The notes under the pieces were generated by a model. The model did no database searches. It had not been told where the DNA came from and worked only from the letters and a program-made list of their open reading frames with translations. A stretch of DNA of 64,000 bases from a bacterium (GTDB lineage Bacteria > Bacillota > Clostridia > Christensenellales > DTU072): positions 3,402 through 67,401 of the forward strand of contig CAVIQK010000001.1 in NCBI GenBank assembly GCA_963644945.1, read 5' to 3'. Of this stretch, positions 1-64,000 are shown piece after piece. Made by a program: the position numbers and the translations under genes. The number at the start of each line of letters is the position of its first letter. Positions within the stretch are counted from its first letter, which is position 1.

Positions 1-1132
1 GAAGTTTATCGAATTCAAGGAGTCCTTTTTGTAGTGTTAAATTGAATTTATCGACTTCTTTTGACAATTCGGAGATAACTTTATCATGGTTTTGTTCAAG
101 TTCCGGATAATATTTTTTATATTGGTCTATGTATTGCTCTGCAATTTCGTTTAGTACTTGGCAATCGAGATCCAAAATTCTTGCATATCTCACTGCACGT
201 CTTATAAGACGTCTCAAAACATAACCTTGATCGACATTGGAAGGAACAACACCGTTTTCATCGCCCATAATAAACACAGAAGTACGAATATGATCGGCAA
301 TAACTCTTTGTGCGACAGTTCTTTCTTTGCCTTTTACATCCGATTTTGTGTTTTTCTCAATTATTGCCATAGCAGGAGCAAAAAGGTCGGTTTCATATAC
401 AGATTTATAACCGCCGAGTACACAAAGAGTACGTTCGAGTCCCATTCCGGTATCGACATTTTTTTGTTTTAAGGGCGAATATTTTCCGTTTTCGTCTTTA
501 TAAAATTGCATAAAGACATTGTTCCAAATTTCAAGATAACGTCCACAATCGCAAGCAGGCGAACAATCGTCTCCGCAAGGCTCTTTATCTGTGATATAGA
601 ATATTTCGGTATCTCCACCGCAAGGACCGGTTGCACCGGCAATCCACCAGTTGTTTTTCTTGGGGAGATAGAATATTTTATCCTTAGGAATTCCAAGTTC
701 TGCCCATCTAGCGGCACTCACTTCGTCTCTAGGACAGTCGTCATCACCGGCAAAAACAGAAACAGCCAGTTTTTCCACGGGAATTTCAAGGACTTTTGTC
801 AAAAAGTCAAAAGAAAATTGTATAGATTCCGTTTTGAAATAATCACCCAAAGACCAATTTCCCAGCATTTCGAAGAATGTGCAGTGCGAATCATCTCCTA
901 CGTCGTCAATATCTCCTGTACGCACACATTTTTGGACGTCCGTAAGACGTGTTCCTTGAGGGTGTTTTTGTCCTAAAAGATAAGGGACAAGAGGATGCAT
1001 TCCGGCAGTTGTAAACAAAACCGACGGATCGTTTTCCGGTATAAGTGATGCGGATCTGATAATTTTATGTCCACGTTCTTTGAAGAAATTTAAGTATTCT
1101 TCTCTTAAAAATTCCGAAGTAAGTTGTTTCAT
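1..1132 (-). CDS. alaS: Alanine--tRNA ligase, N-terminal catalytic region (partial; gene continues past left edge)
   Basis: Absent from the ORF track because it runs off the edge. Manual reverse-complement translation from ATG 1132-1130 gives MKQLTSEFLREEYLNFFKERGHKIIRSASLIPENDPSVLFTTAGMHPLVPYLLG...HCTFFEMLGNWSLGDYFK...NVDTGMGLERT, open to position 1. GGAG Shine-Dalgarno lies about 7 nt upstream. Confidence 0.85.
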   Translation of the reverse strand, partial: MKQLTSEFLREEYLNFFKERGHKIIRSASLIPENDPSVLFTTAGMHPLVPYLLGQKHPQGTRLTDVQKCVRTGDIDDVGDDSHCTFFEMLGNWSLGDYFKTESIQFSFDFLTKVLEIPVEKLAVSVFAGDDDCPRDEVSAARWAELGIPKDKIFYLPKKNNWWIAGATGPCGGDTEIFYITDKEPCGDDCSPACDCGRYLEIWNNVFMQFYKDENGKYSPLKQKNVDTGMGLERTLCVLGGYKSVYETDLFAPAMAIIEKNTKSDVKGKERTVAQRVIADHIRTSVFIMGDENGVVPSNVDQGYVLRRLIRRAVRYARILDLDCQVLNEIAEQYIDQYKKYYPELEQNHDKVISELSKEVDKFNLTLQKGLLEFDKL

Positions 1133-1165
1133 TATAATCTCCTGATTGTTATTTATAAAGCATTG

Positions 1166-2356
1166 TTATGCCATCATTTCTTTTATAATATCTGTGCCTT
1201 TTCCCAAGAATTTTCCTTGTTTTGCGGTCGATTCGTCGTATCTCGGTATGCCAACAGAGGGACAAAAAGAGCGATAAATTAGATAAGGTACGGCTTCAGA
1301 CGTATGTGTCATTATATCTACGGGCGTTGCGTGGTCCGGAAGAAGAGCAAGCACGAAGTCATATTTACCTTCTAGACCTTCCACAACTCTGCCTACAACT
1401 TTATCTACCATCTCTATGGCTGCGACTTTTTCGTCAAACGAGCCATGATGTCCTGCTTCGTCGGGTGCTTCCAAATGTATATAAACATAATCAAAATCGT
1501 TGTCAAGCAAGTTTAGAGCCTTGTCAACTTTTGCTTGCCAATTTGTATTGATTGTACCGGTCGCCCCTTCTACGTCAAAAGAAGCCATATTGGCGCCGAT
1601 AGCGATACCTTTGAGAAGGTCAACTGCCGAAATCATTGCACCTTTCAAACCTGTTTTCTCATAGAAATCGGGTATATCGGGTTTTGTGCCAAGTCCCCAA
1701 AACCAAACATGAGTGGCAGGGTTCAATCCTCTTTCGATACGAGATATATTTACCGGATGATTTTTGAGAATTTCATTGGATTTTTTGATGAAATCAAGGT
1801 AAATATCGGCATTTTCTCCTTGTGGAAGATAAGATTTTACTTCCTTTGAAGTAATATCATGAGGCGGAGTAAAGATTGTTTTTGTACTGCCGTTGTTTGC
1901 CACAAGACAATGCCTATAAGCAGTACCGGAGAATAGTTTGAAACCTTCTCCAAAAATATCTTTGAGAGAATCTACCAAAACTTTTGCTTCTTCGGTGGTG
2001 ATTTCTCCCGCCGCATAGTCAACCATTGTCGCAGTATCAAGATCGCTTGACGACAAAGTCACCAAGTTCGTGCGTATTGCGACATCTGTATTTTGTAAAT
2101 GAATATTAAGAGATAACGCCTCCAAAGGAGATCTTCCTGTATATATGGAAGAATCTATACCAAGGACAGCCATATTACAAATATCCGATCCCGGTTTGAT
2201 TCCGTCGGGGACGGTTTTTACAAGACCGAATTGAGATTTTTTGGCAAGGTTGTCAATATGGGGTTTGTTTGCCGTTTCCAGTGGTGTAAGGGGATGTGTC
2301 GTAGTTTCTCTGTCTGCCATTCCGTCGCCTAAAACGACAATATATTTCTTTTTCAT
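1166..2356 (-). CDS. apgM: Cofactor-independent phosphoglycerate mutase, archaeal ApgM type (metalloenzyme superfamily)
   Basis: ORF 1166..2452 trimmed to ATG 2356 (MKKKYIVVLGDGMADR). Motifs GDGMAD, HLEAPDEAGHHG and LLPDHATP. Confidence 0.7.
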   Translation of the reverse strand: MKKKYIVVLGDGMADRETTTHPLTPLETANKPHIDNLAKKSQFGLVKTVPDGIKPGSDICNMAVLGIDSSIYTGRSPLEALSLNIHLQNTDVAIRTNLVTLSSSDLDTATMVDYAAGEITTEEAKVLVDSLKDIFGEGFKLFSGTAYRHCLVANNGSTKTIFTPPHDITSKEVKSYLPQGENADIYLDFIKKSNEILKNHPVNISRIERGLNPATHVWFWGLGTKPDIPDFYEKTGLKGAMISAVDLLKGIAIGANMASFDVEGATGTINTNWQAKVDKALNLLDNDFDYVYIHLEAPDEAGHHGSFDEKVAAIEMVDKVVGRVVEGLEGKYDFVLALLPDHATPVDIMTHTSEAVPYLIYRSFCPSVGIPRYDESTAKQGKFLGKGTDIIKEMMA

Positions 2357-2499
2357 TTCGCAATTTTCCTCAAAAGACATTATACCGATATTTAGGACAT
2401 ATTGCAAGAGAAAAGGGTTTATATGACGGAATATAAAAAGAAAAAGAGCCATATCTACTAAGAAACAGGCTCTTTTTACAAACTTAATAAGTCGAAGTG

Positions 2500-3999
2500 T
2501 TATGAATTGTATTTTGTTTTTATCATAACGTCGTGCGCTCCGCCTTCTACGATGCTTGTTGCCGAAACAACGGTAAGTTTTGCATCTTTATGTAAATCAG
2601 GAATAGAAGTCACACCGCAGTTGCACATGGTTGATTTGACTTTATAAAGACTCTTTCTGACATTGTCGGCAAGTTTTCCTGCGTACGGAACATAACTATC
2701 TACACCTTCTTCGAAAGAAAGTCCGGTTTTTCCGCCTAAATCGTAACGTTGCCAGTTTCTTGCACGATTACTGCCTTCGCCCCAATATTCTTTGACGTAA
2801 TTGCCGTTGATGTTGAGTTTTGCGGTAGGGCTTTCGTCGAATCTTGCGAAATATCTGCCGAGCATCAAGAAGTCCGCACCCATCGCAAGAGCAAGTGTCA
2901 TGTGATAATCGTGGACGATACCGCCGTCGGAACAAACGGGAATATAAATTCCGGTTTTTTCATAATATTCGTCTCTTGCCGCCACGACTTCGATAAGGGC
3001 GGTTGCTTGACCTCTGCCGATACCTTTGGTTTCTCTCGTGATACAAATAGAACCACCGCCGATACCTACTTTTACGAAGTCTGCTCCGGCTTCTGCTAGG
3101 AACAAAAATCCGTCTCTATCTACGACGTTTCCTGCTCCAACCATAACTTTGTCGCCATAGGTTTTACGAATAAAATCTAAAGTTTTCTTTTGCCAAACGG
3201 TATAACCTTCACTACTGTCTATACAAAGGACATCGGCGCCTGCTTCTATAAGGAGAGGGACACGTGTTTCGTAGTCGAGAGTATTGATGCCTGCTCCTAC
3301 CAAATAACGTTTTTCGTTATCCAGAATTTCAAGAGGATTTTCTTTGTGTTGGGCATAGTCTTTTCTAAAAACGAAATAAAGAAGGTTGCCGTTGTCGTCT
3401 ACTATCGGTAGGCTGTTGAGTTTATGATCCCAAATTATATCGTTGGCTTCCGAAAGAGTGGTCGAAGCGTTGGCAACGATAAGTTTTTCTCTAGGCGTCA
3501 TAAAGGTCGAAACTTTATCGTTTAGATTCATTCTCGATACTCTATAATCTCTACTTGTAATGACTCCCAAAAGTTTTCCGCAAGAAGTCCCGTCCTCGGT
3601 TACGGCAATTGTGTTGTGTCCGTTTCTTTCGACTAGGTCCAAGACGTCTTTTAGAGTGTTGTCGGGGGTTAAGTTGGAGTCGCTTACTACAAAACCTGCT
3701 TTGTAGGCTTTGACTCTTCTAATCATTGCGGCTTCGTTTTCTGCACTTTGCGAGCCGTAAATAAAAGAAATTCCGCCCTCTTTTGCCAATGCGATTGCAA
3801 GTTTATCGTTACTTACGGACTGCATAATGGCAGAAACAAGCGGAATATTGAGAGAAATTCTCGGTTCTTCTCCCTTTTTATATTTAACAAGAGGTGTTTT
3901 CAAACTGACGTTTGCGGGGATGCACTGTTCCGATGTGTATCCTGGGATGAGCAAATATTCACTAAAAGTTCTAGAAGGCTCTTGACAATATTTTGCCAT
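2500..3999 (-). CDS. guaB: IMP dehydrogenase (long GuaB-family form with CBS pair)
   Basis: 499 aa. Catalytic Cys loop [17 protein letters not shown] phosphate-binding segment, CBS-like insert. GGAG SD lies before the ATG at 3999. Confidence 0.7.
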
Positions 4000-4109
4000 A
4001 CAATTATCTCCTTATAAGTAAATTTTTTGTATTGTAACACAAAAAAATTCTATTGAAAAGTGAAAAATAAAATGTTGCAAAAAATAAATAAAAATGATAC
4101 TATCATAAT

Positions 4110-4646
4110 ATGAGAACAGTTAGAGTAGATATAAGCGGAAAAGATGTAGAAATACCCGTACTTATTGACGAGGCTTACAACGAAGAGCCGTTGTTTTCTT
4201 TGGACGGAGAAACAGCCCTCACAACCTTTTGTGCAGAAAAGTTGGCACCCTACCTACAAGGCTCCGACGTTATTTTGACATCTAAAGAAACAGGAAGCCT
4301 TCTTGCGTTCGAATTGTCCAAAATGTTAGGGCAAGAAAGATTTGCCGTTGCCAAAAAGTCCGAAAAAGTCTATGTACTCGAAGGTCTATCCATCTCAATT
4401 AGGACGAAAGACGGAGCAATACAAAACCTTTATTTGTCAACCGAGAACACCAAAATTCTCAAAGGCAAAAAGGTCGCAATACTCGACGACTTTGTAGCGA
4501 CAGGCGGAACTCTTCTAGGGCTAGAAAAACTTGTCGAAAGGGCAGGTGGCATTGTCCACAGCAAAAACTTTGTTCTCATAAAAGAACCTTGTCTTGTAGA
4601 TAAGTCAACAATAAATTATCTTGGAATTATACCCGATTTAGGCTAA
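4110..4646 (+). CDS. Phosphoribosyltransferase family protein (type I PRTase)
   Basis: 178 aa. PRPP-binding motif VAILDDFVATGGTLLG. Substrate not assignable. Confidence 0.6.
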   Translation: MRTVRVDISGKDVEIPVLIDEAYNEEPLFSLDGETALTTFCAEKLAPYLQGSDVILTSKETGSLLAFELSKMLGQERFAVAKKSEKVYVLEGLSISIRTKDGAIQNLYLSTENTKILKGKKVAILDDFVATGGTLLGLEKLVERAGGIVHSKNFVLIKEPCLVDKSTINYLGIIPDLG

Positions 4647-4765
4647 AATTTGTCTAAATTGAGTAAAAAATAAAATAAAAATCGGTATTACCTAAATCGA
4701 TGATTCGTTCGGAGAGGAAGCCAATACTCGTAAAGTCAAAAAACTTGACTATATTTGTAGTATTA

Positions 4766-4797
4766 AGCACATCCTTTTCGGGGTGTGCTATTTTTTT
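4766..4797 (+). terminator. Intrinsic terminator hairpin directly abutting the SD of the next gene (possible attenuator)
   Basis: 9-bp stem AGCACATCC/GGGGTGTGCT (4766-4774 / 4781-4789), then A plus T7 (4790-4797). GGAGG follows at 4798 and ATG at 4807. Confidence 0.6.
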
Positions 4798-4806
4798 GGA
4801 GGAAAC

Positions 4807-5058
4807 ATGGCAAGAATAGGTGTAGTTGCAATTATTATAAAAGGCGACAGAGAAGTCGTCCCCGAAGTGCAGAGCATTTTGTCCGAATTTGCAGACATTA
4901 TTATGTCCCGAAACGGACTCCCCGATTTCGAACACAAAGTGTTCACGATTTCGGTAGTCGTCAAAGGTAGCAACGAGAGAATATCCGCACTCACCGGAAA
5001 ACTCGGCAGACTTTCGTCGGTCAATGTAAAATCTGCATTGACGGCGGTAGAAATATAA
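4807..5058 (+). CDS. TM1266-like small ACT-fold protein (putative iron-only hydrogenase system regulator family)
   Basis: ORF 4783..5058 trimmed to MARIGVVAIIIKGDRE. The C-terminal ISALTGKLGRLSSVNVKSA resembles my recollection of the family signature (SALxGKLG..GV.VK). 83 aa. Confidence 0.5.
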   Translation: MARIGVVAIIIKGDREVVPEVQSILSEFADIIMSRNGLPDFEHKVFTISVVVKGSNERISALTGKLGRLSSVNVKSALTAVEI

Positions 5059-5072
5059 AAAGGAGAACAAAT

Positions 5073-6056
5073 ATGAAAAAAGTTTTTAGAATTTTGGTTA
5101 TTGTTGCCATAGTTGTAGCACTTGGCATTGTCGCTCTTACCGGCTGCAACAGTGCCGTTGACAGAGAAATAAAGATAGGCACCCCCGACGGAGCGCCGGC
5201 ACTGTCAATAGGCGGAATAATCAACGGGGCAACCGTCAAATACGCAGACAAAGGTATATCTTGCGACGTCGTAATGAGTGATGCCCCCAATGTTATCAGT
5301 GCAAAACTCACGACAGGGGAATATGACCTTGCAATTCTTCCTACCAATGTCGCCGCCAAAGCATATAAAAGCGGAGCAGACATCAAAATTTTGACCGTCA
5401 ACACATGGGGAAATCTATACATTGTAGGCAAAGGCGAAGAAATAACAGATCTTTCCGCTCTCAAAGGAAAAACCGTTTTCCTTACGGCAAAAGCAGGTGT
5501 CCCCACCGTCGTGTTCAAATATCTTTTGGCATCTGCAAATATCGAATTTGAAGAAAGCGACAAGGCGATAGAAGGAAAAGTTGCCTTACAATATAAAGAG
5601 GCTACCGAAATTATCCCCATGCTAAAAAAGGGCGTTGCGGAATTTGCAGTATTAGGCGAGCCTGCAGTTACTAAAGCATCCGCCAAAGCAGGAGTAAAAG
5701 TCGTATTTGATTTGCAACAAGGCTACAAAGCCGTTTCGGCATCCGAAAATCTCGGTTTCCCTCAAGCCTCCCTTGTAGTAAGCGGCAATTTTTACAAGGA
5801 AAACAAGGCTTTTGTCAACGAATTTGTAAAAGAAATAAAGAAGAGTGCCGCAAGCATCTCTAACCAAGAATTTCTTGATACGTTGGTAGAAAATGTAGTA
5901 AAAACCGCTCCTTCTACATCTTTACAAGGCATAACCGCAGAGAGTGCCACAAGATGCTCGGTAAAAATAGTTGATGCAGTGGAAGTAAAAGACGAAGTAA
6001 AATCTTTCCTCGGTGTGTTCGGTATCGAAGTAGACGACAACTTTTTTGTAGATTAA
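5073..6056 (+). CDS. ABC transporter substrate-binding lipoprotein (NitT/TauT, NMT1/SsuA-like)
   Basis: Signal peptide plus lipobox LTGC. 327 aa. Immediately followed by a permease and an ATPase. Confidence 0.6.
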   Translation: MKKVFRILVIVAIVVALGIVALTGCNSAVDREIKIGTPDGAPALSIGGIINGATVKYADKGISCDVVMSDAPNVISAKLTTGEYDLAILPTNVAAKAYKSGADIKILTVNTWGNLYIVGKGEEITDLSALKGKTVFLTAKAGVPTVVFKYLLASANIEFEESDKAIEGKVALQYKEATEIIPMLKKGVAEFAVLGEPAVTKASAKAGVKVVFDLQQGYKAVSASENLGFPQASLVVSGNFYKENKAFVNEFVKEIKKSAASISNQEFLDTLVENVVKTAPSTSLQGITAESATRCSVKIVDAVEVKDEVKSFLGVFGIEVDDNFFVD

Positions 6057-6057
6057 A

Positions 6058-6813
6058 GTGAAAGAGAAATTAAAACCTTTTCTTAATATAATTTATCCGC
6101 TGATCGCTCTTTCGGTCATCTTTCTTATATGGTTGATTGCCGAAAAAGTGGTCGGTGCCGAATTGATTATACCTAGTATTTCCTCGACATTTTCATCTCT
6201 CGGTCGCATTTTTGCGGACGGAGAATTTTGGCTGTCCGTAGGCGGATCTCTATTTAGAGCGGTGCGAAGTTTTGTTTACGGTGCATTGCTTGCAATAACG
6301 TTTTCGCTGTTGTCATATTTATTTGTGCCTGTAAGGAAAGTGCTTGATCCTTTGATTTCAATATTAAGATCCACTCCGACTATGGCAATTATTTTGGTAG
6401 TTGTTTTATGGCTTGGTAGCAGAACGGCACCGGTAATTATTGCATTTTTAATAACTTTTCCGTTGTTATATGCCAACTTTCTTGCAGGATTCGATGCAAT
6501 AGACGGAAAACTTCTCGAAATGGCGAAGATATACAAAGTAAGAAAAAGAGATGTGATAAAAGATCTTTTTCTCCCTTCGATTGCTCCGTTTGCGTTTGAC
6601 GGCATGAAATCGGCAATTTCTTTATCTCTAAAAGTCACGATAGCCTCCGAAGTCATGGCACAGACTATTGACAGTTTGGGACTCTATATGCAGACGGCGA
6701 GAGTCAATTTAGAAACGGCAGATCTTATTGCATGTACGATAGTCGCAATAGTGCTGTCTTATGCGCTGGAACTCGTTGTAAGTCTAATCAAAAAACTTGT
6801 GGTGAGGTGGTAA
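6058..6813 (+). CDS. ABC transporter permease (NitT/TauT family)
   Basis: 251 aa, about 6 hydrophobic segments, GTG start 1 nt after the SBP stop. Confidence 0.65.
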   Translation: MKEKLKPFLNIIYPLIALSVIFLIWLIAEKVVGAELIIPSISSTFSSLGRIFADGEFWLSVGGSLFRAVRSFVYGALLAITFSLLSYLFVPVRKVLDPLISILRSTPTMAIILVVVLWLGSRTAPVIIAFLITFPLLYANFLAGFDAIDGKLLEMAKIYKVRKRDVIKDLFLPSIAPFAFDGMKSAISLSLKVTIASEVMAQTIDSLGLYMQTARVNLETADLIACTIVAIVLSYALELVVSLIKKLVVRW

Positions 6814-7488
6814 ATGAAACTCGATATATCTAAAAGTTTTGGCGACAAAGTCGTGCTTAACCACTTTGAGGCAGAATTCCCCCAAAATAAAATAATAGGT
6901 CTTACGGGAGTATCGGGGAGCGGAAAAACCACTATTCTCAATGCGATTTCCGGTAATATAGAATATGAAGGGCATATTGAGGACGGTCCCCAAAGAGTAA
7001 GTTATATTTTTCAAGAGCCCAGACTTATCCCTTCGATGACAGTGTTTGAAAATTTGGATTTTGTATTGAAAGGCATAATCGCCGACAAAAAAGAAAGAGA
7101 AGTTCTAATAAAAGACAGCCTAAAATCTGTCGAAATGCAATCCGAAGCCAATGCCTATCCCAAGAGTTTGTCCGGTGGAATGGCGCAAAGAATAGCGCTC
7201 GCTCGAGGATTTTTATTTCCTTCCGATCTTCTTTTGATGGACGAGCCGTGGAAGGCACTAGATTTAAGACTAGAATTAAAAATGATGGAACTTTTCAAAA
7301 ATTTATACGAAAAATCTCCTCGCACCGTCATTATGGTGACTCACGATTTCGATGAGGCAATAGATCTTTGCGACAAAATAATCGTGCTAAAAGACGGAGT
7401 CAATGCCTACGAAACAGATATAGAAAAGGGCCCTTCTCAAGAAAAACGTGGTCAAATAAAAGAAAAACTGACAACTTTCTTTATGTAA
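6814..7488 (+). CDS. ABC transporter ATP-binding protein
   Basis: Walker A GVSGSGKTT, signature LSGGMAQR, Walker B LLLMDEP. ATG directly follows the permease stop. Confidence 0.85.
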   Translation: MKLDISKSFGDKVVLNHFEAEFPQNKIIGLTGVSGSGKTTILNAISGNIEYEGHIEDGPQRVSYIFQEPRLIPSMTVFENLDFVLKGIIADKKEREVLIKDSLKSVEMQSEANAYPKSLSGGMAQRIALARGFLFPSDLLLMDEPWKALDLRLELKMMELFKNLYEKSPRTVIMVTHDFDEAIDLCDKIIVLKDGVNAYETDIEKGPSQEKRGQIKEKLTTFFM

Positions 7489-7608
7489 TGATATTTTACT
7501 TTATATTTGATTTTATGATATATAATTCATAAATATATATAGTAAAAAATAGAAAAATGTCGATTATTTGAGAGCCGTCTAAAAAAATTTTTAATTGCTA
7601 AAAAACAG

Positions 7609-7637
7609 TTGCCATAAACTTTTATATCGTATATAAT
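7609..7637 (+). promoter_or_regulatory. Sigma-70-type promoter for the uracil-permease leader
   Basis: TTGCCA (7609-7614), 17-nt spacer, TATAAT (7632-7637). Confidence 0.5.
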
Positions 7638-7662
7638 AACTTCAAAACCGATAGGAGAAAGA

Positions 7663-7737
7663 ATGATGATTAGAGTTGGTTTTACGATAGACATAACGAA
7701 AGGCCTACCTGAGATAATTCTTTTTTCAATTAAATAA
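7663..7737 (+). CDS. 24-codon leader ORF (MMIRVGFTIDITKGLPEIILFSIK), possible leader peptide
   Basis: AGGAG lies 6 nt upstream of ATGATG. The ORF ends 7 nt before the terminator hairpin. No homology is recognisable. Confidence 0.3.
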   Translation: MMIRVGFTIDITKGLPEIILFSIK

Positions 7738-7744
7738 AAACATT

Positions 7745-7774
7745 TAGGGACTAGTATTTAGTCCCTATTTTTTT
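7745..7774 (+). terminator. Intrinsic terminator within the uracil permease 5' leader (possible attenuator)
   Basis: TAGGGACT (7745-7752) pairs with AGTCCCTA (7760-7767), followed by T7. It lies 257 nt after the previous stop codon and 24 nt before the uraA ATG. Confidence 0.6.
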
Positions 7775-7798
7775 ATAAAAAATTGGAGGAAACAGAAA

Positions 7799-9403
7799 AT
7801 GGAAAAGAAAGATCTTATCTATGACGTAAATGATCGTCCCCCGTTTGGGAAGATGCTCATATTTGCGTTCCAACAAGTCCTTGCAATCATGGCTGCAACT
7901 ATCGCAGTTCCGCAAATTATAGGGCTTCCCACACAAATCCCTGCCGCAATTTTAGGTGGCGGTATAGGAACGATTGTGTACCTACTCTTCACAAGATTTA
8001 AGAGCCCTGTCATCATATCTTCGTCGTTTGCGTTTTTAAGTTCGCTATCTACGGCATTGATGTTCGGATATTGCGGAATCATAATCGGTGGTATCCTTGC
8101 AGGTCTTGTATATGTCGTCATAGCCCTTATAATCAAGGCTGCCGGTACGAAATGGGTATCAAAACTCATGCCTCCGGTCATCATCGGACCTACGGTAGCA
8201 CTTATCGGTCTTTCTCTTGCCGGTAGCGCAATGGGAGATATAACCAAAGCAAGCGGAGCATCTTTAAGCGGAAGTTACAACCTTATCGCTCTTTTCTGCG
8301 GTATCATCACCCTTGTTACAATCTGCGTTTGCTCCACCCAAAAGAAATTCAAAATGGGCAGACTTATCCCGTTCATCATCGGAATTGCAGTAGGTTATGC
8401 AGTAGCATCCTTCTTCTCAATCTTCGGATATGCTTGCGACGTGGACTACCTCAAAATAGTCAACTGGCAACCCCTCGTCAACAACTTCGTCAATGCAGAC
8501 GGCTCATTTAGAGGATTCCAAGCATTCCTCGATTATCCTGACTTTGCACTAATCGAAGGCATCAAAGAACTTGTCAACGGCAACGTAAGCGATGCAGTCC
8601 TAAAAGCAACAGGCGGAAAAGCCACCACAATCACTTGGGCAGGCGTCGGTGAAGTAGCCCTTGCCTTCATCCCCGTTGCGTTCGTTGTCTTTGCCGAACA
8701 CATCGCAGACCACAAAAACCTCGGATCCATCATCGGTAGAGATTTGGTCGAAGGCGAACCCGGACTTACCAGAACACTCTTGGGAGACGGTGTAGGTTCT
8801 ATCGTCGGTACAGTATTCGGTATCTGCCCCAACACCACATACGGAGAATCGGTAGGTTGCGTAGCAATCACCAAAAACGCATCCGTTGCTACCATCCTTA
8901 CGGCAGCAATCATGTGCATAGTCCTCTCGTTCATCAGCCCCATCATGGCGCTACTACAAACAATCCCCTCTTGCGTAATGGGCGGTGTTTGCTTGACACT
9001 CTACGGATTTATCGCTTGCTCGGGACTCAAAATGTTCAAAGACATTGACCTCGGAGACAACAAAAACCTCTTCACGGTATCGACCATTCTTATCGCAGGT
9101 ATCGGTGGACTTTCCATCCAAATCCCCTATGCAATCAGCAACGGTCAAGTATCCAAGACCATCAACATCACATCCATTGCAACCGCACTTCTCTTAGGCA
9201 TCCTAGTATATGCAATCATCTCTAAGATCGAAAAAGGTCAAGAAGAAAAAGGCATCGAAAAGGCAGAAGGCGAAACCGACAGCCTTATAACCGGAGCAGT
9301 TGCATCCGATGCAAAATTCGACCTAAACGGTGAAAATGCATCAGAATTCAGCGAAACTTCCAACGAAGAAGTTGTAAAAACCGAAGAAAATATTGAAGAA
9401 TAA
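7799..9403 (+). CDS. uraA: Uracil permease (NCS2 family) with acidic C-terminal tail
   Basis: 534 aa. Strong by-eye similarity to E. coli UraA ([34 protein letters not shown]). Followed by upp. Confidence 0.8.
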
Positions 9404-9414
9404 CAAAAATCAAA

Positions 9415-9440
9415 GTAGAGCGTGTAAATCCACGCTCTAC
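9415..9440 (+). other. Perfect 10-bp intercistronic hairpin between uraA and upp (no U-tract)
   Basis: GTAGAGCGTG-TAAATC-CACGCTCTAC. The upp SD AAGGAG starts immediately after it. Confidence 0.6.
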
Positions 9441-9453
9441 AAGGAGAATAAAA

Positions 9454-10101
9454 ATGACACAATTTAAAGATTACAAAAACGTAACAATATTCGATCATCC
9501 GCTTATTCAACACAAAATAGCAATACTTCGTGACAAAAATACCGGAATGAAACAATTTAGAGAACTTGTCGAAGAAATCACCACATTGATGACTTACGAA
9601 AGTTTCAAAGACGTTCCGATGGTTTCTGTCCAAGTCGAAACTCCTCTTGAAGTTTGCGAACAAAAGAAAGTCGCCGACAATGCAGTGACAATCGTCCCGA
9701 TTTTGAGAGCAGGACTCGGAATGGTCAACGGTGTGCACGTACTATTCCCTACCGCAAGAGTAGGCCATATAGGACTATATCGTGACGAAGAAACAATGAT
9801 TCCTCACGAATATTATTGCAAACTTCCCGATGGCATCGAAAACAGCATCGCAATTCTTCTCGATCCGATGCTCGCAACCGGCGGAAGTGCAAAAGCAGCC
9901 ATTGATTTCCTCAAAAAACGTGGATGCAAAAAGATCAAACTTATGTCAATAATAGGCGCCCCCGTAGGAATCGAAGAAGTAGCCAAGGCTCATCCCGATG
10001 TCGAAGTATATGTTTCCACCCTCGACAGAGAACTCAACGACCATTGCTACATCCTTCCCGGACTCGGAGATGCAGGAGATCGTCTTTTCGGTACAAAATA
10101 A
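9454..10101 (+). CDS. upp: Uracil phosphoribosyltransferase
   Basis: 215 aa. [22 protein letters not shown] motif [14 protein letters not shown]-terminal [13 protein letters not shown]. Confidence 0.9.
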
Positions 10102-10120
10102 GCAATATAAAGCAAAAAAT

Positions 10121-10155
10121 AAAAGGCTCGTAGAATTATCTATGAGCCTTTTTTC
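10121..10155. terminator. Bidirectional intrinsic terminator (upp / convergent DUF4838-like gene)
   Basis: GGCTCGTAG / CTATGAGCC stem flanked by an A-run and a T-run. Confidence 0.6.
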
Positions 10156-10173
10156 TAACAAATTTTATAATTA

Positions 10174-11967
10174 TTACAAATCAAATTTTTTCTCAAGTAG
10201 AGCCTTATACTCGGAGAAGTAATTTTTTGTTTCGGCAAAACGTTCGATTTTTGTTTCTTGCGAATAGTCTATTAGAAGTTTTGCACAGTCTTTCTTCAAA
10301 AGTTTGTGATACCCCGAATTGTTGATAATTACGTAATATACACCCACCAAAAGACGTTTGACGTGTTTCTCTGCGATTCCGCCTTTTTCGGTCTTTTCAA
10401 GGGCTTTTTCTAGTGTGCGAAGGTATCCGTTGACATACTCTTTTTTGAGATAAGAATTTTTGTGTGCGGACGGAGGCATAAACATGCCAAGTTCGTGATC
10501 CTTCTCATATAGATGCGTAAGGCAGTCATTTAAGAAAGTACGAACATCGTCGCTTGCATCACCGAACACGACTTTTAGATAGCGAGCAAGAATTTGTTCG
10601 GTGTCGGCAGTCTTGTCGAACATCAAGTGCGCAAGAAGGTATGCTCTCATTTCCGCATTTTCGCTACCGAGTTCTCTGGATGCTTGCGAGAAAACTCCTT
10701 CGGCGCCGTTTTCCTTGAAAAAGTCAAGGTTTGGTGCGAGTACCGAGAAATTCGGGAAAGGCATCACAAGATGCTTAAAATCGACAACATAGTCCCAAAT
10801 AATAATGTTTTTCGCACAGTTTTTCCATTGTTTCATAAAGGAATTGAATTGTTTGCTTCCTTTGGTTTCGGGATAGGAATAAGGCGATCTGTTGGATCCG
10901 GGCATAGAACAAAGTTTAATGAGTAGATTGTCGCTTGCCTTCATCGTCTTCGGTGGCTTATAGGTGTATAAATAAGCGAGAGTCGAGATATAGACGTTAG
11001 GATGAATTTGGTGTATTTCGTCTGCCAAACGATTGAGAAATTTGAGATAAGGAGCCATCGGCGAACCTTCTTGTTTGGCAAGTTTTTTACACTCTTTACA
11101 GCCACAACCTTTTATAAACCAGTTGTCCATGATAGAAACATCCCAATATTTAGCGGTGGGATTTTTCTCGATGAGTGCAAGAAGTCTTTCTTTTACGACA
11201 TTGTAAGCACCCTCCGACGACGGACAAAGAGCCGTTTCCAAAGTCGTGCCGAAATATGTAGTTTTGTGTCTTCTTTTTCCGCCTATTTGTGTGTAATATT
11301 CGGGATGAGTATCGAAAAACTCCGACGGAGGCAAGAAATCAAACATCGAGTGACACCATGTTCCCCAAAGTCTTGGAGGAGTGTCTTCATTTTCCTTAAA
11401 GGGCGCCCATCCCTCCGGACGGTGAGATCTGTCGGCAATATCGATTACGCCGTTAAGACGTATGCGTTTTGCCCATCCGTTGAGCCATGTTTCTTTAGAA
11501 TAGACGTTTCTCCAAGGAAAAACGGGGTTGAAAACCTTTTCTCCTATAGGGAAGAAAAGATTTTTTCTTTGCGGATAATACGTATAATCGGAATGAGTGA
11601 ACATGATGCCGACATATTCCAAAAATCCGTAAATTCCGTTGGTAAGTCCGTCTTTACATCTTGCAACAATAGTGAAGTCTTTTGCCGTTGCGACGAATTT
11701 GTATCCGTCGTCGGTAATTTCGTAATCGTCAACCAATGCGAACTTAAAAGGCGTTTTGCCGTCTTTTCCCGCTCCGTAAACCTTAGAGAGGGCATCTTTC
11801 AAAAAATCTACATCGGATGAATCTACAAGCGAAGATTCTTCTACGAAGAACATACGGCGACCTTCATCGACAAGAGGAAGACCGGTTTTTACTTCGTCTA
11901 GCGAAAGTATATATGCTTCTTCGTCAAAGTCCGGTATTTGAACGGGAAGTTTTATTTCTTTATCCAT
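10174..11967 (-). CDS. Glycoside-hydrolase-like protein (DUF4838-like), cytoplasmic
   Basis: 597 aa, no signal peptide. CGCKECKK Cys motif and a Trp-rich core match my recollection of DUF4838 proteins. 16-nt overlap with the upstream GH112 gene. Confidence 0.4.
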   Translation of the reverse strand: MDKEIKLPVQIPDFDEEAYILSLDEVKTGLPLVDEGRRMFFVEESSLVDSSDVDFLKDALSKVYGAGKDGKTPFKFALVDDYEITDDGYKFVATAKDFTIVARCKDGLTNGIYGFLEYVGIMFTHSDYTYYPQRKNLFFPIGEKVFNPVFPWRNVYSKETWLNGWAKRIRLNGVIDIADRSHRPEGWAPFKENEDTPPRLWGTWCHSMFDFLPPSEFFDTHPEYYTQIGGKRRHKTTYFGTTLETALCPSSEGAYNVVKERLLALIEKNPTAKYWDVSIMDNWFIKGCGCKECKKLAKQEGSPMAPYLKFLNRLADEIHQIHPNVYISTLAYLYTYKPPKTMKASDNLLIKLCSMPGSNRSPYSYPETKGSKQFNSFMKQWKNCAKNIIIWDYVVDFKHLVMPFPNFSVLAPNLDFFKENGAEGVFSQASRELGSENAEMRAYLLAHLMFDKTADTEQILARYLKVVFGDASDDVRTFLNDCLTHLYEKDHELGMFMPPSAHKNSYLKKEYVNGYLRTLEKALEKTEKGGIAEKHVKRLLVGVYYVIINNSGYHKLLKKDCAKLLIDYSQETKIERFAETKNYFSEYKALLEKKFDL

Positions 11968-14114
11968 TTTATCTCCATCGGTGCAAGAGTCAAAGTTGTT
12001 TTTTCTCCGCTTATATCATAGAAATCGGTTGTTTGTGTGTCGTTAGAATTGTTGACTACCGCATAAGTCGATTTGTTGGGGTAGTAGTTGCACTCTGTAA
12101 GAGGATTGGTAGAGAATGCTTTGTTGATCTCGGCATCCTTTCCTGCCGTCCAATAAATGGCTCTATAAAGAAGTCTTGCATTGTCGAAGTTGTAAGGAAT
12201 GCCGGCAATATAAAATGCACGACCTTTTCCGTATTGATTGCAAGCCATTTTGACTTCGCCTACATTTACCTTTCTTTGGAATCTGTCCGAGAAGGTTATA
12301 TCAAGAACTTTGGCTCCGTCAAGTGCATAAATGTTTTTCATTCCTTCACCGTAATCGACGGGAGAAGTGAGATCTTTGGTGATAAAGTGAGAAGTCTCTT
12401 TGTTGATATTGTATTTGTCTAGTGACAATGTGAACCCAACTTCTTTATCGACGCCTAGGACGTCTGCAAGACGGAAGAATCTACCGCCTTTTTCGTAAGC
12501 AGAAGGCTCGCCTACACCGATAAATCCGCCACCGTTATAGACATATTCTCTTACTTTGGATACGACTTCTTCGTCCCATTTGCTTCCGCCCGAAAATGCG
12601 GTATAAGCATCGCCGGCGTTGATAACTACATCATAATCGTTGAGTTTGCCGTTCTTGACATCGTCAAAATCGATGAAGTCAACATCAACAGCAAGTCCCG
12701 AAAGTGCTTCGAGTATGCCTTGGTAGGAATAAATTTGTTGATACCAAAGTTCGTGAGCGACCATGTGGCTCATCCAACTACGAATTTTGCCCCATGCGTT
12801 GAGAATTGCTACTTTTACTCCGGAGTAGGCTTTTCCGCCTTCGACGGCAGAGTGAATAGTTCTAAACTCATTGCAGATTTCTTCTACACGGTCAATAAAT
12901 TTAGGGAATTTTGCGGCAAGAGATAAGTATCCGCCGTATCCTATACGGTCAAGAGGTTTACGCATAATAGCACGTCTTGCCGTAAGCCAGTTGTGGTTGA
13001 GTTCGATGGTAGGATCGTTGCCTTCATAGAACGTATCGGGGAAGAAGTAGGGGAGGAATCTTCCTTCTCTTACTTTGACGTGAGGTATTTCGGACAACAT
13101 TCTTACGGTGACTCCACCGCCAACAGAACCGACGACAGCATCAAGGTTGATGTCTTTGAAATACTTTCCGTAAGGCTCTGCACCTATCCAACAGTCACCA
13201 AGGAACATCATTGCTTCTTTGCCGTTTTCGTGTACGATTTCCACAAGTTTTCCGGCTTTCTTTGTGACATAGCGTTGTACGAAGTCCATATAGTCAAGGT
13301 ACTGTTTGCTAGGCACTCTAAAAGTGTTGTTGTAATAGCCGTTGTCGATGATATATTCGGCTCTCATTTTGTAGCCGTATTCTTTTTCGAACTCGTCTAG
13401 CATCAAAGGAGATACACTCATCGTGTAGCCGAACCAGTCAACATAACGCTCTTTTTTCTTGTCGTTGAATACAAGTGAGAATTGATAAAGGAAAGTGGTA
13501 AATCTTACGACATTTGTTTCTCCGTGAGCGAGACACCATTCTCTCATGTGTCTTTCTACATATTCGGCAGTCTTGGGATATTTGGGATCGTACATCATTT
13601 GTTTTTCGACATCCCAATTGTTGGTAATGTAGTTGTACATTTGGACAGGATCCCATATAGACCAAGCCATAAAAGAAACCGTATATTCGTGGAACGGCTT
13701 TGCATTGTCGATGGTGACAGTGCCGTCTTTTTCGCTATAAGAAAAACTTTCAACAAGTTGATTGTCCGTTCTGTCCATTACTTCCCAGTAAGAAGTAGTG
13801 CCGAAGTCGGCTTTTAATTGTTGTTCAAAATATCCGTCCATGATGTGCATCGTGAGAGTTTTTTCGGTGGCGGTGAAGAAATTGCTCATCAAAAAGACGT
13901 GTTCAAGTTCGTCAAGGTTGTTTTTTGCCCACTCGTTGTCGCCTCTTATGACAAAATAAGTGTTGTAAACTTTGTCGGCAAGTTCTTTTGCGTTTTTAGG
14001 CAAAACCGTTCCGTCACAATCTCTTACGGCATCGGCGCCCCAACGTGCAATTATTTTTTTTGTTTCTTCCACAAACGATGCGTCTGTGGGGATGGTTATT
14101 CTACCTTTTTGCAT
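11952..14114 (-). CDS. 1,3-beta-galactosyl-N-acetylhexosamine phosphorylase (GH112; lacto-N-biose/galacto-N-biose phosphorylase)
   Basis: 720 aa. The N-terminus MQKGRITIPTDASFVEETKKIIARWGADAVRDCDGT resembles Bifidobacterium LnpA (GRFTLP...WGADAIRNSDGT). Length is typical of the family. Confidence 0.8.
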   Translation of the reverse strand: MQKGRITIPTDASFVEETKKIIARWGADAVRDCDGTVLPKNAKELADKVYNTYFVIRGDNEWAKNNLDELEHVFLMSNFFTATEKTLTMHIMDGYFEQQLKADFGTTSYWEVMDRTDNQLVESFSYSEKDGTVTIDNAKPFHEYTVSFMAWSIWDPVQMYNYITNNWDVEKQMMYDPKYPKTAEYVERHMREWCLAHGETNVVRFTTFLYQFSLVFNDKKKERYVDWFGYTMSVSPLMLDEFEKEYGYKMRAEYIIDNGYYNNTFRVPSKQYLDYMDFVQRYVTKKAGKLVEIVHENGKEAMMFLGDCWIGAEPYGKYFKDINLDAVVGSVGGGVTVRMLSEIPHVKVREGRFLPYFFPDTFYEGNDPTIELNHNWLTARRAIMRKPLDRIGYGGYLSLAAKFPKFIDRVEEICNEFRTIHSAVEGGKAYSGVKVAILNAWGKIRSWMSHMVAHELWYQQIYSYQGILEALSGLAVDVDFIDFDDVKNGKLNDYDVVINAGDAYTAFSGGSKWDEEVVSKVREYVYNGGGFIGVGEPSAYEKGGRFFRLADVLGVDKEVGFTLSLDKYNINKETSHFITKDLTSPVDYGEGMKNIYALDGAKVLDITFSDRFQRKVNVGEVKMACNQYGKGRAFYIAGIPYNFDNARLLYRAIYWTAGKDAEINKAFSTNPLTECNYYPNKSTYAVVNNSNDTQTTDFYDISGEKTTLTLAPMEIKWIKK

Positions 14115-14133
14115 ATTTCACTCCTTTTAGGTA

Positions 14134-14646
14134 TTATTCAACAATGGTCACTTTACCGTCGGTAAAAGTGTAATTATATGTGCTTTCGCTCCAACGTGTC
14201 ATGTCGAAAGCGTCGTTTTTCTCGTCATGAAGAACAAGACTAAATTTTAGGGTTTCGTCTCCGGAAGTTTTCGTAAAGAAATTGGAAAGTTTGTCAAGGG
14301 TTATACTAAACTTCACTTTTCCGTCTTTGGTCGATTCGATGGCGCTTCCTTTTACGGAGAACAGCACTCTTTCGGTGTATCTAATGTCGTATCTGTCGTT
14401 TAGCGTAAAAGCCAAAATAAATGTTCTGTCGAGATCGGCATCTTTTTCTGCGGTAAAATAACCTTTCAATACATAGCCGTCTTTGAAACTGCCGTCAAGC
14501 GAATAACATACCGAAACATCGTCGTTTTCTTTACTGTCGTCGCCGATATTGATTTTTACGTCATAGACTGTTCCGCAAGCGGTCAAAGAAAAAAGCATCA
14601 CGATGCCGAGCAAGGCAATAAGTACCGTTGAGAGAAATTTTTTCAT
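14134..14646 (-). CDS. Lipoprotein, unknown function
   Basis: Signal peptide plus lipobox LTAC. 170 aa. 19 nt upstream of the GH112 gene on the same strand. Confidence 0.6.
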   Translation of the reverse strand: MKKFLSTVLIALLGIVMLFSLTACGTVYDVKINIGDDSKENDDVSVCYSLDGSFKDGYVLKGYFTAEKDADLDRTFILAFTLNDRYDIRYTERVLFSVKGSAIESTKDGKVKFSITLDKLSNFFTKTSGDETLKFSLVLHDEKNDAFDMTRWSESTYNYTFTDGKVTIVE

Positions 14647-14751
14647 TATATACTCCTAACTAAATAATATTATGTATAAATACATGCACTCTATATTCTA
14701 ACAAAAGAAGAAAAAAAGTCAATAGAAAGAAGCGATAATGAGAAGAAAGCC

Positions 14752-14778
14752 AAGAAAAAGCCCCGCATAAGCGGGGCA
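14752..14778 (-). terminator. Intrinsic terminator after the fused ABC transporter gene
   Basis: GCCCCGC-TTAT-GCGGGGC on the minus strand, followed by CTTTTTC. Confidence 0.65.
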
Positions 14779-14785
14779 TAAGTCG

Positions 14786-17700
14786 CTATAAAGATCTTAT
14801 AGATTCGACAGGCGGTTTTTTGGCGGCAATGGCTACGGGGATAATTGTCGCAATCAAAGACACCACAATGGACACCACAAATATCAACAATACCTCTTTT
14901 ATTCCGTATTCCAGAAGTTTTAATTGGAACGCACTCGAATAGGTCGATTTGTTGATAAACGAGCAAACGAATCCGGTGACTACGGATGAAATAGCAAAGC
15001 ATACCATTGCAATAAATCCGCCTTCCGAGAAGAATATTCTAAACACATCCAATTCTCTTGCGCCGATTGCTCTAAGAATGCCGATTTCCCTTTGTTTTGC
15101 CGCAATCGAAATAGAAATGAAGTTGAATAAGAGTAGCGCCGCAAGCACTCCGACAACCGCCGCAACTATTATGAATATTTTTCTAAGAGATGCAATCAAC
15201 GATGCCATAAAATAAGTCGTCGTATATATGCAGTTGGTCATTTTGTACGTGACAAAATCTTCTTTAGGGGTAAGACAATACTTGGTTTGAGCGATTGAAT
15301 TGTCCGTCAAAGACATTGCATAATTGTATTTTGCGTCTGCAGGTACAACATAATCGGTTTTATATTCGGTTTTGTAATCGTCCTCATAAGAATAAATGCC
15401 CCCGAGTTCATATTCGTCAATTGCCGCAGATGAAATCAAAGGATAATAGGCATTATCTATCGCATCGCACAAATAAAAACCTACGACATTGAAAGAATAT
15501 TGTTTGTTGTTGCTTCCGTTTTTACCCGAAACCTCTAAATATTTGTTGAAAAACGCCTCTTTGTCAATAGGTGTTTCTCCGCCGTTTTCGTCGTATTGAG
15601 TGGCATTGTCAAGATAATAACGAAGACCGTCAAGAAGAACATCCACATCTTCATTTGTCATGCCTTTTCCGTATTTCTGATAAGCCGTTTCGAATTTTTC
15701 CGCATCTTCGTACTTGTACGAGGATTGTTCATTGTCTAATTCGTCATAAGTTGATACGGTTTCTGTTACGAAAGAGTGAATCCAATTCAACATATCGAAA
15801 AATCCTAGTGAATCAAAGGCGTCATAGAAAGGCAAATATATATTGTATTTGCCGTTTTGTTTAGAAAGAATAGGTGCTTCTTGCTTGGTTGCGGTCAAAG
15901 AGTCTTTGTCAAAAGAATAAAAAGAGAAGTGTTCTTCATGACCTGCGATTGAAGTTTCGTTTATATACACAAAACCCTCGGGTTCGTCGGAAGATTCTTT
16001 GTAAGGACGAGTAAGCGTCCCGTACTCCGCATAATTTGAGGAAATATATATTGACGGCTCGCTATAGAATATCGATTTATAAGCATCATAAAAATCGCTT
16101 GAAACGAAGACGAGTTTATGAAAACTTTCAGAAAGATATTCGGAAAACGAAGAAACAAGTTCTTCATAAGCGGTCTGTTTACCTTGGAAAGTTTCTTTTT
16201 TGTCGGCGATGTTTTTAAGGCTAACAAACTGCGGATCGTTATACAATTTGCCTTCGACTTTGACAATTCCCGTAACTTTCAGCGGAAAAGAAGTACGGCT
16301 GTTTGGATTGCTCATAACAAGATATTTTCCTATTATATCGCTTTCGTTATGAACGGTTGTCGTGGTCGAAGCGGTATTGCCGTTTTCGTCCGTCTCGGTA
16401 TAACCGTAAAATTTTAGACATTGATAAAAATAGTCCGTAATGGCTATTTCTTTTGAGTTTTTGGGATACTCACCGATAATCGAAAGACCGCTATTTTCCT
16501 TGATAAAATCGGCTCCCGCATCCGCAAAACCCGAAAAAATGTTGTTTGGATAGTAGTAATCGGACGAAGAGATTTCACCGAAGTTTGCGCTCCAAGAAAT
16601 TGCCTCTTGACCAAAATAGTTGGATTCTCCACGTGTGTTGGTATAATCAAAAACTGCGACGAAGTTTAGTCCGAGATTGTTGTCGTTAAGATTTTTTATG
16701 TCGCTCGCAGAGAAAAGAGTGCTTACATCGGATTCGTTCGTGCAAATAAGTTTCCATTCGCCGTTGTCGTCTTTTTCGTAACCGAGTTCCGTTTGTTTAT
16801 AATATTTTGTCAAAGAAGTGGCATCGTATATTGAATCTTCTAGCGCCACACCCACAGAATATGCAGGATCGAAATTGACCATTGTCATTGCCGTACCGAA
16901 CAATGTGAACGAAATAACGGCAAGAAGAATGGTAAAAACCAAACGTATAGGTTTGGTTTTTAGTCCGCTTAGTCCTAGTTTTATCGCACGTTTTGCGGGG
17001 AGTTTTGACTTTATGAATTTAGGATGAGTATCTTGCGATTTTACCTTTTCGGCAATTGTTTCCGTATCGGTATTTTCAAAAGATTCTTTGCTGTCGTCAT
17101 CACGAATTTTACAAGTCTTTTTAATGGCGTTGACATCTTGCTCGCCAAATGAAATAACACCGGTTTTCCCGTGGTTTTTCATTTTTGAAAGCATGTCTTT
17201 CAAATCGGACTCGCTGACTTTTTCTATATCCTCGATTTTGATCGTAGATTCACCGATAAATTTGATATTGCCGTCATCTGTCGAGGTTGCCGGCACTATG
17301 GTTTTAGATACATCCGAGATAATTTTGCCGTCTTTTAATTCGATGATTCGGTCTGCGTAATATTCGGCAAAATCTCTGTCGTGCGAAACGACGATAACAA
17401 GTTTTGTTGCGGACAATTTTTTCAGCGTGTCGAAGACTTGTTGACCGGTTTTGCTGTCGAGAGCGCCCGTCGGCTCGTCCGCCATAATTATTTCAGGCTC
17501 TTTTATAAGCGCTCTTGCGATGGCGATACGTTGTTTTTGACCACCGGAAAGAGTGTTGGGCTTTCTGCGACCAAGCCCCTCCAAATCTACTTGTTTTAGA
17601 AGATCGTTGACGGCTTTTACGTCGTTTTTCTTGCCTTGAAGTTGTAGCGCAAGAGCAATGTTTTGTTCGACGTTGAATTCCCCGAGAATGTTGTATTCTT

Positions 17701-17971
17701 GGAAAACGAAACCGATGAAAGTATTTCTATAACTGTCAAAATCGTTGGAAGAAAAGTCCTTACTGCTTTTGCCTTTGATGATAATTTCACCGTCGTCGGG
17801 GCGATCAAGACCGCCTGCCATGTTGAGCAGAGTAGATTTTCCGCTTCCGGATTTTCCCAAGAGAAAAACCATCCCCGTTTCGGGAAAATCGACGCTTACA
17901 CCGTCGAGCGCTCGGACTTCCGCTCCGCCTTTTGTTTTGTAAACTTTAACCAAATTTTTTACAGATAACAC
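14786..17971 (-). CDS. Fused ABC transporter ATPase plus FtsX/MacB-type permease with very large extracytoplasmic domain
   Basis: 1061 aa. Walker A GKSGSGKST, LSGGQKQR, Walker B IIMADEP. TM1 near residue 350. A C-terminal FtsX-like 3-TM bundle starts near residue 930. GTG start. Confidence 0.8.
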   Translation of the reverse strand: MLSVKNLVKVYKTKGGAEVRALDGVSVDFPETGMVFLLGKSGSGKSTLLNMAGGLDRPDDGEIIIKGKSSKDFSSNDFDSYRNTFIGFVFQEYNILGEFNVEQNIALALQLQGKKNDVKAVNDLLKQVDLEGLGRRKPNTLSGGQKQRIAIARALIKEPEIIMADEPTGALDSKTGQQVFDTLKKLSATKLVIVVSHDRDFAEYYADRIIELKDGKIISDVSKTIVPATSTDDGNIKFIGESTIKIEDIEKVSESDLKDMLSKMKNHGKTGVISFGEQDVNAIKKTCKIRDDDSKESFENTDTETIAEKVKSQDTHPKFIKSKLPAKRAIKLGLSGLKTKPIRLVFTILLAVISFTLFGTAMTMVNFDPAYSVGVALEDSIYDATSLTKYYKQTELGYEKDDNGEWKLICTNESDVSTLFSASDIKNLNDNNLGLNFVAVFDYTNTRGESNYFGQEAISWSANFGEISSSDYYYPNNIFSGFADAGADFIKENSGLSIIGEYPKNSKEIAITDYFYQCLKFYGYTETDENGNTASTTTTVHNESDIIGKYLVMSNPNSRTSFPLKVTGIVKVEGKLYNDPQFVSLKNIADKKETFQGKQTAYEELVSSFSEYLSESFHKLVFVSSDFYDAYKSIFYSEPSIYISSNYAEYGTLTRPYKESSDEPEGFVYINETSIAGHEEHFSFYSFDKDSLTATKQEAPILSKQNGKYNIYLPFYDAFDSLGFFDMLNWIHSFVTETVSTYDELDNEQSSYKYEDAEKFETAYQKYGKGMTNEDVDVLLDGLRYYLDNATQYDENGGETPIDKEAFFNKYLEVSGKNGSNNKQYSFNVVGFYLCDAIDNAYYPLISSAAIDEYELGGIYSYEDDYKTEYKTDYVVPADAKYNYAMSLTDNSIAQTKYCLTPKEDFVTYKMTNCIYTTTYFMASLIASLRKIFIIVAAVVGVLAALLLFNFISISIAAKQREIGILRAIGARELDVFRIFFSEGGFIAMVCFAISSVVTGFVCSFINKSTYSSAFQLKLLEYGIKEVLLIFVVSIVVSLIATIIPVAIAAKKPPVESIRSL

Positions 17972-18063
17972 AATACACTTCTCCTTATAATCTTGGTTTG
18001 CTGTAATTGTTTGTTTTATTTTTTGTCGCTATTTAATTGATTTTCAAATCTAATAGCGTGTTA

Positions 18064-18927
18064 TTATCCCCATATCGCCATAGCGATGGTAGCAACAGTC
18101 ATCAAAGCAAGGCCGATAGACGCTTTTACGCTGATTTTTTCTTTGAAAACCACAGCGGAAAATCCTACGGCAACAAGAACACTTAATTTGTCAATCGGTA
18201 CCACCACACTCACTATGCCGTTTTGAATTGCGTAATAATAACACAACCACGATGCACCGGTTGCCACTCCCGATATCAGTATAAAAACGAGTTCTTTTCC
18301 TTCGATTTCTCTTATTTTAGACTGCTTGCCTTTTACCAGTACGACCACCCATGCCATTATGAGTACGATAATTGTCCTTATAGCCGTACCGAGATTAGAT
18401 TCCACTCCGTCAATGCCGATTTTTGCAAAGATCGAAGTCAATGCGGCGAACACTGCCGAACCGATTGCATAAGGAAGCCACGTCCGTTTGCTTTGTCCGT
18501 CCGACTCTTTTTTGTCTATCGTCAAGAAAATTCCTACGGCGATAAAAAAGGTACATACGAGTTTAACCCAAAGGTTGTTGGTTTCACCGAAGAATATGAT
18601 CGCAAGCAAAATGGTTAGGATAGTGCTTGATTTGTCAATCGGCACGACCTTGTTGACGTCCCCTAGGGACAAGGCTTTGAAATAGCAAAGCCACGATGCA
18701 CCGGTTGCCACTCCCGACAAAACAAGGAAGACAAGAGTCTTAGGCGTTATGTTTTTAATAGTATCGAACGAGCCGACGACAGCGACCATTATCCACGAAA
18801 ACGCAAGTACGACAATTGTCCTTATAGCCGTTGCTACGTCCGAATCGGTTTTTTTGATGCCACATTTTGCAAGTACCGAAGTAATTCCTGCAAAAAATGC
18901 GGACAAAACCGCCATGACAATCCACAT
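18064..18927 (-). CDS. EamA/DMT family transporter
   Basis: 287 aa. Two internally repeated 5-TM halves, each with a GVATGASWLCY motif. Confidence 0.75.
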   Translation of the reverse strand: MWIVMAVLSAFFAGITSVLAKCGIKKTDSDVATAIRTIVVLAFSWIMVAVVGSFDTIKNITPKTLVFLVLSGVATGASWLCYFKALSLGDVNKVVPIDKSSTILTILLAIIFFGETNNLWVKLVCTFFIAVGIFLTIDKKESDGQSKRTWLPYAIGSAVFAALTSIFAKIGIDGVESNLGTAIRTIIVLIMAWVVVLVKGKQSKIREIEGKELVFILISGVATGASWLCYYYAIQNGIVSVVVPIDKLSVLVAVGFSAVVFKEKISVKASIGLALMTVATIAMAIWG

Positions 18928-18930
18928 ATA

Positions 18931-20244
18931 TTATTTATATACGACTCCTTTTCGCTCGGATATTTGCATAAGAATAAAGCCTACGACAAAACTCAACATT
19001 TCATATATAAGGAAGGTCCACCACACGAATTCCGCCCCGAATATAAGAGGAAGAACCATGACCGCAAAAATATTAAATACAAAACTTCTCAAAGAGTTGA
19101 GTATAATCGCTTCCTTTGTGCGTTTTGTGGAATATAGATATGTAGAAATTAGCGAGTTTAGAGCCGTCCCGATGAAACCTAGTGCATAGATAGGCATTAC
19201 CGAAACGGTGTAGTTTGTCGTGTCTGCGTCCGCCCCGAAAAGCATACAAATATATTTACCTACCACGAATAGCAGTCCGTAAACAATACCCACACCGACA
19301 AGATCGATTATTGCCGAAACATTTCTTATGAAGTGGACTTCTTTGTCGTCTTTTTCACCGTAGGCTTGTCCGAGAAGGGGTTGTATGCCTTGCGAAACTC
19401 CCGCAAAAACCGCCACCGAGAAAGATGCGACATAACAAATTACGGAGAAAGAATTGAGTGCAAGTTCTCCGATTTTGTTGAGAAGCACGTAGTTGTAACA
19501 ATAGGTTGCGACAGGAGTAGCAAAACGAGAAACCGTCTCCGGAATTCCACGCAGAAATATCTTTTTGAACACAACCGCTTGGAATTTGAATTTTTTAACA
19601 CGTAAATTGCCCTTTTTGAATATAAAATGAAGGGTGAGAATAAGAAAAGATACCGTTTGCGATATACCCGTAGCGATAGCCGCTCCCGCAATACCCATTT
19701 TTAGCGGAAATACGAACAACCAGTCTAGGAAAATGTTTAGACCGGAACTTATTGCCGATGCAATCATTACGAGTACGGGCGAGCCGTCGTTTCTGCAAAA
19801 GTATTGTAAAAGGACTCCCATCCCGTTGGGGACAAGGAAAACCGAGTACCACAAAAGGTAGTCATATACATAGTCAATATAAGTTTCGTTGGCACCCAGC
19901 ATATACCCGAGAGGTCTTGCAAGAGTAGTCCCCACGATACACATGACTACGCTTAAAATAAGCATCAAAAAAGCCGAATGCATAAAAGCATCGTTGGCGC
20001 CTTCTTTGTTGTCTTTACCCATTCTTACGGCGGTTACGGCAACTCCACCGACTATTATGAGCATAAAAAGGGCATCAAGGACGAGAAGCAAAGGAAATAC
20101 CAAATTGACCGCACCGAGTGCGTTGGTACCGACTCCTTGCCCGACGAAAATTCCGTCAACTATCGTAAAAAGAAAAAAGCATATTTGACCGATGACCGAC
20201 GGAACGACATATTTTAGTAGCGTCAATACACGATTAGACTTCAT
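18931..20244 (-). CDS. MATE family efflux transporter
   Basis: 437 aa, 12 predicted TM segments, MATE-like N-terminus (PSVIGQICFFLFTIVDGIFVGQGVGTNALGAVN). Confidence 0.75.
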   Translation of the reverse strand: MKSNRVLTLLKYVVPSVIGQICFFLFTIVDGIFVGQGVGTNALGAVNLVFPLLLVLDALFMLIIVGGVAVTAVRMGKDNKEGANDAFMHSAFLMLILSVVMCIVGTTLARPLGYMLGANETYIDYVYDYLLWYSVFLVPNGMGVLLQYFCRNDGSPVLVMIASAISSGLNIFLDWLFVFPLKMGIAGAAIATGISQTVSFLILTLHFIFKKGNLRVKKFKFQAVVFKKIFLRGIPETVSRFATPVATYCYNYVLLNKIGELALNSFSVICYVASFSVAVFAGVSQGIQPLLGQAYGEKDDKEVHFIRNVSAIIDLVGVGIVYGLLFVVGKYICMLFGADADTTNYTVSVMPIYALGFIGTALNSLISTYLYSTKRTKEAIILNSLRSFVFNIFAVMVLPLIFGAEFVWWTFLIYEMLSFVVGFILMQISERKGVVYK

Positions 20245-20257
20245 TTTATTCTCCGAA

Positions 20258-20896
20258 TCAGGTGTTTTTCATTACGACCATTTCAATATTGTCGGCAAGA
20301 GATTCTGCCGAATCGTAAAAATCTTCGAATCTTTTATAGATAGCACGCCACTCGACAAGTTCTCTTGCATCCGTCGATGTTTCGGACAAATTTCTCATAG
20401 CGGTTTCGTATAGGCGATCGCCTTGTTCCTCTTTGTCGTTGAGTTTGATTATATAATCTCTTAAAGTCGAAGACTTTTTGAAATTGCCGAATTCTTTTAG
20501 CATGTTTACCACTAGTTGACAACACTCTATCATGAGGTCAACGAATTCGTTTGTATCCGGTCTTAAAGTTTTAATATCCGTCATATAAAAATATGTAGGT
20601 ATCCCTTCGACTCCGTCTGTAATATTGTCCGTAAGATGCGAAAGTTTGAAAAGATCGTCTCTTTCGATCGGAGGTAAAAATTCTTTGACCAGTGCTTGTG
20701 TAAGACAGTGTTTTTCCTCGTCACAAGCATGTTCTAGTTCGTGCATTTTCAGGTGATTTTCTTTGAGAAGTTCGGGGTTGTAGTCGGTAAAAATAGTTTT
20801 CAAAAATTGTGCTTCTTCGAGAGCATATTCGGACATTTTTACAAGTGTCGCAAAGTAATCAAAACCTTTCTTTTTGAATTTGTTTGTAAATTTCAT
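20258..20896 (-). CDS. DUF47 (PhoU-like) protein, PiT-associated
   Basis: 212 aa helical protein, immediately downstream of a PiT transporter gene. This is the classic pairing. Confidence 0.7.
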   Translation of the reverse strand: MKFTNKFKKKGFDYFATLVKMSEYALEEAQFLKTIFTDYNPELLKENHLKMHELEHACDEEKHCLTQALVKEFLPPIERDDLFKLSHLTDNITDGVEGIPTYFYMTDIKTLRPDTNEFVDLMIECCQLVVNMLKEFGNFKKSSTLRDYIIKLNDKEEQGDRLYETAMRNLSETSTDARELVEWRAIYKRFEDFYDSAESLADNIEMVVMKNT

Positions 20897-20909
20897 TTTT
20901 ATCTCCCAA

Positions 20910-21956
20910 TTAGAATATTACTAAAAATAATTTTGTCATAAGATAGCCGATAATACCGCACCCGGGGAACGTGAGGATCCAAGTAAGGACCATTTCCTTC
21001 GCAACGCCCCAGTTGACTGCTCTAAAACGTTTTGCCGCTCCGACTCCCATAATAGCCGAAGTTTTTGCGTGAGTGGTAGATACGGGAAGCCCCGTAAGCG
21101 AACAGATAAGCAAACCTATGGTGGCGGACAAATCTGCCGCAAACCCTTGATATTTTTCAAGTTTAACCATGTCGCATCCTACCGACTTAATTATCTTCAT
21201 TCCGCCCATCGAAGTGCCTAGCGCCATAACCAAAGAGCATACGACCATCAACCATATAGGCACGTTGGTTGCACTCATCTCCATGCTTCCGCCGTTGAGT
21301 GTTATGCCAAGGAGAAATACCCCGATAAACTTTTGTCCGTCTTGTGCGCCGTGCATAAAAGCAGTGCCTGCCGCAGCCAAAATTTGACCTCCGCCGAACA
21401 TTACGTTTGCTTTGTGATAGTTTACTCTTCTACACAAAAATTGTATGGCTTTCGTGATCAAAAATCCTAGTATAAAACCGGCTATAAGAGAGCCGACAAG
21501 TCCGACAAGAACTTTTATCCATTCTCCACCGTTTACGCCGTTTAGGTTCCCGTGCATGCCGATTGCGGCACCTGTAAGTCCGGCAATAAGCGCATGGCTT
21601 TCGCTTGTAGGGATACCGAATGCCCATGCAAGAATAGCCCACACGACTATTGCGAACATAGCGGCGGCAAGCGCTATCGATGCTTGATGCGCATCCGTTC
21701 CGAAATCTACCATATTAGAAATTGTTTCGGCAACTTTCGGCGAGAGCATCGTCATCACGAAGACACCTAAAAAGTTGAAACAAGCAGCCATAAGTATTGC
21801 GGGGCGAGGGCGAATCGCTCTGGTTGCCACGCAAGTAGCAATGGCATTAGGTGCGTCGGTCCAACCGTTTACCAAAATGACTCCGAAAGTAAGAATCGTC
21901 GTCAGCCAAAGCATTGGCGTAGTCGAGAGTTGTTGTGTAAATTCCAAAAAAGACAT
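20910..21956 (-). CDS. Inorganic phosphate transporter (PiT family)
   Basis: 348 aa. GWTDAPNAIAT and HAKTSAIMGVGA PiT signatures. Confidence 0.8.
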   Translation of the reverse strand: MSFLEFTQQLSTTPMLWLTTILTFGVILVNGWTDAPNAIATCVATRAIRPRPAILMAACFNFLGVFVMTMLSPKVAETISNMVDFGTDAHQASIALAAAMFAIVVWAILAWAFGIPTSESHALIAGLTGAAIGMHGNLNGVNGGEWIKVLVGLVGSLIAGFILGFLITKAIQFLCRRVNYHKANVMFGGGQILAAAGTAFMHGAQDGQKFIGVFLLGITLNGGSMEMSATNVPIWLMVVCSLVMALGTSMGGMKIIKSVGCDMVKLEKYQGFAADLSATIGLLICSLTGLPVSTTHAKTSAIMGVGAAKRFRAVNWGVAKEMVLTWILTFPGCGIIGYLMTKLFLVIF

Positions 21957-22057
21957 TTTTTACTCCTTTGACTTCAAAATCAAGTTTAACACCTAATTTC
22001 AAATCAAGTCAAATCAATAACCGTTGTTGACAAAACATAAGAATAAGAAGTTGATTA

Positions 22058-22086
22058 TTGACACGCATTCATATTTTGTCTATAAT
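22058..22086 (+). promoter_or_regulatory. Consensus sigma-70 promoter for the GGDEF-EAL gene
   Basis: TTGACA (22058-22063), 17-nt spacer, TATAAT (22081-22086). Confidence 0.6.
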
Positions 22087-22150
22087 ATATTTTATTATAA
22101 GAAATTTTTGCACATGCGTGCATATATATAAAGGGAAAGAAACGGCATTT

Positions 22151-24949
22151 ATGGAAGAACTATTTGCGATAATGGGGCAGTACACAATAGATTTTTGTGC
22201 ATGTATATGCTTTTTGATGTTTGTCATTTTTGGTAAAATGACATCCAAAAAGACAAGTATATGGTTTTTATGTGCGACGATTAGCATTTGCCTTTTCATC
22301 ATATTCGAGCCTATCGAAAAATGGCTCGGCGACCTCCCCAGAGATATCCCCAATTTATCTACCGTAGTTATTTGGCGTACAATTTGTTCGGTTGTATGTT
22401 ATTCCACAAGACCTGCCGTTGCGTATTTTATCGTATTGGTAGCAATAAGAGAAAGGAAGAAAAAGACGAAGATTATTTTGTCTATTCCGCTTATAGCCAA
22501 TTTCCTCATTTACCTTACAATGTTTTTCTCGGATATTGCCGTAAGTTTAGAAGGCAATTCGTTTGCGAGAGGACCTTTGGGCTGGACGGCTTTCGTGGTA
22601 AGCGGACTTTATTTGGCAATTCTTTTTGTGTTCGGTATCTTACGTTTGAAGAAAGGCGAATATCAAGAATTCTTTATTTGTACGATGATCGTCGTGTTCT
22701 GCATTGTTGCAATAACACTGGAAACTAAATTTATGACCGCAGGATTGCTTCCGACGGCTTGTATCATAGGCGAAGTGTTCTATTACATTATTTTCTTGTC
22801 GACGGCATTTATAAGAGATCCTCTTACCAACGCATACATAAGAATAAGGTTCTATACCGACATCAAGAAAAGAGGGCCTAAATATCTAATCATGTTCGAT
22901 ATCAACGAGTTCAAAGCGATCAACGACAAAAGAGGCCATGCAGTGGGCGACAAAATGCTCAGATATTTTGCCGACTCCGCCAAAGAATGTCTTTCTTATA
23001 GAGCCGAGATATATCGTCTAGGCGGTGACGAATTCGCAATAATTTATAACAGAGCCACCGAAGAAGAAGTCATAGCCCTTCTTGACAAAATCAAAGAAAA
23101 AGCACATGAACTCCCCTACGGTTATTCTTATGGTTATGCCGAATTCCACGACGAGCAGTCCTTCCAAGATGCCTATGCAGTGTCAGACTCTATGCTTTAT
23201 AGGAACAAAGCCGAAAACAAAAAGAAAGTCGTACTCGAAGGCGACCAAATACTAAAAGAAAATGTAATAAAAGACAGCGTTGCATCATATTTGTTCAATA
23301 AGCACCTCGAAGGTGTCGTAATTGTTGACGTAAAAACTCAACAACTTGTCCCGATAGGAGATGCGTTGACCGGATCTATGGGCAAGTGGATAGACCACGA
23401 AGATCTTTCCTATGAGCATAACTCCGAATTTGTCGTAGGCAGAGTGACCGCAATCGAAAACCCCGATGAATTCCGCAAACGTATTGCCCTAGAAACCGTT
23501 GAAAAACACCTAAATCTTCTTGGTGTCTATACCGTCGAATTCGAAATGAAAGGCGAAAAAGAGAGCAAGTATAAGAGGATGAGTTTCCACTACTACGGCA
23601 AGAAGAAAGAGTATATGATGCTTGCGCTAGAAGATATCACCGAAAGTGTTTCGGGCGAAATAGATCCCCTTACCGGTATATATGACTCGACAGGTTTTCA
23701 CAAGCACGTTACGGAATGGATCCAAAACCACCCCGGCGAAAAATATCGTGTGCAGAGATACAATATCGATAAATTCCGTATAATCAACGGACTTTACGGC
23801 TACTCCGCAGGCGACCAACTCCTAAGAGATTTTGGACAATTTATGAAGAGAAGCGACGATGAAAACTCGTTCTCCGCTCACCTAAATGCCGACCACTTTG
23901 TACGTTTTTGTGTGGCAGATAAATGCCCGCCGGTAGAATATTATGTCGATGAGTGCCATAGAGTATTTGCCGATTACGATTTAGGACTACCCATTACTGT
24001 TCACATGGGTATATATGATTTGTGCGAAGAAGATTGCAACTCCTTCAACATGAATTACAAAGCCCTTCTTGCCCTTCAAGAAGTCAAAGGCAAAGCCAAC
24101 AAAACTTATTCATATTACAAAAAAGGTCTTATGGACGAAGAAATCACACAACAAGAGTTGCTTGCAGATTTTGACAATGCCCTCAAAAACGGTGAATTTG
24201 ACGTGTGGTTCCAACCGCAAGTCAATTACAAAACAGGCGAAATTGTTTGTGCCGAAGCCTTGACTCGTTGGCATCACCCGAAGAGAGGATTGCTTACTCC
24301 GGGACAATTTTTACCGATACTCGAACAAAGTGGCAGGATTATCGACATGGACAAAGCAATGATCCAAAAATCTTGCGATTACTTGAAAAAATGGAAGAAA
24401 AAATTCCCTTCTGCCGACATAAGGATTTCCGGCAACTTGTCAAGAAGTTATATTCTAGATCCGTCGCTTCCTCAAATGATAAAAGATCTTGTGGAGAAAA
24501 ACGGAATAAATCCCCAAGATATACACTTCGAAATCACCGAAACCGCCTATGTCAAAAATGCCAAAGAGTTCGCTCCGCTCGTACACATGATGAGAGAGCA
24601 TGGACTTATGGTAGAGATGGACGATTTTGGTTCGGAATATTCTTCGCTTAATGCGCTCAAAGACATTGAATTCGACGTAATAAAACTCGATATGAGATTT
24701 TTGTCGGGCGACAGCAAACGTAGCAGAACAATAATAAGATCTATCATCAAGATGATAAAGGATCTCGACATCGAAGTAATTGCCGAAGGTATCGAAACCA
24801 AAGAGCAAGCCGATATGCTACTAAAATGCGGTTGCGAATTGATGCAAGGCTACTATTTCTCAAAACCTATCCCCGCCAAAGAGTATGAAAAAATGCTAAA
24901 AGAAAAATCGGGGGGGGTACCTCAAAAAGATAAAATAGAGAAAAAATAG
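22151..24949 (+). CDS. Membrane-anchored GGDEF / PAS-like / degenerate GGDEF / EAL protein (c-di-GMP turnover)
   Basis: ORF 22058..24949 trimmed to MEELFAIMG, because the upstream Met overlaps the -35 box. About 7 TM segments. RLGGDEF is intact. The second cyclase domain is degenerate (HLNADHF). EAL motifs present: EALTRW, EITE, DDFGSEYSS, AEGIET, QGYYFSKP. Confidence 0.8.
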   Translation: MEELFAIMGQYTIDFCACICFLMFVIFGKMTSKKTSIWFLCATISICLFIIFEPIEKWLGDLPRDIPNLSTVVIWRTICSVVCYSTRPAVAYFIVLVAIRERKKKTKIILSIPLIANFLIYLTMFFSDIAVSLEGNSFARGPLGWTAFVVSGLYLAILFVFGILRLKKGEYQEFFICTMIVVFCIVAITLETKFMTAGLLPTACIIGEVFYYIIFLSTAFIRDPLTNAYIRIRFYTDIKKRGPKYLIMFDINEFKAINDKRGHAVGDKMLRYFADSAKECLSYRAEIYRLGGDEFAIIYNRATEEEVIALLDKIKEKAHELPYGYSYGYAEFHDEQSFQDAYAVSDSMLYRNKAENKKKVVLEGDQILKENVIKDSVASYLFNKHLEGVVIVDVKTQQLVPIGDALTGSMGKWIDHEDLSYEHNSEFVVGRVTAIENPDEFRKRIALETVEKHLNLLGVYTVEFEMKGEKESKYKRMSFHYYGKKKEYMMLALEDITESVSGEIDPLTGIYDSTGFHKHVTEWIQNHPGEKYRVQRYNIDKFRIINGLYGYSAGDQLLRDFGQFMKRSDDENSFSAHLNADHFVRFCVADKCPPVEYYVDECHRVFADYDLGLPITVHMGIYDLCEEDCNSFNMNYKALLALQEVKGKANKTYSYYKKGLMDEEITQQELLADFDNALKNGEFDVWFQPQVNYKTGEIVCAEALTRWHHPKRGLLTPGQFLPILEQSGRIIDMDKAMIQKSCDYLKKWKKKFPSADIRISGNLSRSYILDPSLPQMIKDLVEKNGINPQDIHFEITETAYVKNAKEFAPLVHMMREHGLMVEMDDFGSEYSSLNALKDIEFDVIKLDMRFLSGDSKRSRTIIRSIIKMIKDLDIEVIAEGIETKEQADMLLKCGCELMQGYYFSKPIPAKEYEKMLKEKSGGVPQKDKIEKK

Positions 24950-24967
24950 GAGTTTTAGAATTGCTTG

Positions 24968-24996
24968 AAAGTCTGCCAAAAGCAGACTTTTATTTT
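24968..24996. terminator. Bidirectional terminator between the GGDEF-EAL and permease genes
   Basis: AAAGTCTGC-CAAAA-GCAGACTTT followed by TATTTT. Confidence 0.6.
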
Positions 24997-26326
24997 AGAA
25001 AAGCATCGAAATATACAGTCCGCCGATCGCTGCAAAAAGAGTAGGGACGGCTACACATACTCCGTATTTGATAAACTCTACAAAAGAGAATTTTACATCT
25101 AGGTCACGAAGTAGTCCTGTAAACATTATGCCGGCAAGCGCTCCTATAGGTGTAAGGAATGCCCCGATATTAGATCCTATCACCGATGCATACATAGATG
25201 CCGGTGATCCGGTGGCGGTCAGTACCGAATAAAGCACACTCATCGGAATATTGTTGATAAGGTTGGAAACAACGGTTGACGATACACCATAGACAAGTAT
25301 GTCGTATTTAGGATCTATTTTTGAGAGAGCGTCGATTATATAGTCGGTCACACCGTTTTCTTTTAGAGACAGCACCAAGACGAACATCGAAAGCACGAAA
25401 GGTGCAAGTTGATAGGGAAGTCTAGAAAAAGTCCTAGACAATTCTAGCGGTCTATCGTGAGATTTTAGGGCAAAAATGAGCGCCCCACACACGAGAACAA
25501 GCATCGACACGACGGCAACCGCCCACATTTCTATGCCAATATAGTCGGAAATCACGAGCATCACAAGACTTAAAAACAAGATGACCAAAGTGAATCCGGC
25601 AAGGAAAGGCTTTTCTATTTTTACGGTAGCGAAATCATCCGTAGAAATAGGCTCTTTTAGTTTTTTTGAAAAGATTATGTATAAGACCGCAAGTGCCGTA
25701 AATCCTGCAAATAAAGAAGGAATTGCCATTATTTTGAAATAACCGAAAAATGTCGTTCCGTAAGTTTCCGCAAGGTAAATGTTTGTAGGGTTGCCTATCA
25801 CGAAAATCATAGAAAAAGTGTTGGCTGCCACGAACTCCGATACTATATAAGGAATAGGAGAAATTTTAGCGTTCTTACAAAAATAACAAATAAACGGTGT
25901 AAAAGTTAGTATTATAACATCGTTTGACGTAAAAATTGTAAGTAGCGACACCATCGCAAAAAGTAGAAAGAAAAGTTTTGTTTGACTCTTGCTAGCAAGC
26001 GCCACCGATTTTGACGCAACATATCTAAAAACTCCGGTTTCATCCAAAAAGACCGATATCGAAGTCATGCCGTAAAAAAGGAGTATTATTTTTATAGGGT
26101 TGACCGAGGTTCTGCCTTCTAACATCGAGAACATATCATTGGTGAGTCCCGACCATACCTTTTCTATGGAAATTGTCCCGATAGCAACCGAAAGGATGGC
26201 AGCAATTAGAGGGAATAACCAAAAAATCGAGAATTTTCGATTTCTAATACTGACTTCCGGAACAAAAATCACAGAAGTTATTGTGCCTATTACGGCAACG
26301 GCTGACAATATAATAGAAGGTACCAT
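24995..26326 (-). CDS. ArsB/NhaD (citrate-transporter-like) anion permease
   Basis: 443 aa polytopic membrane protein. The family call is from overall pattern only. Confidence 0.5.
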   Translation of the reverse strand: MVPSIILSAVAVIGTITSVIFVPEVSIRNRKFSIFWLFPLIAAILSVAIGTISIEKVWSGLTNDMFSMLEGRTSVNPIKIILLFYGMTSISVFLDETGVFRYVASKSVALASKSQTKLFFLLFAMVSLLTIFTSNDVIILTFTPFICYFCKNAKISPIPYIVSEFVAANTFSMIFVIGNPTNIYLAETYGTTFFGYFKIMAIPSLFAGFTALAVLYIIFSKKLKEPISTDDFATVKIEKPFLAGFTLVILFLSLVMLVISDYIGIEMWAVAVVSMLVLVCGALIFALKSHDRPLELSRTFSRLPYQLAPFVLSMFVLVLSLKENGVTDYIIDALSKIDPKYDILVYGVSSTVVSNLINNIPMSVLYSVLTATGSPASMYASVIGSNIGAFLTPIGALAGIMFTGLLRDLDVKFSFVEFIKYGVCVAVPTLFAAIGGLYISMLF

Positions 26327-26468
26327 TTTTCTTTGCGGTTTTTAATTATATAGACGAGGACAAAAAAACACAACAAAAAAGACCTTAAAAGTAAAAATTT
26401 GACAATCTTGTCTTATGGTATATAATATATAAATATAAGAAACCTTATTAATAAAAAGGAAGAATAGG

Positions 26469-26846
26469 ATGCGTAAAGCAAGATTTGTTATAGGAATAAT
26501 TTTCTTTATTATTGCCGTTGTCGCTTTTGTGTTAGGCACAATAATGTTTGTAGATTCGCTAAAAAGCCTAAACGTAGAGGAAAACGATGCGAGTGTCATT
26601 GCTCTAATTATTACGTTGCCGTTCACTTTAATCGCTTATGCCGCCGAACTTTTGGCAGTGATAGTCGCAATAATTTTGTTCTGTCCGTATAGAAAAGACT
26701 ATGAAGAAGAAGGTGTTAGAAAGGCAAGCATCATAATGACCGTCATTTGCATTGTGATGATTGTTGCAAGCATCGCTGCCATCGCATGCCTTTTCATAGG
26801 CGGAAGTAGCGGAAACACCGAAGACGTACAAAAACTATTAAGATAA
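26469..26846 (+). CDS. Small membrane protein, unknown function
   Basis: 125 aa, 3 hydrophobic segments, followed by its own terminator. Confidence 0.5.
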   Translation: MRKARFVIGIIFFIIAVVAFVLGTIMFVDSLKSLNVEENDASVIALIITLPFTLIAYAAELLAVIVAIILFCPYRKDYEEEGVRKASIIMTVICIVMIVASIAAIACLFIGGSSGNTEDVQKLLR

Positions 26847-26881
26847 AACACGATTTTCAATAAAATAATCTAAAATTGAGA

Positions 26882-26914
26882 GAATTGAAACCAAAAGTTT
26901 CAATTTTCTTTTTT
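26882..26914 (+). terminator. Intrinsic terminator
   Basis: GAATTGAAAC-CAAAA-GTTTCAATT followed by a T-rich run. Confidence 0.6.
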
Positions 26915-26978
26915 ATTTGACATAGTTGCCAAAAGCCTCGAAGTGTTATATTATTTTATATATAGAGAGGTCGCCAAC

Positions 26979-27908
26979 ATGAATATTCTTTATCTAAAAT
27001 ATGCAGTCGAAATAGCCAAAGCCGGTTCGATAAACAAGGCGGCAGAAGCCTTATATGTTGCTCAACCCAATTTGTCAAGAGCCATAAAAGAATTAGAAAA
27101 GGACTTGGGAGTAGTTATTTTTGAAAGAAACGCCAAGGGCATGACTCTCACGAAAGACGGCGAACTTTTGATTCAATACGGCAAAAGAATATTAAAAGAA
27201 ATCGACGAAGTCGAAAATGTTTTCAAGGCAGGAGATGCCCTTCGTCAAAGGTTTTCGTTGTCGTCCCCTCGTGCTTCCTATATAGGCGAAGCCTTTTCCC
27301 AATTTACAACCGACATTTCGGGCATAGAAAACACCGAAATGCTTTATAAAGAAACCGATTCTTTCGAAACAATAAAAAATGTTTGTGAGGGCGGTTATAA
27401 TCTCGGTATAGTAAGATATGCCGAGTCGTTTGACAGATTTTATAAACAAACTTTTGAAGAAAAAAATCTTTGTTACGAACTTGTCAACGAATTTAGATAT
27501 TCCGTTTTGGCTAGCGAAAAGAGCGAAATTTCAAAGAAAAACAGCCTAAAACTTGCCGATTTAGATAATTTGGTAGAAATAACCCATGTCGATCTCTATG
27601 TCCCGTCCCTTCCTTTTGCAGCGGTCAAAAAACAGGAGATTTCCGACAATATCAAGAAAAAGATATACGTTTTTGAAAGAGCCAGTCAATTTGAAATTTT
27701 ATCCAAAAATCCGTCCGCATTTATGTGGGTAAGTTCGGTTCCCGAAGAAACTCTAAAAAGATATGGACTTGTAGAAAAAACTTGTCAAGAAAACAACAAA
27801 AAATATAAAGATATTCTGATTTATCGCAAAGATTACCACCTCACAGACTTTGACAAAGCCTTCATAACCAGACTTTGTGAGGTCCGCAGAAAGACCTTTG
27901 TAAAGTGA
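26979..27908 (+). CDS. LysR family transcriptional regulator
   Basis: Trimmed to MNILYLKYAVEIAKAGSINKAAEALYVAQPNLSRAIKELE (HTH). 309 aa. Confidence 0.8.
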   Translation: MNILYLKYAVEIAKAGSINKAAEALYVAQPNLSRAIKELEKDLGVVIFERNAKGMTLTKDGELLIQYGKRILKEIDEVENVFKAGDALRQRFSLSSPRASYIGEAFSQFTTDISGIENTEMLYKETDSFETIKNVCEGGYNLGIVRYAESFDRFYKQTFEEKNLCYELVNEFRYSVLASEKSEISKKNSLKLADLDNLVEITHVDLYVPSLPFAAVKKQEISDNIKKKIYVFERASQFEILSKNPSAFMWVSSVPEETLKRYGLVEKTCQENNKKYKDILIYRKDYHLTDFDKAFITRLCEVRRKTFVK

Positions 27909-27957
27909 TATATAAAAATTGATATAACAAATATAAAAAATAAGTATTATATATTAA

Positions 27958-27986
27958 TTGCAAGTCAAAAAGATAATTGATAAAAT
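27958..27986 (+). promoter_or_regulatory. Candidate promoter of the rex-headed gene string
   Basis: TTGCAA (27958-27963), 17-nt spacer, TAAAAT (27981-27986). AT-rich context, so weak evidence. Confidence 0.3.
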
Positions 27987-28022
27987 TATATCGATAAAAA
28001 AGGAACGATTGAGGAGAACGAA

Positions 28023-28631
28023 ATGGATATCCCAAAATCAGTCATCGCAAGACTCCCTTTGTATCTTCATTATTTGAGATCGGCAGATGCGAGAGATCGT
28101 GTCACCATATCTTCGTCCGCCATAGCGAAAGCCGTAAGGCTTGGCGAAGTTCAAGTAAGGAAGGATCTTGCAATGGTATCGGGAGAAGGAAAACCCAAAA
28201 TCGGTTACGTCACGGAGGAACTTACTCGTAGCATAATGGAAGTTCTCGGATGCGTGACGGAGAAGAAAGCGGTAATTGTCGGTGCGGGGCATTTAGGTTC
28301 TGCACTTTTGGTGTATAAAGGATTTTTAGAATACAATCTCAAAATAGTTGCGGCGTTTGACAGAGACGATCGCAAAGTCGGCACTATGGTTTACGGAAAA
28401 CCCATAAAAGGAATAGACGAACTTTCCGATTTTGTAAAAGCCGAAAACATTTTGATAGGGATAATAACCGTCCCCGAACAAGAGGCACAAAATATTTGCG
28501 ACCGTCTAGTGGGGGCAGGGATCAACACAATATGGAGTTTTGCGCCGATAAGGCTCGAAGTTCCCGAACATGTAAAACTAAAAGAGGAAAATATGGCGGC
28601 ATCTTTGTCCGCCCTAGCAGCGAGTATATAA
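28023..28631 (+). CDS. rex: Redox-sensing transcriptional repressor Rex
   Basis: 202 aa. N-terminal ARLPLYLHYL winged helix and a Rossmann VGAGHLGSAL. Confidence 0.85.
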   Translation: MDIPKSVIARLPLYLHYLRSADARDRVTISSSAIAKAVRLGEVQVRKDLAMVSGEGKPKIGYVTEELTRSIMEVLGCVTEKKAVIVGAGHLGSALLVYKGFLEYNLKIVAAFDRDDRKVGTMVYGKPIKGIDELSDFVKAENILIGIITVPEQEAQNICDRLVGAGINTIWSFAPIRLEVPEHVKLKEENMAASLSALAASI

Positions 28632-28633
28632 TT

Positions 28634-29383
28634 ATGAATGCAGATAGAATTATTGGTGTAAGAAACGATAAAACAGTGTTGAAAGACGGCGAAGACTGCA
28701 TAAAAGTTTTCAATGTCGGTTGTTCCGGAGCAGACGTTATCAACGAAGCCCTCAATCAAGCAAGAGCAAGGGAAGTAGGCATCAATGCCCCGATTATCAA
28801 AAGTGTCGAAAACGACGGAGAACATTGGAAAATAACTTACGAATATGTAGAAGGCAAGACTCTAGACCGAGTTATTGCCGAAAACCCCGAGAAAAAAGAC
28901 GAATATTTAGAATTACTCGTTGATCTTCAAATAGGCATTTTGTCCAACAATTGCCCCCAACTTTCGAGACTTAGAGAAAAACTCAATTACAATATAAGCG
29001 AGTCCGAACTAGAAGCGACCGTAAGATACGATCTTATCAAAAAGTTGTGGGACATGCCGAGAAGCACAAAACTTTGTCACGGAGATTTCAACCCTACCAA
29101 CATTATAATCAAAGAGGACGGGACGCCCTACATAATCGACTGGGCGCAAGCATCAAGAGGCAATGCCTCCGCAGACGTCGCAAGGACTTATATATATTTC
29201 TTGTTGGAGGGCGACAAAGAGTTTGCCGACAAATATGCCGAATTATATTGCAAGAAGACCGGCACGTCTATCGATTATGTTTTGACATGGGTGCCGATAG
29301 TTGCGGGATCTTTGGTAAAAGATGCCAACGAGCGTGAAAAAGATTTTTTAATTTCTGTGGCCAACACCCCGGAATATAAATAA
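28634..29383 (+). CDS. APH/choline-kinase family phosphotransferase (protein-kinase-like fold)
   Basis: ORF trimmed to ATG 28634, 2 nt after the rex stop. Catalytic loop HGDFNPTNIII and metal-binding IIDW. 249 aa. Confidence 0.7.
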   Translation: MNADRIIGVRNDKTVLKDGEDCIKVFNVGCSGADVINEALNQARAREVGINAPIIKSVENDGEHWKITYEYVEGKTLDRVIAENPEKKDEYLELLVDLQIGILSNNCPQLSRLREKLNYNISESELEATVRYDLIKKLWDMPRSTKLCHGDFNPTNIIIKEDGTPYIIDWAQASRGNASADVARTYIYFLLEGDKEFADKYAELYCKKTGTSIDYVLTWVPIVAGSLVKDANEREKDFLISVANTPEYK

Positions 29384-29397
29384 TAAGGAGAACAAAA

Positions 29398-29640
29398 ATG
29401 GTAAAATTGACGGTTTGTATAGGAAGTTCTTGCCACATAAAAGGTTCAAGACAAGTGGTAGAACAATTACAAAATTTAGTGGCAGAAAAAGGTTTGAAGG
29501 ACAAAGTCGAACTTACCGGTACGTTTTGCATGGGCACTTGTCAACAAGGCGTGTGCGTAACAGTTGATGACCAATTGTTTTCGGTAAGCCCCGAAACGAC
29601 CAAAGAGTTTTTTGAAACCAACGTAATGTCCAGAATATAA
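29398..29640 (+). CDS. Thioredoxin-like [2Fe-2S] ferredoxin (NuoE/HydC-type mini-domain), copy 1
   Basis: 80 aa. Cys pattern VCIGSSCH...FCMGTC (C-x4-C...C-x3-C). Confidence 0.65.
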   Translation: MVKLTVCIGSSCHIKGSRQVVEQLQNLVAEKGLKDKVELTGTFCMGTCQQGVCVTVDDQLFSVSPETTKEFFETNVMSRI

Positions 29641-29642
29641 CA

Positions 29643-29900
29643 ATGGTTGTCATTAAAGTTTGCGTGGGGAGTTCTTGTCACATAAAAGGCGCCCCCGGAG
29701 TAGTAGATCTTCTTGAAAAATACATTGACGACAACGGCATAAGAGACGAAGTCGAATTGACCGGAAGTTTTTGTGCGGGAAAATGCAACAGAAACGGTGT
29801 CACTATCACTGTTGACGACGATGTATATACAGGAATAACCAAGGAATCTTTTGGAGAATTCTTCAAAGAAAATATATTGAAAAGAGTAAAAGAATCATGA
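29643..29900 (+). CDS. Thioredoxin-like [2Fe-2S] ferredoxin, copy 2 (tandem paralog)
   Basis: 85 aa. VCVGSSCH...FCAGKC. Clear paralogy to copy 1 (VC.GSSCHIKG, VELTG.FC, the T(V/I)DD stretch). Confidence 0.65.
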   Translation: MVVIKVCVGSSCHIKGAPGVVDLLEKYIDDNGIRDEVELTGSFCAGKCNRNGVTITVDDDVYTGITKESFGEFFKENILKRVKES

Positions 29901-30841
29901 GAAAAATTACAATTATAGGCAGTGGAAAAGTCGGAGCGACAATAGCATATTCTCTAATTTGCAGAGAGATCGCCACCGATATAGTAATAATAGACGTCAA
30001 CGGCGAAAAAGCCCTTGGCGAAGCACTAGACATCAGACAAGGTCTTTCGTATGACGAGCCTTGTTCGGTCTATGCCGGAGGCTATCCCGAGGCGGTCGAT
30101 TCGGACATCGTCATCATAACATCGGGTATTGCCAGAAAACCCGACCAATCAAGACTTGACCTTATCAACACCAACATAAACATACAAAAGTCAATAATTC
30201 CCGAAATCACCAAATACGCTCCCAATGCGATTTATATTATGGTTTCCAACCCCGTTGACGTGTTGACATATACTTTTTGCAAATTGTCCGGTATCCCCGA
30301 AAATCACATCATCGGTTCCGGCACGATTATAGACACAGCAAGACTTAGAGCAAGACTCCAAGAATATACGGGACTTGACGCACGCAATATCAATGCTTAC
30401 GTTTTCGGCGAACACGGAGATTCTTCCTTTGTTCCTTGGTCCATTTCGGACATAACGGATATTCCCGTTACGGACTATTGCAACTCCGACGTGTTCAAAG
30501 ACTGCATACCTACCAAGATAAATATTCCCGAAATCGAAAAGTATATGAAGACATCCGGTTCGAGAGTAATTTCCAGAAAAGGCGCAACCTACTATGCAAT
30601 CGCATCGACCGTAAGTTATATTTGTAAAGCCATCCTCGGCAACACCAACACCGTCATGTCCGTATCGACAATGATGCATGGCGAATACGGTGTATCGGAT
30701 GTTTGCTTGTCCACACTAAATGTCATCGGCAAAAACGGTGTTCACGCCAAAGTCAACCCCGTACTTACCGACGAAGAAGTAGAAAAACTCCGCCACAGTG
30801 CCGACGTGTTGAAAAGCACGATCAAGGACCTTGGCATATAA
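29897..30841 (+). CDS. LDH-family NAD-dependent 2-hydroxyacid dehydrogenase; specificity residue predicts malate dehydrogenase
   Basis: 314 aa. IIGSGKVGAT, GTIIDTARLR and GEHGDS are LDH-like. The substrate loop reads SGIARKPDQSRLDL, with Arg where LDH has Gln102. Confidence 0.75.
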   Translation: MRKITIIGSGKVGATIAYSLICREIATDIVIIDVNGEKALGEALDIRQGLSYDEPCSVYAGGYPEAVDSDIVIITSGIARKPDQSRLDLINTNINIQKSIIPEITKYAPNAIYIMVSNPVDVLTYTFCKLSGIPENHIIGSGTIIDTARLRARLQEYTGLDARNINAYVFGEHGDSSFVPWSISDITDIPVTDYCNSDVFKDCIPTKINIPEIEKYMKTSGSRVISRKGATYYAIASTVSYICKAILGNTNTVMSVSTMMHGEYGVSDVCLSTLNVIGKNGVHAKVNPVLTDEEVEKLRHSADVLKSTIKDLGI

Positions 30842-30850
30842 AGGTTAGTT

Positions 30851-32524
30851 ATGGAATGTTTAACGCTTAAAAAATCCAACTGCAAAAACTGCTACAAATG
30901 TATCCGCCATTGTCCGGTAAAAAGCATACGTTTTTCCGGCAACCAAGCGCATATAATTGAGGACGAGTGTATTCTTTGCGGACAATGTTATGTCGTTTGC
31001 CCTCAAAACGCAAAAGAAATAACCAGTGAAGTAGAAAGAATAAAAGTTTTGATAGAAAATACCCCCACGGTTGTAGCCAGTCTTGCCCCCTCTTTTATCG
31101 CTCATTATAGAGGGAAAAGCCTTCTTGCAGTCAAAGAAGCGTTAAAAAAACTAGGGTTTGCAGATGCCGAAGAAACGGCAATCGGTGCAACTGCCGTCAA
31201 AAAAGAGTATGAGAGAATACTAAGAGAAGAAGACAGAGATATTTTGATCTCGTCTTGTTGCCACTCTGTCAACCTACTTATACAAAAATATTATCCGTCG
31301 GTTTTGCCTTGCCTTGCCGACGTTTTGTCCCCCATGCAAGCCCATGCGGAAGACATCAAAAGAAGAAATCCCGAAGCAAAAGTCGTCTTTATAGGACCAT
31401 GTATTGCCAAAAAAGACGAGGCGTCGCATTATGAAAACATCGTGGATGCGGTTTTGACTTTCGAGCAACTAGACGATTGGTTTAGAGATTACGGAATAAC
31501 TCTAGAAGATATTGCGGAAGACGGCGAAGAAGGTCGAGCAAGACTCTTCCCGACGACGGGCGGAATTATAGATACAATGACCGAAAAAATCGACGGTTAT
31601 GACTATATTGCAATCGACGGAGTAGAAAATTGCAAGTCGGTTTTGGAAGAAATCAAAAAAGGCAAAATACACAAGTGTTTTATCGAAATGTCTGCTTGTG
31701 TCGGTTCTTGCGTAGGCGGTCCCATAATGGAAAAGAAAGATCCGTCCCTCGTAGAAGACATAATCGCAGTTAGAAAATATGCCAAAAACAAAGATTTTTC
31801 GATAAGAGAAGTTAGCCCTATCGAAATAAAGAAGTTCTTTGTCCCAATAGAGAAAAAAACTCCGGAGCCATCCGAATACGAGATAGCAAGAGTTATGAGA
31901 GAGATGGGCAAAATCCGTCCCGAAGACGAATTGAATTGCGGATCGTGTGGCTACAATACATGTAGAGAAAAAGCAATAGCCATTCTAGAAGGCAAAGCCG
32001 AAATCTCAATGTGCCTTCCGTATCTAAAAGACAAAGCCGAAAGTTTTTCCGACTGCATCGTCAACAACACCCCCAACGGTCTTTTGGTTGTCAACGAAAA
32101 TCTCGAAGTACAACAAATCAACCGTTCTGCAATGAAGATTCTCAATATTCGTTCTGCATCCGACGTCATGGGTTGTCCCGTTGTGAGAGTCATCGATCCT
32201 CTTCCCTTTATGAATGTTTTGCGTACAAAACGTAGCATCAAAAACAAGAGAGTATATTTGGCAGAATATAAAAAATATGTTGACCAAACCATCGTGTACG
32301 ACCAAACCAACCAACTGCTAATAAGCATTATTTGTGACGTAACCGAAGAACAAAGCGAAAGAGAGAAAAAAGAAAGTATCAGCCGTCAAACGGTAGAGAT
32401 AGCCGACAAAGTCGTTGACAAACAAATGCGCATTGTCCAAGAAATAGCATCGCTTTTAGGCGAAACTGCGGCGGAAACCAAAATCGCCCTAACCAAACTC
32501 AAGGAGTCTATAGACAATGAATGA
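30851..32524 (+). CDS. Putative sensory [FeFe]-hydrogenase (HydS-like, group C): ferredoxin domain, H-domain, Cys4 FeS domain and PAS
   Basis: 557 aa. CKNCYKCIRHCP and CILCGQCYVVCP. H-cluster motif variants ISSCCHSV, IGPCIAKKDE, IEMSACVGSCVGGP. CGSCGYNTC...C. C-terminal PAS-like segment. Confidence 0.75.
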   Translation: MECLTLKKSNCKNCYKCIRHCPVKSIRFSGNQAHIIEDECILCGQCYVVCPQNAKEITSEVERIKVLIENTPTVVASLAPSFIAHYRGKSLLAVKEALKKLGFADAEETAIGATAVKKEYERILREEDRDILISSCCHSVNLLIQKYYPSVLPCLADVLSPMQAHAEDIKRRNPEAKVVFIGPCIAKKDEASHYENIVDAVLTFEQLDDWFRDYGITLEDIAEDGEEGRARLFPTTGGIIDTMTEKIDGYDYIAIDGVENCKSVLEEIKKGKIHKCFIEMSACVGSCVGGPIMEKKDPSLVEDIIAVRKYAKNKDFSIREVSPIEIKKFFVPIEKKTPEPSEYEIARVMREMGKIRPEDELNCGSCGYNTCREKAIAILEGKAEISMCLPYLKDKAESFSDCIVNNTPNGLLVVNENLEVQQINRSAMKILNIRSASDVMGCPVVRVIDPLPFMNVLRTKRSIKNKRVYLAEYKKYVDQTIVYDQTNQLLISIICDVTEEQSEREKKESISRQTVEIADKVVDKQMRIVQEIASLLGETAAETKIALTKLKESIDNE

Positions 32525-33689
32525 CCTTTGTGTCGAGATAGGCTACAAGAGTATAAATCACGACGGAGAACAACTCTGCGGAGATCACGTTGACGTCATC
32601 GAGCAAAACGACGATTCTACTATCGTAGTTTTGGCGGACGGACTGGGATCGGGAGTCAAGGCAAGCATATTGTCAACACTCACGTCCAAGATTATTTCCA
32701 CAATGTTGTCGGAAGGCTTGTCCCTAGAAGACTGTGTCGAAACAATAGCCGCCACCTTACCTATTTGTTCGGTAAGAGGCGTAGCATATTCGACCTTCAC
32801 TATCATAAACATTGTCAATTGCGATACGGCAGAAATAATGCAATACGACAATCCGCAAGTTATAATAATAAGGAACGGCATCAATTACGAATATCCTCGC
32901 ACCGAGATGAATATCGGTGGCAAGAAAATATATAAGTCTGTGGTCAAACTCGAAGAAGGCGATTTGTTTATTGCCATGAGTGACGGTTGTACACATGCGG
33001 GACTTGGAATAAAATACAATTTCGGTTGGAAAAGAGAAGACATTATAGCGTTTATGTCCTCTATTGCGCATGTAGGATACAATGCCAAGACATATTCGAC
33101 AATACTTGTTGACGAGTGCAACAGACTATATGGCGAAAAACCCGGTGACGATGCGACGGCTTGCGTTATCAAGGTTAGGGAAAAAGTCCCCATGAATATT
33201 TTATTCGGACCTCCCTCCAATCGTGACGACGTCAACAGAATGATGGCACTCTTTTTCGGGAAAGAAGGCAAACACATCGTATGCGGAGGCACAACGTCCT
33301 CGCTTGCATCAAAATATTTGGGAAAACCGCTAAAAACCAGTCTAAAATATTACGGTGGAGACGTTCCTCCTACCGCAGAACTCGAAGGAGTAGATTTGGT
33401 AACAGAAGGAGTTATAACGGTCAACAAGGTTTTGGAATATGCAAAAGATGCCCTTGCCGACAACAAATTGTACGAAAAATGGGGATTCGGCAGAGACGGT
33501 GCTTGTATGATTTCCAGACTGTTGTTCGAAGAAGCCACCGACATCAACTTCTTCGTAGGGAGGGCAATAAACCCCGCTCACCAAAACCCCAATCTTCCCA
33601 TCAACTTCAACATTAAGATGAATCTTGTGGAAGAATTGTCCAAATGCCTAAGACAAATGGGCAAAAGAATAAAAGTAATTTATTTTTAA
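32517..33689 (+). CDS. SpoIIE/PP2C-family protein phosphatase with C-terminal domain of unknown function
   Basis: 390 aa. CGDHVDV...VLADGLGSGVKASILS...AMSDG. 8-nt overlap with the HydS-like gene. Confidence 0.7.
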   Translation: MNDLCVEIGYKSINHDGEQLCGDHVDVIEQNDDSTIVVLADGLGSGVKASILSTLTSKIISTMLSEGLSLEDCVETIAATLPICSVRGVAYSTFTIINIVNCDTAEIMQYDNPQVIIIRNGINYEYPRTEMNIGGKKIYKSVVKLEEGDLFIAMSDGCTHAGLGIKYNFGWKREDIIAFMSSIAHVGYNAKTYSTILVDECNRLYGEKPGDDATACVIKVREKVPMNILFGPPSNRDDVNRMMALFFGKEGKHIVCGGTTSSLASKYLGKPLKTSLKYYGGDVPPTAELEGVDLVTEGVITVNKVLEYAKDALADNKLYEKWGFGRDGACMISRLLFEEATDINFFVGRAINPAHQNPNLPINFNIKMNLVEELSKCLRQMGKRIKVIYF

Positions 33690-33712
33690 TAAAAATAAAA
33701 AGAGGCTAGTGT

Positions 33713-35140
33713 ATGAGAAAATTCGACACCAAAGTTCAAGACCTTAAATACAGAGTATTGAGAGAAGTTTGTAGAGAAGCATGGGCCGGAAGACTTCAAG
33801 AAACCGCCATCGACATCCCGAAAATCATTGTCCCGGGCAAAGTCCCGACAATGAGATGTTGTGTGTATAAAGAAAGAGCAATTCTTACCGAACGTGTCAA
33901 GATTGCTATGGGCGGAAGAAGAGAAAACCCCAACGTGATCGAAGTCATCGATATCGCATGTGACGAATGCCCCGTCGGCGGATACGAAGTGACTGCCGGT
34001 TGTAGAGGCTGTCTTGCGCACCATTGCGAAGATGCGTGTAAATTCGGTGCGATAGAGTTTGACCACAACCACGTTGCTCATATAGACAAAACCAAATGTA
34101 AAGAATGCGGAGCATGTTCGAGAGTTTGTCCGTACAGTGCAATTCGCAATTATAAACGCCCTTGTGTCACCGCATGCAAGGTAAAAGCCATATCGATAGG
34201 CGACGAGCAACAAGCCGTCATTGACAACGAAAAATGTATTGCTTGCGGAGCCTGTGTCTATCAATGTCCGTTTGGCGCAATAGCCGACAAATCTTATGTT
34301 CTCAATGCAATAGACCTTATCAAAAAGAGCAAAGGAAACACCAAATTCAAGGTGTTTGCCGTAGTCGCTCCTTCGATTTCAAGTCAGTTTACTTATGCAA
34401 AACTCGGTCAAGTAATAAGAGGTCTTAAAGAACTCGGATTTTATACCGTAATAGAAGCGGCGCTAGGGGCCGACATGGTCGCTCAAAAGGAGTCGGAAGA
34501 ACTTGCCGAAAAAGGTTTCTTGACCAGTTCTTGCTGTCCCGCATTTGTCAATTATATCGAGAAAAACTATCCCGATTTGTTGCCTTACGTGTCTAGCAAT
34601 ATGTCCCCTATGGCGACAATCGCAAAATATATAAAAGAAAACGAAGCACCCGCAAAAGTCGTCTTTATAGGACCGTGTACCGCCAAGAAAATGGAAATCA
34701 AAAAAGATTCCGTCCGTCAGTATGTGGATGTAGCCCTTACGTTTGAGGAGTTGCAAGCCCTATTTGACAGCAAGGATATAGACATAACCACGCTTGGCGA
34801 AGACGTTCTTGACAATGCATCGTATTTTGGCAGAATATTCGCCCGCTCCGGCGGACTTTCGGATGCCGTAGCCGAAGGACTAAAAGAACAAAATCTAGAT
34901 TTTGAATTAAAACCCTTCGCTTGTGACGGCATAGAGGCATGCAAACTTGCCCTCATGCAAAAGTCCAAAGGAAGACTGGATGCCAACTTTATAGAAGGCA
35001 TGGCGTGTGTAGGCGGATGTATCGGCGGAGCCGGTTGCCTTACTCATGGCGAAAAGAACAAAGCCGAAGTGGACAAATACGGAAAATTGGCTTATGAAAA
35101 AACCATTTTGGACGCTGTTTCTGTATTGAAAACAAAATAA
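33713..35140 (+). CDS. [FeFe]-hydrogenase catalytic subunit (group B-like)
   Basis: 475 aa. Several CxxCxxCxxxC ferredoxin motifs. H-cluster motifs TSSCCPAF, IGPCTAKKME, IEGMACVGGCIGGAGC. Confidence 0.8.
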   Translation: MRKFDTKVQDLKYRVLREVCREAWAGRLQETAIDIPKIIVPGKVPTMRCCVYKERAILTERVKIAMGGRRENPNVIEVIDIACDECPVGGYEVTAGCRGCLAHHCEDACKFGAIEFDHNHVAHIDKTKCKECGACSRVCPYSAIRNYKRPCVTACKVKAISIGDEQQAVIDNEKCIACGACVYQCPFGAIADKSYVLNAIDLIKKSKGNTKFKVFAVVAPSISSQFTYAKLGQVIRGLKELGFYTVIEAALGADMVAQKESEELAEKGFLTSSCCPAFVNYIEKNYPDLLPYVSSNMSPMATIAKYIKENEAPAKVVFIGPCTAKKMEIKKDSVRQYVDVALTFEELQALFDSKDIDITTLGEDVLDNASYFGRIFARSGGLSDAVAEGLKEQNLDFELKPFACDGIEACKLALMQKSKGRLDANFIEGMACVGGCIGGAGCLTHGEKNKAEVDKYGKLAYEKTILDAVSVLKTK

Positions 35141-35154
35141 AAGTATTATATAAT
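35126..35154 (+). promoter_or_regulatory. Candidate internal promoter ahead of fumC
   Basis: TTGAAA (35126-35131), 17-nt spacer, TATAAT (35149-35154). It straddles the hydrogenase stop codon. Confidence 0.4.
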
Positions 35155-35188
35155 ATAATTTGGAACGAAAAATATTGGAGGTTTCGTA

Positions 35189-36568
35189 ATGGAATATCGT
35201 ATTGAAAAAGACACAATGGGCGAAGTTAGAGTCCCCGCAGACAAATATTGGGCAGCACAGACCGAAAGAAGTTTTGAAAACTTCAAAATCGGTATCGAAA
35301 AAATGCCTAGAGAAATCACTCACGCATTCGGCATTTTGAAAAAAGCCGCCGCTATTGCCAACTACAATCTCGGAAAACTCCCGAAAGAAAAAATGGATGC
35401 AATAGTTGCCGCTTGTGACGAAGTCATTTCCGGAAAACTCAACGATCATTTTCCTTTGGTCGTATGGCAAACAGGTAGCGGTACACAATCCAACATGAAT
35501 GCCAACGAAGTTATTGCCAATAGAGGCAACGAGATTGCCGGAGCAAAACTTCTCCACCCCAACGACGATATCAACAAGAGCCAAAGCTCCAACGATACAT
35601 TCCCTACGGCAATGCATATAGCCGCCGTTATCGCAATAGAAGATCATCTATTCCCTTCGATAGATAAACTTGTCGAAACGTTCAAAAGACTCGAACAAGA
35701 AAACGAAGGCATCGTCAAGAGTGGCAGAACCCACCTACAAGATGCTGTTCCGATTGCATTTTCACAAGAAATAAGCGGTTGGAGAGCAATGCTCGAAAAG
35801 ACCAAAGAACAATTAAAACTTTCTTTGTCGGGACTTAAAGAACTTGCCCTTGGCGGTACTGCTGTAGGAACAGGACTCAATGCTCCTATGGGATTTGACG
35901 AAGAAGTCGCCAAACAAGTAAGCGAAATTACAGGCAAAGATTTTGTCACTTCCGACAACAAATATCATGCACTTACCTCAAAAGATGCTCTCGTGTTCGC
36001 ACACGGTGCAATGAAAGCCCTTGCTTGCAACCTTATGAAAATAGCCAACGACGTAAGATGGCTTGCATCCGGTCCTCGTGACGGTCTCGGAGAAATCTTT
36101 ATTCCCGAAAACGAACCCGGTTCTTCCATCATGCCCGGCAAGGTCAACCCGACTCAATGCGAATCAATGACAATGGTAGCCGTTCAAGTTATGGCCAACG
36201 ACGTAGCCGTTTCTTTGGGCGCATCACAAGGCAATTTCGAACTCAACGTGTTTATGCCGGTAATCATCTACAATTTCTTGCAATCGGCAAAACTTCTCGC
36301 CGAAGGCATCGTGTCCTTCAACGATCACTGTGCGGTAGGCATCAAAGCCAACAAAGAAAAGATGGCACACAACCTCCACAATTCGTTGATGTTGGTCACC
36401 GCTCTCAATCCTTACATCGGATACGAAAATGCGGCAAAGACAGCCAAAAAAGCACATAAAGAAAATATTTCTCTAAAAGAAGCCTGTGTATCTCTCGGAT
36501 TCCTGACTGCCGAGAAGTTCGACGAAGTATTCAAACCCGAAGAGATGGCATATCCTAAAAAGAAGTAA
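35189..36568 (+). CDS. fumC: Class II fumarate hydratase
   Basis: 459 aa. [25 protein letters not shown] and the signature [11 protein letters not shown]. Confidence 0.9.
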
Positions 36569-36594
36569 TTTTTGTTTAAGTAAAGGAAAAGAAT

Positions 36595-37374
36595 ATGAAA
36601 ATTTGTTATTATCCGGGCTGTACCCTAAAAACCAAGGCAAAAGATCTCGACAAATGGGCGAGACTTTCTGCTCAAAAGTTAGGGGTAGAGATGGAAGAAA
36701 TTGAAAATTGGCAATGTTGCGGTGCCGTATATCCTACGGCACGTGACGAAATAGCCACGAAACTTTCCGCAATTAGAGCCCTTGACTATGCAAAACACAA
36801 CGGAGGCAAACTTTTGACACTCTGTTCTGCTTGTCACAACGTGATCAAACGTGTCAACGACGACATGCAAAACGATGACAACATCAAGATGAAAGCCAAC
36901 AATTATTTGGGACTCGAAGAAGCCTACCTTGGCGAAACCCAAGTAATTCACTATCTCGAAATGCTAAGAGACGTAGTAGGATTTGACAATCTAAAAAAGG
37001 CAGTAGTTAAGCCCATCGACAGAAAAATCGGTGCATTTTACGGTTGTTTATTGCTTCGTCCCGGCAAAGTCATGGCTTTTGACAATCCCGAAAATCCCCA
37101 AATTATGGAAGATTTTATCACCGCCATCGGTGGCACTCCCGTAAAATATGCTATGCGCAACGAGTGTTGCGGTGCTTACGTTGCATTGAGAACACAATCT
37201 CTTGCCGAAAAACGTAGCAACATAATTTTGGAAGATGCCAAAGCACACGGAGCAGAAGAAGTCGTTACGGCATGTCCTCTCTGCTTATACAATCTCAAAA
37301 ACAACGGGAACGTAGATATCAAAGTAAGTTACTTTACCGAACTTCTCGCAGAAGCGTTGGGGGTGAAAGAATAA
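36595..37374 (+). CDS. hdrB: Heterodisulfide reductase subunit B-like protein (two CCG domains)
   Basis: 259 aa. YYPGC...WQCCGA...LCSACHN and FYGC...NECCGA...ACPLCLYN. Confidence 0.8.
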   Translation: MKICYYPGCTLKTKAKDLDKWARLSAQKLGVEMEEIENWQCCGAVYPTARDEIATKLSAIRALDYAKHNGGKLLTLCSACHNVIKRVNDDMQNDDNIKMKANNYLGLEEAYLGETQVIHYLEMLRDVVGFDNLKKAVVKPIDRKIGAFYGCLLLRPGKVMAFDNPENPQIMEDFITAIGGTPVKYAMRNECCGAYVALRTQSLAEKRSNIILEDAKAHGAEEVVTACPLCLYNLKNNGNVDIKVSYFTELLAEALGVKE

Positions 37375-37760
37375 TGAGTAATCAAGAATATTTAGAAAAC
37401 ATTGTTCTTATAGCCGGCACAGACGTCAAAAAGTGCATGAAATGTGGCAAATGTTCCGGAAGATGCCCCGCATTTTCCGAAATGGACATAAAACCCCATC
37501 AATTCGTTTCGTATCTTGCCGAAAAGAAAATAGACAAATTGCTAAACAGCAAAGCAATTTGGAACTGCTTGTCTTGTATGGCTTGCGTGGAGAGATGCCC
37601 TAGAGGTGTCGCACCGCAAAGCGTAATCGAAGCAGTTAGAGATACAGTTGCCAGAATGCAAAACGGAAATGGACTAAAAGCCGAAGAAATTCCGTCAAAA
37701 GTGGACGAATTTATTCCGCAACAGCTCATCGTAAGCGCATTTAGAAAATATAACAAGTAA
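37374..37760 (+). CDS. hdrC: Heterodisulfide reductase subunit C-like (2x[4Fe-4S])
   Basis: ORF trimmed to MSNQEY, with TAATG overlap onto hdrB. CMKCGKCSGRCP and CLSCMACVERCP. 128 aa. Confidence 0.75.
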   Translation: MSNQEYLENIVLIAGTDVKKCMKCGKCSGRCPAFSEMDIKPHQFVSYLAEKKIDKLLNSKAIWNCLSCMACVERCPRGVAPQSVIEAVRDTVARMQNGNGLKAEEIPSKVDEFIPQQLIVSAFRKYNK

Positions 37761-37774
37761 AGAGAGAAAATAAT

Positions 37775-39766
37775 ATGCAAAAAATAGGTGTATTTATTTG
37801 TTGGTGCGGTACCAATATAGCCGCAACGGTCGATGTGGAAAGAGTCGCAAGGGAAATTAAAAAAGAGCCCGGAGTCGTCTATTCCGCAGATTATCAATAT
37901 ATGTGTTCGGAAAACGGACAACAATTGTTGAAAAAAGCCGTCAAAGAATATGGTCTTACAGGTATTGTAATAGGCTCTTGTTCTCCGAGAATGCACGAAG
38001 CGACATTTAGAAAAGCCGCCGAATCTGCGGGACTCAATCCCTTCATGGTAGAAATTGCCAACTTGAGAGAACAATGTTCTTGGATACATAAGGATAGAGA
38101 AGAAGCCACCGAAAAAGCCCTTGTTCTTGTCCGTACGGCAATCGCAAAAGTTAGACTCAATGCTCCTCTTACCGAAGGCGAAAGCCCCGTTACCAAGAGA
38201 GCCTTAGTAATCGGTGGCGGTATTGCGGGCATACAAGCAGCCCTAGATATAGCCGAAGCGGGATATCCCGTTGACATTGTCGAAAAGAATGCAACAATCG
38301 GCGGAAGAATGGCACAACTTGACAAGACTTTCCCGACTCTTGACTGCTCGGCATGTATCCTTACCCCTAAAATGGTCGATTGTGCACAAAGCGACAAGAT
38401 CGACATTTTGTCATATTCCGAAGTAGAAGAAGTCAAAGGATTTGTAGGAAAATTCTCTGTAAAAATCAAGAGAAAAGCCCGTTATGTTGACGAAACCAAA
38501 TGTACCGGTTGTAAAATCTGTATGGAAAAATGTCCGTCCAGAAAAGGACTCAACGAGTTCAACCAAAACTTAAACAACCGTACGGCAATTTATATTCCGT
38601 TTGCGCAAGCAATACCTAATGTAGCGGTTATCGATCCTACGCAGTGCATAAAACTTCGTACCGGAAAGTGCGGAATTTGTCAAAAATTCTGCGGAGCGGG
38701 TGCAATAAATTACGAAATGAAAGATGAATTTATCGAGAGAGAATACGGCGCAATAGTCGTTGCGACAGGATTTAGACCGATTGCTCTCGACAATTTCAAC
38801 GAGTTCGGCTACAACGACAATAAAGACGTCATTACGTCACTAGAACTCGAAAGACTTATGAATGCCGCAGGTCCTACCAACGGAGTTCTTCTCCGCCCGT
38901 CCGACGGCACGCACCCCAAAGTAATTACGTTTATACAATGTGTCGGATCAAGAGACGTATCCGGATGCGGAAAGCCCTATTGCTCCAAAATATGCTGTAT
39001 GTACACCGCAAAACATGCAATGCTTATTAGAGAAAAATACCCCGACACCGAAGTGCATGTCTTCTATATAGACATACGTACCCCCGGCAAGAACTACGAC
39101 GAATTTTATCGTCGTGCCGTCGAACAATACGGTGTTGACTATATAAAAGGAATGGTCGGCAAAGTGTATGAAGAGAACGGAAAACTCATGGTACAAGGAT
39201 CCAATTTGCTTGAAAACGAGCAAATCACAATTCCTTCCGATCTAGTAGTTTTGGCAACGGCAATAGAACCGGAGCCGTCCGTAAGAAAGATAGCCACCTT
39301 ACTTACCGCAAGCATAGACACCAACAACTTCCTCAACGAGTCCCACCCGAAACTTCGTCCGGTAGAAAGTCCTACCGCAGGCGTGTTCCTTGCAGGTGTT
39401 TGCCAAGGACCTAAAGATATTCCGGAAACAGTTTCACAAGCATCGGCTTGTGCCGCTAAGGTTTTGGGACTTTTGGCAAAAGACAAATTGAAGACCAACC
39501 CTTGTGTTGCAAGTCCCAACGAGTCAATGTGCAACGGTTGTTCACAATGTGCCAATGTTTGTGCATACGGCGCAATTACATATATAGATAAAGAATTCCG
39601 TCTAGGCGGAGGAAAAACCGAAACAAGAAGAGTCGCATCCGTCAACCATGCAGTATGTCAAGGTTGTGGAGCATGTACCGTAGCATGCCCGTCGGGCGCT
39701 ATGGATTTGTCGGGATTCTCGTCTAAACAGATTATGTCGGAGGTCGAAGCAATATGCAAGAGATAG
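37775..39766 (+). CDS. hdrA: Heterodisulfide reductase subunit A-like flavoprotein (FAD plus multiple [4Fe-4S])
   Basis: 663 aa. KIGVFICWCGTNIA, VIGGGIAGIQAALD, CTGCKICMEKCP, CGICQKFC, CNGCSQCANVC, CQGCGACTVACP. Confidence 0.85.
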   Translation: MQKIGVFICWCGTNIAATVDVERVAREIKKEPGVVYSADYQYMCSENGQQLLKKAVKEYGLTGIVIGSCSPRMHEATFRKAAESAGLNPFMVEIANLREQCSWIHKDREEATEKALVLVRTAIAKVRLNAPLTEGESPVTKRALVIGGGIAGIQAALDIAEAGYPVDIVEKNATIGGRMAQLDKTFPTLDCSACILTPKMVDCAQSDKIDILSYSEVEEVKGFVGKFSVKIKRKARYVDETKCTGCKICMEKCPSRKGLNEFNQNLNNRTAIYIPFAQAIPNVAVIDPTQCIKLRTGKCGICQKFCGAGAINYEMKDEFIEREYGAIVVATGFRPIALDNFNEFGYNDNKDVITSLELERLMNAAGPTNGVLLRPSDGTHPKVITFIQCVGSRDVSGCGKPYCSKICCMYTAKHAMLIREKYPDTEVHVFYIDIRTPGKNYDEFYRRAVEQYGVDYIKGMVGKVYEENGKLMVQGSNLLENEQITIPSDLVVLATAIEPEPSVRKIATLLTASIDTNNFLNESHPKLRPVESPTAGVFLAGVCQGPKDIPETVSQASACAAKVLGLLAKDKLKTNPCVASPNESMCNGCSQCANVCAYGAITYIDKEFRLGGGKTETRRVASVNHAVCQGCGACTVACPSGAMDLSGFSSKQIMSEVEAICKR

Positions 39767-40206
39767 AGAAAAACGAAGGTAATTATACACCTAATATAGT
39801 TGCATTTTGTTGCAACTGGTGTTCGTATGCGGGAGCCGACCTTGCCGGATCGTCAAGACTTTCTTATCCTGCCAACGTAAAAATTGTAAGAGTACCTTGC
39901 TCATGTAGAGTCAACCCCATGTTTATACTAAAAGCCTTCCAAAGAGGCGCAGACGGTGTAATTTTGTGTGGATGCCACCCCGGAGATTGCCACTATGTCA
40001 CCGGCAACTACTACACGAGAAGAAGAATGACCTTGCTTTTCAGTTTTCTAGATTACCTAGGAATTGAAAAAGAACGTACCAGAGTAGAATGGGTTTCCGC
40101 CGCCGAAGGTGCGAAATTCTCGGCAGTTATGAATGATTTTGTCAAACAAGTTACCGAACTTGGCGAAAACAAGAGACTCCAAGATTTGAGAGTTAAGGAG
40201 AAGTAA
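39754..40206 (+). CDS. mvhD: MvhD/FlxD-like hydrogenase iron-sulfur (delta) subunit
   Basis: 150 aa. IVAFCCNWCSYAGADLAG...VPCSCRV...CGCHPGDCHY. 13-nt overlap with hdrA. Confidence 0.8.
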   Translation: MQEIEKNEGNYTPNIVAFCCNWCSYAGADLAGSSRLSYPANVKIVRVPCSCRVNPMFILKAFQRGADGVILCGCHPGDCHYVTGNYYTRRRMTLLFSFLDYLGIEKERTRVEWVSAAEGAKFSAVMNDFVKQVTELGENKRLQDLRVKEK

Positions 40207-40207
40207 A

Positions 40208-41194
40208 ATGAACGAACTCGAAAAATTGATGGTAAAAAGAGCAACAGAACTTCTCAATTCGGGCGAAGTCAAGAGAGTCGTAGGTTGGACGAAAGGCGAA
40301 TTTATTCACGATCCGTCACCTGCATCATTCGAAACCGAAGAGGACTTAAAGAATTTCGTGTACAACGATTTTTGTGGTCCCAACCTTTCCAAATATCTCA
40401 TTGATATATCGAAAAAAGAAGGGAAAACCGCAGTATTTTTGAAGCCTTGCGACACATACAGTTTCAACGAACTTTTGAAAGAGCATAGAGTAAAACGTGA
40501 AAATATTTTGGTAATAGGTATAGAGTGTAGAGGAAAACTCGACAACTATAAACTTGAAAAGAAAGGCATCACCGGAATTACCGAAGAAGAATACAACGAC
40601 AACAAAGTCACTCTCAAAACTCTTTACGGCGAAGAATTTTGCCTCGAAAAGGGCGAAGTTTTGCTTGATAAGTGCCTTGAATGCAAAGGCAAAACCCACG
40701 TTGTCGCAGACGAAAAAATTATTATCCACGAAGTGGTAGAAGAAAACAACGATAGATTTTCTAAGGTAAGAGAGTTAGAAAAAATGACTCCTACCGAAAG
40801 ATACGAATTTTGGCAATCGCAACTTTCCAAATGCATTCGTTGCAATGCTTGTAGAAATGTTTGCCCCGCATGTTCGTGCGTGAAATGCGTGTTCGACAAT
40901 CCTCAATCGGGAGTCGCCGCCAAAGCCAACGACGTAAGTTTTGAAGAGCAACTCTACCATATAATAAGAGCCTTCCACGTATCCGGCAGATGTACGGATT
41001 GCGGAGAGTGTTCGAGAGTATGCCCCGAGAGAATACCGCTTCATCTTCTCAACAGAAAATTTATCAAAGACATCAACACTATCTATGGCGAATTCCAAGC
41101 CGGTGAAGTGGCAGAAGGAAGTTATCCTTTGACCTCATATACCGAAAAAGATATTGAGCCAAACAACGTGTTTAGTGCAACGGAGGGCAAATAA
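40208..41194 (+). CDS. Iron-sulfur protein, FlxB/C-like (4Fe-4S dicluster)
   Basis: 328 aa. CIRCNACRNVCPAC and CTDCGECSRVCPE. 1-nt gap after mvhD. Confidence 0.6.
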   Translation: MNELEKLMVKRATELLNSGEVKRVVGWTKGEFIHDPSPASFETEEDLKNFVYNDFCGPNLSKYLIDISKKEGKTAVFLKPCDTYSFNELLKEHRVKRENILVIGIECRGKLDNYKLEKKGITGITEEEYNDNKVTLKTLYGEEFCLEKGEVLLDKCLECKGKTHVVADEKIIIHEVVEENNDRFSKVRELEKMTPTERYEFWQSQLSKCIRCNACRNVCPACSCVKCVFDNPQSGVAAKANDVSFEEQLYHIIRAFHVSGRCTDCGECSRVCPERIPLHLLNRKFIKDINTIYGEFQAGEVAEGSYPLTSYTEKDIEPNNVFSATEGK

Positions 41195-42214
41195 ATGATT
41201 AAAATTAAAAGAGAAAATCTCACCAACTTCTACAAAGCCCTCAAAGAAAAAATGCCCCTATACATACCGCAAAATATTGCCGGTATGGTGAATTATGCCC
41301 CGTTCGAAGAGAATTCCGTAGTCGATATCGACACATTAAAAACGGTAAAAAGTCCCAAAGACGTTTTCTTCCCCCAAAGCGAAAACATGATGAAATTCCG
41401 CTTGGAAGGTAAAACCATATCAATAGAGGACATAAGAAAAGAAAGAGAACCCTTTTTGGTGTTCGGTGTACGTGCATGCGATTTGAAAGCCTTTGAAGTT
41501 TTGGATCACGTCTTTTTACAAGAGCCGGTTGACACATATTATAAGGAAAGAAGAGAAAAAGGTGTCATCTTTACTTTGGCATGCGGAAAACCCGAAGAAA
41601 GTTGTTTCTGCAACGTATTTGGTATCGATGCATCCGCTCCGCAAGGAGATGCGACATGCTATCTTGACGACAATTATCTCTATGTTCGTCCCAATACCGA
41701 CAAAGGCAAAGCCGTACTTTCAGGAATAGACGGAGAAACTTGCGACGAAAAGGAAGTATCTCCTATCGTAGAAAAGACCAAAGCGACAATCGAAAAACTT
41801 CCGTTTTCGCATCTTGATCTATCTTATTTCAAACCCGAAAATCTCAACGAGATATTCGAACTTCCCGATTGGCAACAGTTGTCACAAGCATGTATCGGTT
41901 GCGGAACATGTACTTTTGTATGCCCGACATGTCAATGTTTTGATATAAGAGACTTCAAAACACAAGACGGCGTAATAAGATTCCGCTGTTGGGATTCTTG
42001 CATGTATTCGGACTTCACGCAGATGGCGGCAGCCAATCCTCGTACAACTCAAATGCAAAGATTCCGTCAAAGATTTATGCATAAACTCGTATATTTCCCG
42101 TCGCAATACGGCATGTATTCGTGTGTAGGTTGCGGAAGATGCGTCAACAAATGTCCGCAACATCTCAATATTGTAAAAGTTATCAAAAAAATAGGGGGAA
42201 AGAAAAATGGTTAA
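41195..42214 (+). CDS. Iron-sulfur protein, AsrA / sulfhydrogenase-beta-like (FlxB/C-like)
   Basis: 339 aa. CIGCGTCTFVCPTCQC and CVGCGRCVNKCP. No gap after the previous gene. Confidence 0.6.
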   Translation: MIKIKRENLTNFYKALKEKMPLYIPQNIAGMVNYAPFEENSVVDIDTLKTVKSPKDVFFPQSENMMKFRLEGKTISIEDIRKEREPFLVFGVRACDLKAFEVLDHVFLQEPVDTYYKERREKGVIFTLACGKPEESCFCNVFGIDASAPQGDATCYLDDNYLYVRPNTDKGKAVLSGIDGETCDEKEVSPIVEKTKATIEKLPFSHLDLSYFKPENLNEIFELPDWQQLSQACIGCGTCTFVCPTCQCFDIRDFKTQDGVIRFRCWDSCMYSDFTQMAAANPRTTQMQRFRQRFMHKLVYFPSQYGMYSCVGCGRCVNKCPQHLNIVKVIKKIGGKKNG

Positions 42215-43034
42215 TGAGAACCTTATCCCTAATATCGGAGTAATAACCGATGTAAGAAAAGACACCGCAGACGTCAAAACATTTAGAGTGGTGGGACTTG
42301 ACGGCAAGAAGTTGTTCGAACACATGCCCGGCCAATGTGCGATGGTTTCCATCCCCGGAGTAGGCGAGTGTATGTTCTCGATTACGTCGTCGCCTACCAA
42401 CAAAGAATTTATGGAATTTTCCATCAAAAAATGCGGTTGTGTGACAGAAATAATCCATTCTTTGGAAGAAGGACAACACATTACGGTTAGAGGACCGTAT
42501 GGCAAGAATTTCCCCGTAGAAGGAGATTTCAAAGGAAAAGATTTGTTGTTCATCGCAGGTGGAATCGGTCTTGCACCTCTTCGTAGCGTCATAAATTATG
42601 TTCGCCATTATAGAGAGAACTACGGCAAAGTAGTAGTCGTGTACGGTGCAAGAAGCAAAGACGACCTTGTCGATATAGAAGAAATCCAAAAAGAGTGGAT
42701 GAACGAAAAGAATTTTGAAGTTTATTTGACGATAGACCGTCCGCAAGAAGGATGGGACGGACACGTAGGATTTGTCCCTGCATACGTCAAAGAACTAGGA
42801 CTTGATCCCACAATGACGGCAGTACTTTGCGGACCGCCGATAATGATCAAATTTACTTTGGCAGGTCTTCTAGAACTCGGATTCAAGAAAGAAAGAGTCT
42901 ATACCACTTTGGAACTTCGCATGAAGTGCGGTATAGGAAAGTGCGGAAGATGCAATGTAGGCGACAAGTTCGTATGTAAAGACGGCCCCGTTTTTAGAAT
43001 GGACCAATTAGACGAATTACCCGATGAATATTGA
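42207..43034 (+). CDS. FNR-fold FAD/NAD(P)H oxidoreductase subunit with C-terminal [2Fe-2S] (FlxA / AsrB / PyrK-like)
   Basis: 275 aa. MFSITSSP FAD motif, LLFIAGGIGLAPLRS NAD motif, CGIGKCGRC...C cluster motif. Confidence 0.75.
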   Translation: MVNENLIPNIGVITDVRKDTADVKTFRVVGLDGKKLFEHMPGQCAMVSIPGVGECMFSITSSPTNKEFMEFSIKKCGCVTEIIHSLEEGQHITVRGPYGKNFPVEGDFKGKDLLFIAGGIGLAPLRSVINYVRHYRENYGKVVVVYGARSKDDLVDIEEIQKEWMNEKNFEVYLTIDRPQEGWDGHVGFVPAYVKELGLDPTMTAVLCGPPIMIKFTLAGLLELGFKKERVYTTLELRMKCGIGKCGRCNVGDKFVCKDGPVFRMDQLDELPDEY

Positions 43035-43054
43035 TAAGTAGTAGGAGTATAAAA

Positions 43055-43729
43055 ATGGAAAAGAAAGTCAACGTTTATTTCTTTGGAAAACATTATGAGG
43101 TTCCGGAAAGCCTTACCATCATGAAGGCAATGGAATATGCCGGATACCAATTGATAAGAGGATGCGGTTGCCGTAACGGTTTTTGCGGAGCGTGTGCAAC
43201 TTTTTATCGTATAAAAGGTCAACAAGCATTAAGAACATGTCTTGCTTGCCAACAACAAGTAGAAGAAGGAATGTATGTAGCAACACTACCTTCGTTCCCG
43301 CTTGTAAAACAAGTCTATGACATCAACAAAATCAAACCGACCGAGCAAATTATGATGCAATTATATCCCGAAATATATAGTTGTATAGGTTGCAATGCTT
43401 GTACCAAGGCTTGCCCTCAAGGACTCAATGTTATGCAATACATCGCTTATGCACAACGTGGTGAATACGAAAAATGTGCAGAAGCAAGTTTTGACTGCGT
43501 AATGTGCGGACTTTGTTCGTCAAGATGCCCTGCGGGTATTTCTCATCCGCAAGTCGCAGAACTCGCAAGAAGATTGTACGGCAAATATATTGCCCCCGAA
43601 TGTAAACACCTTGAAAAGAGAGTCGCAGAAATAGAAAACGGCGAACTTGAAAAGATGATGGAAGATATTATGGGAAAACCGATATCCGAAATGAAAGAAC
43701 TTTACAACACAAGACAAATCGAAAAATAG
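43055..43729 (+). CDS. Succinate dehydrogenase/fumarate reductase iron-sulfur subunit-like protein
   Basis: Trimmed to MEKKVNVYFFG, with AGGAG SD. CRNGFCGAC...C [2Fe-2S], then CIGCNACTKACP and CVMCGLCSSRCP. 224 aa. Confidence 0.7.
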   Translation: MEKKVNVYFFGKHYEVPESLTIMKAMEYAGYQLIRGCGCRNGFCGACATFYRIKGQQALRTCLACQQQVEEGMYVATLPSFPLVKQVYDINKIKPTEQIMMQLYPEIYSCIGCNACTKACPQGLNVMQYIAYAQRGEYEKCAEASFDCVMCGLCSSRCPAGISHPQVAELARRLYGKYIAPECKHLEKRVAEIENGELEKMMEDIMGKPISEMKELYNTRQIEK

Positions 43730-43738
43730 GAGGGCAGT

Positions 43739-45340
43739 ATGTATAATTATACCGAAGAACAATTAGTTTCGATGAAAAAAGTCGAGGAAACAAGACAAGA
43801 AAGAGTCAACAACTTATATCCTCGTATGACTGCCGACGAAAAAGATGCAGTATTAAAAGAAAATCACCCCGACTATATAGATAGCGCATACGAAAGTCTA
43901 AAAGTCGGTCCCAACAAAGGCGAAAAAGTCCTTCACGAACTTGCCGACCTCTTGCAAGGCAAGTCAAGAGTTTCGGGCCTTGACATAGATTTAGAGCATC
44001 CCGCATACGACGTTGACGTTTTGGTTATCGGCGGTGGCGGAGCAGGTGCATCTACGGCAATTACCGCTCACAAAAACGGTGCCAATGTCATGATGGTCAC
44101 AAAACTCAGAATAGGCGATGCCAACACAATGATGGCAGAAGGCGGTATCCAAGCGGCAGACAAAGAGAACGATTCCCCCGCAATTCACTATCTTGATGCG
44201 TTCGGAGGCGGACACTTTGCCGCAAAACCCGAACTTCTCAAAAAACTCGTCTATGAAGCACCCGATGCAATCAAATGGCTATCCGATCTCGGAGTTATGT
44301 TCGATAAAGATAAAGACGGCAACATGGTCACCACACACGGTGGCGGAACGTCCAGAAAGAGAATGCACGCATGCAAGGACTATTCCGGCGCAGAAATAAT
44401 GCGTACACTAAGAGACGAAGTTTTCAACAGAGAAATCCCCGTAGTTGACTTTACGTCCGCAATCGAAATCATAAAAGACGACAAGGGCAATGCTGCGGGA
44501 GCAGTGCTTCTCAACATGGAAACAGGCAAAATAGAAGTAGCCAAAGCCAAGACCGTCGTCATCGCAACAGGCGGAGCAGGAAGACTTCATTATCAAGGAT
44601 TCCCGACATCCAACCACTACGGAGCAACGGCCGACGGACTCGTTCTTGCTTATAGAGCAGGCGCAAAACTTCTTTATGCAGACACTTTGCAATACCATCC
44701 TACCGGTGTTGCCGAACCTACACAAATATTCGGAGCCCTCGTCACCGAAAAGGTCCGTTCTCTCGGAGCCCAACTCGTCAACAAAGAAGGCAAAGCCTTC
44801 GTGTATTCACTTGAAACAAGAGACGTCACAGCATCTTCTATCATAAGAGAATGCAAACAAAGAAAGAATTCCGTAAAAACCACCGACGGCGAAGGCGTAT
44901 GGCTCGACACTCCTATGATTGATATGATCGGAGGCGAAGGCACTATCGAAAAACGTATCCCTGCAATGTACCGCATGTTCGGGAAATACGGCATCGACAT
45001 CAGAAAAGAGCCTATTCTCGTATATCCTACACTTCACTACCAAAACGGCGGTATTGACATCAGTGCCAACGGTGAAACGACGGCAGTCAAAAACTTGTTC
45101 GTAGCAGGCGAAGCAGTCGGAGGCATACACGGCAGAAACAGACTTATGGGCAACAGCCTTCTCGACATCATCGTATTTGGCAGAAATGCCGGTCATTTTG
45201 CGGCGGAAAGAGCAAAAGAAACCGTTGTCGGCAAACTTTCTCTCGATCACGTAAAATCATTTGAAAAAGAATTGAAAGACGCAGGACTCAATCCTACCAA
45301 ACTTTCACCTCAACTTCTTCCCGATTACAGAAGAAAATAA
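43739..45340 (+). CDS. Fumarate reductase/succinate dehydrogenase flavoprotein-like subunit (non-covalent FAD predicted)
   Basis: 533 aa. VIGGGGAGAS, LQYHPTG, SLETRD, LHYQNGGI, GRNRLMGNSLLD. Asn replaces the flavinylation His. Confidence 0.7.
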   Translation: MYNYTEEQLVSMKKVEETRQERVNNLYPRMTADEKDAVLKENHPDYIDSAYESLKVGPNKGEKVLHELADLLQGKSRVSGLDIDLEHPAYDVDVLVIGGGGAGASTAITAHKNGANVMMVTKLRIGDANTMMAEGGIQAADKENDSPAIHYLDAFGGGHFAAKPELLKKLVYEAPDAIKWLSDLGVMFDKDKDGNMVTTHGGGTSRKRMHACKDYSGAEIMRTLRDEVFNREIPVVDFTSAIEIIKDDKGNAAGAVLLNMETGKIEVAKAKTVVIATGGAGRLHYQGFPTSNHYGATADGLVLAYRAGAKLLYADTLQYHPTGVAEPTQIFGALVTEKVRSLGAQLVNKEGKAFVYSLETRDVTASSIIRECKQRKNSVKTTDGEGVWLDTPMIDMIGGEGTIEKRIPAMYRMFGKYGIDIRKEPILVYPTLHYQNGGIDISANGETTAVKNLFVAGEAVGGIHGRNRLMGNSLLDIIVFGRNAGHFAAERAKETVVGKLSLDHVKSFEKELKDAGLNPTKLSPQLLPDYRRK

Positions 45341-45351
45341 TAGGAGACAAT

Positions 45352-46821
45352 ATGGAAGAATATAAAGAAAACGGTGTCGAAGAAGAATCTATCGCAACCG
45401 AGGATGAAGTAGTGTTAGAAGACGGCGAAGCCTCTGTTCAAAAGGCAAACGCCCCCAAAACCCCTAAAAAGTGGGTAAAATGGGTGGTGCTTGGCATTGT
45501 AGCGGCACTTGTCATAGGTGTTGTTGCATGGTGCATATACAGCGCAACACAAGGTAAAGGCATCGACGGAGTGCTTGGTATTTCTACGGTTACGGCACTT
45601 CTATTCGGTGTGTTCCTTGTAGCCGCCCTCGGATACCTTCTCGGTAGCGTCACGATAAAAGGTGTCAACCTCGGCACTGCCGGAGTATTTTTGGTAGCCA
45701 TCGCATTTGGATGTATTTGCACGATAAAAGGACTAAAAGACGTACCGGTACTCGGTAAGTTCTATATAGAAGGTTCCTCGTCGGCACTATATAAATATTA
45801 CGGAAGCATCGTCCAAAACGTAGGACTTGTATTGTTCGTTGCATCTGTCGGGTTTATCGCAGGCCCCAACTTCTTCAAGAACTTGAAGAAAAATGCAAAG
45901 TCTTATGTAGTACTCGGAGCAATCATCATCGCAACGGGCGCCCTTCTTTCCGTCCTCTTTACACTGGCACTGAAAGGAACTCTTGGCGACGTAGCCAAAG
46001 AATTCTCGGTCGGAATTTTGTCGGGTGCATTGACAACTACCCCGGGATATTCGGCAGCGCTAGAAGCAAGTAGCACAGACGGAGCCATGATAACTCTCGG
46101 ACATGCTATTGCATATCCGTTCGGAGTAGTAGGTGTTGTTTTGTTCGTACAATTAGTACCTAAATTTATGAAAGCCGACATGGAAAAAGAAAGAGCCCTT
46201 CTAAAAATAGACGGTGCCGAACTCAAAGAGAAGAAAGAAGGTTTGTTTGTTTGCGATCCCTTCGGACTCATGCCTTTCGGCCTTGCAGTCGTAGCAGGAC
46301 TCATCTTGGGAGCCATCAAAATACCGCTTACCGGTGAAGGTTACAACGGAACATGTTTCTCGCTAGGAACAACCGGCGGTGTGCTTATTATGTGCCTAAT
46401 CTTCGGACACTTCGGCCACATGGGGAAACTTTCCCTTGAAATTCCCGAAAAAACCGCCAAGGTTTTCCGTGAATTCGGTCTTATGATGTTCTTGATAGGA
46501 GCAGGTGTTGCCGGCGGCGCACAACTCGTCAACCAAATCAACAATTACGGTGGTCTTGTAATCTTGTGGGGATTCTTGGGCGGTGCCATTATGACACTCG
46601 TTCCTATGATAGTAGGTTTCTTCTTCGCAAAATACATTTTGAAGATAAGCCTTCTCAACAACCTTGGCTCGATCACCGGCGGAATGACATCGACTCCCGC
46701 CCTCGGTACCCTTATTTCTACCGCAGGGACAGACGACGTCGCATCTGCCTATGCATCAACTTATCCGATTGCGCTCGTTTTGATTGTACTTGCGTCGCAA
46801 TTTATAGTAACATTAATGTAG
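45352..46821 (+). CDS. AAE (aspartate:alanine exchanger / YidE-YbjL-SucE) family transporter, short form
   Basis: 489 aa. Two homologous membrane halves (GVNLGTAGVFLVAIAFG and FSLGTTGGVLIMCLIFG) joined by about 30 aa. No RCK_C domains. Acidic N-terminal tail of about 40 aa. Confidence 0.6.
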   Translation: MEEYKENGVEEESIATEDEVVLEDGEASVQKANAPKTPKKWVKWVVLGIVAALVIGVVAWCIYSATQGKGIDGVLGISTVTALLFGVFLVAALGYLLGSVTIKGVNLGTAGVFLVAIAFGCICTIKGLKDVPVLGKFYIEGSSSALYKYYGSIVQNVGLVLFVASVGFIAGPNFFKNLKKNAKSYVVLGAIIIATGALLSVLFTLALKGTLGDVAKEFSVGILSGALTTTPGYSAALEASSTDGAMITLGHAIAYPFGVVGVVLFVQLVPKFMKADMEKERALLKIDGAELKEKKEGLFVCDPFGLMPFGLAVVAGLILGAIKIPLTGEGYNGTCFSLGTTGGVLIMCLIFGHFGHMGKLSLEIPEKTAKVFREFGLMMFLIGAGVAGGAQLVNQINNYGGLVILWGFLGGAIMTLVPMIVGFFFAKYILKISLLNNLGSITGGMTSTPALGTLISTAGTDDVASAYASTYPIALVLIVLASQFIVTLM

Positions 46822-46860
46822 TTAAAAATTAAAAAATATAAAGGAAAAGAGGTAAAAACA

Positions 46861-48465
46861 ATGACAAAAATCGATTTAACGAAATATGGCATTAAAAACG
46901 TCACCGAAGTAGTTTACAACCCGTCATACGAAATGCTTTTCGAAGAAGAAACCAGAAAAGATCTTACCGGTTATGAAAAGGGACAAGTTAGCGAACTCGG
47001 TGCAGTCAATGTTATGACAGGTATTTATACCGGACGTTCTCCTAAGGATAAATTTATCGTCATGGACGAAAACTCCAAAGACACCGTTTGGTGGACTTCG
47101 GACGAATTCAAAAACGACAACCATCCCGCAAGCAAAGAAACATGGCAAGCAGTCAAAGACATTGCAGTCAAAGAACTCAGTGGCAAGAGATTGTTCGTCG
47201 TAGATGCATTTTGCGGTGCCAACAAAGACACTCGTATGGCAGTTAGATTCATCGTCGAAGTCGCATGGCAAGCACACTTCATCAAGAATATGTTTATCGT
47301 GCCTACACAAGAAGAACTCGAAAACTTCGAACCCGACTTCGTTGTTTACAATGCATCGAAAGCCAAAGTCGAAAATTACAAAGAACTCGGTCTCAATTCC
47401 GAAACAGCCGTTGTCTTCAATATCACATCGAGAGAACAAGTTATAATCAACACTTGGTACGGTGGAGAAATGAAGAAAGGTATGTTCTCAATGATGAACT
47501 ACTATTTGCCCCTAAAAGGCATTGCATCAATGCACTGCTCGGCAAATACCGATATGGACGGAAAGAACACCGCAATATTCTTCGGTCTTTCCGGAACAGG
47601 CAAAACCACCCTTTCCACAGATCCTAAACGTCTCCTAATCGGCGACGACGAACACGGCTGGGACGACAACGGAGTATTCAACTTTGAAGGTGGCTGCTAC
47701 GCAAAAGTTATCAACCTCGACAAAGATTCCGAACCCGATATTTACAACGCAATCAGAAGAAATGCCCTTCTCGAAAACGTAACTCTTGACGAAAACGGCA
47801 AAATCGATTTTGCAGACAAGAGCGTTACGGAAAACACTCGTGTTTCCTATCCTATCCAACACATCGAAAAGATTGTCAGACCTGTTTCCTCCGCTCCCGC
47901 AGCGAAAAACGTCATATTCCTTTCTGCCGATGCATTCGGAGTGCTTCCTCCTGTCTCAATCTTGACTCCTGAACAAACTCAATACTACTTCCTCTCCGGA
48001 TTTACCGCAAAACTTGCAGGAACCGAAAGAGGTATAACCGAGCCTACTCCTACATTCTCCGCATGTTTCGGACAAGCCTTCCTAGAACTTCATCCTACAA
48101 AATATGCAGAAGAACTCGTCAAGAAAATGCAAAAGAGCGGAGCCAAAGCATACTTGGTCAACACCGGTTGGAACGGCACCGGAAAACGTATCTCCATCAA
48201 AGATACAAGAGGAATTATCGATGCAATTTTGAGTGGCGACATCAACAATGCCCCCACCAAGAAAATCCCCTATTTTGACTTTGAAGTACCTACAAAACTC
48301 AATGGCGTAGATTCAGGCATCCTCGATCCTAGAGACACCTACAAAGATGCAAAAGATTGGGAAGTCAAGGCTCTTGACCTTGCAGGAAGATTTACAAAGA
48401 ACTTTGCAAAATATGCAACCAACGAAGCAGGCAAAGCACTTGTAAAAGCAGGTCCTAAAGCATAA
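46861..48465 (+). CDS. pckA: Phosphoenolpyruvate carboxykinase (ATP)
   Basis: 534 aa. [29 protein letters not shown], typical C-terminus. Confidence 0.9.
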
Positions 48466-48490
48466 TAAAAACCAAAACGGTAAAAAGAAA

Positions 48491-48517
48491 AGGAGTTCTC
48501 AGAACTCCTTTTTTTTG
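48491..48517. terminator. Bidirectional intrinsic terminator (pckA / convergent dipeptidase gene)
   Basis: AGGAGTTC-TCA-GAACTCCT with an upstream A-run and a downstream T8. Confidence 0.75.
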
Positions 48518-48535
48518 TGCCTATATAGGCTAAAA

Positions 48536-49771
48536 TTAAAACAAAAGATTTTTGAAAGCCTCGTAATATATATCGGACATTTTGACAAACGAGTCCAGTC
48601 TTATATATTCGTTGGGTTGGTGTATGCAGTCCTCGTCGTCGGGGAAAACAGGGCCGAAGGCACAGCCGAGTTTTAAGCATCTTGCATAAGTTCCTCCACC
48701 TATTGCGATAGGTTTGCTGTTTTCACCGGTCACCTTATTATATGCATTGAGGAGAGTTTTGACGAGTTCGTTGTCGGGGGCAAGATACAAAGGTTTATGC
48801 GAATAAACTATTTCTATCTCTCCGCCACAGTTTTGCCTTAATATGTCGGTTACGGTATCCACTTTTTGTGTTGCGGGATACCTAACATCGAGTTCGAATA
48901 AGACATTGTCGCCATCCGTCTTTACCGTTCCAAGGTTTATCGTAAGATTTCCGGACTCCGCATCCATCATATTTAGACCGATATTTTGTCCAAAAGGCGA
49001 AGAAAGTTTTTGACCGAAATTATAAAGTTCGGGGGCGCTATCTTTTAGTGCCGACAAGATTTTAAGTATTGCATTTTCACCGAGTTGCGGTTGAGATCCG
49101 TGAGCCGATTTTCCTTTTGCCGACATGGTTTTTCCGTCCGCAAAAGTGATTTCTGCGTAGTCTGGGACCATGTTGACTCTGTCTCCGCCGACAATGTTTG
49201 CGACGGTTTTAGGAAGAGGGAAAGTGACTACATAATGGGCAATACCCTTTTCGCAGTTTATTACGGGGAAGTCACCGTCCGGAGAAATTCCCATAGGAGC
49301 GAATTCTTCGGTTTCCATGAAGTGGTCCATGCATCTCCAACCGGTTTCTTCGTTGCAACCGAGTATAATACGAATTTGTTTTTTAGGGGTGCGCCCTTCG
49401 GTTATAAGTCTGTCTATAGCATACAGTACGGATGCGACAGGTCCCTTGTCGTCAAGAGCGCCTCTTCCGTAAATTTTTCCGTCAACAAACTCTCCGCCAT
49501 AAGGATCGTGTAGCCATCCTTTTCCTTCGGGTACGACGTCGAGGTGCATGAGAATGTCGAATTTTTCTCCCTCCCCAATGGTTCCGTATCCGCAATAGCC
49601 GTCCATGTTGGTTGTCTTATATCCAAGTTTTTCGAGTTGGTCAAGAGCGAGGACCAAAGCATCGTTGACGTTTTTACCAAAAGGCATGTTAGGTTCCGGT
49701 TCTCCCTCGACACTAGGAATTTTTATAAGTTTTGTCAAAAAATCTAAAGCATCGGATAAAGTAAAATTCAT
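48536..49771 (-). CDS. M20 family dipeptidase (Sapep/PepV-like)
   Basis: 411 aa. IPSVEGEP, HLDVVPEG, GRGALDDKGP. Confidence 0.7.
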   Translation of the reverse strand: MNFTLSDALDFLTKLIKIPSVEGEPEPNMPFGKNVNDALVLALDQLEKLGYKTTNMDGYCGYGTIGEGEKFDILMHLDVVPEGKGWLHDPYGGEFVDGKIYGRGALDDKGPVASVLYAIDRLITEGRTPKKQIRIILGCNEETGWRCMDHFMETEEFAPMGISPDGDFPVINCEKGIAHYVVTFPLPKTVANIVGGDRVNMVPDYAEITFADGKTMSAKGKSAHGSQPQLGENAILKILSALKDSAPELYNFGQKLSSPFGQNIGLNMMDAESGNLTINLGTVKTDGDNVLFELDVRYPATQKVDTVTDILRQNCGGEIEIVYSHKPLYLAPDNELVKTLLNAYNKVTGENSKPIAIGGGTYARCLKLGCAFGPVFPDDEDCIHQPNEYIRLDSFVKMSDIYYEAFKNLLF

Positions 49772-49869
49772 TTTTGAACTCCTTATTTTTTATAATATTA
49801 AAAATATTATATACTATTTTCGTCAAATATGGTACACTATTGTGAAAGAAAGTTGTAGAAGAATATAAA

Positions 49870-50628
49870 ATGGCAGAAGGACACAGAAAGAGAATACGAG
49901 AAAAGATAGTCACTCATGGCACGTCATCGCTTACCGATGCGGAACTTTTGGAGTATATTCTCTACCCCTTCATCCCTCGAAAGGACACGTCAAAACTTGC
50001 ACAAACGCTGTTAGAAGATTTTGGCGATCTTCAAGGAGTTATGACGGCGACACCTAAAGAACTCATCGCCTACAAAGATTTGACCGAATCGGCATCACTG
50101 TTTCTTCCTCTTATACCGGAATTTTATTCAAGAGCCGTTTCTCGCAACATACTGGGCGAAAATTCGGTCATGAGTCCGTATATAATAAAAAGATACTTGT
50201 ACAGCATGTTGGCACATTGGAGACAAGAGAAGTTTTTGATGACGGCGCTTGATCGTGACGGCCGTTTTATAAAGTCGAAGATGGTAGGAGAAGGCGACTC
50301 GTCAAGAGTGTCTATGAGTAGAAAAACCTTTCTCGATTTCATAGAATCGACCAAGCCGTACCAAGTGGCAATAGGCCACAACCACCCTTTCTCCGATGCA
50401 TATCCGTCGCAAGACGATTTGGACATAACAAGAGAATTGGTTGACTGTGCCAAAACGGTAGGAGTCGAAGTAGTTGACCACGTCATAGCCGGAACGGACA
50501 CCGTATTTTCGTTTAGAGAACAAGGCATAATGGACAAGAATGTCCTCGAAAATACGACCGAACAACAAGTAAGAGAACAATTAAAACTAACCAAAATAAA
50601 CGACAAATTATTATCGGAGGCAGATTAA
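49870..50628 (+). CDS. radC: RadC-family JAB/MPN domain protein
   Basis: 252 aa. N-terminal GHRKRIREK and the JAMM-like HNHPFSDAYPSQDD. Confidence 0.75.
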   Translation: MAEGHRKRIREKIVTHGTSSLTDAELLEYILYPFIPRKDTSKLAQTLLEDFGDLQGVMTATPKELIAYKDLTESASLFLPLIPEFYSRAVSRNILGENSVMSPYIIKRYLYSMLAHWRQEKFLMTALDRDGRFIKSKMVGEGDSSRVSMSRKTFLDFIESTKPYQVAIGHNHPFSDAYPSQDDLDITRELVDCAKTVGVEVVDHVIAGTDTVFSFREQGIMDKNVLENTTEQQVREQLKLTKINDKLLSEAD

Positions 50629-50629
50629 A

Positions 50630-52066
50630 ATGGATAGAGTAAGAACACGTTTTGCACCCAGCCCGACAGGATTCATGCACATAGGCAATTTAAGATCCGG
50701 ACTGTACGCCTATCTTTTCGCAAAGAAAAACGGCGGAGATTTCGTATTGAGAATAGAAGACACCGACAGAACACGTTATGTAGAAGGAGCAGTAGAAACC
50801 GTCTATCGCACCCTAAAACTTGCCGGACTCGAACATGACGAAGGACCGGACAAAGACAAGGGATACGGCCCCTATATCCAAAGCGAAAGAATGGGGTTAT
50901 ACAAAGAATATGCCGATTTACTCGTAGACAGAGGAGCCGCCTACTACTGTTTTTGTGACGAAGAAAGACTTTCGACTCTCAAAAACGAGGACGGTATAAA
51001 ACATTACGACGGACATTGTAGAGATATCCCCGTCGAAGAAGCCAGAAGAAGAATCGCAAACGGTGAGCCTTACGTCGTCAGACATAAAGTCCCCCACACC
51101 GATCAAGTCGGCACATACGTAGATGCGGTTTACGGAGAGATAAAAGTCGCCTACAAAGAAATGGACGACATAATACTACTCAAATCCGACGGTATGCCCA
51201 CATACAATTTTGCCAACGTTGTCGATGATCACCTCATGAAAATATCGCACGTTTTGAGAGGATGCGAATATTTGTCATCCACCCCTCAATACAACCTTAT
51301 CTACGAAGGTTTTGGCTGGGAAACACCGTCGTATGCCCATCTTCCCCACATAATGAAAGATGCTCATCACAAACTATCTAAAAGGAATGGCGATGCCAAC
51401 TTCGAAGACTTTTACAACAAGGGTTATCTTCCCGAAGCGATCGTCAATTATATAGCCTTGCTCGGTTGGAGCCCCGAAGGTAACCAAGAAAAATTATCCC
51501 TAAAAGAACTCGAACAACAATTCACGCTTGACCGTATAAACAAGTCCCCCGCAATGTTCGACAACGACAAAATGAGATGGTTAAACGGCGAATATATCAA
51601 AGAACTTTCGGATGAAAAGTTTTTGGAAATGGCAACCCCTTGGCTTGACCAAAGCGTAGCAAAAGGCATGAACTACGAGATGCTCGCAAGCCTTCTTAAA
51701 ACTCGTGTCGAAATCTTTGCAGACATCCCCGAAAAAGTTTCGTTCTTGTCAGAGTTCGACAACTTCGATTTGAGTCTTTTTGAAAACCAAAAACAAAAGT
51801 CGTCAGTAGAAGTTGCCAAAAACACAATAGGCGAAATAATAGAAGTTTTTGAAAATACCCCCTTTACGTCAAGCGACTTGTTTGCCGGACTCGTGGCACT
51901 TTCCGAAAAACTTCAAATAAAGAAAAACGCAATACTTTGGGTTGCAAGAATTGCTCTTACGGGAGCCCAATCTACCCCTGGTGGTGCAACCGAAATGGCG
52001 ATTGTACTCGGCAAAGAAAACAGTATAGCAAGACTAAAAATCGTAAAAGAGAGACTTGATGCGTAA
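50630..52066 (+). CDS. gltX: Glutamate--tRNA ligase
   Basis: 478 aa. RFAPSPTGFMHIGN (HIGH) and KLSKRNG (KMSKS). Confidence 0.9.
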   Translation: MDRVRTRFAPSPTGFMHIGNLRSGLYAYLFAKKNGGDFVLRIEDTDRTRYVEGAVETVYRTLKLAGLEHDEGPDKDKGYGPYIQSERMGLYKEYADLLVDRGAAYYCFCDEERLSTLKNEDGIKHYDGHCRDIPVEEARRRIANGEPYVVRHKVPHTDQVGTYVDAVYGEIKVAYKEMDDIILLKSDGMPTYNFANVVDDHLMKISHVLRGCEYLSSTPQYNLIYEGFGWETPSYAHLPHIMKDAHHKLSKRNGDANFEDFYNKGYLPEAIVNYIALLGWSPEGNQEKLSLKELEQQFTLDRINKSPAMFDNDKMRWLNGEYIKELSDEKFLEMATPWLDQSVAKGMNYEMLASLLKTRVEIFADIPEKVSFLSEFDNFDLSLFENQKQKSSVEVAKNTIGEIIEVFENTPFTSSDLFAGLVALSEKLQIKKNAILWVARIALTGAQSTPGGATEMAIVLGKENSIARLKIVKERLDA

Positions 52067-52478
52067 TACCGTACCTAAAAATCCGTCGGTAATTACCGAC
52101 AAAGAAATCGATTTGATTCCCATCATTTCGCTTGCGTTCGTAGGGGATGCGGTGCAGACTCTTATGGAAAGGACAAGAGTCGTGGAAGGAAGCACTGCAA
52201 AGACTCAATTCTTACATAAAATTGTCGCAAGCAAGGTAAATGCCAATAGGCAAGCAGAAGCCGTAAAAGAACTTTTACCGCTGTTTACCGAAAGAGAAAC
52301 CATGATATTCAAAAGGGCAAGAAACGTAAGCCCCAGAAACCTACCAAAACACTCGGACCAAAACTCGTACAGAATATCAAGCGGATTTGAAGCAGTCATC
52401 GGTTATTTATATTTGACGGGGCAAGAAGAAAGAATTTTTGAATTATTATCTGTAGCATACAAAGAGGAGAAACAATGA
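52059..52478 (+). CDS. mrnC: Mini-ribonuclease 3
   Basis: LAFVGDAV RNase III-like motif, about 139 aa, conserved position between gltX and rlmB. An ATG at 52059 is preferred over TTG at 52056. Confidence 0.75.
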   Translation: MRNTVPKNPSVITDKEIDLIPIISLAFVGDAVQTLMERTRVVEGSTAKTQFLHKIVASKVNANRQAEAVKELLPLFTERETMIFKRARNVSPRNLPKHSDQNSYRISSGFEAVIGYLYLTGQEERIFELLSVAYKEEKQ

Positions 52479-53185
52479 TTATTGAAGGAAAAAATGCCGT
52501 AATGGAGGCAATAAAAGGCGGAGTTACGATTGAAAAACTCTGTGTCCAAAAAGGACTTACCGGACTAGATAAAATTGTCGCAGAGGCAAAACGCAGAAAC
52601 ATAAAAGTCGTACCCAGCGAAAAACAATATATGATGAAGTTGTCCCCGTCCGGGAAACATCAAGGAGTACTATGTGTTGCGACCGATTTCAAATACACCG
52701 AATTTGACGACGTGAGATTTGCGGACGGCAAAAAACTTTTTATCGTACTTGACGGTGTAGAAGATCCTCACAATCTCGGTGCGGTCACAAGAGTAGCCGA
52801 CTGTGCGGGAGCCACCGCCGTAATTATCCCCAAATATAGAGCGGCAGGAGTCACCGATACAGTCGTAAAAGTGTCGGCGGGAGCGACAGCCTATGTTCCG
52901 ATAGTCAAGGTTACAAATATAAACGATGCGATTAGAAAACTAAAAGACGACGGAGTAAAAATCGTCGCAGCAGACATGGACGGAGAGAGCATGTACGACG
53001 TCGATATGACGGGAGACGTGGCAGTCGTCGTCGGTGGCGAAGGACATGGTGTGCATGAACTTACAAGGAAACTTGCCGACCAAGTTGCATCCGTTCCGCA
53101 ATACGGCCAAGTAAATTCACTCAACGCATCGGTTGCATCCGCCCTCGTAGTGTACGAAGCGATTAGACAAAGGTTAGGGAAATGA
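52475..53185 (+). CDS. rlmB: 23S rRNA (guanosine-2'-O-)-methyltransferase RlmB (SpoU/TrmH family)
   Basis: 236 aa. DGVEDPHNLGAVTRVA, VVGGEGHGV, SLNASVA. Confidence 0.75.
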   Translation: MIIEGKNAVMEAIKGGVTIEKLCVQKGLTGLDKIVAEAKRRNIKVVPSEKQYMMKLSPSGKHQGVLCVATDFKYTEFDDVRFADGKKLFIVLDGVEDPHNLGAVTRVADCAGATAVIIPKYRAAGVTDTVVKVSAGATAYVPIVKVTNINDAIRKLKDDGVKIVAADMDGESMYDVDMTGDVAVVVGGEGHGVHELTRKLADQVASVPQYGQVNSLNASVASALVVYEAIRQRLGK

Positions 53186-53772
53186 CAGCGGAAGATAAGA
53201 GGGAAACAAAACTTATTCAAGAGGCGCAGTCCGGAAACAACGATGCAGCGCTAGAGGAACTTATCATCAAGTATAGACCTCTATTAAAAAGAGCGATTAC
53301 CAACCGCAAAATTTCCGGTATGGATCCCGAGGACCTCTTGCAAGAAGCGACCATTTGCTTTGTAAAAGCCATCGAAAAATTTGACGAAAACGGCGGACAA
53401 AAGTTTTCGACTTTTGTGTATAACATTGTAAAACAAAGAATAATAGATCTAATCAAGAAAAACAGTTCGCAAAAGAGCGGTAGCGAAATAACCAAAATTT
53501 CTACAGAAGATACCGAAGTTTACGATCCTAGCGATATAAACGTCGTGGACGATTATATATCAAGAGAGCAAGTCGAAACGCTACGAAAAGTCATCAAAGA
53601 TACCCTTTCCGACAGCGAAAAAAGTGTCCTCAACTTATATCTTCAAGAGATGAGTTATAGTGAAATTGCCGAAAGCCTCGGAGTATCTACAAAAAAGGTC
53701 GATCATACTCTTTCGCAAATCAAGAAAAAACTAAGAGAACAAAAAGAATTAAAGGAGTTGTTTGACGTATGA
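53182..53772 (+). CDS. sigH: Sigma-70 family sigma factor, SigH-like by synteny
   Basis: 196 aa. Region 2 (DLLQEATICFVKAIEKFD) and region 4 HTH (MSYSEIAESLGVSTKKVDHTLSQ). gltX-mrnC-rlmB-sigH order as in Bacillus. Confidence 0.55.
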   Translation: MTAEDKRETKLIQEAQSGNNDAALEELIIKYRPLLKRAITNRKISGMDPEDLLQEATICFVKAIEKFDENGGQKFSTFVYNIVKQRIIDLIKKNSSQKSGSEITKISTEDTEVYDPSDINVVDDYISREQVETLRKVIKDTLSDSEKSVLNLYLQEMSYSEIAESLGVSTKKVDHTLSQIKKKLREQKELKELFDV

Positions 53773-54614
53773 AATATGCAGCAATCGATATAGGGAGCAA
53801 CTCCGTAAGACTTCTATCCAACGGAAAAAAATATCTAGAAATCACAACTCTCGGCGAAGGTCTTATAAAGACAGGACTTCTAAAAGACGAGGCGATGAAT
53901 AGGACTCTCGATGCCGTAGTCAAGTTTAATTCCCAAGCAATTTTAGAAGGAGCCGACAAGGTTTTTGTCTTCGCAACCCAAGCCGTAAGGGGTGCAAAAA
54001 ACGGTACCGTTTTTACCGAAAGAGCCAAAGAACAAGGAATAGAAATTGACGTAATACCCAAAGAAAGGGAAGCCGAAATCGGCTTTATGGGAGCCTATAA
54101 GAGCGGATTGTGTGCAACTCTGGACATAGGAGGAGCAAGTAGCGAGATAGCCGTAGGCGACAAGGACGGACTAATCTATAAAGGTAGTATCGCAGTAGGT
54201 GCCGTCAGTCTAAAAGACGTTTCCGATAAAAGAGCCGAAGAAGAAAAGTTCGTAGAAAATCTCGCAAGAGAGTACGGCGAAATACCCCCGTTCGATACAT
54301 TGATAGCAATAGGCGGCACCCCCACCACGTATGCCGCAATTTATCACGATTTGGTAGAATATGATCCCCAAGTCGTGGATGGGACTATACTCAATAGACA
54401 AGATGTCATCGACATAACCGACCGCATCGAAAGGACACCTTACGAGGAGCGAAAATTTATCAACGGTCTGCATCCGAAGAAAGTCCCCTACGCAATAACA
54501 AGCGGTGTTTTGCTATATACATTTATGAAGATTTTAGGAAAAGATCAAGTCGAAATATCCGAAAGAGACAATCTCGAGGGATACATATTATATAGGACAA
54601 CAAAAAATATTTAG
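53769..54614 (+). CDS. Ppx/GppA family phosphatase (short form)
   Basis: 281 aa. MKYAAIDIGSNSVRLL and DIGGASSE ASKHA motifs. ATGA overlap with the sigma factor gene. Confidence 0.7.
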   Translation: MKYAAIDIGSNSVRLLSNGKKYLEITTLGEGLIKTGLLKDEAMNRTLDAVVKFNSQAILEGADKVFVFATQAVRGAKNGTVFTERAKEQGIEIDVIPKEREAEIGFMGAYKSGLCATLDIGGASSEIAVGDKDGLIYKGSIAVGAVSLKDVSDKRAEEEKFVENLAREYGEIPPFDTLIAIGGTPTTYAAIYHDLVEYDPQVVDGTILNRQDVIDITDRIERTPYEERKFINGLHPKKVPYAITSGVLLYTFMKILGKDQVEISERDNLEGYILYRTTKNI

Positions 54615-54737
54615 TGTTGCCCGAATTAAAAACCTATCAAATTTTTGCAAAAAATTCAAAAAGATTAAGAAATTATTAAGATTGTTGACATAACATGTGG
54701 ACAAAAGATGAAAGGGAAATCCGAAAGGAGAAGTGTT

Positions 54738-56273
54738 ATGAAAAATAATATGAAAAGAAGATTTTTAGTATTCTCGCTTATTATTGTAGTCGTATTGACT
54801 TGTGCAATGATTTTATGTTCTTGCAATAGAAGTGACGGCGAAGGTTATACCATTGAGTCGGTTTATGCCGAGGCGCAAGAATTAGGTTATACAGGCACCC
54901 TAGAAGAGTTTATAGAACTTGTGTCCGGTAAAGACGGCGTAGACGGTGTGGGACTAAGCAACTATCAACTATGGCTACAACTCAACGGCAAAGAATCTAC
55001 CGACGAAGGCTATTCGCTACAAGATTATTTCAACTATCTAAAAGCCTCATCGGCGACCACGACCAATAATAGTTCAGACGATTCGTCTGCCGTCGATTAT
55101 GCGATAGGCTCGACTCTTGCCGTAATTTCCGAATATATAGAAGACGGCGAAACTTTATCGACGGGAGCCGGCAGCGGTATCATATATAAAGATACCGGAT
55201 CCGAACTTTATATTGTGACCAACTACCACGTAATATATTTTGACAAAGTTACCAAGACTGTCGAAGTCGGTACTTTTTGGGGCGGAACATCGCAAAGAAC
55301 AACGACATCGTATGTTTCGTCGATAGCAAGTAAAGTTAGAGTATATCTTTACGGCATGCAATATTCCACAAGTAGCGGTTACGGAATCGATGCGACCGTA
55401 GTAGGCGGATCTTATGAAAACGACATAGCCGTTTTGAGCCTTACGGGGACCTCTTATACCAAATATAAAGACTACGTCGCTAAATGCGGAAAGATGACAG
55501 ACGGCACCGACCTAATTCGTCCGGTGACGGAATCGAGTGATGTCGCAAACGTAGGAAGCAAAGCAATAGCAATCGGCAACCCTGCAGGCGAAGGGATCTC
55601 CGCAACAAGCGGTATAATATCTGTCGAGAGCGAAACTATCTCTATCGATATATATTGGGATAAAGCATCCAATTCCTATATTGCCTCATCATTACGTGTT
55701 ATGAGAATAGACACAGCCGTCAACAGCGGCAACTCCGGTGGCGGACTCTTCAACGAAAAAGGCGAATGGGTAGGCATTGTCAATGCCAAAATGTCCTCGT
55801 CTAGCGTAGAAAACATTTCTTATGCAATCCCCCACGAAGTTGCATCGTCGATAGCCAACAACATAATTCATTATTATGAAGTCCAAAAGACCGACGAAGA
55901 CACGACCAACGACACCAATTTCGTCAACCCCAAACGTCTTGTTCTCGGAGTCACCGTCCAAGCCACCGATTCGTATGCCAAAGCGGTTTCCAACGGCACA
56001 ACCACCATTTACGAACTCACAATCAACAAGATTGAATCTGATTCCGTAGCAGGCTCTCTTGTCGGCACCGACAACGAAATAAAAGTAGGTGACACACTTG
56101 TATCCGCAACGATAGGCGGAAAAGACGTCGCCCTTGACAAACTCTATAAACTAAAAGAAGAGTTTACCGCTATCTACGAAGGCACGACGTTCACCTTGAC
56201 CATAAATAGAGACGGAGTCACCAAAGTCCTCAACGTAAAAGTAGATGCCGACGACTTCGTAACGGTAAAATAA
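54738..56273 (+). CDS. Membrane-anchored trypsin-like serine protease (S1C-like)
   Basis: Trimmed to MKNNMKRRF, with AAAGGAG SD. N-terminal TM segment. Catalytic triad candidates TNYHV, NDIAVL, GNSGGGLF. Confidence 0.65.
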   Translation: MKNNMKRRFLVFSLIIVVVLTCAMILCSCNRSDGEGYTIESVYAEAQELGYTGTLEEFIELVSGKDGVDGVGLSNYQLWLQLNGKESTDEGYSLQDYFNYLKASSATTTNNSSDDSSAVDYAIGSTLAVISEYIEDGETLSTGAGSGIIYKDTGSELYIVTNYHVIYFDKVTKTVEVGTFWGGTSQRTTTSYVSSIASKVRVYLYGMQYSTSSGYGIDATVVGGSYENDIAVLSLTGTSYTKYKDYVAKCGKMTDGTDLIRPVTESSDVANVGSKAIAIGNPAGEGISATSGIISVESETISIDIYWDKASNSYIASSLRVMRIDTAVNSGNSGGGLFNEKGEWVGIVNAKMSSSSVENISYAIPHEVASSIANNIIHYYEVQKTDEDTTNDTNFVNPKRLVLGVTVQATDSYAKAVSNGTTTIYELTINKIESDSVAGSLVGTDNEIKVGDTLVSATIGGKDVALDKLYKLKEEFTAIYEGTTFTLTINRDGVTKVLNVKVDADDFVTVK

Positions 56274-56290
56274 AAAAAGCACCAAAACAA

Positions 56291-56317
56291 AAAAAGCGGT
56301 AAAAAACCGCTTTTTTT
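56291..56317. terminator. Bidirectional intrinsic terminator (protease / rubrerythrin)
   Basis: A5-GCGGT-AAAAA-ACCGC-T7. Confidence 0.75.
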
Positions 56318-56335
56318 ATTGTCTAAACAAATTGT

Positions 56336-56881
56336 TTACTTTTGAAAATAGCGTTTTAGAAGTCCCGCAAAGGCTTTGCCGTGGCGAGCCTCATCTCTTG
56401 CCATTTCATGTACCGTATCGTGAATTGCATCAAGATTTAGTGCTTTTGCTCTTTTAGCAAGATCGGTTTTTCCGAGTGTTGCGCCGTTTTCCGCTTCGAC
56501 TCTCAATTCCAAATTCTTTTTGGTGGAATCGGTAACTTTTTCGCCGAGAAGTTCGGCAAATTTTGCTGCGTGTTCGGCTTCTTCCCAAGCCGCTTTTTCA
56601 TAATAAAGACCGATTTCGGGGTATCCTTCTCTGTGAGCGACTCTTGCCATTGCGAGATACATACCGACTTCACAACATTCGCCTTCAAAATTGGCTCTAA
56701 GATCGGCAATAATATCTTCGGGAGCGCCGTTTGCGACTCCTACGACATGTTCTGCCGCCCAAGTTAAATCGTCCCCTTGTTTGACGAATTTAGATTGAGG
56801 TGCCTTGCATACGGGGCATGTTGACGGTGCCTCGTCACCTTCGTGGACATATCCACATACCATACATACGAATTTTGCCAT
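56336..56881 (-). CDS. Reverse rubrerythrin (N-terminal rubredoxin plus C-terminal diiron ferritin-like domain)
   Basis: Trimmed to [17 protein letters not shown]...CPVCKA comes first, then the EGEC, EEAEH and DEARH diiron ligand motifs. 181 aa. Confidence 0.8.
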
Positions 56882-56882
56882 A

Positions 56883-57269
56883 TTAGTTTTCTCCTTCATT
56901 TTTATTTTTATTACATTCGGGGCATAAACCCTTGAATACTATAGAAGACGAATCTAGCGAAAACCCCGCTTTATTTAGATAATCGGCGATTTCGTCGGAT
57001 CCTTCCATTATGTCAACCACTTTGCCACAATTTTTACAAACAAAATGTCCGTGCATCTTGACCGTTTTGTCGAATCTCGTTTCGTCTGCCGAAAGAGAAG
57101 CGATAGTTCCGTCTTGCGCCATTTGTCCGAGATTGCGATAGACGGTCCCTAGCGACAAACAAGGGAGTATCTTTTTTGCTCTTTCGTAGATGGTTTCCGC
57201 AGACGGATGGTCAGAACTTTCTCTTACCACGTCAAGAATAACTTTTTTTTGCAGAGTGTGTCGTGTCAT
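56883..57269 (-). CDS. Fur family regulator (PerR-like)
   Basis: Trimmed to [22 protein letters not shown] and CPEC. 128 aa. Its stop is 1 nt from the rubrerythrin ATG. Confidence 0.7.
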
Positions 57270-57403
57270 AAATTCCTTATTGATAATGATTACTAATAAG
57301 ATGATAACAAATAAAAATATACCCGTCAACACTTTTTTTGAAAATTTATAAAAAAAGCCCGAGATTTTTTCTCGAGCAATTTTTAATAATTATTTCAATT
57401 GGT

Positions 57404-58930
57404 TTATTGTTTGTTTTGTTTTTCCCATTTGATACGCTTCTTGTATTTTTTTCTAAGCGATCTATACGGAATAAGCATCAAAAGTAGGACAACCGTACCG
57501 ATAGCCGAAGCGATGGTTCCGGAGTTGCATACGAGCGAGAAGTTTCCGAGTATTCCGCCCATCTCTCCCATCATAGAATTGACATCTACGCTTTGACCGA
57601 GTTTTTCGGTTAGTTGTTGGAGAGTTTCGGGGTGAGAAATTACGAAGTTGATAAGGAAGGGTATGCCGACCAATACAACATAAGCAATCCAACCGATGTG
57701 TCTCGGGATGAATAGACCGACCGTCTTATTTTTGCAGAAGATTTTTACAAAGAGTTTTACAAGTAGATACAACCATGCTGCCGCCGTTACGACAAGTACG
57801 ATTGCAAGGATTTGTAATGCCATAAGAACAGATTCGATAGATTCTTCCGAACCTAGTTTAGACAAAAGGAAATCAGAAAGTGTTTCTTCAAGAGTCTTGC
57901 TTTCGGTTGTGTCTGTCGCCGTTCCGGAAGTGCTACCCGAAGATGTAGTTCCCGATTCTGCACCGGAAGCACCGTCCATTGTTGCATTTGTAGTGGGGTT
58001 AGATTGTTCGGATGTTGCACCGTCGTCACCGCTACCTTGATTTAGTGCGGAATTGAGAATGTTTGCAAGGAATGCGTCGAGATTGATTTCTCCTTTTGAG
58101 TCTTCAAGGTTCATCTCGGCAACGAGTTCCGTAACCATTTCTTCGACAGCATCATTGACTGCGCTTTTTGCATCGGCGATCAATTGAGTTTTTTTCGCTT
58201 GATCTGTTTCGTTCTTGATGTTCGCAAGGTCCGATCCCAAAAGTTCGGTCAAAACTCCGTTCGTATCGCCTTCGACTGCTGCGATGATTTTGTCGATAGA
58301 TTCATCGGCTATATTTTGTATTTCGCTGACAACGTTTTCGACTTTTGCATCTTTGTTGATGGCTTCCACGAGACTATCTATTTTTTCGTCGATAAAATCA
58401 TCGTTAAAACCTGCTGCGTTAAGAGCAGTATCAACCTTCACTTTGTCTTCTTCTGTGGCAAGTTCTTGGAACATGCTGTTTTTGGCTTGCATTACAGCGG
58501 TTTTTGCCGACACTTTTACAACGGTTGTTTTGAGTCCGTCAAGAGCAGGACGGAGACCGTCCATAATTACTCCGACTTGTTCGGTAATAAAATTTTCCAC
58601 CGTAGCCTTGGCGTCTTTTGACGTAAGGGCAGATATAAGTTCTTTTGACTGCAATTTGAGTTGCAAAGGAATGTTTACGGGGTCTTTATCAAGCGACGAT
58701 TTTAGATCGCTTACCGCTTGAGTCATAGTTTCGTCTTCGCCGAGAGATTCTTCTAGCCCAAGACTTTCTATAAGGTTCCCGTCCATTTTTAGAGTCGCAT
58801 CTATCGACCAAAACGGCATCAAAAACATCATTGCAATGGAAACGACCGCTATCAAAGCAATGATAATGTTCATAACAAGTGTGGCGGTTTTGCTTGGCTT
58901 CGCCGGCTCTACCATAGGTTTTTTGCTCAT
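57404..58930 (-). CDS. Membrane protein, unknown function (helical ectodomain, S/T/G-rich linker, C-terminal TM bundle)
   Basis: 508 aa. N-terminal TM segment, a helical region rich in D, E, K, A and L (about 260 aa), the linker SGDDGATSEQSNPTTNATMDGASGAESGTTSSGSTSGTATDTT, then about 4 TM segments. Confidence 0.5.
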   Translation of the reverse strand: MSKKPMVEPAKPSKTATLVMNIIIALIAVVSIAMMFLMPFWSIDATLKMDGNLIESLGLEESLGEDETMTQAVSDLKSSLDKDPVNIPLQLKLQSKELISALTSKDAKATVENFITEQVGVIMDGLRPALDGLKTTVVKVSAKTAVMQAKNSMFQELATEEDKVKVDTALNAAGFNDDFIDEKIDSLVEAINKDAKVENVVSEIQNIADESIDKIIAAVEGDTNGVLTELLGSDLANIKNETDQAKKTQLIADAKSAVNDAVEEMVTELVAEMNLEDSKGEINLDAFLANILNSALNQGSGDDGATSEQSNPTTNATMDGASGAESGTTSSGSTSGTATDTTESKTLEETLSDFLLSKLGSEESIESVLMALQILAIVLVVTAAAWLYLLVKLFVKIFCKNKTVGLFIPRHIGWIAYVVLVGIPFLINFVISHPETLQQLTEKLGQSVDVNSMMGEMGGILGNFSLVCNSGTIASAIGTVVLLLMLIPYRSLRKKYKKRIKWEKQNKQ

Positions 58931-59077
58931 TTGTTTTTCTCCTCTTAGAATGAAGTCCCTATTAAAAATAAGGTTGTATAAAATTATACAATAATAGTAA
59001 AATATAAGTCAATATCAAATTTTTGACATGTGGCGGAGCCTAGTCCGACAGAAATTGTTGCTCCTAGCATCCAAAAA

Positions 59078-59953
59078 CTAAAAAGTTTGGTGTTCTGCAA
59101 CCCAATCGCAAATAAAATTGGCGACATCCAAAGCCTTTTTATTGGCGAAGTCCTCGAACGGTACCAAAAGTCCTATCGTACGATAGCAATCGGGCGACAA
59201 AGGAAGGGTTTTGACATTTTGAGTTCTGCCTTTCACAAGAAGTTCCGGCGCAAGACATATTCCCATGTTGTTCTCGACCATCGCAAGCATTGCATAGTCG
59301 TCGGTTGTCATATATTTTACATTAGGTTTTATGCCGTACCGCTTAAAAATTTCACGAGAAACCGAGTCGGCATCCTCTTTTAGCGAAATAACATCTTCCG
59401 TTTCGAATCTAGAGATAGGCATTTTGTCCGAAAGTTCGTAGTTTTTAGGCACAACTGCCAAAATTCTGTCTTGACACAGCGGGAGACACTTGCCTTTTAC
59501 GTCGCAAGGGAGCGGAACAAATCCGAGATCCAAAGATCCGCTTTCGAGTTTTTCAAGCAATTCTCCTTCATCTCCGTCGGTAATTGAAAAGGTGATTTCG
59601 GGACGAATTTTCGAATATTCCTTAATAATGGACGGTAGCCAGTTGACTGCGACGGATGTAAAAGTCCCTATTCTTATGACGTTTGAATATCTTCCTTTGA
59701 TGCTTTCCGCAATATCGAATAGTCGTTTTTCCTCTTTGAGAACATCTTTCATAACAGGAAGTACCCTTGATCCTTCCGGAGTAAGAGATATCCCCGATTT
59801 TGTACGTTTCATCAGTGAAAAACCGAGTTCTTGTTCAAGCGATGCGATAAGATGAGTGACTGCCGATTGCGTAAGACCGAGAGCAATTCCGGCTTTTGAG
59901 ATGCTCCCTTCTTCTACAGAGGCGACAAAAGCCTTGTATTGTTTCATTCCCAT
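59078..59953 (-). CDS. LysR family transcriptional regulator
   Basis: 291 aa. HTH SISKAGIALGLTQSAVTHLIASLE. Confidence 0.8.
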   Translation of the reverse strand: MGMKQYKAFVASVEEGSISKAGIALGLTQSAVTHLIASLEQELGFSLMKRTKSGISLTPEGSRVLPVMKDVLKEEKRLFDIAESIKGRYSNVIRIGTFTSVAVNWLPSIIKEYSKIRPEITFSITDGDEGELLEKLESGSLDLGFVPLPCDVKGKCLPLCQDRILAVVPKNYELSDKMPISRFETEDVISLKEDADSVSREIFKRYGIKPNVKYMTTDDYAMLAMVENNMGICLAPELLVKGRTQNVKTLPLSPDCYRTIGLLVPFEDFANKKALDVANFICDWVAEHQTF

Positions 59954-60074
59954 AAAAAATACCCCATTTAATAAAATATCGAAGTTTTATATAAATTTTT
60001 CTAATACGATTATATCACCAATGTCAAATAATGCAAGTCTAAATTAAAAAAATAAAAAAATTTATAAAAAACTA

Positions 60075-60103
60075 TTGACACATACAAAAAAAATTTATAC
60101 AAT
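60075..60103 (+). promoter_or_regulatory. Near-consensus sigma-70 promoter with no ORF downstream
   Basis: TTGACA (60075-60080), 17-nt spacer, TACAAT (60098-60103). Confidence 0.55.
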
Positions 60104-60109
60104 ACTGAA

Positions 60110-60259
60110 AATTATCAAAGAATTGTATTAAATTTTTTAATATGAAGTTTGATAAGAGGGGAAAGCTCCATGCGGAAGCGTGGAGCAAAATAGATGAAAA
60201 CTCGGGCTAAAATTAGCATCCGAGCAAAGGGGGACGGCGACCTATTCGGTCGCCGTTTT
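60110..60259 (+). ncRNA. Candidate small structured RNA (unclassified), promoter-to-terminator unit of about 150 nt
   Basis: Hairpin GCTCCATGC-GGAA-GCGTGGAGC (GNRA loop). Second hairpin CTCGG...CCGAG. Terminator GGCGACC-TATTC-GGTCGCC plus GTTTT (60236-60259). Confidence 0.35.
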
Positions 60260-60361
60260 AGATTGTTATTAAAAAACATAATACATTATGCATCGATTTT
60301 TTGCATTAAAATAAGGAATTCCCCAAAAAATCAAAGAAAAAATTAAAATTTGTAAAAACAC

Positions 60362-60390
60362 TAGACAATTTTTTATTTTATATATATAAT
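60362..60390 (+). promoter_or_regulatory. Candidate rpsF operon promoter
   Basis: TAGACA, 17-nt spacer, TATAAT (60385-60390), about 80 nt upstream of the rpsF ATG. Confidence 0.45.
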
Positions 60391-60472
60391 ACGAGTACCC
60401 GTAAAAATGTAATAGCGGGATTCCTTGTCACTACGAAGGTAGCGACCAGAGACCAAAAGGAGGTAAAAAGTC

Positions 60473-60754
60473 ATGACAAAGTACAAAGTTCTGTTTATTA
60501 TTGAGAACAGTCTTGACGACGAGGCAAAAGAAGGATTGGTAGAAAAATTCTCCTCTCTTATTGTGGAACTCGGCGGCGCGGTAGAAACAGTTGACAAATG
60601 GGGCACAAGAAAATATGCCTATCCCATCGACTACAAGACCGAAGGATATTATGTCCTTATCAATTTCGAAGCCGACGAAACCGTTCCTGCCGAAATCGAC
60701 AGACAGATGAGAATCAATGACGGTATCGTTCGTCAAATGATCACAAAAGCGTAA
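60473..60754 (+). CDS. rpsF: 30S ribosomal protein S6
   Basis: 93 aa. KYKVLFII...WGTRKYAYPI. rpsF-ssb-rpsR order. Confidence 0.9.
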   Translation: MTKYKVLFIIENSLDDEAKEGLVEKFSSLIVELGGAVETVDKWGTRKYAYPIDYKTEGYYVLINFEADETVPAEIDRQMRINDGIVRQMITKA

Positions 60755-60766
60755 AAGGAGAAAGAA

Positions 60767-61198
60767 ATGAATTCAGTTATTCTAATAGGTAACTTGACCA
60801 GAGATCCTGAGACACAATCTACACAAAGCGGAGTGACCGTATGCAGATTCACGGTAGCCGTACAAAGAAGATTTGCTAATGCCGACGGCAACAGGGAAGC
60901 AGATTTTATTCCCGTAGTTGCATGGAGATCGCAAGCAGACAATTGCGCAAAATATCTCAAAAGAGGTAGCAAAGTTGCGGTAAGAGGTTCTCTCCAAACC
61001 CGTAATTATGATGCACAAGACGGTACCAAAAGATATGTCACCGAAGTTGTGGCAGACGAAGTCTCGTTTCTACAATCGAAATCTGCGGATCTAGATGAGT
61101 CAAAAGGTGGACTAGAAGATCTTCCCGAAGTTGCTGCAAAAAAAGTAGGACTTGGCGGAACAGTCAAACCTGTTGACGACACGGAGTTCCCGTTCTAA
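60767..61198 (+). CDS. ssb: Single-stranded DNA-binding protein
   Basis: 143 aa. MNSVILIGNLTRDPE OB-fold and the acidic tip DDTEFPF. Confidence 0.9.
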   Translation: MNSVILIGNLTRDPETQSTQSGVTVCRFTVAVQRRFANADGNREADFIPVVAWRSQADNCAKYLKRGSKVAVRGSLQTRNYDAQDGTKRYVTEVVADEVSFLQSKSADLDESKGGLEDLPEVAAKKVGLGGTVKPVDDTEFPF

Positions 61199-61216
61199 CA
61201 ATTTAGGAGAATTAAA

Positions 61217-61516
61217 ATGCAAAAAGAATTTGTAAAGGGCGAAAGCAAAGGCAAACGCGCCCCTAAAAAAAGAGTATGCCCCTTCTGTGCAGGTAAGGTA
61301 GAAGAAATCGACTACATCGCACTTGCAAAAGATATCGAAGCGTCCAGAGAAAGAACTTATGACAAAAACGGAGAAAAACGTCCTCGTTTTGTCACCGAAA
61401 AAGGCAAGATCATCCCCAGACGTATGAGCGGAGTATGTGTAAGACACCAAAAACTTCTCGCACAAGCAATCAAACGTGCAAGAATAATGGCGCTCCTTCC
61501 GTTCAAAGCCGAATAA
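61217..61516 (+). CDS. rpsR: 30S ribosomal protein S18 (with about 16-aa internal insertion)
   Basis: 99 aa. KKRVCPFC...EIDY...[15 protein letters not shown]...[13 protein letters not shown]. Confidence 0.85.
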
Positions 61517-61576
61517 GTTTAAGTCAAAGGAAAACAACTTTTTGTTTCCCGACTGTAACATCGGTCAATTGACAAT

Positions 61577-61606
61577 AAAAGGAGCGGAAACGCTCCTTTT
61601 AATTTT
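61577..61606 (+). terminator. Intrinsic terminator after rpsR
   Basis: AAAAGGAGCG-GAAA-CGCTCCTTTT. Confidence 0.7.
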
Positions 61607-61621
61607 ATTAAATTGTAAATT

Positions 61622-62302
61622 ATGAAAATTACTATCAATAAAAATACAATAGAAACCGACCAAACATCCTTAAAAATTCTACTAGAAGAAAGAGGTTTTG
61701 CCTTCCCTTGCAAAGCAAGAGGCGTATGCGGAAAATGTCGCATAAATTGCAAAGATCTTGCTCCTACAGATAGAGACAAGAGATTTTTGAGCAAAGAAGA
61801 AATCGAAGACGGTGTAAGACTTGCTTGCGACAAAATAGCGGTTGACGGACTAGAAATCACCGCAAAAATAGCCGAACAAGTCAAAATAACCGAGTGCGAC
61901 GGCTATGCCGTTATCGGTGACAACTTCGTCGAGGTGGGCATCGTCCAAGACTCTTTATGGGAAAGATCTGTGTTTGAAGGTGATTTTGCCGACAAAAAGT
62001 CGATAGAAAGTGTTATTGCTCACGGAACCCTTGATTTTCTCGAAAAATACGACGTAGCCAAGACCACGACTTTATATATAATAGGAAAGAAGAAAAAAGT
62101 CGAAACCCTTCTAGGCGACTCGTCCGAAGACGGATTTATATCCGACGGAGCGACGTTTAGACTACCTTCCGACGAAGTCAATGTTTTGCCGACAAGAGAA
62201 GAAGACGGCTCGGATTCGCTTATTATGAAAAAGTCCGGACTCTCTCTAGACGAAGCCGTTTTGAAAGTAATCAAAGATATCAGGTTTAGAGTAAAACTTT
62301 AA
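61622..62302 (+). CDS. [2Fe-2S] ferredoxin-domain protein with uncharacterised C-terminal region
   Basis: 226 aa. Cys pattern C-x5-C-x2-C-x29-C (CKARGVCGKC...LAC). Confidence 0.5.
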   Translation: MKITINKNTIETDQTSLKILLEERGFAFPCKARGVCGKCRINCKDLAPTDRDKRFLSKEEIEDGVRLACDKIAVDGLEITAKIAEQVKITECDGYAVIGDNFVEVGIVQDSLWERSVFEGDFADKKSIESVIAHGTLDFLEKYDVAKTTTLYIIGKKKKVETLLGDSSEDGFISDGATFRLPSDEVNVLPTREEDGSDSLIMKKSGLSLDEAVLKVIKDIRFRVKL

Positions 62303-62352
62303 GGACGAAAATCTATAAATTATTGAGAATTTTAAGTTGGAATTAAACTTTC

Positions 62353-62382
62353 TTGATTATATTTATAGAGATATGATATAAT
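62353..62382 (+). promoter_or_regulatory. Candidate ftsH promoter (extended -10)
   Basis: TTGATT, 18-nt spacer, TGATATAAT (62374-62382). Confidence 0.4.
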
Positions 62383-62424
62383 ACTACTCGCTATACAGTG
62401 ATTATTCACAAAATTGAGGTGTAA

Positions 62425-64000
62425 ATGAAATCAGCAAATTGGAGAACTATTCTCATAGTAATTATGATGTGCATATTGGTGGTTGTCGCCGCAGTGTTTC
62501 TTTTCAACAGAGACACGACGCCGTCAATATCTTACGATAAACTTTTGAAAGACGTTGCCGCAGGCAAAGTTTACGGAGTTTATTTTTACGATGATTACAA
62601 TGCCTACGTCTTATACAAAGAGATAGACGAAGAAATCGATTCCCAAATCGTTGCCAACAAAGACGGCAAAGTGGACGAATCTGTCGTAAAAGCATTTAGA
62701 AACGGCCAAACCGCAACATGTAAAGTCACCACCGACAACAGAAATCTATTCACCGATTGGCTAAAAGAAAGGTACGACCTAAGAGTCGAAAACGGCGCCC
62801 TCATAGGGAATATGCCCATACTTCTTCTAAATAACCCCAATTCCGGAGCCAATTGGAGCGTCATTTTGTCTTGGGTATCCCTTGGCATTTTGGTGGTGCT
62901 AGGTGCAATAATTTTGGTTGCAACCTTCAAAAATCGTTCGGGAAGTGGCAATGCCCTCAACTTCGGCAAAACCAAAGCCCGCCTTGCAACCCAAGTAAAA
63001 GTTAGATTTACCGATGTCGCCGGAGCCGAAGAAGAAAAAGAAGAACTCCAAGAAATAGTAGAGTTCTTGAAATCTCCCGCAAGATTTACATCTCTTGGTG
63101 CAAGAGTGCCTCACGGATGTCTTTTGGTAGGCCCTCCCGGAACAGGTAAAACCTTGTTCGCAAAAGCCGTCGCAGGCGAAGCCAATGTGCCGTTTTTCTC
63201 CATATCGGGATCCGATTTTGTCGAAATGTTCGTAGGTGTAGGCGCATCCAGAGTAAGAGATTTGTTCGCCCAAGCCAAGAAATGCGCTCCGTGTATCATC
63301 TTTATTGACGAAATAGACGCAGTAGGCAGACAAAGAGGAACAGGACTCGGCGGAGGCAACGACGAAAGAGAACAAACCCTCAACCAACTCCTTGTCGAAA
63401 TGGACGGATTTGAAACGACCGACAGCATAATCGTTATGGCTGCCACCAACAGAGTAGATATACTTGATCCCGCATTGCTCCGTCCGGGCAGATTTGACAG
63501 ACAAATATACATCAACGTTCCCGACGTAAAAGGCAGAGAAGAGATATTCAAAGTCCATGCCAAAAATAAACCCTTGTCCCCCAACATCGATTTTCGTGTG
63601 TTGGCAAGAATGACTTCGGGCTTTACGGGTGCAAATATCGCCAATCTCCTCAACGAAGCCGCAATTCTCGCTGCAAGAGATCATCGCTCCGTCATAGAGA
63701 TGAAAGACATTTTGGAAGGCATCAACAAGGTTATAGCCGGTCCGCAAAAGAAGTCGAGAGTCGTCACCGAAAGCGATAAACGTATCACCGCATATCACGA
63801 ATCGGGCCACGCTATCGTAGGTTATGCGATGAAATATTGCGACGATGTTCAAGAAGTATCCATTATATCGAGAGGCTCGGCGGCAGGTTATACATTGTCA
63901 AGACCTAAAAACGATGACAACCACGTAACCAAGAACAAACTCAACGACATGATATCCATGATGCTAGGCGGACGAGTTGCAGAAGAAATCGTAATAGAAG
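62425..64000 (+). CDS. ftsH: ATP-dependent zinc metalloprotease FtsH (partial; runs off right edge)
   Basis: Absent from the ORF track because it is edge-truncated. Manual translation gives two TM segments, [16 protein letters not shown], the [13 protein letters not shown] and the zinc motif HESGHA. Confidence 0.9.

Follow-up and report, generated by a model that had tools for sequence, protein, structure and literature searches.

An LDH-like Arg102 protein encoded in one gene string with fumC and pckA is predicted to be the malate dehydrogenase of a clostridial succinate branch

The gene mdh (29897..30841, + strand) of the window, by which we mean the whole 64,000-nucleotide stretch analysed, very probably encodes an NADH-dependent L-malate dehydrogenase (MDH) that would convert oxaloacetate to L-malate for a branch from PEP to succinate. 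Its 314-residue product, hereafter the query, resembles an L-lactate dehydrogenase (LDH) in Pfam, NCBIfam and PDB alignments and has arginine at the specificity position 102. MDH function is the most likely one in view of this arginine, of synteny and of the pattern of paralogues; substrate preference, cofactor and physiological role are predictions from the sequence. An earlier note on this DNA had called the protein probably a malate dehydrogenase, and we concur, since Arg102 is invariant in its clade, LDH paralogues are co-resident in 10 relatives and the gene is linked to fumC and hdr. Against this reading stand the LDH-type pocket formed by Thr246 and Ile250 and the scores of the family models, those for L-LDH lying above their cut-offs and those for MDH below. 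Enzymes of this kind have already been published from other clostridia; for the clade of the query, our literature searches found no paper on an assayed member.

Specificity residues and automatic naming

Glutamine versus arginine at position 102 is the classic discriminator between LDH and MDH. In the query this position is held by Arg80, whose codon lies at 30134..30136 (+ strand; translation of 30113-30163 and PDB alignments) within the stretch DSDIVIITSGIARKPDQSRLDL. HMMER alignments run through the mobile loop without gaps against the solved L-LDHs, placing Arg80 against Gln102 in both 4m1q and 2zqy and against an arginine in 1y6j, and the spacing between Arg80 and Arg86 (position 109) is that of LDHs. 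The residue before K-P is thus arginine and not glutamine, as the earlier note had read it, and no shift of the loop moves it away from position 102. That note had also described the protein as LDH-like from the strings GEHGDS and GTIIDTARLR. Both occur, together with DSDIVIITSGIARKPDQSRLDL, in the translation of 29897-30841, and the Pfam domains PF00056 (Ldh_1_N, 132.3 bits) and PF02866 (Ldh_1_C, 103.1 bits) are found above their gathering scores. With these two domains and a complete catalytic set of four residues (Arg86 at position 109, Asp146 at 168, Arg149 at 171 and His173 at 195), the query belongs to the LDH/MDH superfamily.

The signature positions 68/102/199/246/250, taken from Iorio et al. 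2022 (PMC9486893), read H/Q/(D,E)/T/I in canonical LDHs and (D,Q)/R/M/(A,S)/P in MalDH type 3 (PMC9486893). The query reads Q/R/S/T/I (Gln48, Arg80, Ser177, Thr231, Ile235): it lacks the Gln102 of canonical L-LDHs as well as their His68 and Asp/Glu199, and agrees with them at Thr231 (246) and Ile235 (250) alone. Chance or a sequencing quirk does not explain Arg80, because arginine stands at this position in 120/120 nearest homologues (64-100% identity). The other positions are nearly as constant among these 120, with Gln68 in 119, Thr246 in 120 and Asp53 in 119, so that the clade signature is Q/R/(S,G,A)/T/(I,V). An AlphaFold2 model of the query, built from an alignment of 24 sequences, is unfit for active-site geometry because its confidence is low (mean pLDDT 67, with the catalytic domain, residues 143-229, below 50).

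Automatic pipelines name such a protein LDH because it scores above the curated cut-offs of the NCBIfam L-LDH models (NF000824, 344.8 against 339; TIGR01771, 324.9 against 303.55), while the MDH models miss theirs (NF004863, 269.9 against 283; TIGR01763, 204.6 against 351.85). The named public homologues, from Clostridiales, Clostridia and Candidatus Borkfalkiaceae MAGs, are indeed called 'L-lactate dehydrogenase', as had been anticipated for this gene in the earlier note. Where this name is trusted in reconstructing the metabolism of gut and rumen communities, lactate production will be predicted from genomes that encode a PEP-to-succinate branch, and the branch will be listed as missing its malate dehydrogenase. 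The misnaming would be mended by a dedicated HMM or by a plain rule that combines Arg102 and Gln68; the case is correct and useful for annotation, and will not surprise specialists.

A succinate gene string around mdh

The gene string opens on the + strand with rex (28023..28631; Pfam Put_DNA-bind_N and CoA_binding), coding for a Rex-type redox-sensing repressor, followed by an APH-fold kinase gene, two thioredoxin-like [2Fe-2S] genes and mdh. The [2Fe-2S] gene immediately upstream (29643..29900, +) is probably co-translated with mdh in one operon, because its stop overlaps the mdh start in an ATGA. On the 3' side, in order and on the same strand, come genes for a PAS-containing HydS-like sensory hydrogenase, a PP2C phosphatase and an [FeFe]-hydrogenase, and then fumC (35189..36568, +), a class II fumarate hydratase (malate to fumarate) scoring 741.8 bits to TIGR00979 (cut-off 664.75). 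Beyond fumC lie hdrB, hdrC, hdrA, mvhD/flxD, flxC, flxB, flxA, frdB and a TfrA-like frdA (36595..45340, +), which NCBIfam matches identify as a predicted soluble Hdr/Flx-linked fumarate reductase that would take fumarate to succinate. The string continues with an AspT/YidE/YbjL-family transporter (45352..46821, +; TIGR01625, 136.9 bits), a candidate succinate exporter, and with pckA (46861..48465, +), an ATP-dependent PEP carboxykinase (NF006819, 980.8 bits; TIGR00224, 820.8 bits).

Mechanistically, PckA would supply oxaloacetate from PEP, the query would reduce it to malate with NADH, and malate would pass through FumC to the fumarate reductase encoded in the same string; the outcome would be a PEP-to-succinate fermentation branch that re-oxidises NADH. 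Hydride transfer would follow the LDH/MDH scheme with His173 (195), Asp146 (168), Arg149 (171) and Arg86 (109). Once the mobile loop is closed, Arg80 (102) would pair with the C4 carboxylate of oxaloacetate, a pairing that would favour this substrate over pyruvate, and Asp33 (53) would confer specificity for NAD(H) rather than NADP(H).

The earlier note had proposed that the gene supplies the missing oxaloacetate-to-malate step between pckA and fumC. As a metabolic step the proposal is supported by the sequence analysis, with mdh on the same strand and in the same string and with no alternative LDH/MDH-superfamily gene, Mqo or malic enzyme; physically, the gene is not between the two, lying 4.3 kb upstream of fumC with the HydS, PP2C and hydrogenase genes in the interval. 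The assembly (1.41 Mb in 45 contigs, 95% complete) holds one Ldh_1_N gene, mdh itself, and tblastn of the genome, for which MalDH type 3 proteins and canonical LDHs served as queries, found no further locus. The same 95%-complete genome gave no Mqo, no PF00390 (malic enzyme) match and no 2-Hacid_dh match above cut-off. It does encode one Ldh_2-family protein (PF02615, 381.9 bits; G000:C4:80643-81677), which could also reduce oxaloacetate and is the sole other candidate for this step. This protein lies below every NCBIfam equivalog cut-off, its best match being the L-sulfolactate dehydrogenase model (253 bits, cut-off 500), and its gene is flanked by comEC and an inorganic pyrophosphatase gene, neighbours that offer no metabolic context.

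Regulatory signals were also searched for. The Rex operator TTGTKAANNNNTTMACAA, with up to 2 mismatches allowed, gave a single match, at 16116, a position remote from the operon; this is no more than chance level, and the operator search thus gives no evidence for direct Rex control of the mdh gene string. A promoter and terminator scan of 27700-36700 returned the same counts as shuffles, which makes it uninformative on operon boundaries.

Conservation of the association in relatives

Some 60 loci were compared from Clostridia, Lachnospiraceae and Treponema, and in all except three the gene adjoins fumC, hdrB or the HydS/HydA module of the same operon. In the 300-genome Clostridia sample, the mdh homologue is immediately followed by fumC in 28 of the 29 best loci. 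On metagenome contigs whose proteins are 67-68% identical to the query, fumC and the whole hdr-flx-frd block begin 11-19 nt 3' of the gene, and the genes upstream are unrelated. Two loci (L022, L024) have pckA directly upstream, and another (L041) has a Rex homologue upstream. Neither fumC nor hdr was seen beside the gene at L043, L060 and L061, the last having only a weak HydS/HydA-like match downstream. Named records give the same picture: fumC, hdrB or the HydS/PP2C module adjoins in 29/29 loci of the Arg102 type (L068-L095, L108), from sources that include Schaedlerella arabinosiphila DSM 106076, Hominisplanchenecus faecis, Dorea, Faecalimonas, Marvinbryantia and Ruminococcus as well as Christensenellaceae and Treponema/Spirochaetaceae MAGs. 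By comparison, fumC, hdr, frd or pckA neighbours occur in 0/19 of the Gln102 or Pro102 loci with flanks. This association of Arg102 with fumC and hdr is descriptive, the genomes being related and an independent-contrast test having a single independent pair on the tree to work with.

Matches in the 300 Clostridia genomes fall into two identity classes, at least 50% and at most 47%, and 58 of these species-level genomes hold a homologue of the first class; Lachnospiraceae isolates and Treponema MAGs also carry the Arg102-type gene, whose family is a common one. In each of 10 genomes checked that hold both types, the second copy is a canonical LDH (H/Q/E/T/(I,V)), 38-43% identical. Both types are therefore maintained, side by side in these 10 genomes, as different enzymes.

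Phylogenetic position

A maximum-likelihood tree (69 rows, LG+C20+F+G4) was built with MalDH type 3 as its root, represented by three loci (L008-L010) above the TIGR01763 cut-off, which read (E/Q)RMAP with GGHGD. The canonical Gln102 rows (n=25) form one clade (96/86) that excludes the query clade, and the latter is a separate group of 15 rows, all with Arg102 (99/98). The backbone is a polytomy among canonical LDH, the query clade, a 1Y6J-like Arg102 clade (whose member P0131 scores 335 bits to 1y6j) and several other Arg102 lineages. Constraining this clade to lie within a crown LDH subgroup, which was picked after the tree had been seen, lowers the likelihood of the query placement by 17.0 lnL units (AU p = 0.032), so that nesting in crown LDH is disfavoured, with weak evidence from the AU test. 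A joint clade of the query and 1Y6J types is not rejected (AU p = 0.28).

The phylogeny against LDH and MDH sets, proposed in the earlier note as a check, accordingly places the query outside the Gln102 clade; a grouping with 1Y6J-type MDH is neither recovered, the two appearing as separate clades, nor rejected. The same note's description of an LDH scaffold carrying Arg102 fits the overall likeness to LDH. As an account of its evolution, a scaffold changed by Q102R fits less well: the clade branches off outside canonical LDH, and its residues at 68 and 199 are different too. From its residues and its place in the tree, the query is probably better described as one Arg102 lineage beside canonical LDH than as an LDH changed by Q102R. 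Such lineages match the published picture of an 'intermediate group' that gave rise to canonical LDH (PMC9486893, PMC10583557); the query clade adds one further natural example next to canonical LDH, the principle having been published already.

Two other placements were rejected. A converted crown-group LDH, arising by a single Q102R reversal, conflicts with the differences at 68 and 199 and with the disfavoured nesting. Identity as a MalDH type 3 fails on the TIGR01763 score (204.6 against 351.85) and on the features R102/M199/A-S246/P250 and GGHGD, among which only Arg102 agrees.

Alternative functions

A pyruvate-reducing role is possible because mdh is the sole LDH-like gene of the genome. 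In the main rival reading, the query would be a bispecific or promiscuous 2-oxoacid reductase, turning over oxaloacetate and pyruvate at physiological rates as a single NADH valve with no separate LDH. We regard this as improbable: a Bacillus LDH engineered to carry Q102R is said to prefer oxaloacetate strongly with the same Thr246/Ile250 pocket, relatives often keep a separate canonical LDH and hence argue for specialisation, and the operon context is purely that of the succinate branch. The idea draws on the mixed signature, MalDH-like at Gln68 and Arg102 and LDH-like at Thr246 and Ile250, and on a genome with neither a canonical LDH nor a 2-Hacid_dh match above cut-off. Some Thr246 MalDHs of the 'intermediate group' recognise both oxaloacetate and pyruvate (PMC9486893), and two C. 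cellulolyticum paralogues overlap in LDH and MDH activity (PMC3268733).

A related reading, somewhat less improbable yet still unlikely, takes the Q68/R102/(S,G)199/T246/I250 clade as an independent lineage at the LDH/MalDH boundary, whose members would be MDHs with LDH-style allostery or would use oxaloacetate and pyruvate alike. It arises because the LDH-type pocket is accompanied by the full LDH fructose-1,6-bisphosphate site (Arg173, His188, Tyr190) in 107/120 homologues. Specialists deem Thr246 and Ile250 unfavourable for oxaloacetate, and neither LDH-style allostery nor real dual use has been reported by them for the intermediate-group MalDHs (PMC9486893). The query itself has Asn188 in place of His188 and may, judging from this substitution, be a de-regulated variant.

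That the query is a true L-lactate dehydrogenase in which Arg102 is tolerated seems very improbable to us, although its L-LDH HMM scores exceed the curated cut-offs, its best PDB matches are LDHs with similar scores (4m1q, 257.6; 1y6j, 256.4) and its GEHGDS, Thr246 and Ile250 are LDH-like. Moreover, ldh genes are typical Rex targets, and rex heads the gene string. Nevertheless, Arg102 does not vary within the clade, the residues at 68 and 199 depart from canonical LDH as well, and Gln102 is the residue of those canonical LDHs that have been characterised to date (PMC10583557). Co-resident canonical paralogues in relatives, the near-universal fumC/hdr/frd linkage and a position outside the canonical clade (96/86), where crown nesting costs 17 lnL units (AU p = 0.03), all point away from it.

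We give hardly any credence to the query acting on another 2-oxo-dicarboxylate or 2-oxoacid, such as 2-oxoglutarate or sulfopyruvate, with the Ldh_2 protein converting oxaloacetate to malate. The Ldh_2 family (PF02615) does contain archaeal enzymes with MDH activity, and the genome has one such protein (381.9 bits, with the sulfolactate model at 253, below 500). Yet its gene, flanked by the pyrophosphatase gene and comEC, lacks metabolic context, and it is the Arg102 gene, not Ldh_2, that is conserved beside fumC/hdr/frd/pckA across families and phyla.

Comparison with known enzymes

The closest functional precedent for the MDH assignment is Ccel_0137 of Ruminiclostridium (C.) cellulolyticum, shown by knock-out and extract assay to be the primary NADH MDH (Li et al. 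2012, PMC3268733). It had first been predicted to be an L-LDH and has Arg81 at the Gln102 position; Cthe_0345 of Acetivibrio thermocellus is named as its orthologue (PMC3268733). The C. thermocellum chain 1Y6J, deposited as 'L-lactate dehydrogenase', is probably Cthe_0345; it has served in the literature as a counterpart for malate dehydrogenase (PMC3293032) and ranks second among the PDB matches of the query (256.4 bits with Arg102, against 257.6 for 4m1q with Gln102). Superfamily, length, GEHGD, Thr246 and Ile250 are common to these enzymes and the query, which likewise combines Arg102 with a GEHGD LDH-like sequence: Arg81 and Arg80 both fall at position 102, and annotation names the query type L-LDH, as it first did Ccel_0137. 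They differ in signature (H68/R102/Q199 in the 1Y6J type, Q68/R102/S-G199 in the query clade) and in the tree, where the 1Y6J-like clade represented by P0131 is separate from the query clade (99/98). The partners differ as well: the Ccel_0137/Cthe_0345 type pairs with an NADP malic enzyme in the malate shunt, whereas the query is tied to a succinate operon of fumC, Hdr-Flx and fumarate reductase. The block from fumC to the exporter in the window is an analogue of the 'succinate operon' of P. thermosuccinogenes, composed of fumarate hydratase, Flx-Hdr, fumarate reductase and a putative exporter (PMC7282089).

Canonical bacterial L-LDHs (TIGR01771) are about 40-47% identical to the query, which scores above the cut-off of their HMM, and have GEHGD, Thr246, Ile250, Arg173 and Tyr190 in common with it. 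The query departs from them by Gln102 to Arg, His68 to Gln, Asp/Glu199 to Ser and His188 to Asn, by its position outside their clade and by its genomic context in a succinate pathway. A laboratory precedent exists in the Q102R change of Wilks et al. in 1988, which reportedly made Bacillus stearothermophilus LDH an efficient and specific MDH. Because of this mutant, which has Thr246, Ile250, a GEHGD pocket and Arg102 just as the query does, an LDH-type pocket appears able to serve an efficient and specific MDH. The mutant is nonetheless one change in a true LDH (His68, Glu199), whereas the query clade has other residues at 68 and 199 too and does not fall within the crown.

The tetrameric MalDH type 3 (TIGR01763; for instance in Bacillus and Chloroflexus) has Arg102, Arg109, Asp168, Arg171 and His195 as the query does, with Gln or Glu at position 68 where the query has Gln. 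It has GGHGD, Met199, Ala/Ser246 and Pro250 against GEHGD, Ser199, Thr246 and Ile250 in the query. MalDHs of the 'intermediate group', such as Archaeoglobus fulgidus 2X0I and Ignicoccus islandicus 6QSS, have a mixed signature that combines Arg102 with Thr246, as the query does. The branch of the query lies outside the canonical Gln102 LDHs and a long way from MalDH type 3, on a backbone that is a polytomy. The Thr246 members described from this group have His68 and Pro250, whereas the query clade has Gln68 and Ile/Val250. The A. fulgidus structure 2X0I is printed as '2XOI' in PMC9486893.

Lactate route and probable main end product

In the genome carrying the window (G000, 1.41 Mb, 95% complete), no canonical (Gln102-type) L-lactate dehydrogenase, malic enzyme or Mqo was found, nor did any protein match the 2-Hacid_dh family above the cut-off. 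Judged from its gene content, the organism is without an evident conventional lactate route, and succinate looks like its main reduced organic end product.

The sole Ldh_2-family (PF02615) dehydrogenase of this genome, a protein of 370 amino acids, is encoded at positions 80643-81677 of contig C4 (1480-2592 in locus L006), between an inorganic pyrophosphatase gene on one side and comEC on the other. It reached no NCBIfam equivalog cut-off, its top match being L-sulfolactate dehydrogenase with 253 bits against a cut-off of 500.

Variation among the LDH-like proteins

In LDH numbering, Arg173, His188 and Tyr190, residues of the LDH fructose-1,6-bisphosphate site, are retained in 107 of the 120 nearest homologues of the predicted malate dehydrogenase (mdh, window 29897-30841, forward strand). 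The window's own protein and 12 close relatives in the same alignment (n=120) carry Asn188, which corresponds to Asn166 of the former (codon at window 30392-30394).

Of 130 LDH-like rows (representatives P0121-P0270), 16 carry a residue other than Gln or Arg at position 102: Pro, Glu, Asn, Ser, Lys, Leu, Met or Ala. Small supported groups are formed by several of these proteins, which presumably act on substrates other than pyruvate and oxaloacetate.

A second Arg102 group, from Eubacterium sp. MAGs and Ruminococcaceae UMGS98 (L096:2501-3445, L098:2501-3442 and L099:2501-3442), is only 41-42% identical to the mdh type and forms a long branch in the tree. Its members have Arg at 102, yet His68, Glu199, Thr246 and Ile250 make up the full canonical LDH signature. 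The gene is directly followed by fumC-hdrB in L096 and L098, and the group may have arisen when an LDH was independently recruited as an MDH to the same succinate operon.

Gene neighbourhoods of mdh in relatives

In loci from Lachnospiraceae and Ornithomonoglobus (L075-L079, L082-L088, L090-L093 and L108), hdrB-hdrA comes immediately after mdh without an intervening fumC, so that fumC has to be located elsewhere unless a different fumarase serves instead.

The mdh-fumC-hdrB block also occurs, with 54-61% identity, in MAGs of Treponema, Treponemataceae and Spirochaetaceae (L070-L072, L080 and L081). Since the tree places these spirochaete copies of mdh among Clostridia sequences, their position suggests that the succinate operon has moved between the two phyla.

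Finally, mdh sits inside a HydS/PP2C/hydrogenase module of variable gene order (window 28646-35140; L058, L068 and L094), reading kinase-Fdx-Fdx-mdh-HydS-PP2C(-HydA) in the window and L068, and HydS-PP2C-mdh-HydA(-fumC) in L058 and L094. That this putative H2-sensing module is repeatedly linked to the succinate branch is a hint that the pathway may be under H2-dependent control.

Follow-up and report, generated by a model that had tools for sequence, protein, structure and literature searches.

Does the block of nine genes for Hdr-, Flx- and FrdBA-like proteins in this window (the whole stretch analysed, 64,000 nucleotides from the genome of a gut member of the Clostridia) encode a single fumarate-reducing enzyme, and if so, where would its electrons come from? 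The genes hdrB, hdrC, hdrA, mvhD/flxD, flxC, flxB, flxA, frdB and frdA were found co-directionally on the + strand at 36595–45340, with intergenic gaps in block order of −1, 14, −13, 1, 0, −8, 20 and 9 nt after the starts had been corrected from the gap table and from the genes called on the identical contig in the public record. The presence of the block was thus confirmed as the first-pass annotation had described it from the letters, with nine genes packed at −13 to +20 nt and 26 nt between the end of fumC and the start of hdrB. The frdB gene adjoins flxA and not hdrB, and gene order does not reveal the wiring. No TM-like segment was found in the nine proteins by a TM segment scan and no SdhC/D gene was found, in agreement with the earlier statement that no FrdC/D- or SdhC/D-type anchor is encoded. 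The reading preferred here, at a probability of roughly 60%, is that the nine genes encode one soluble multi-subunit enzyme that is fed by NADH, reduces fumarate to succinate without quinone and splits electrons to ferredoxin. What the sequences establish is set out first: which genes are present, which cofactor motifs and catalytic residues they carry, that membrane segments are lacking, how strictly synteny is kept and which pathway surrounds the block.

The block lies within a co-directional 22-gene run on the + strand, opened by rex for a redox-sensing repressor (28023–28631; NCBIfam NF003994, 241 bits versus a cutoff of 130). This is followed by a small APH/RIO-like kinase (28634–29383; Pfam APH 4.6e-14, RIO1 1.2e-7), the putative partner of a PP2C/SpoIIE-type phosphatase encoded further on (32517–33689; Pfam SpoIIE 1.9e-14), and by two small NuoE-like [2Fe-2S] thioredoxin-fold proteins (29398–29640 and 29643–29900; PF01257, weak NuoE matches). 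The next gene, for an LDH/MDH-family dehydrogenase (29897–30841), scored 344.8 bits versus 339 on the L-LDH model and 269.9 versus 283 on the MDH subfamily model; the Q102/R102 specificity position of its product is an Arg (IARKPDQSR). The product is probably a malate dehydrogenase converting oxaloacetate to malate, and in about 47 related loci a homologous gene immediately precedes fumC or hdrB. One neighbouring [FeFe]-hydrogenase had been noted originally; two such genes were found upstream, of which the second is sensory-like. The catalytic one is a group B monomeric [FeFe]-hydrogenase (33713–35140; TIGR04105, 558.7 bits versus a cutoff of 450) with the H-cluster motifs TSSCCP, GPCTAKKME and EGMACVGGCIGG, and is a candidate ferredoxin re-oxidiser. 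The other is HydS-like (30851–32524; Fer4, Fe_hyd_lg_C at 171 bits, a PF04060 FeS domain and a weak PAS match at residues 403–449, E 3.5e-4), and its domain architecture makes it a putative H2 sensor.

A promoter-like site, TTGAAA-17-TATAAT (35126–35154, + strand; an 11/12 match to consensus only), precedes fumC for class II fumarate hydratase, malate to fumarate (35189–36568; TIGR00979, 741.8 bits versus 664.75), which was upstream of the block in 45/55 related loci. Downstream, an AAEx (AspT/YidE/YbjL) family transporter with 12 TM-like segments (45352–46821; Pfam Asp-Al_Ex 5.7e-57), a candidate succinate exporter, was found within 2.5 kb of the block in 43 of 56 loci, followed by pckA for ATP-dependent PEP carboxykinase (46861–48465; TIGR00224, 820.8 bits versus 590; NF006819, 980.8 versus 745). 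The gene pckA was also found in the source lineage, and its reaction is drawn here as PEP + CO2 to oxaloacetate + ATP. Thus in the window the set for H2 sensor, phosphatase and group B hydrogenase precedes the block and pckA follows it, and the upstream MDH-like gene and fumC with the downstream AAEx gene and pckA together spell out a reductive branch from PEP to succinate. A hairpin terminator-like site with an 11-pair stem between an A-run and a T-run (48488–48512, no strand assigned) sits after pckA, between convergent genes.

All domains named in the first-pass annotation were recovered by Pfam and NCBIfam searches, and none of the nine block proteins (0/9) reached an NCBIfam equivalog cutoff. 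The FrdA-like flavoprotein (43739–45340; FAD_binding_2, 238 bits), the candidate fumarate-reducing subunit, keeps by alignment the full fumarate-reductase catalytic residue set, H320/R361/H433/R468/E337/R340 being invariant in 82/82 sequences. It differs from the usual SdhA/FrdA in having no C-terminal domain (Succ_DH_flav_C was absent in the Pfam search), a longer N-terminus (an extension of about 90 aa) and no covalent-FAD His, the position of which is occupied by N129. Its FAD is accordingly predicted from the residue to be non-covalent. Asn in place of the covalent-FAD His of SdhA/FrdA is more consistent with a reductase than with an enzyme that oxidises succinate. The AF2 model (pLDDT 89, pTM 0.90) gave 1kf6_A as the top Foldseek match, and the best structural matches were E. 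coli FrdA, M. smegmatis Sdh1 and flavocytochrome c3 fumarate reductase.

The best NCBIfam model for this protein was TfrA (335 bits), with the NadB models only about 60 bits below; together with a downstream transporter whose family is named for aspartate:alanine exchange, this could indicate that the FrdA-like protein acts on L-aspartate, as NadB does, or on another enoate, the transporter being an aspartate:alanine exchanger. Such a substrate is highly improbable given that, in a neighbour-joining tree, NadB and the FrdA-like clade were each monophyletic (100/100 and 100/100) and their joint split was recovered in only 9/100, that fumarate reductases and succinate dehydrogenases head the structural matches, that the operon sits between fumC and the MDH-like gene on one side and pckA on the other, and that the operon is treated as the fumarate reductase of the succinate producer Pseudoclostridium thermosuccinogenes by the authors who described it (PMC7282089). 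The identity as NadB was rejected because the tree sets the clade apart, and this phylogenetic check, like the domain searches and the neighbourhood survey suggested with it in the first-pass annotation, came out in favour of the fumarate-reductase reading.

The FrdB-like protein (43055–43729, corrected start, ATG, 224 aa) has an SdhB/TfrB-type [2Fe-2S] domain (Fer2_4, 25.9 bits) and a dicluster domain with two complete 4-Cys motifs, which should therefore bind 2×[4Fe-4S] and no [3Fe-4S]. The [2Fe-2S] motif and the eight Cys were each kept in 79/79 orthologues, and from its sequence it is a divergent SdhB-like protein; the SdhB/FrdB-like and SdhA/FrdA-like designations given at first thus both stood, and one homologue (P0122) is a natural FrdB–FrdA fusion. 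The NCBIfam TfrB model (488 positions) was covered collinearly by FrdB (13–94), an HdrC-type dicluster domain (123–224) and HdrB (262–487), which gives a precedent for electron delivery by a CCG protein to an SdhB/SdhA pair.

HdrB (36595–37374) contained the two complete CCG domains claimed for it (Pfam CCG ×2, 64.9 bits) and all ten Cys ligands of two noncubane [4Fe-4S] clusters, with the cluster motifs kept in 60/60 orthologues. Its residues 1–247 aligned with the solved HdrB 8rvv_B (E 3e-35), and it scored 137 bits on both the HdrB and SdhE models (NCBIfam), below cutoff in each case. A disulfide-reducing active site kept complete in 60/60 orthologues would also fit a thiol/disulfide intermediate in place of direct electron relay. 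Flx-HdrABC would then reduce a disulfide, either a small molecule or a DsrC-like protein, with NADH and ferredoxin, and a thiol:fumarate reductase like methanogen TfrAB, the TfrA model being the best for FrdA, would re-oxidise the thiols. This shuttle is quite unlikely: methanogen TfrB carries a CCG domain, whereas FrdB and FrdA here have none and with it no known thiol-oxidising site, HdrB being the sole CCG protein. No DsrC/TusE-like or thiol-cofactor gene was present in or beside the operon within the window, nor would CoM and CoB be expected in members of the Clostridia.

The remaining subunits are those of a candidate bifurcating module. HdrC (37374–37760, 128 aa; Fer4_8; TIGR03290, 64 bits) is a 2×[4Fe-4S] protein with the two CxxCxxCxxxCP motifs reported earlier, present in 60 of 60 orthologues; its ATG overlaps the hdrB stop by 1 nt. 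A longer HdrC ORF from 37272 was rejected, as the contig gene calls and gap table give 37374. HdrA (37775–39766, 663 aa; HdrA2 model, 794 bits) proved full length as described, with inserted and C-terminal ferredoxin domains and the motif CxGxR...CSxxCC in 60/60 orthologues. It aligned end to end, residues 3–660 to 5–649, with 5odc_A, a bifurcating HdrA of solved structure (672 bits), and is the candidate bifurcating FAD subunit. The MvhD/FlxD-like [2Fe-2S] adaptor (39754–40206) carries the FlpD domain expected of it (Pfam, 187 bits, 1.1e-55) and picked up the HdrA2 model at positions 643–774 (NCBIfam). Two AsrA/sulfhydrogenase-beta-like proteins had been proposed; FlxB (41195–42214; Fer4_22, 110 bits) is of this type, matching HydB (186 bits) and AsrA (164 bits) along its full length, whereas FlxC (40208–41194; Fer4_8 and related domains at 205–276) shares with it the C-terminal FeS domain only (23% over 99 aa). 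FlxA (42207–43034) showed FAD_binding_6, NAD_binding_1 and DHODB_Fe-S_bind, in keeping with the FNR-fold FAD/NAD(P)H subunit with a [2Fe-2S] end assigned at the outset, and its Cx4Cx2Cx7C motif was kept in 75/75 orthologues; FlxA is the candidate NADH entry point. The cluster motifs of HdrB, HdrC, MvhD and FlxA were kept in all orthologues examined.

All nine genes were found in identical order in 57/57 related species genomes, these being the genomes of other species with enough sequence to judge the block, among Christensenellaceae, Oscillospiraceae, Ruminococcus, Lachnospiraceae and Acutalibacteraceae. The adjacency of frdBA and hdr/flx is therefore conserved, and collinearity on this scale far exceeds what chance would produce. 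FrdBA is also found Hdr-free, alone or beside a NuoF-like NADH module, and from these gene sets seems able to work without Hdr and without bifurcation. In two distant relatives (L087, L088) it lacks hdr/flx genes, and the FrdB dicluster domain resembles RnfC/ferredoxin-type domains. Both points would suit two separate enzymes that are only co-regulated, FrdBA with ferredoxin or another donor and Flx-Hdr with another high-potential acceptor, but this is very improbable given the invariant order and spacing, with reading frames overlapping or nearly touching, in all 57 genomes. Genes for another candidate high-potential acceptor are lacking, and a variant order, OFOR-hdrA-mvhD-hdrC-hdrB-frdB-frdA, again joins Hdr directly to FrdBA.

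Alternatively, the same complex could pass every NADH electron to fumarate, the HdrA flavin and ferredoxin domains being a mere wire. A relative of FrdBA encoded with only a NuoF-like NADH/FMN subunit (L084) suggests that Hdr-free transfer from NADH to fumarate exists in the family, and Hydrogenobacter thermophilus has a characterised soluble five-subunit NADH-dependent fumarate reductase (Miura 2008, as cited in PMC13147460). Linear transfer is nevertheless unlikely: seven extra redox subunits kept in 57/57 genomes are hard to explain when only one NuoF-like subunit is encoded with the pair in L084, HdrA retains its full length, its similarity to the bifurcating enzyme and both ferredoxin domains, and about 58 kJ/mol would be wasted. 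The value for NADH + fumarate, −58.1 ± 4.1 kJ/mol (Table 1, PMC13147460), is sufficient to drive ferredoxin reduction.

For the quinone-free, bifurcating enzyme, we infer assembly into a single complex, NADH as the donor, the order of electron transfer and bifurcation to ferredoxin. FlxA (FAD, [2Fe-2S]) would oxidise NADH, and FlxB/FlxC and the MvhD-like adaptor would relay electrons to the HdrA FAD, where the pair would be split. The downhill branch would run through HdrC and the HdrB clusters to FrdB (2Fe-2S and two 4Fe-4S), the non-covalent FAD of FrdA and fumarate, and the uphill branch would reach ferredoxin via the ferredoxin domains of HdrA, giving a net 2 NADH + fumarate + 2 Fd(ox) → 2 NAD+ + succinate + 2 Fd(red). 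Electrons of the reduced ferredoxin could leave as H2 through the group B [FeFe]-hydrogenase encoded nearby or serve energy conservation elsewhere, and the block would form the final reductive step of a clustered branch from PckA through the MDH-like enzyme and FumC to the Hdr/Flx/FrdBA enzyme and the AAEx exporter.

The first interpretation of the block is supported, with the electron path and bifurcation as its conjectural part. A literature search found no biochemically characterised Hdr/Flx-linked fumarate reductase, as first suspected, and no activity, co-purification or structure for an Hdr/Flx-FrdBA enzyme or any Flx-Hdr complex. The idea itself was already in print: the same 'succinate operon' and hypothesis were published for P. 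thermosuccinogenes in 2019/2020 (PMC7282089, which cites a preprint from 2019), and tubeworm symbionts were described in 2019 and 2024 as carrying a related cluster (PMC6315080, PMC11636981, PMC13147460). Co-regulation of the operon and the reported abolition of succinate formation by high H2 in P. thermosuccinogenes (PMC7282089), with co-expression of the related cluster in Endoriftia (PMC11636981), lend independent support to the reading as an Hdr/Flx fumarate reductase. What is new is the breadth across gut Clostridia, with the cultured Christensenella tenuis among the carriers, and the alternative FrdBA partner modules.

The nine-gene block that the first-pass annotation had placed at 36595-45340 was found there, with all genes on the + strand and each assignment supported by Pfam and NCBIfam; the gene limits stood except for two starts, which were revised (HdrC to 37374 and FrdB to 43055) using the gene calls on the identical MAG contig CAVJAZ010000001.1 (GCA_963647875.1) and a gap table. 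With the revised starts, successive genes are spaced by -1, 14, -13, 1, 0, -8, 20 and 9 nt, and fumC ends 26 nt upstream of the block. The products are, in order, HdrB with two CCG domains, HdrC with two four-cysteine motifs, HdrA (663 aa), MvhD/FlxD (FlpD, 187 bits), FlxC, which has only the C-terminal FeS domain in common with FlxB, FlxB of the AsrA/sulfhydrogenase-beta type, FlxA (FNR-like with a DHODB-type [2Fe-2S] domain), a divergent SdhB/TfrB-like FeS protein (FrdB, 43055-43729) and an FAD_binding_2 flavoprotein (FrdA-like, 43739-45340). None of the nine proteins showed a hydrophobic stretch that could form a membrane helix.

HdrA was aligned end to end (672 bits; residues 3-660 to residues 5-649) with 5odc_A, the bifurcating Methanothermococcus HdrA of known structure, and has both the FAD domain and all three FeS domains (N-terminal, inserted and C-terminal). 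The CxGxR..CSxxCC motif of HdrA was retained in 60/60 orthologues, as were the two CCG motifs and ten cysteines of HdrB and the two four-cysteine motifs of HdrC, and the cofactor motifs of HdrA, HdrB, HdrC, MvhD and FlxA were unbroken in every orthologue examined. Compared with the methanogen HdrABC-MvhAGD complex (5odc, 8rvu), homology extends along the whole of HdrA, HdrB, HdrC and MvhD and all cluster ligands are present, although the C-terminus of HdrB ends about 30-40 residues earlier; the donor module is Flx (NADH) in place of a [NiFe]-hydrogenase, and the acceptor is likely fumarate, reached via the FrdB/FrdA pair (FrdBA), in place of CoM-S-S-CoB. Scores for the CoB-CoM heterodisulfide reductase equivalogs were below cutoff for HdrB (137 versus 345), HdrC (64 versus 160) and HdrA2 (794 versus 1100). 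FlxA, FlxB, FlxC and the MvhD-like FlxD are all encoded beside hdrABC, with the seven genes together in 57/57 loci, and they represent the same seven protein types as Desulfovibrio vulgaris FlxABCD-HdrABC (Ramos et al. 2015, as cited in PMC7282089), namely FlxA with FAD/NAD(P)H and [2Fe-2S] domains, the FeS proteins FlxB and FlxC, MvhD-like FlxD, and HdrA, HdrB and HdrC. The gene order is hdrBCA-flxDCBA here and flxABCD-hdrABC in D. vulgaris, where DsrC is the proposed acceptor; here the set is joined to an SdhBA-type module, and a search of the operon neighbourhood showed no DsrC-like gene.

The FrdA-like protein (533 aa) is atypical of FrdA. The SdhA, FrdA, TfrA and NadB models matched only its FAD and capping domains, at about positions 5-425 of model lengths 546-600; the FAD_binding_2 fold with capping domain was recognized by Pfam at 238 bits, with no Pfam match to Succ_DH_flav_C. 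The AlphaFold2 model (pLDDT 89, pTM 0.90) was searched with Foldseek, giving 1kf6_A and 7d6v_A as top PDB matches (TMq about 0.70), the best matches comprising E. coli quinol:fumarate reductase FrdA, M. smegmatis Sdh1 and the Shewanella flavocytochrome c3 fumarate reductase. H320, R361, H433 and R468, together with the proton-path residues E337 and R340, were invariant in the alignment of FrdA-like relatives (38-87% identity), and the same catalytic set was present in 82/82 orthologues taken from genomes. Where the covalent-FAD histidine would be expected there is Asn129, likewise invariant in the alignment, with a D/S-A/S-N-T motif in 78/82 orthologues and histidine in 0/82. Non-covalently bound FAD favours the reductase over succinate oxidation. 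An N-terminal extension of about 90 residues (43739-44005, residues 1-89) was confidently modelled and contains near-invariant HP(D/N)Y and GxNxG(E/D)K motifs, and the tail (45290-45340) carries a conserved SPxLLPxY in place of the usual C-terminal domain; these elements may serve in docking to FrdB or to Hdr.

TfrA was the top model for all members of the FrdA clade, at 45-80 bits above the NadB and SdhA models, and no member reached a curated NCBIfam cutoff; for the FrdA-like protein the TfrA equivalog gave 335 bits versus 718 (model positions 5-425 of 546) and NadB (TIGR00551) gave 273 bits versus 452.75. Relative to methanogen TfrA, the protein lacks the C-terminal approximately 120 residues and has the clade-specific N-terminal extension. 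A neighbour-joining tree was built with references labelled by NCBIfam and 100 replicates. The FrdA clade and a truncated sister group of 410 aa were monophyletic in 100/100 replicates, NadB formed a separate monophyletic group in 100/100, and the two were joined in one split in only 9/100. The first-pass annotation had named a grouping of the FrdA-like protein with non-fumarate flavoenzymes such as NadB as an argument against its proposal; in this tree NadB and the FrdA clade are separate. That FrdA acts on a substrate other than fumarate is considered highly improbable. The 410-aa short relative (P0157) lies on a contig of only 1.3 kb.

In 79/79 orthologues, FrdB has the [2Fe-2S] motif of SdhB and, in addition, CxxCxxCxxxC twice in complete form (eight cysteines). 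Two full motifs of this kind imply a second [4Fe-4S] cluster instead of a [3Fe-4S] cluster, so that FrdB would hold two [4Fe-4S] clusters rather than one of each type. The same replacement is seen in type E SQR/MFR (SdhABE), in which a CCG protein also partners SdhAB; SdhABE is membrane-associated and quinone-linked, whereas the proteins encoded here have no membrane segment, and the respective model cutoffs were not reached (SdhE 137 versus 500, MFR SdhA 225 versus 1100, MFR SdhB 27 versus 600). FrdB itself has no CCG domain, these domains being on the separate HdrB. FrdB, an HdrC-type dicluster domain and HdrB together span the methanogen TfrB model in collinear order, a fusion pattern which argues that direct electron supply from a CCG protein to an SdhB/SdhA pair is possible; TfrB is a single fused polypeptide, and its counterparts are split here. 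A thiol/disulfide shuttle between the Hdr part and FrdBA would accord with the fully conserved HdrB active site, but it is weakened by the lack of a CCG domain in FrdBA and of a carrier gene, and it is judged quite unlikely. A natural single-chain FrdB-FrdA fusion of 727 aa exists (P0122). When the FrdB and FrdA sequences of the window were concatenated in alignment with this fusion and modelled as one chain by AlphaFold2, the overall pTM was 0.68 and the FrdB half had a pLDDT of 30-40, too low to define an interface with FrdA.

Conservation was assessed from database clusters and from a one-genome-per-species scan. The FrdA-like protein was represented by more than 120 clusters at 83% identity or above, and the scan returned at least 80 FrdA loci at 70-87% identity, the 80 closest being listed. 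Prevalence was counted over these 80 closest loci at 70% identity or above; 595 relatives matched by patterns were left out, the patterns also matching SdhA/NadB-type proteins. The loci came from gut MAGs (human, ruminant, chicken and mouse hosts) assigned to Christensenellaceae, Oscillospiraceae, Acutalibacteraceae, Lachnospiraceae, Ruminococcus and Ca. Scatosoma, and included two cultured carriers, Christensenella tenuis NSJ-35 and Ohessyouella blattaphilus PAL227. Synteny was determined by tblastn of all window proteins against the 80 loci. The nine genes were found in identical order and strand in 57/57 loci having at least 7.4 kb upstream, and on shorter contigs each gene with room to fit was found (frdB, for example, in 75/75). 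fumC preceded the block in 45/55 loci, an LDH/MDH-family homologue lay immediately upstream of fumC (or of hdrB if fumC was missing) in about 47 loci, and an AAEx-family transporter lay within 2.5 kb downstream in 43/56. The parts and their motifs, the synteny and the pathway context are directly shown by these sequences. Mis-binning, not transfer, is the most likely explanation for two contigs labelled Bifidobacteriaceae (L029) and Bacteroides uniformis (L048), whose operon is of the same Clostridia type at 74-83% identity.

More distant relatives showed FrdBA in other company. At locus L084 (9366-12891; 47% identity), frdB and frdA are followed by a nuoF-like gene (NADH/FMN subunit), and genes for c-type cytochromes and a UbiA-family protein lie on the same contig. 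At L086 (811-9771), the order is 2-oxoacid:ferredoxin oxidoreductase (OFOR)-hdrA-mvhD-hdrC-hdrB-frdB-frdA, with a FrdA-like relative (P0121) of 56% identity and no flx gene on the 10-kb contig, and in further distant members of the FrdA clade frdA and frdB occur without other partners. Occurrence alone, with a NuoF-like subunit or within an OFOR-Hdr cluster shows FrdBA to be a portable terminal module. Two separate, co-regulated enzymes, Flx-Hdr and FrdBA, would be compatible with this portability; set beside the invariant nine-gene order in 57/57 loci, that arrangement is given a very low probability.

The evidence best supports a soluble complex in which electrons would pass from NADH through Flx to HdrA and be split there towards fumarate and ferredoxin. 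NADH would be oxidized at FlxA, FlxB/C and MvhD would pass the electrons to the HdrA flavin, and the pair would be bifurcated at HdrA, with one branch running through HdrC, HdrB, FrdB and FrdA to fumarate and the other reaching ferredoxin by way of the ferredoxin domains of HdrA. The assembly of the complex, its wiring, its choice of donor and the bifurcation itself are what we infer here. A true flavin-based bifurcating NADH:fumarate/ferredoxin oxidoreductase, in which the noncubane clusters of HdrB serve as a relay into the SdhB/SdhA-type module and not as a disulfide-reducing site, is tentatively put at a probability of about 0.45. The interpretation of the first-pass annotation is supported as far as sequence analysis goes. 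NADH plus fumarate releases 58.1 +/- 4.1 kJ/mol (PMC13147460, Table 1), enough for ferredoxin reduction. The oxidative direction (succinate to fumarate, with ferredoxin joining in the reduction of NAD+) was rejected by our own calculation as thermodynamically infeasible, since donors averaging about -210 mV cannot reduce NAD+ at -320 mV. A linear NADH:fumarate reductase, passing electrons to fumarate only, has a counterpart in the soluble five-subunit enzyme of Hydrogenobacter thermophilus (Miura et al. 2008, as described in PMC13147460), which in that account is NADH-dependent and has an SdhA-like catalytic subunit, like the candidate here, but is reported as non-bifurcating, with dispersed genes and another subunit set; given the complete HdrA of the bifurcating type, a linear enzyme seems unlikely here. 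In the literature searched, the H. thermophilus enzyme, as cited there, was the only biochemically characterized one of this general kind that was found.

The closest published likeness to the bifurcating arrangement is the 'succinate operon' of Pseudoclostridium thermosuccinogenes, in which a fumarate hydratase gene, seven Flx-Hdr genes and two genes for a fumarate reductase are accompanied by one for a putative succinate transporter (PMC7282089; described in the preprint of Koendjbiharie & van Kranenburg 2019, as cited there). It is transcribed and regulated as one, is upregulated about 4-fold under CO2 limitation, and belongs to an organism in which high H2 is reported to abolish succinate formation (PMC7282089). 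The co-directional stretch at 35189-46821 fits this description (fumarase, seven Hdr/Flx genes, two fumarate reductase genes and a putative succinate transporter), and when likened by published description to CDQ83_RS03315-03365 it has the same inventory and order class (1 + 7 + 2 + 1 genes); the hypothesis advanced there is also the same, namely that Flx-Hdr couples the reduction of fumarate to that of ferredoxin. The two differ in host (an uncultured Christensenellaceae-like gut bacterium here, a thermophile there), in PEPCK (ATP-dependent here, GTP-dependent there) and in the set of hydS, PP2C and group B hydrogenase genes and the MDH-like gene that precede the operon here. In tubeworm symbionts, korABCD and tfrAB are interspersed with flxABCD-hdrABC and co-expressed (PMC6315080, PMC11636981), and clusters of this type are reviewed, with the Hydrogenobacter enzyme, in PMC13147460. 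In the symbionts an SdhAB-like pair (annotated tfrAB) within an rTCA cluster is tied to Hdr/Flx and proposed to be fed by the bifurcating complex, an arrangement resembling that at L086; those hosts are Gammaproteobacteria fixing CO2 autotrophically, the cluster includes a 2-oxoglutarate:ferredoxin oxidoreductase and its gene order differs, whereas the window encodes a fermentative succinate branch in Clostridia.

Flx-Hdr-linked fumarate reduction is an already published idea, and the operon is a new and much more widely distributed example of the kind proposed. In the literature searched, neither an Hdr/Flx-linked fumarate reductase nor any Flx-Hdr complex was found to have been purified or assayed, and there was no mention of the operon for Christensenellaceae and no characterized Hdr-type bifurcating enzyme with an organic-acid acceptor. 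The present survey adds the invariance of the nine-gene module over many families, two cultured carriers usable in experiments and the portability of FrdBA, and the operon offers a concrete answer, fumarate, for the high-potential acceptor of bacterial Flx-Hdr outside sulfate reducers. If the bifurcating reading is correct, quinone-free gut Clostridia (Christensenellaceae, Oscillospiraceae, Lachnospiraceae) would gain an energy-conserving fumarate reduction, which would explain succinate production by abundant members of the gut and rumen in which some of the approximately 58 kJ/mol is recovered in reduced ferredoxin (as H2 or an ion gradient). Succinate and H2 are key gut cross-feeding metabolites and succinate is also an industrial target; the proposal is directly testable in the cultured carriers.

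The block lies within 22 co-directional + strand genes (28023-48465). From 28023 these comprise rex, a small APH/RIO-like kinase, two NuoE-like [2Fe-2S] proteins and an MDH-like gene, followed through 35140 by a HydS-like hydrogenase, a PP2C/SpoIIE phosphatase and a group B [FeFe]-hydrogenase, and then by fumC, the nine block genes, the AAEx transporter and ATP-dependent pckA, ending at 48465. The LDH/MDH-family protein has arginine at the malate-versus-lactate specificity position (the Q102R switch), which we take to mark a probable malate dehydrogenase. A promoter-like site ahead of fumC and a hairpin terminator after pckA were identified as consensus matches. pckA (46861-48465) adjoins the operon only in the lineage of the window and at L016, and was not found in the examined flanks of the other 78 loci.

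The hydrogenase at 33713-35140 had been considered as a sensory HydS from the adjacent PP2C gene, and this was ruled out by its score with the group B catalytic model (558.7 versus 450). The sensor-like hydrogenase is predicted to be the gene at 30851-32524, with a ferredoxin domain, an H-domain, an extra FeS motif and a weak PAS match. The hydS-PP2C-hydrogenase set was also found near the operon, but downstream, at L016 and L051, and in part at L007, L029, L060, L071 and L073. Group B [FeFe]-hydrogenases are reported as the main drivers of gut H2 production (PMC12578642), which makes re-oxidation of ferredoxin by the neighbouring enzyme, as the first-pass annotation had proposed, plausible. 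The genes from rex to the hydrogenase suggest that the succinate branch is regulated in response to H2 and NADH, and the second, sensor-like hydrogenase with the kinase/phosphatase pair may couple expression to H2; in some lineages the output of a bifurcating enzyme would then be tuned to H2 pressure by this adjacent set. A search for Rex boxes (TTGTTAANNNNTTAACAA, up to 3 mismatches) gave 12 matches versus 9.6 expected, none well placed, and inspection of two candidate promoter regions by eye yielded none. Upstream of rex (22058-27908) are encoded a 963-aa GGDEF+EAL protein, a LysR-type regulator (26979-27908) and, on the opposite strand, a CitMHS/ArsB-family transporter (24995-26326) that might import a di- or tricarboxylate.
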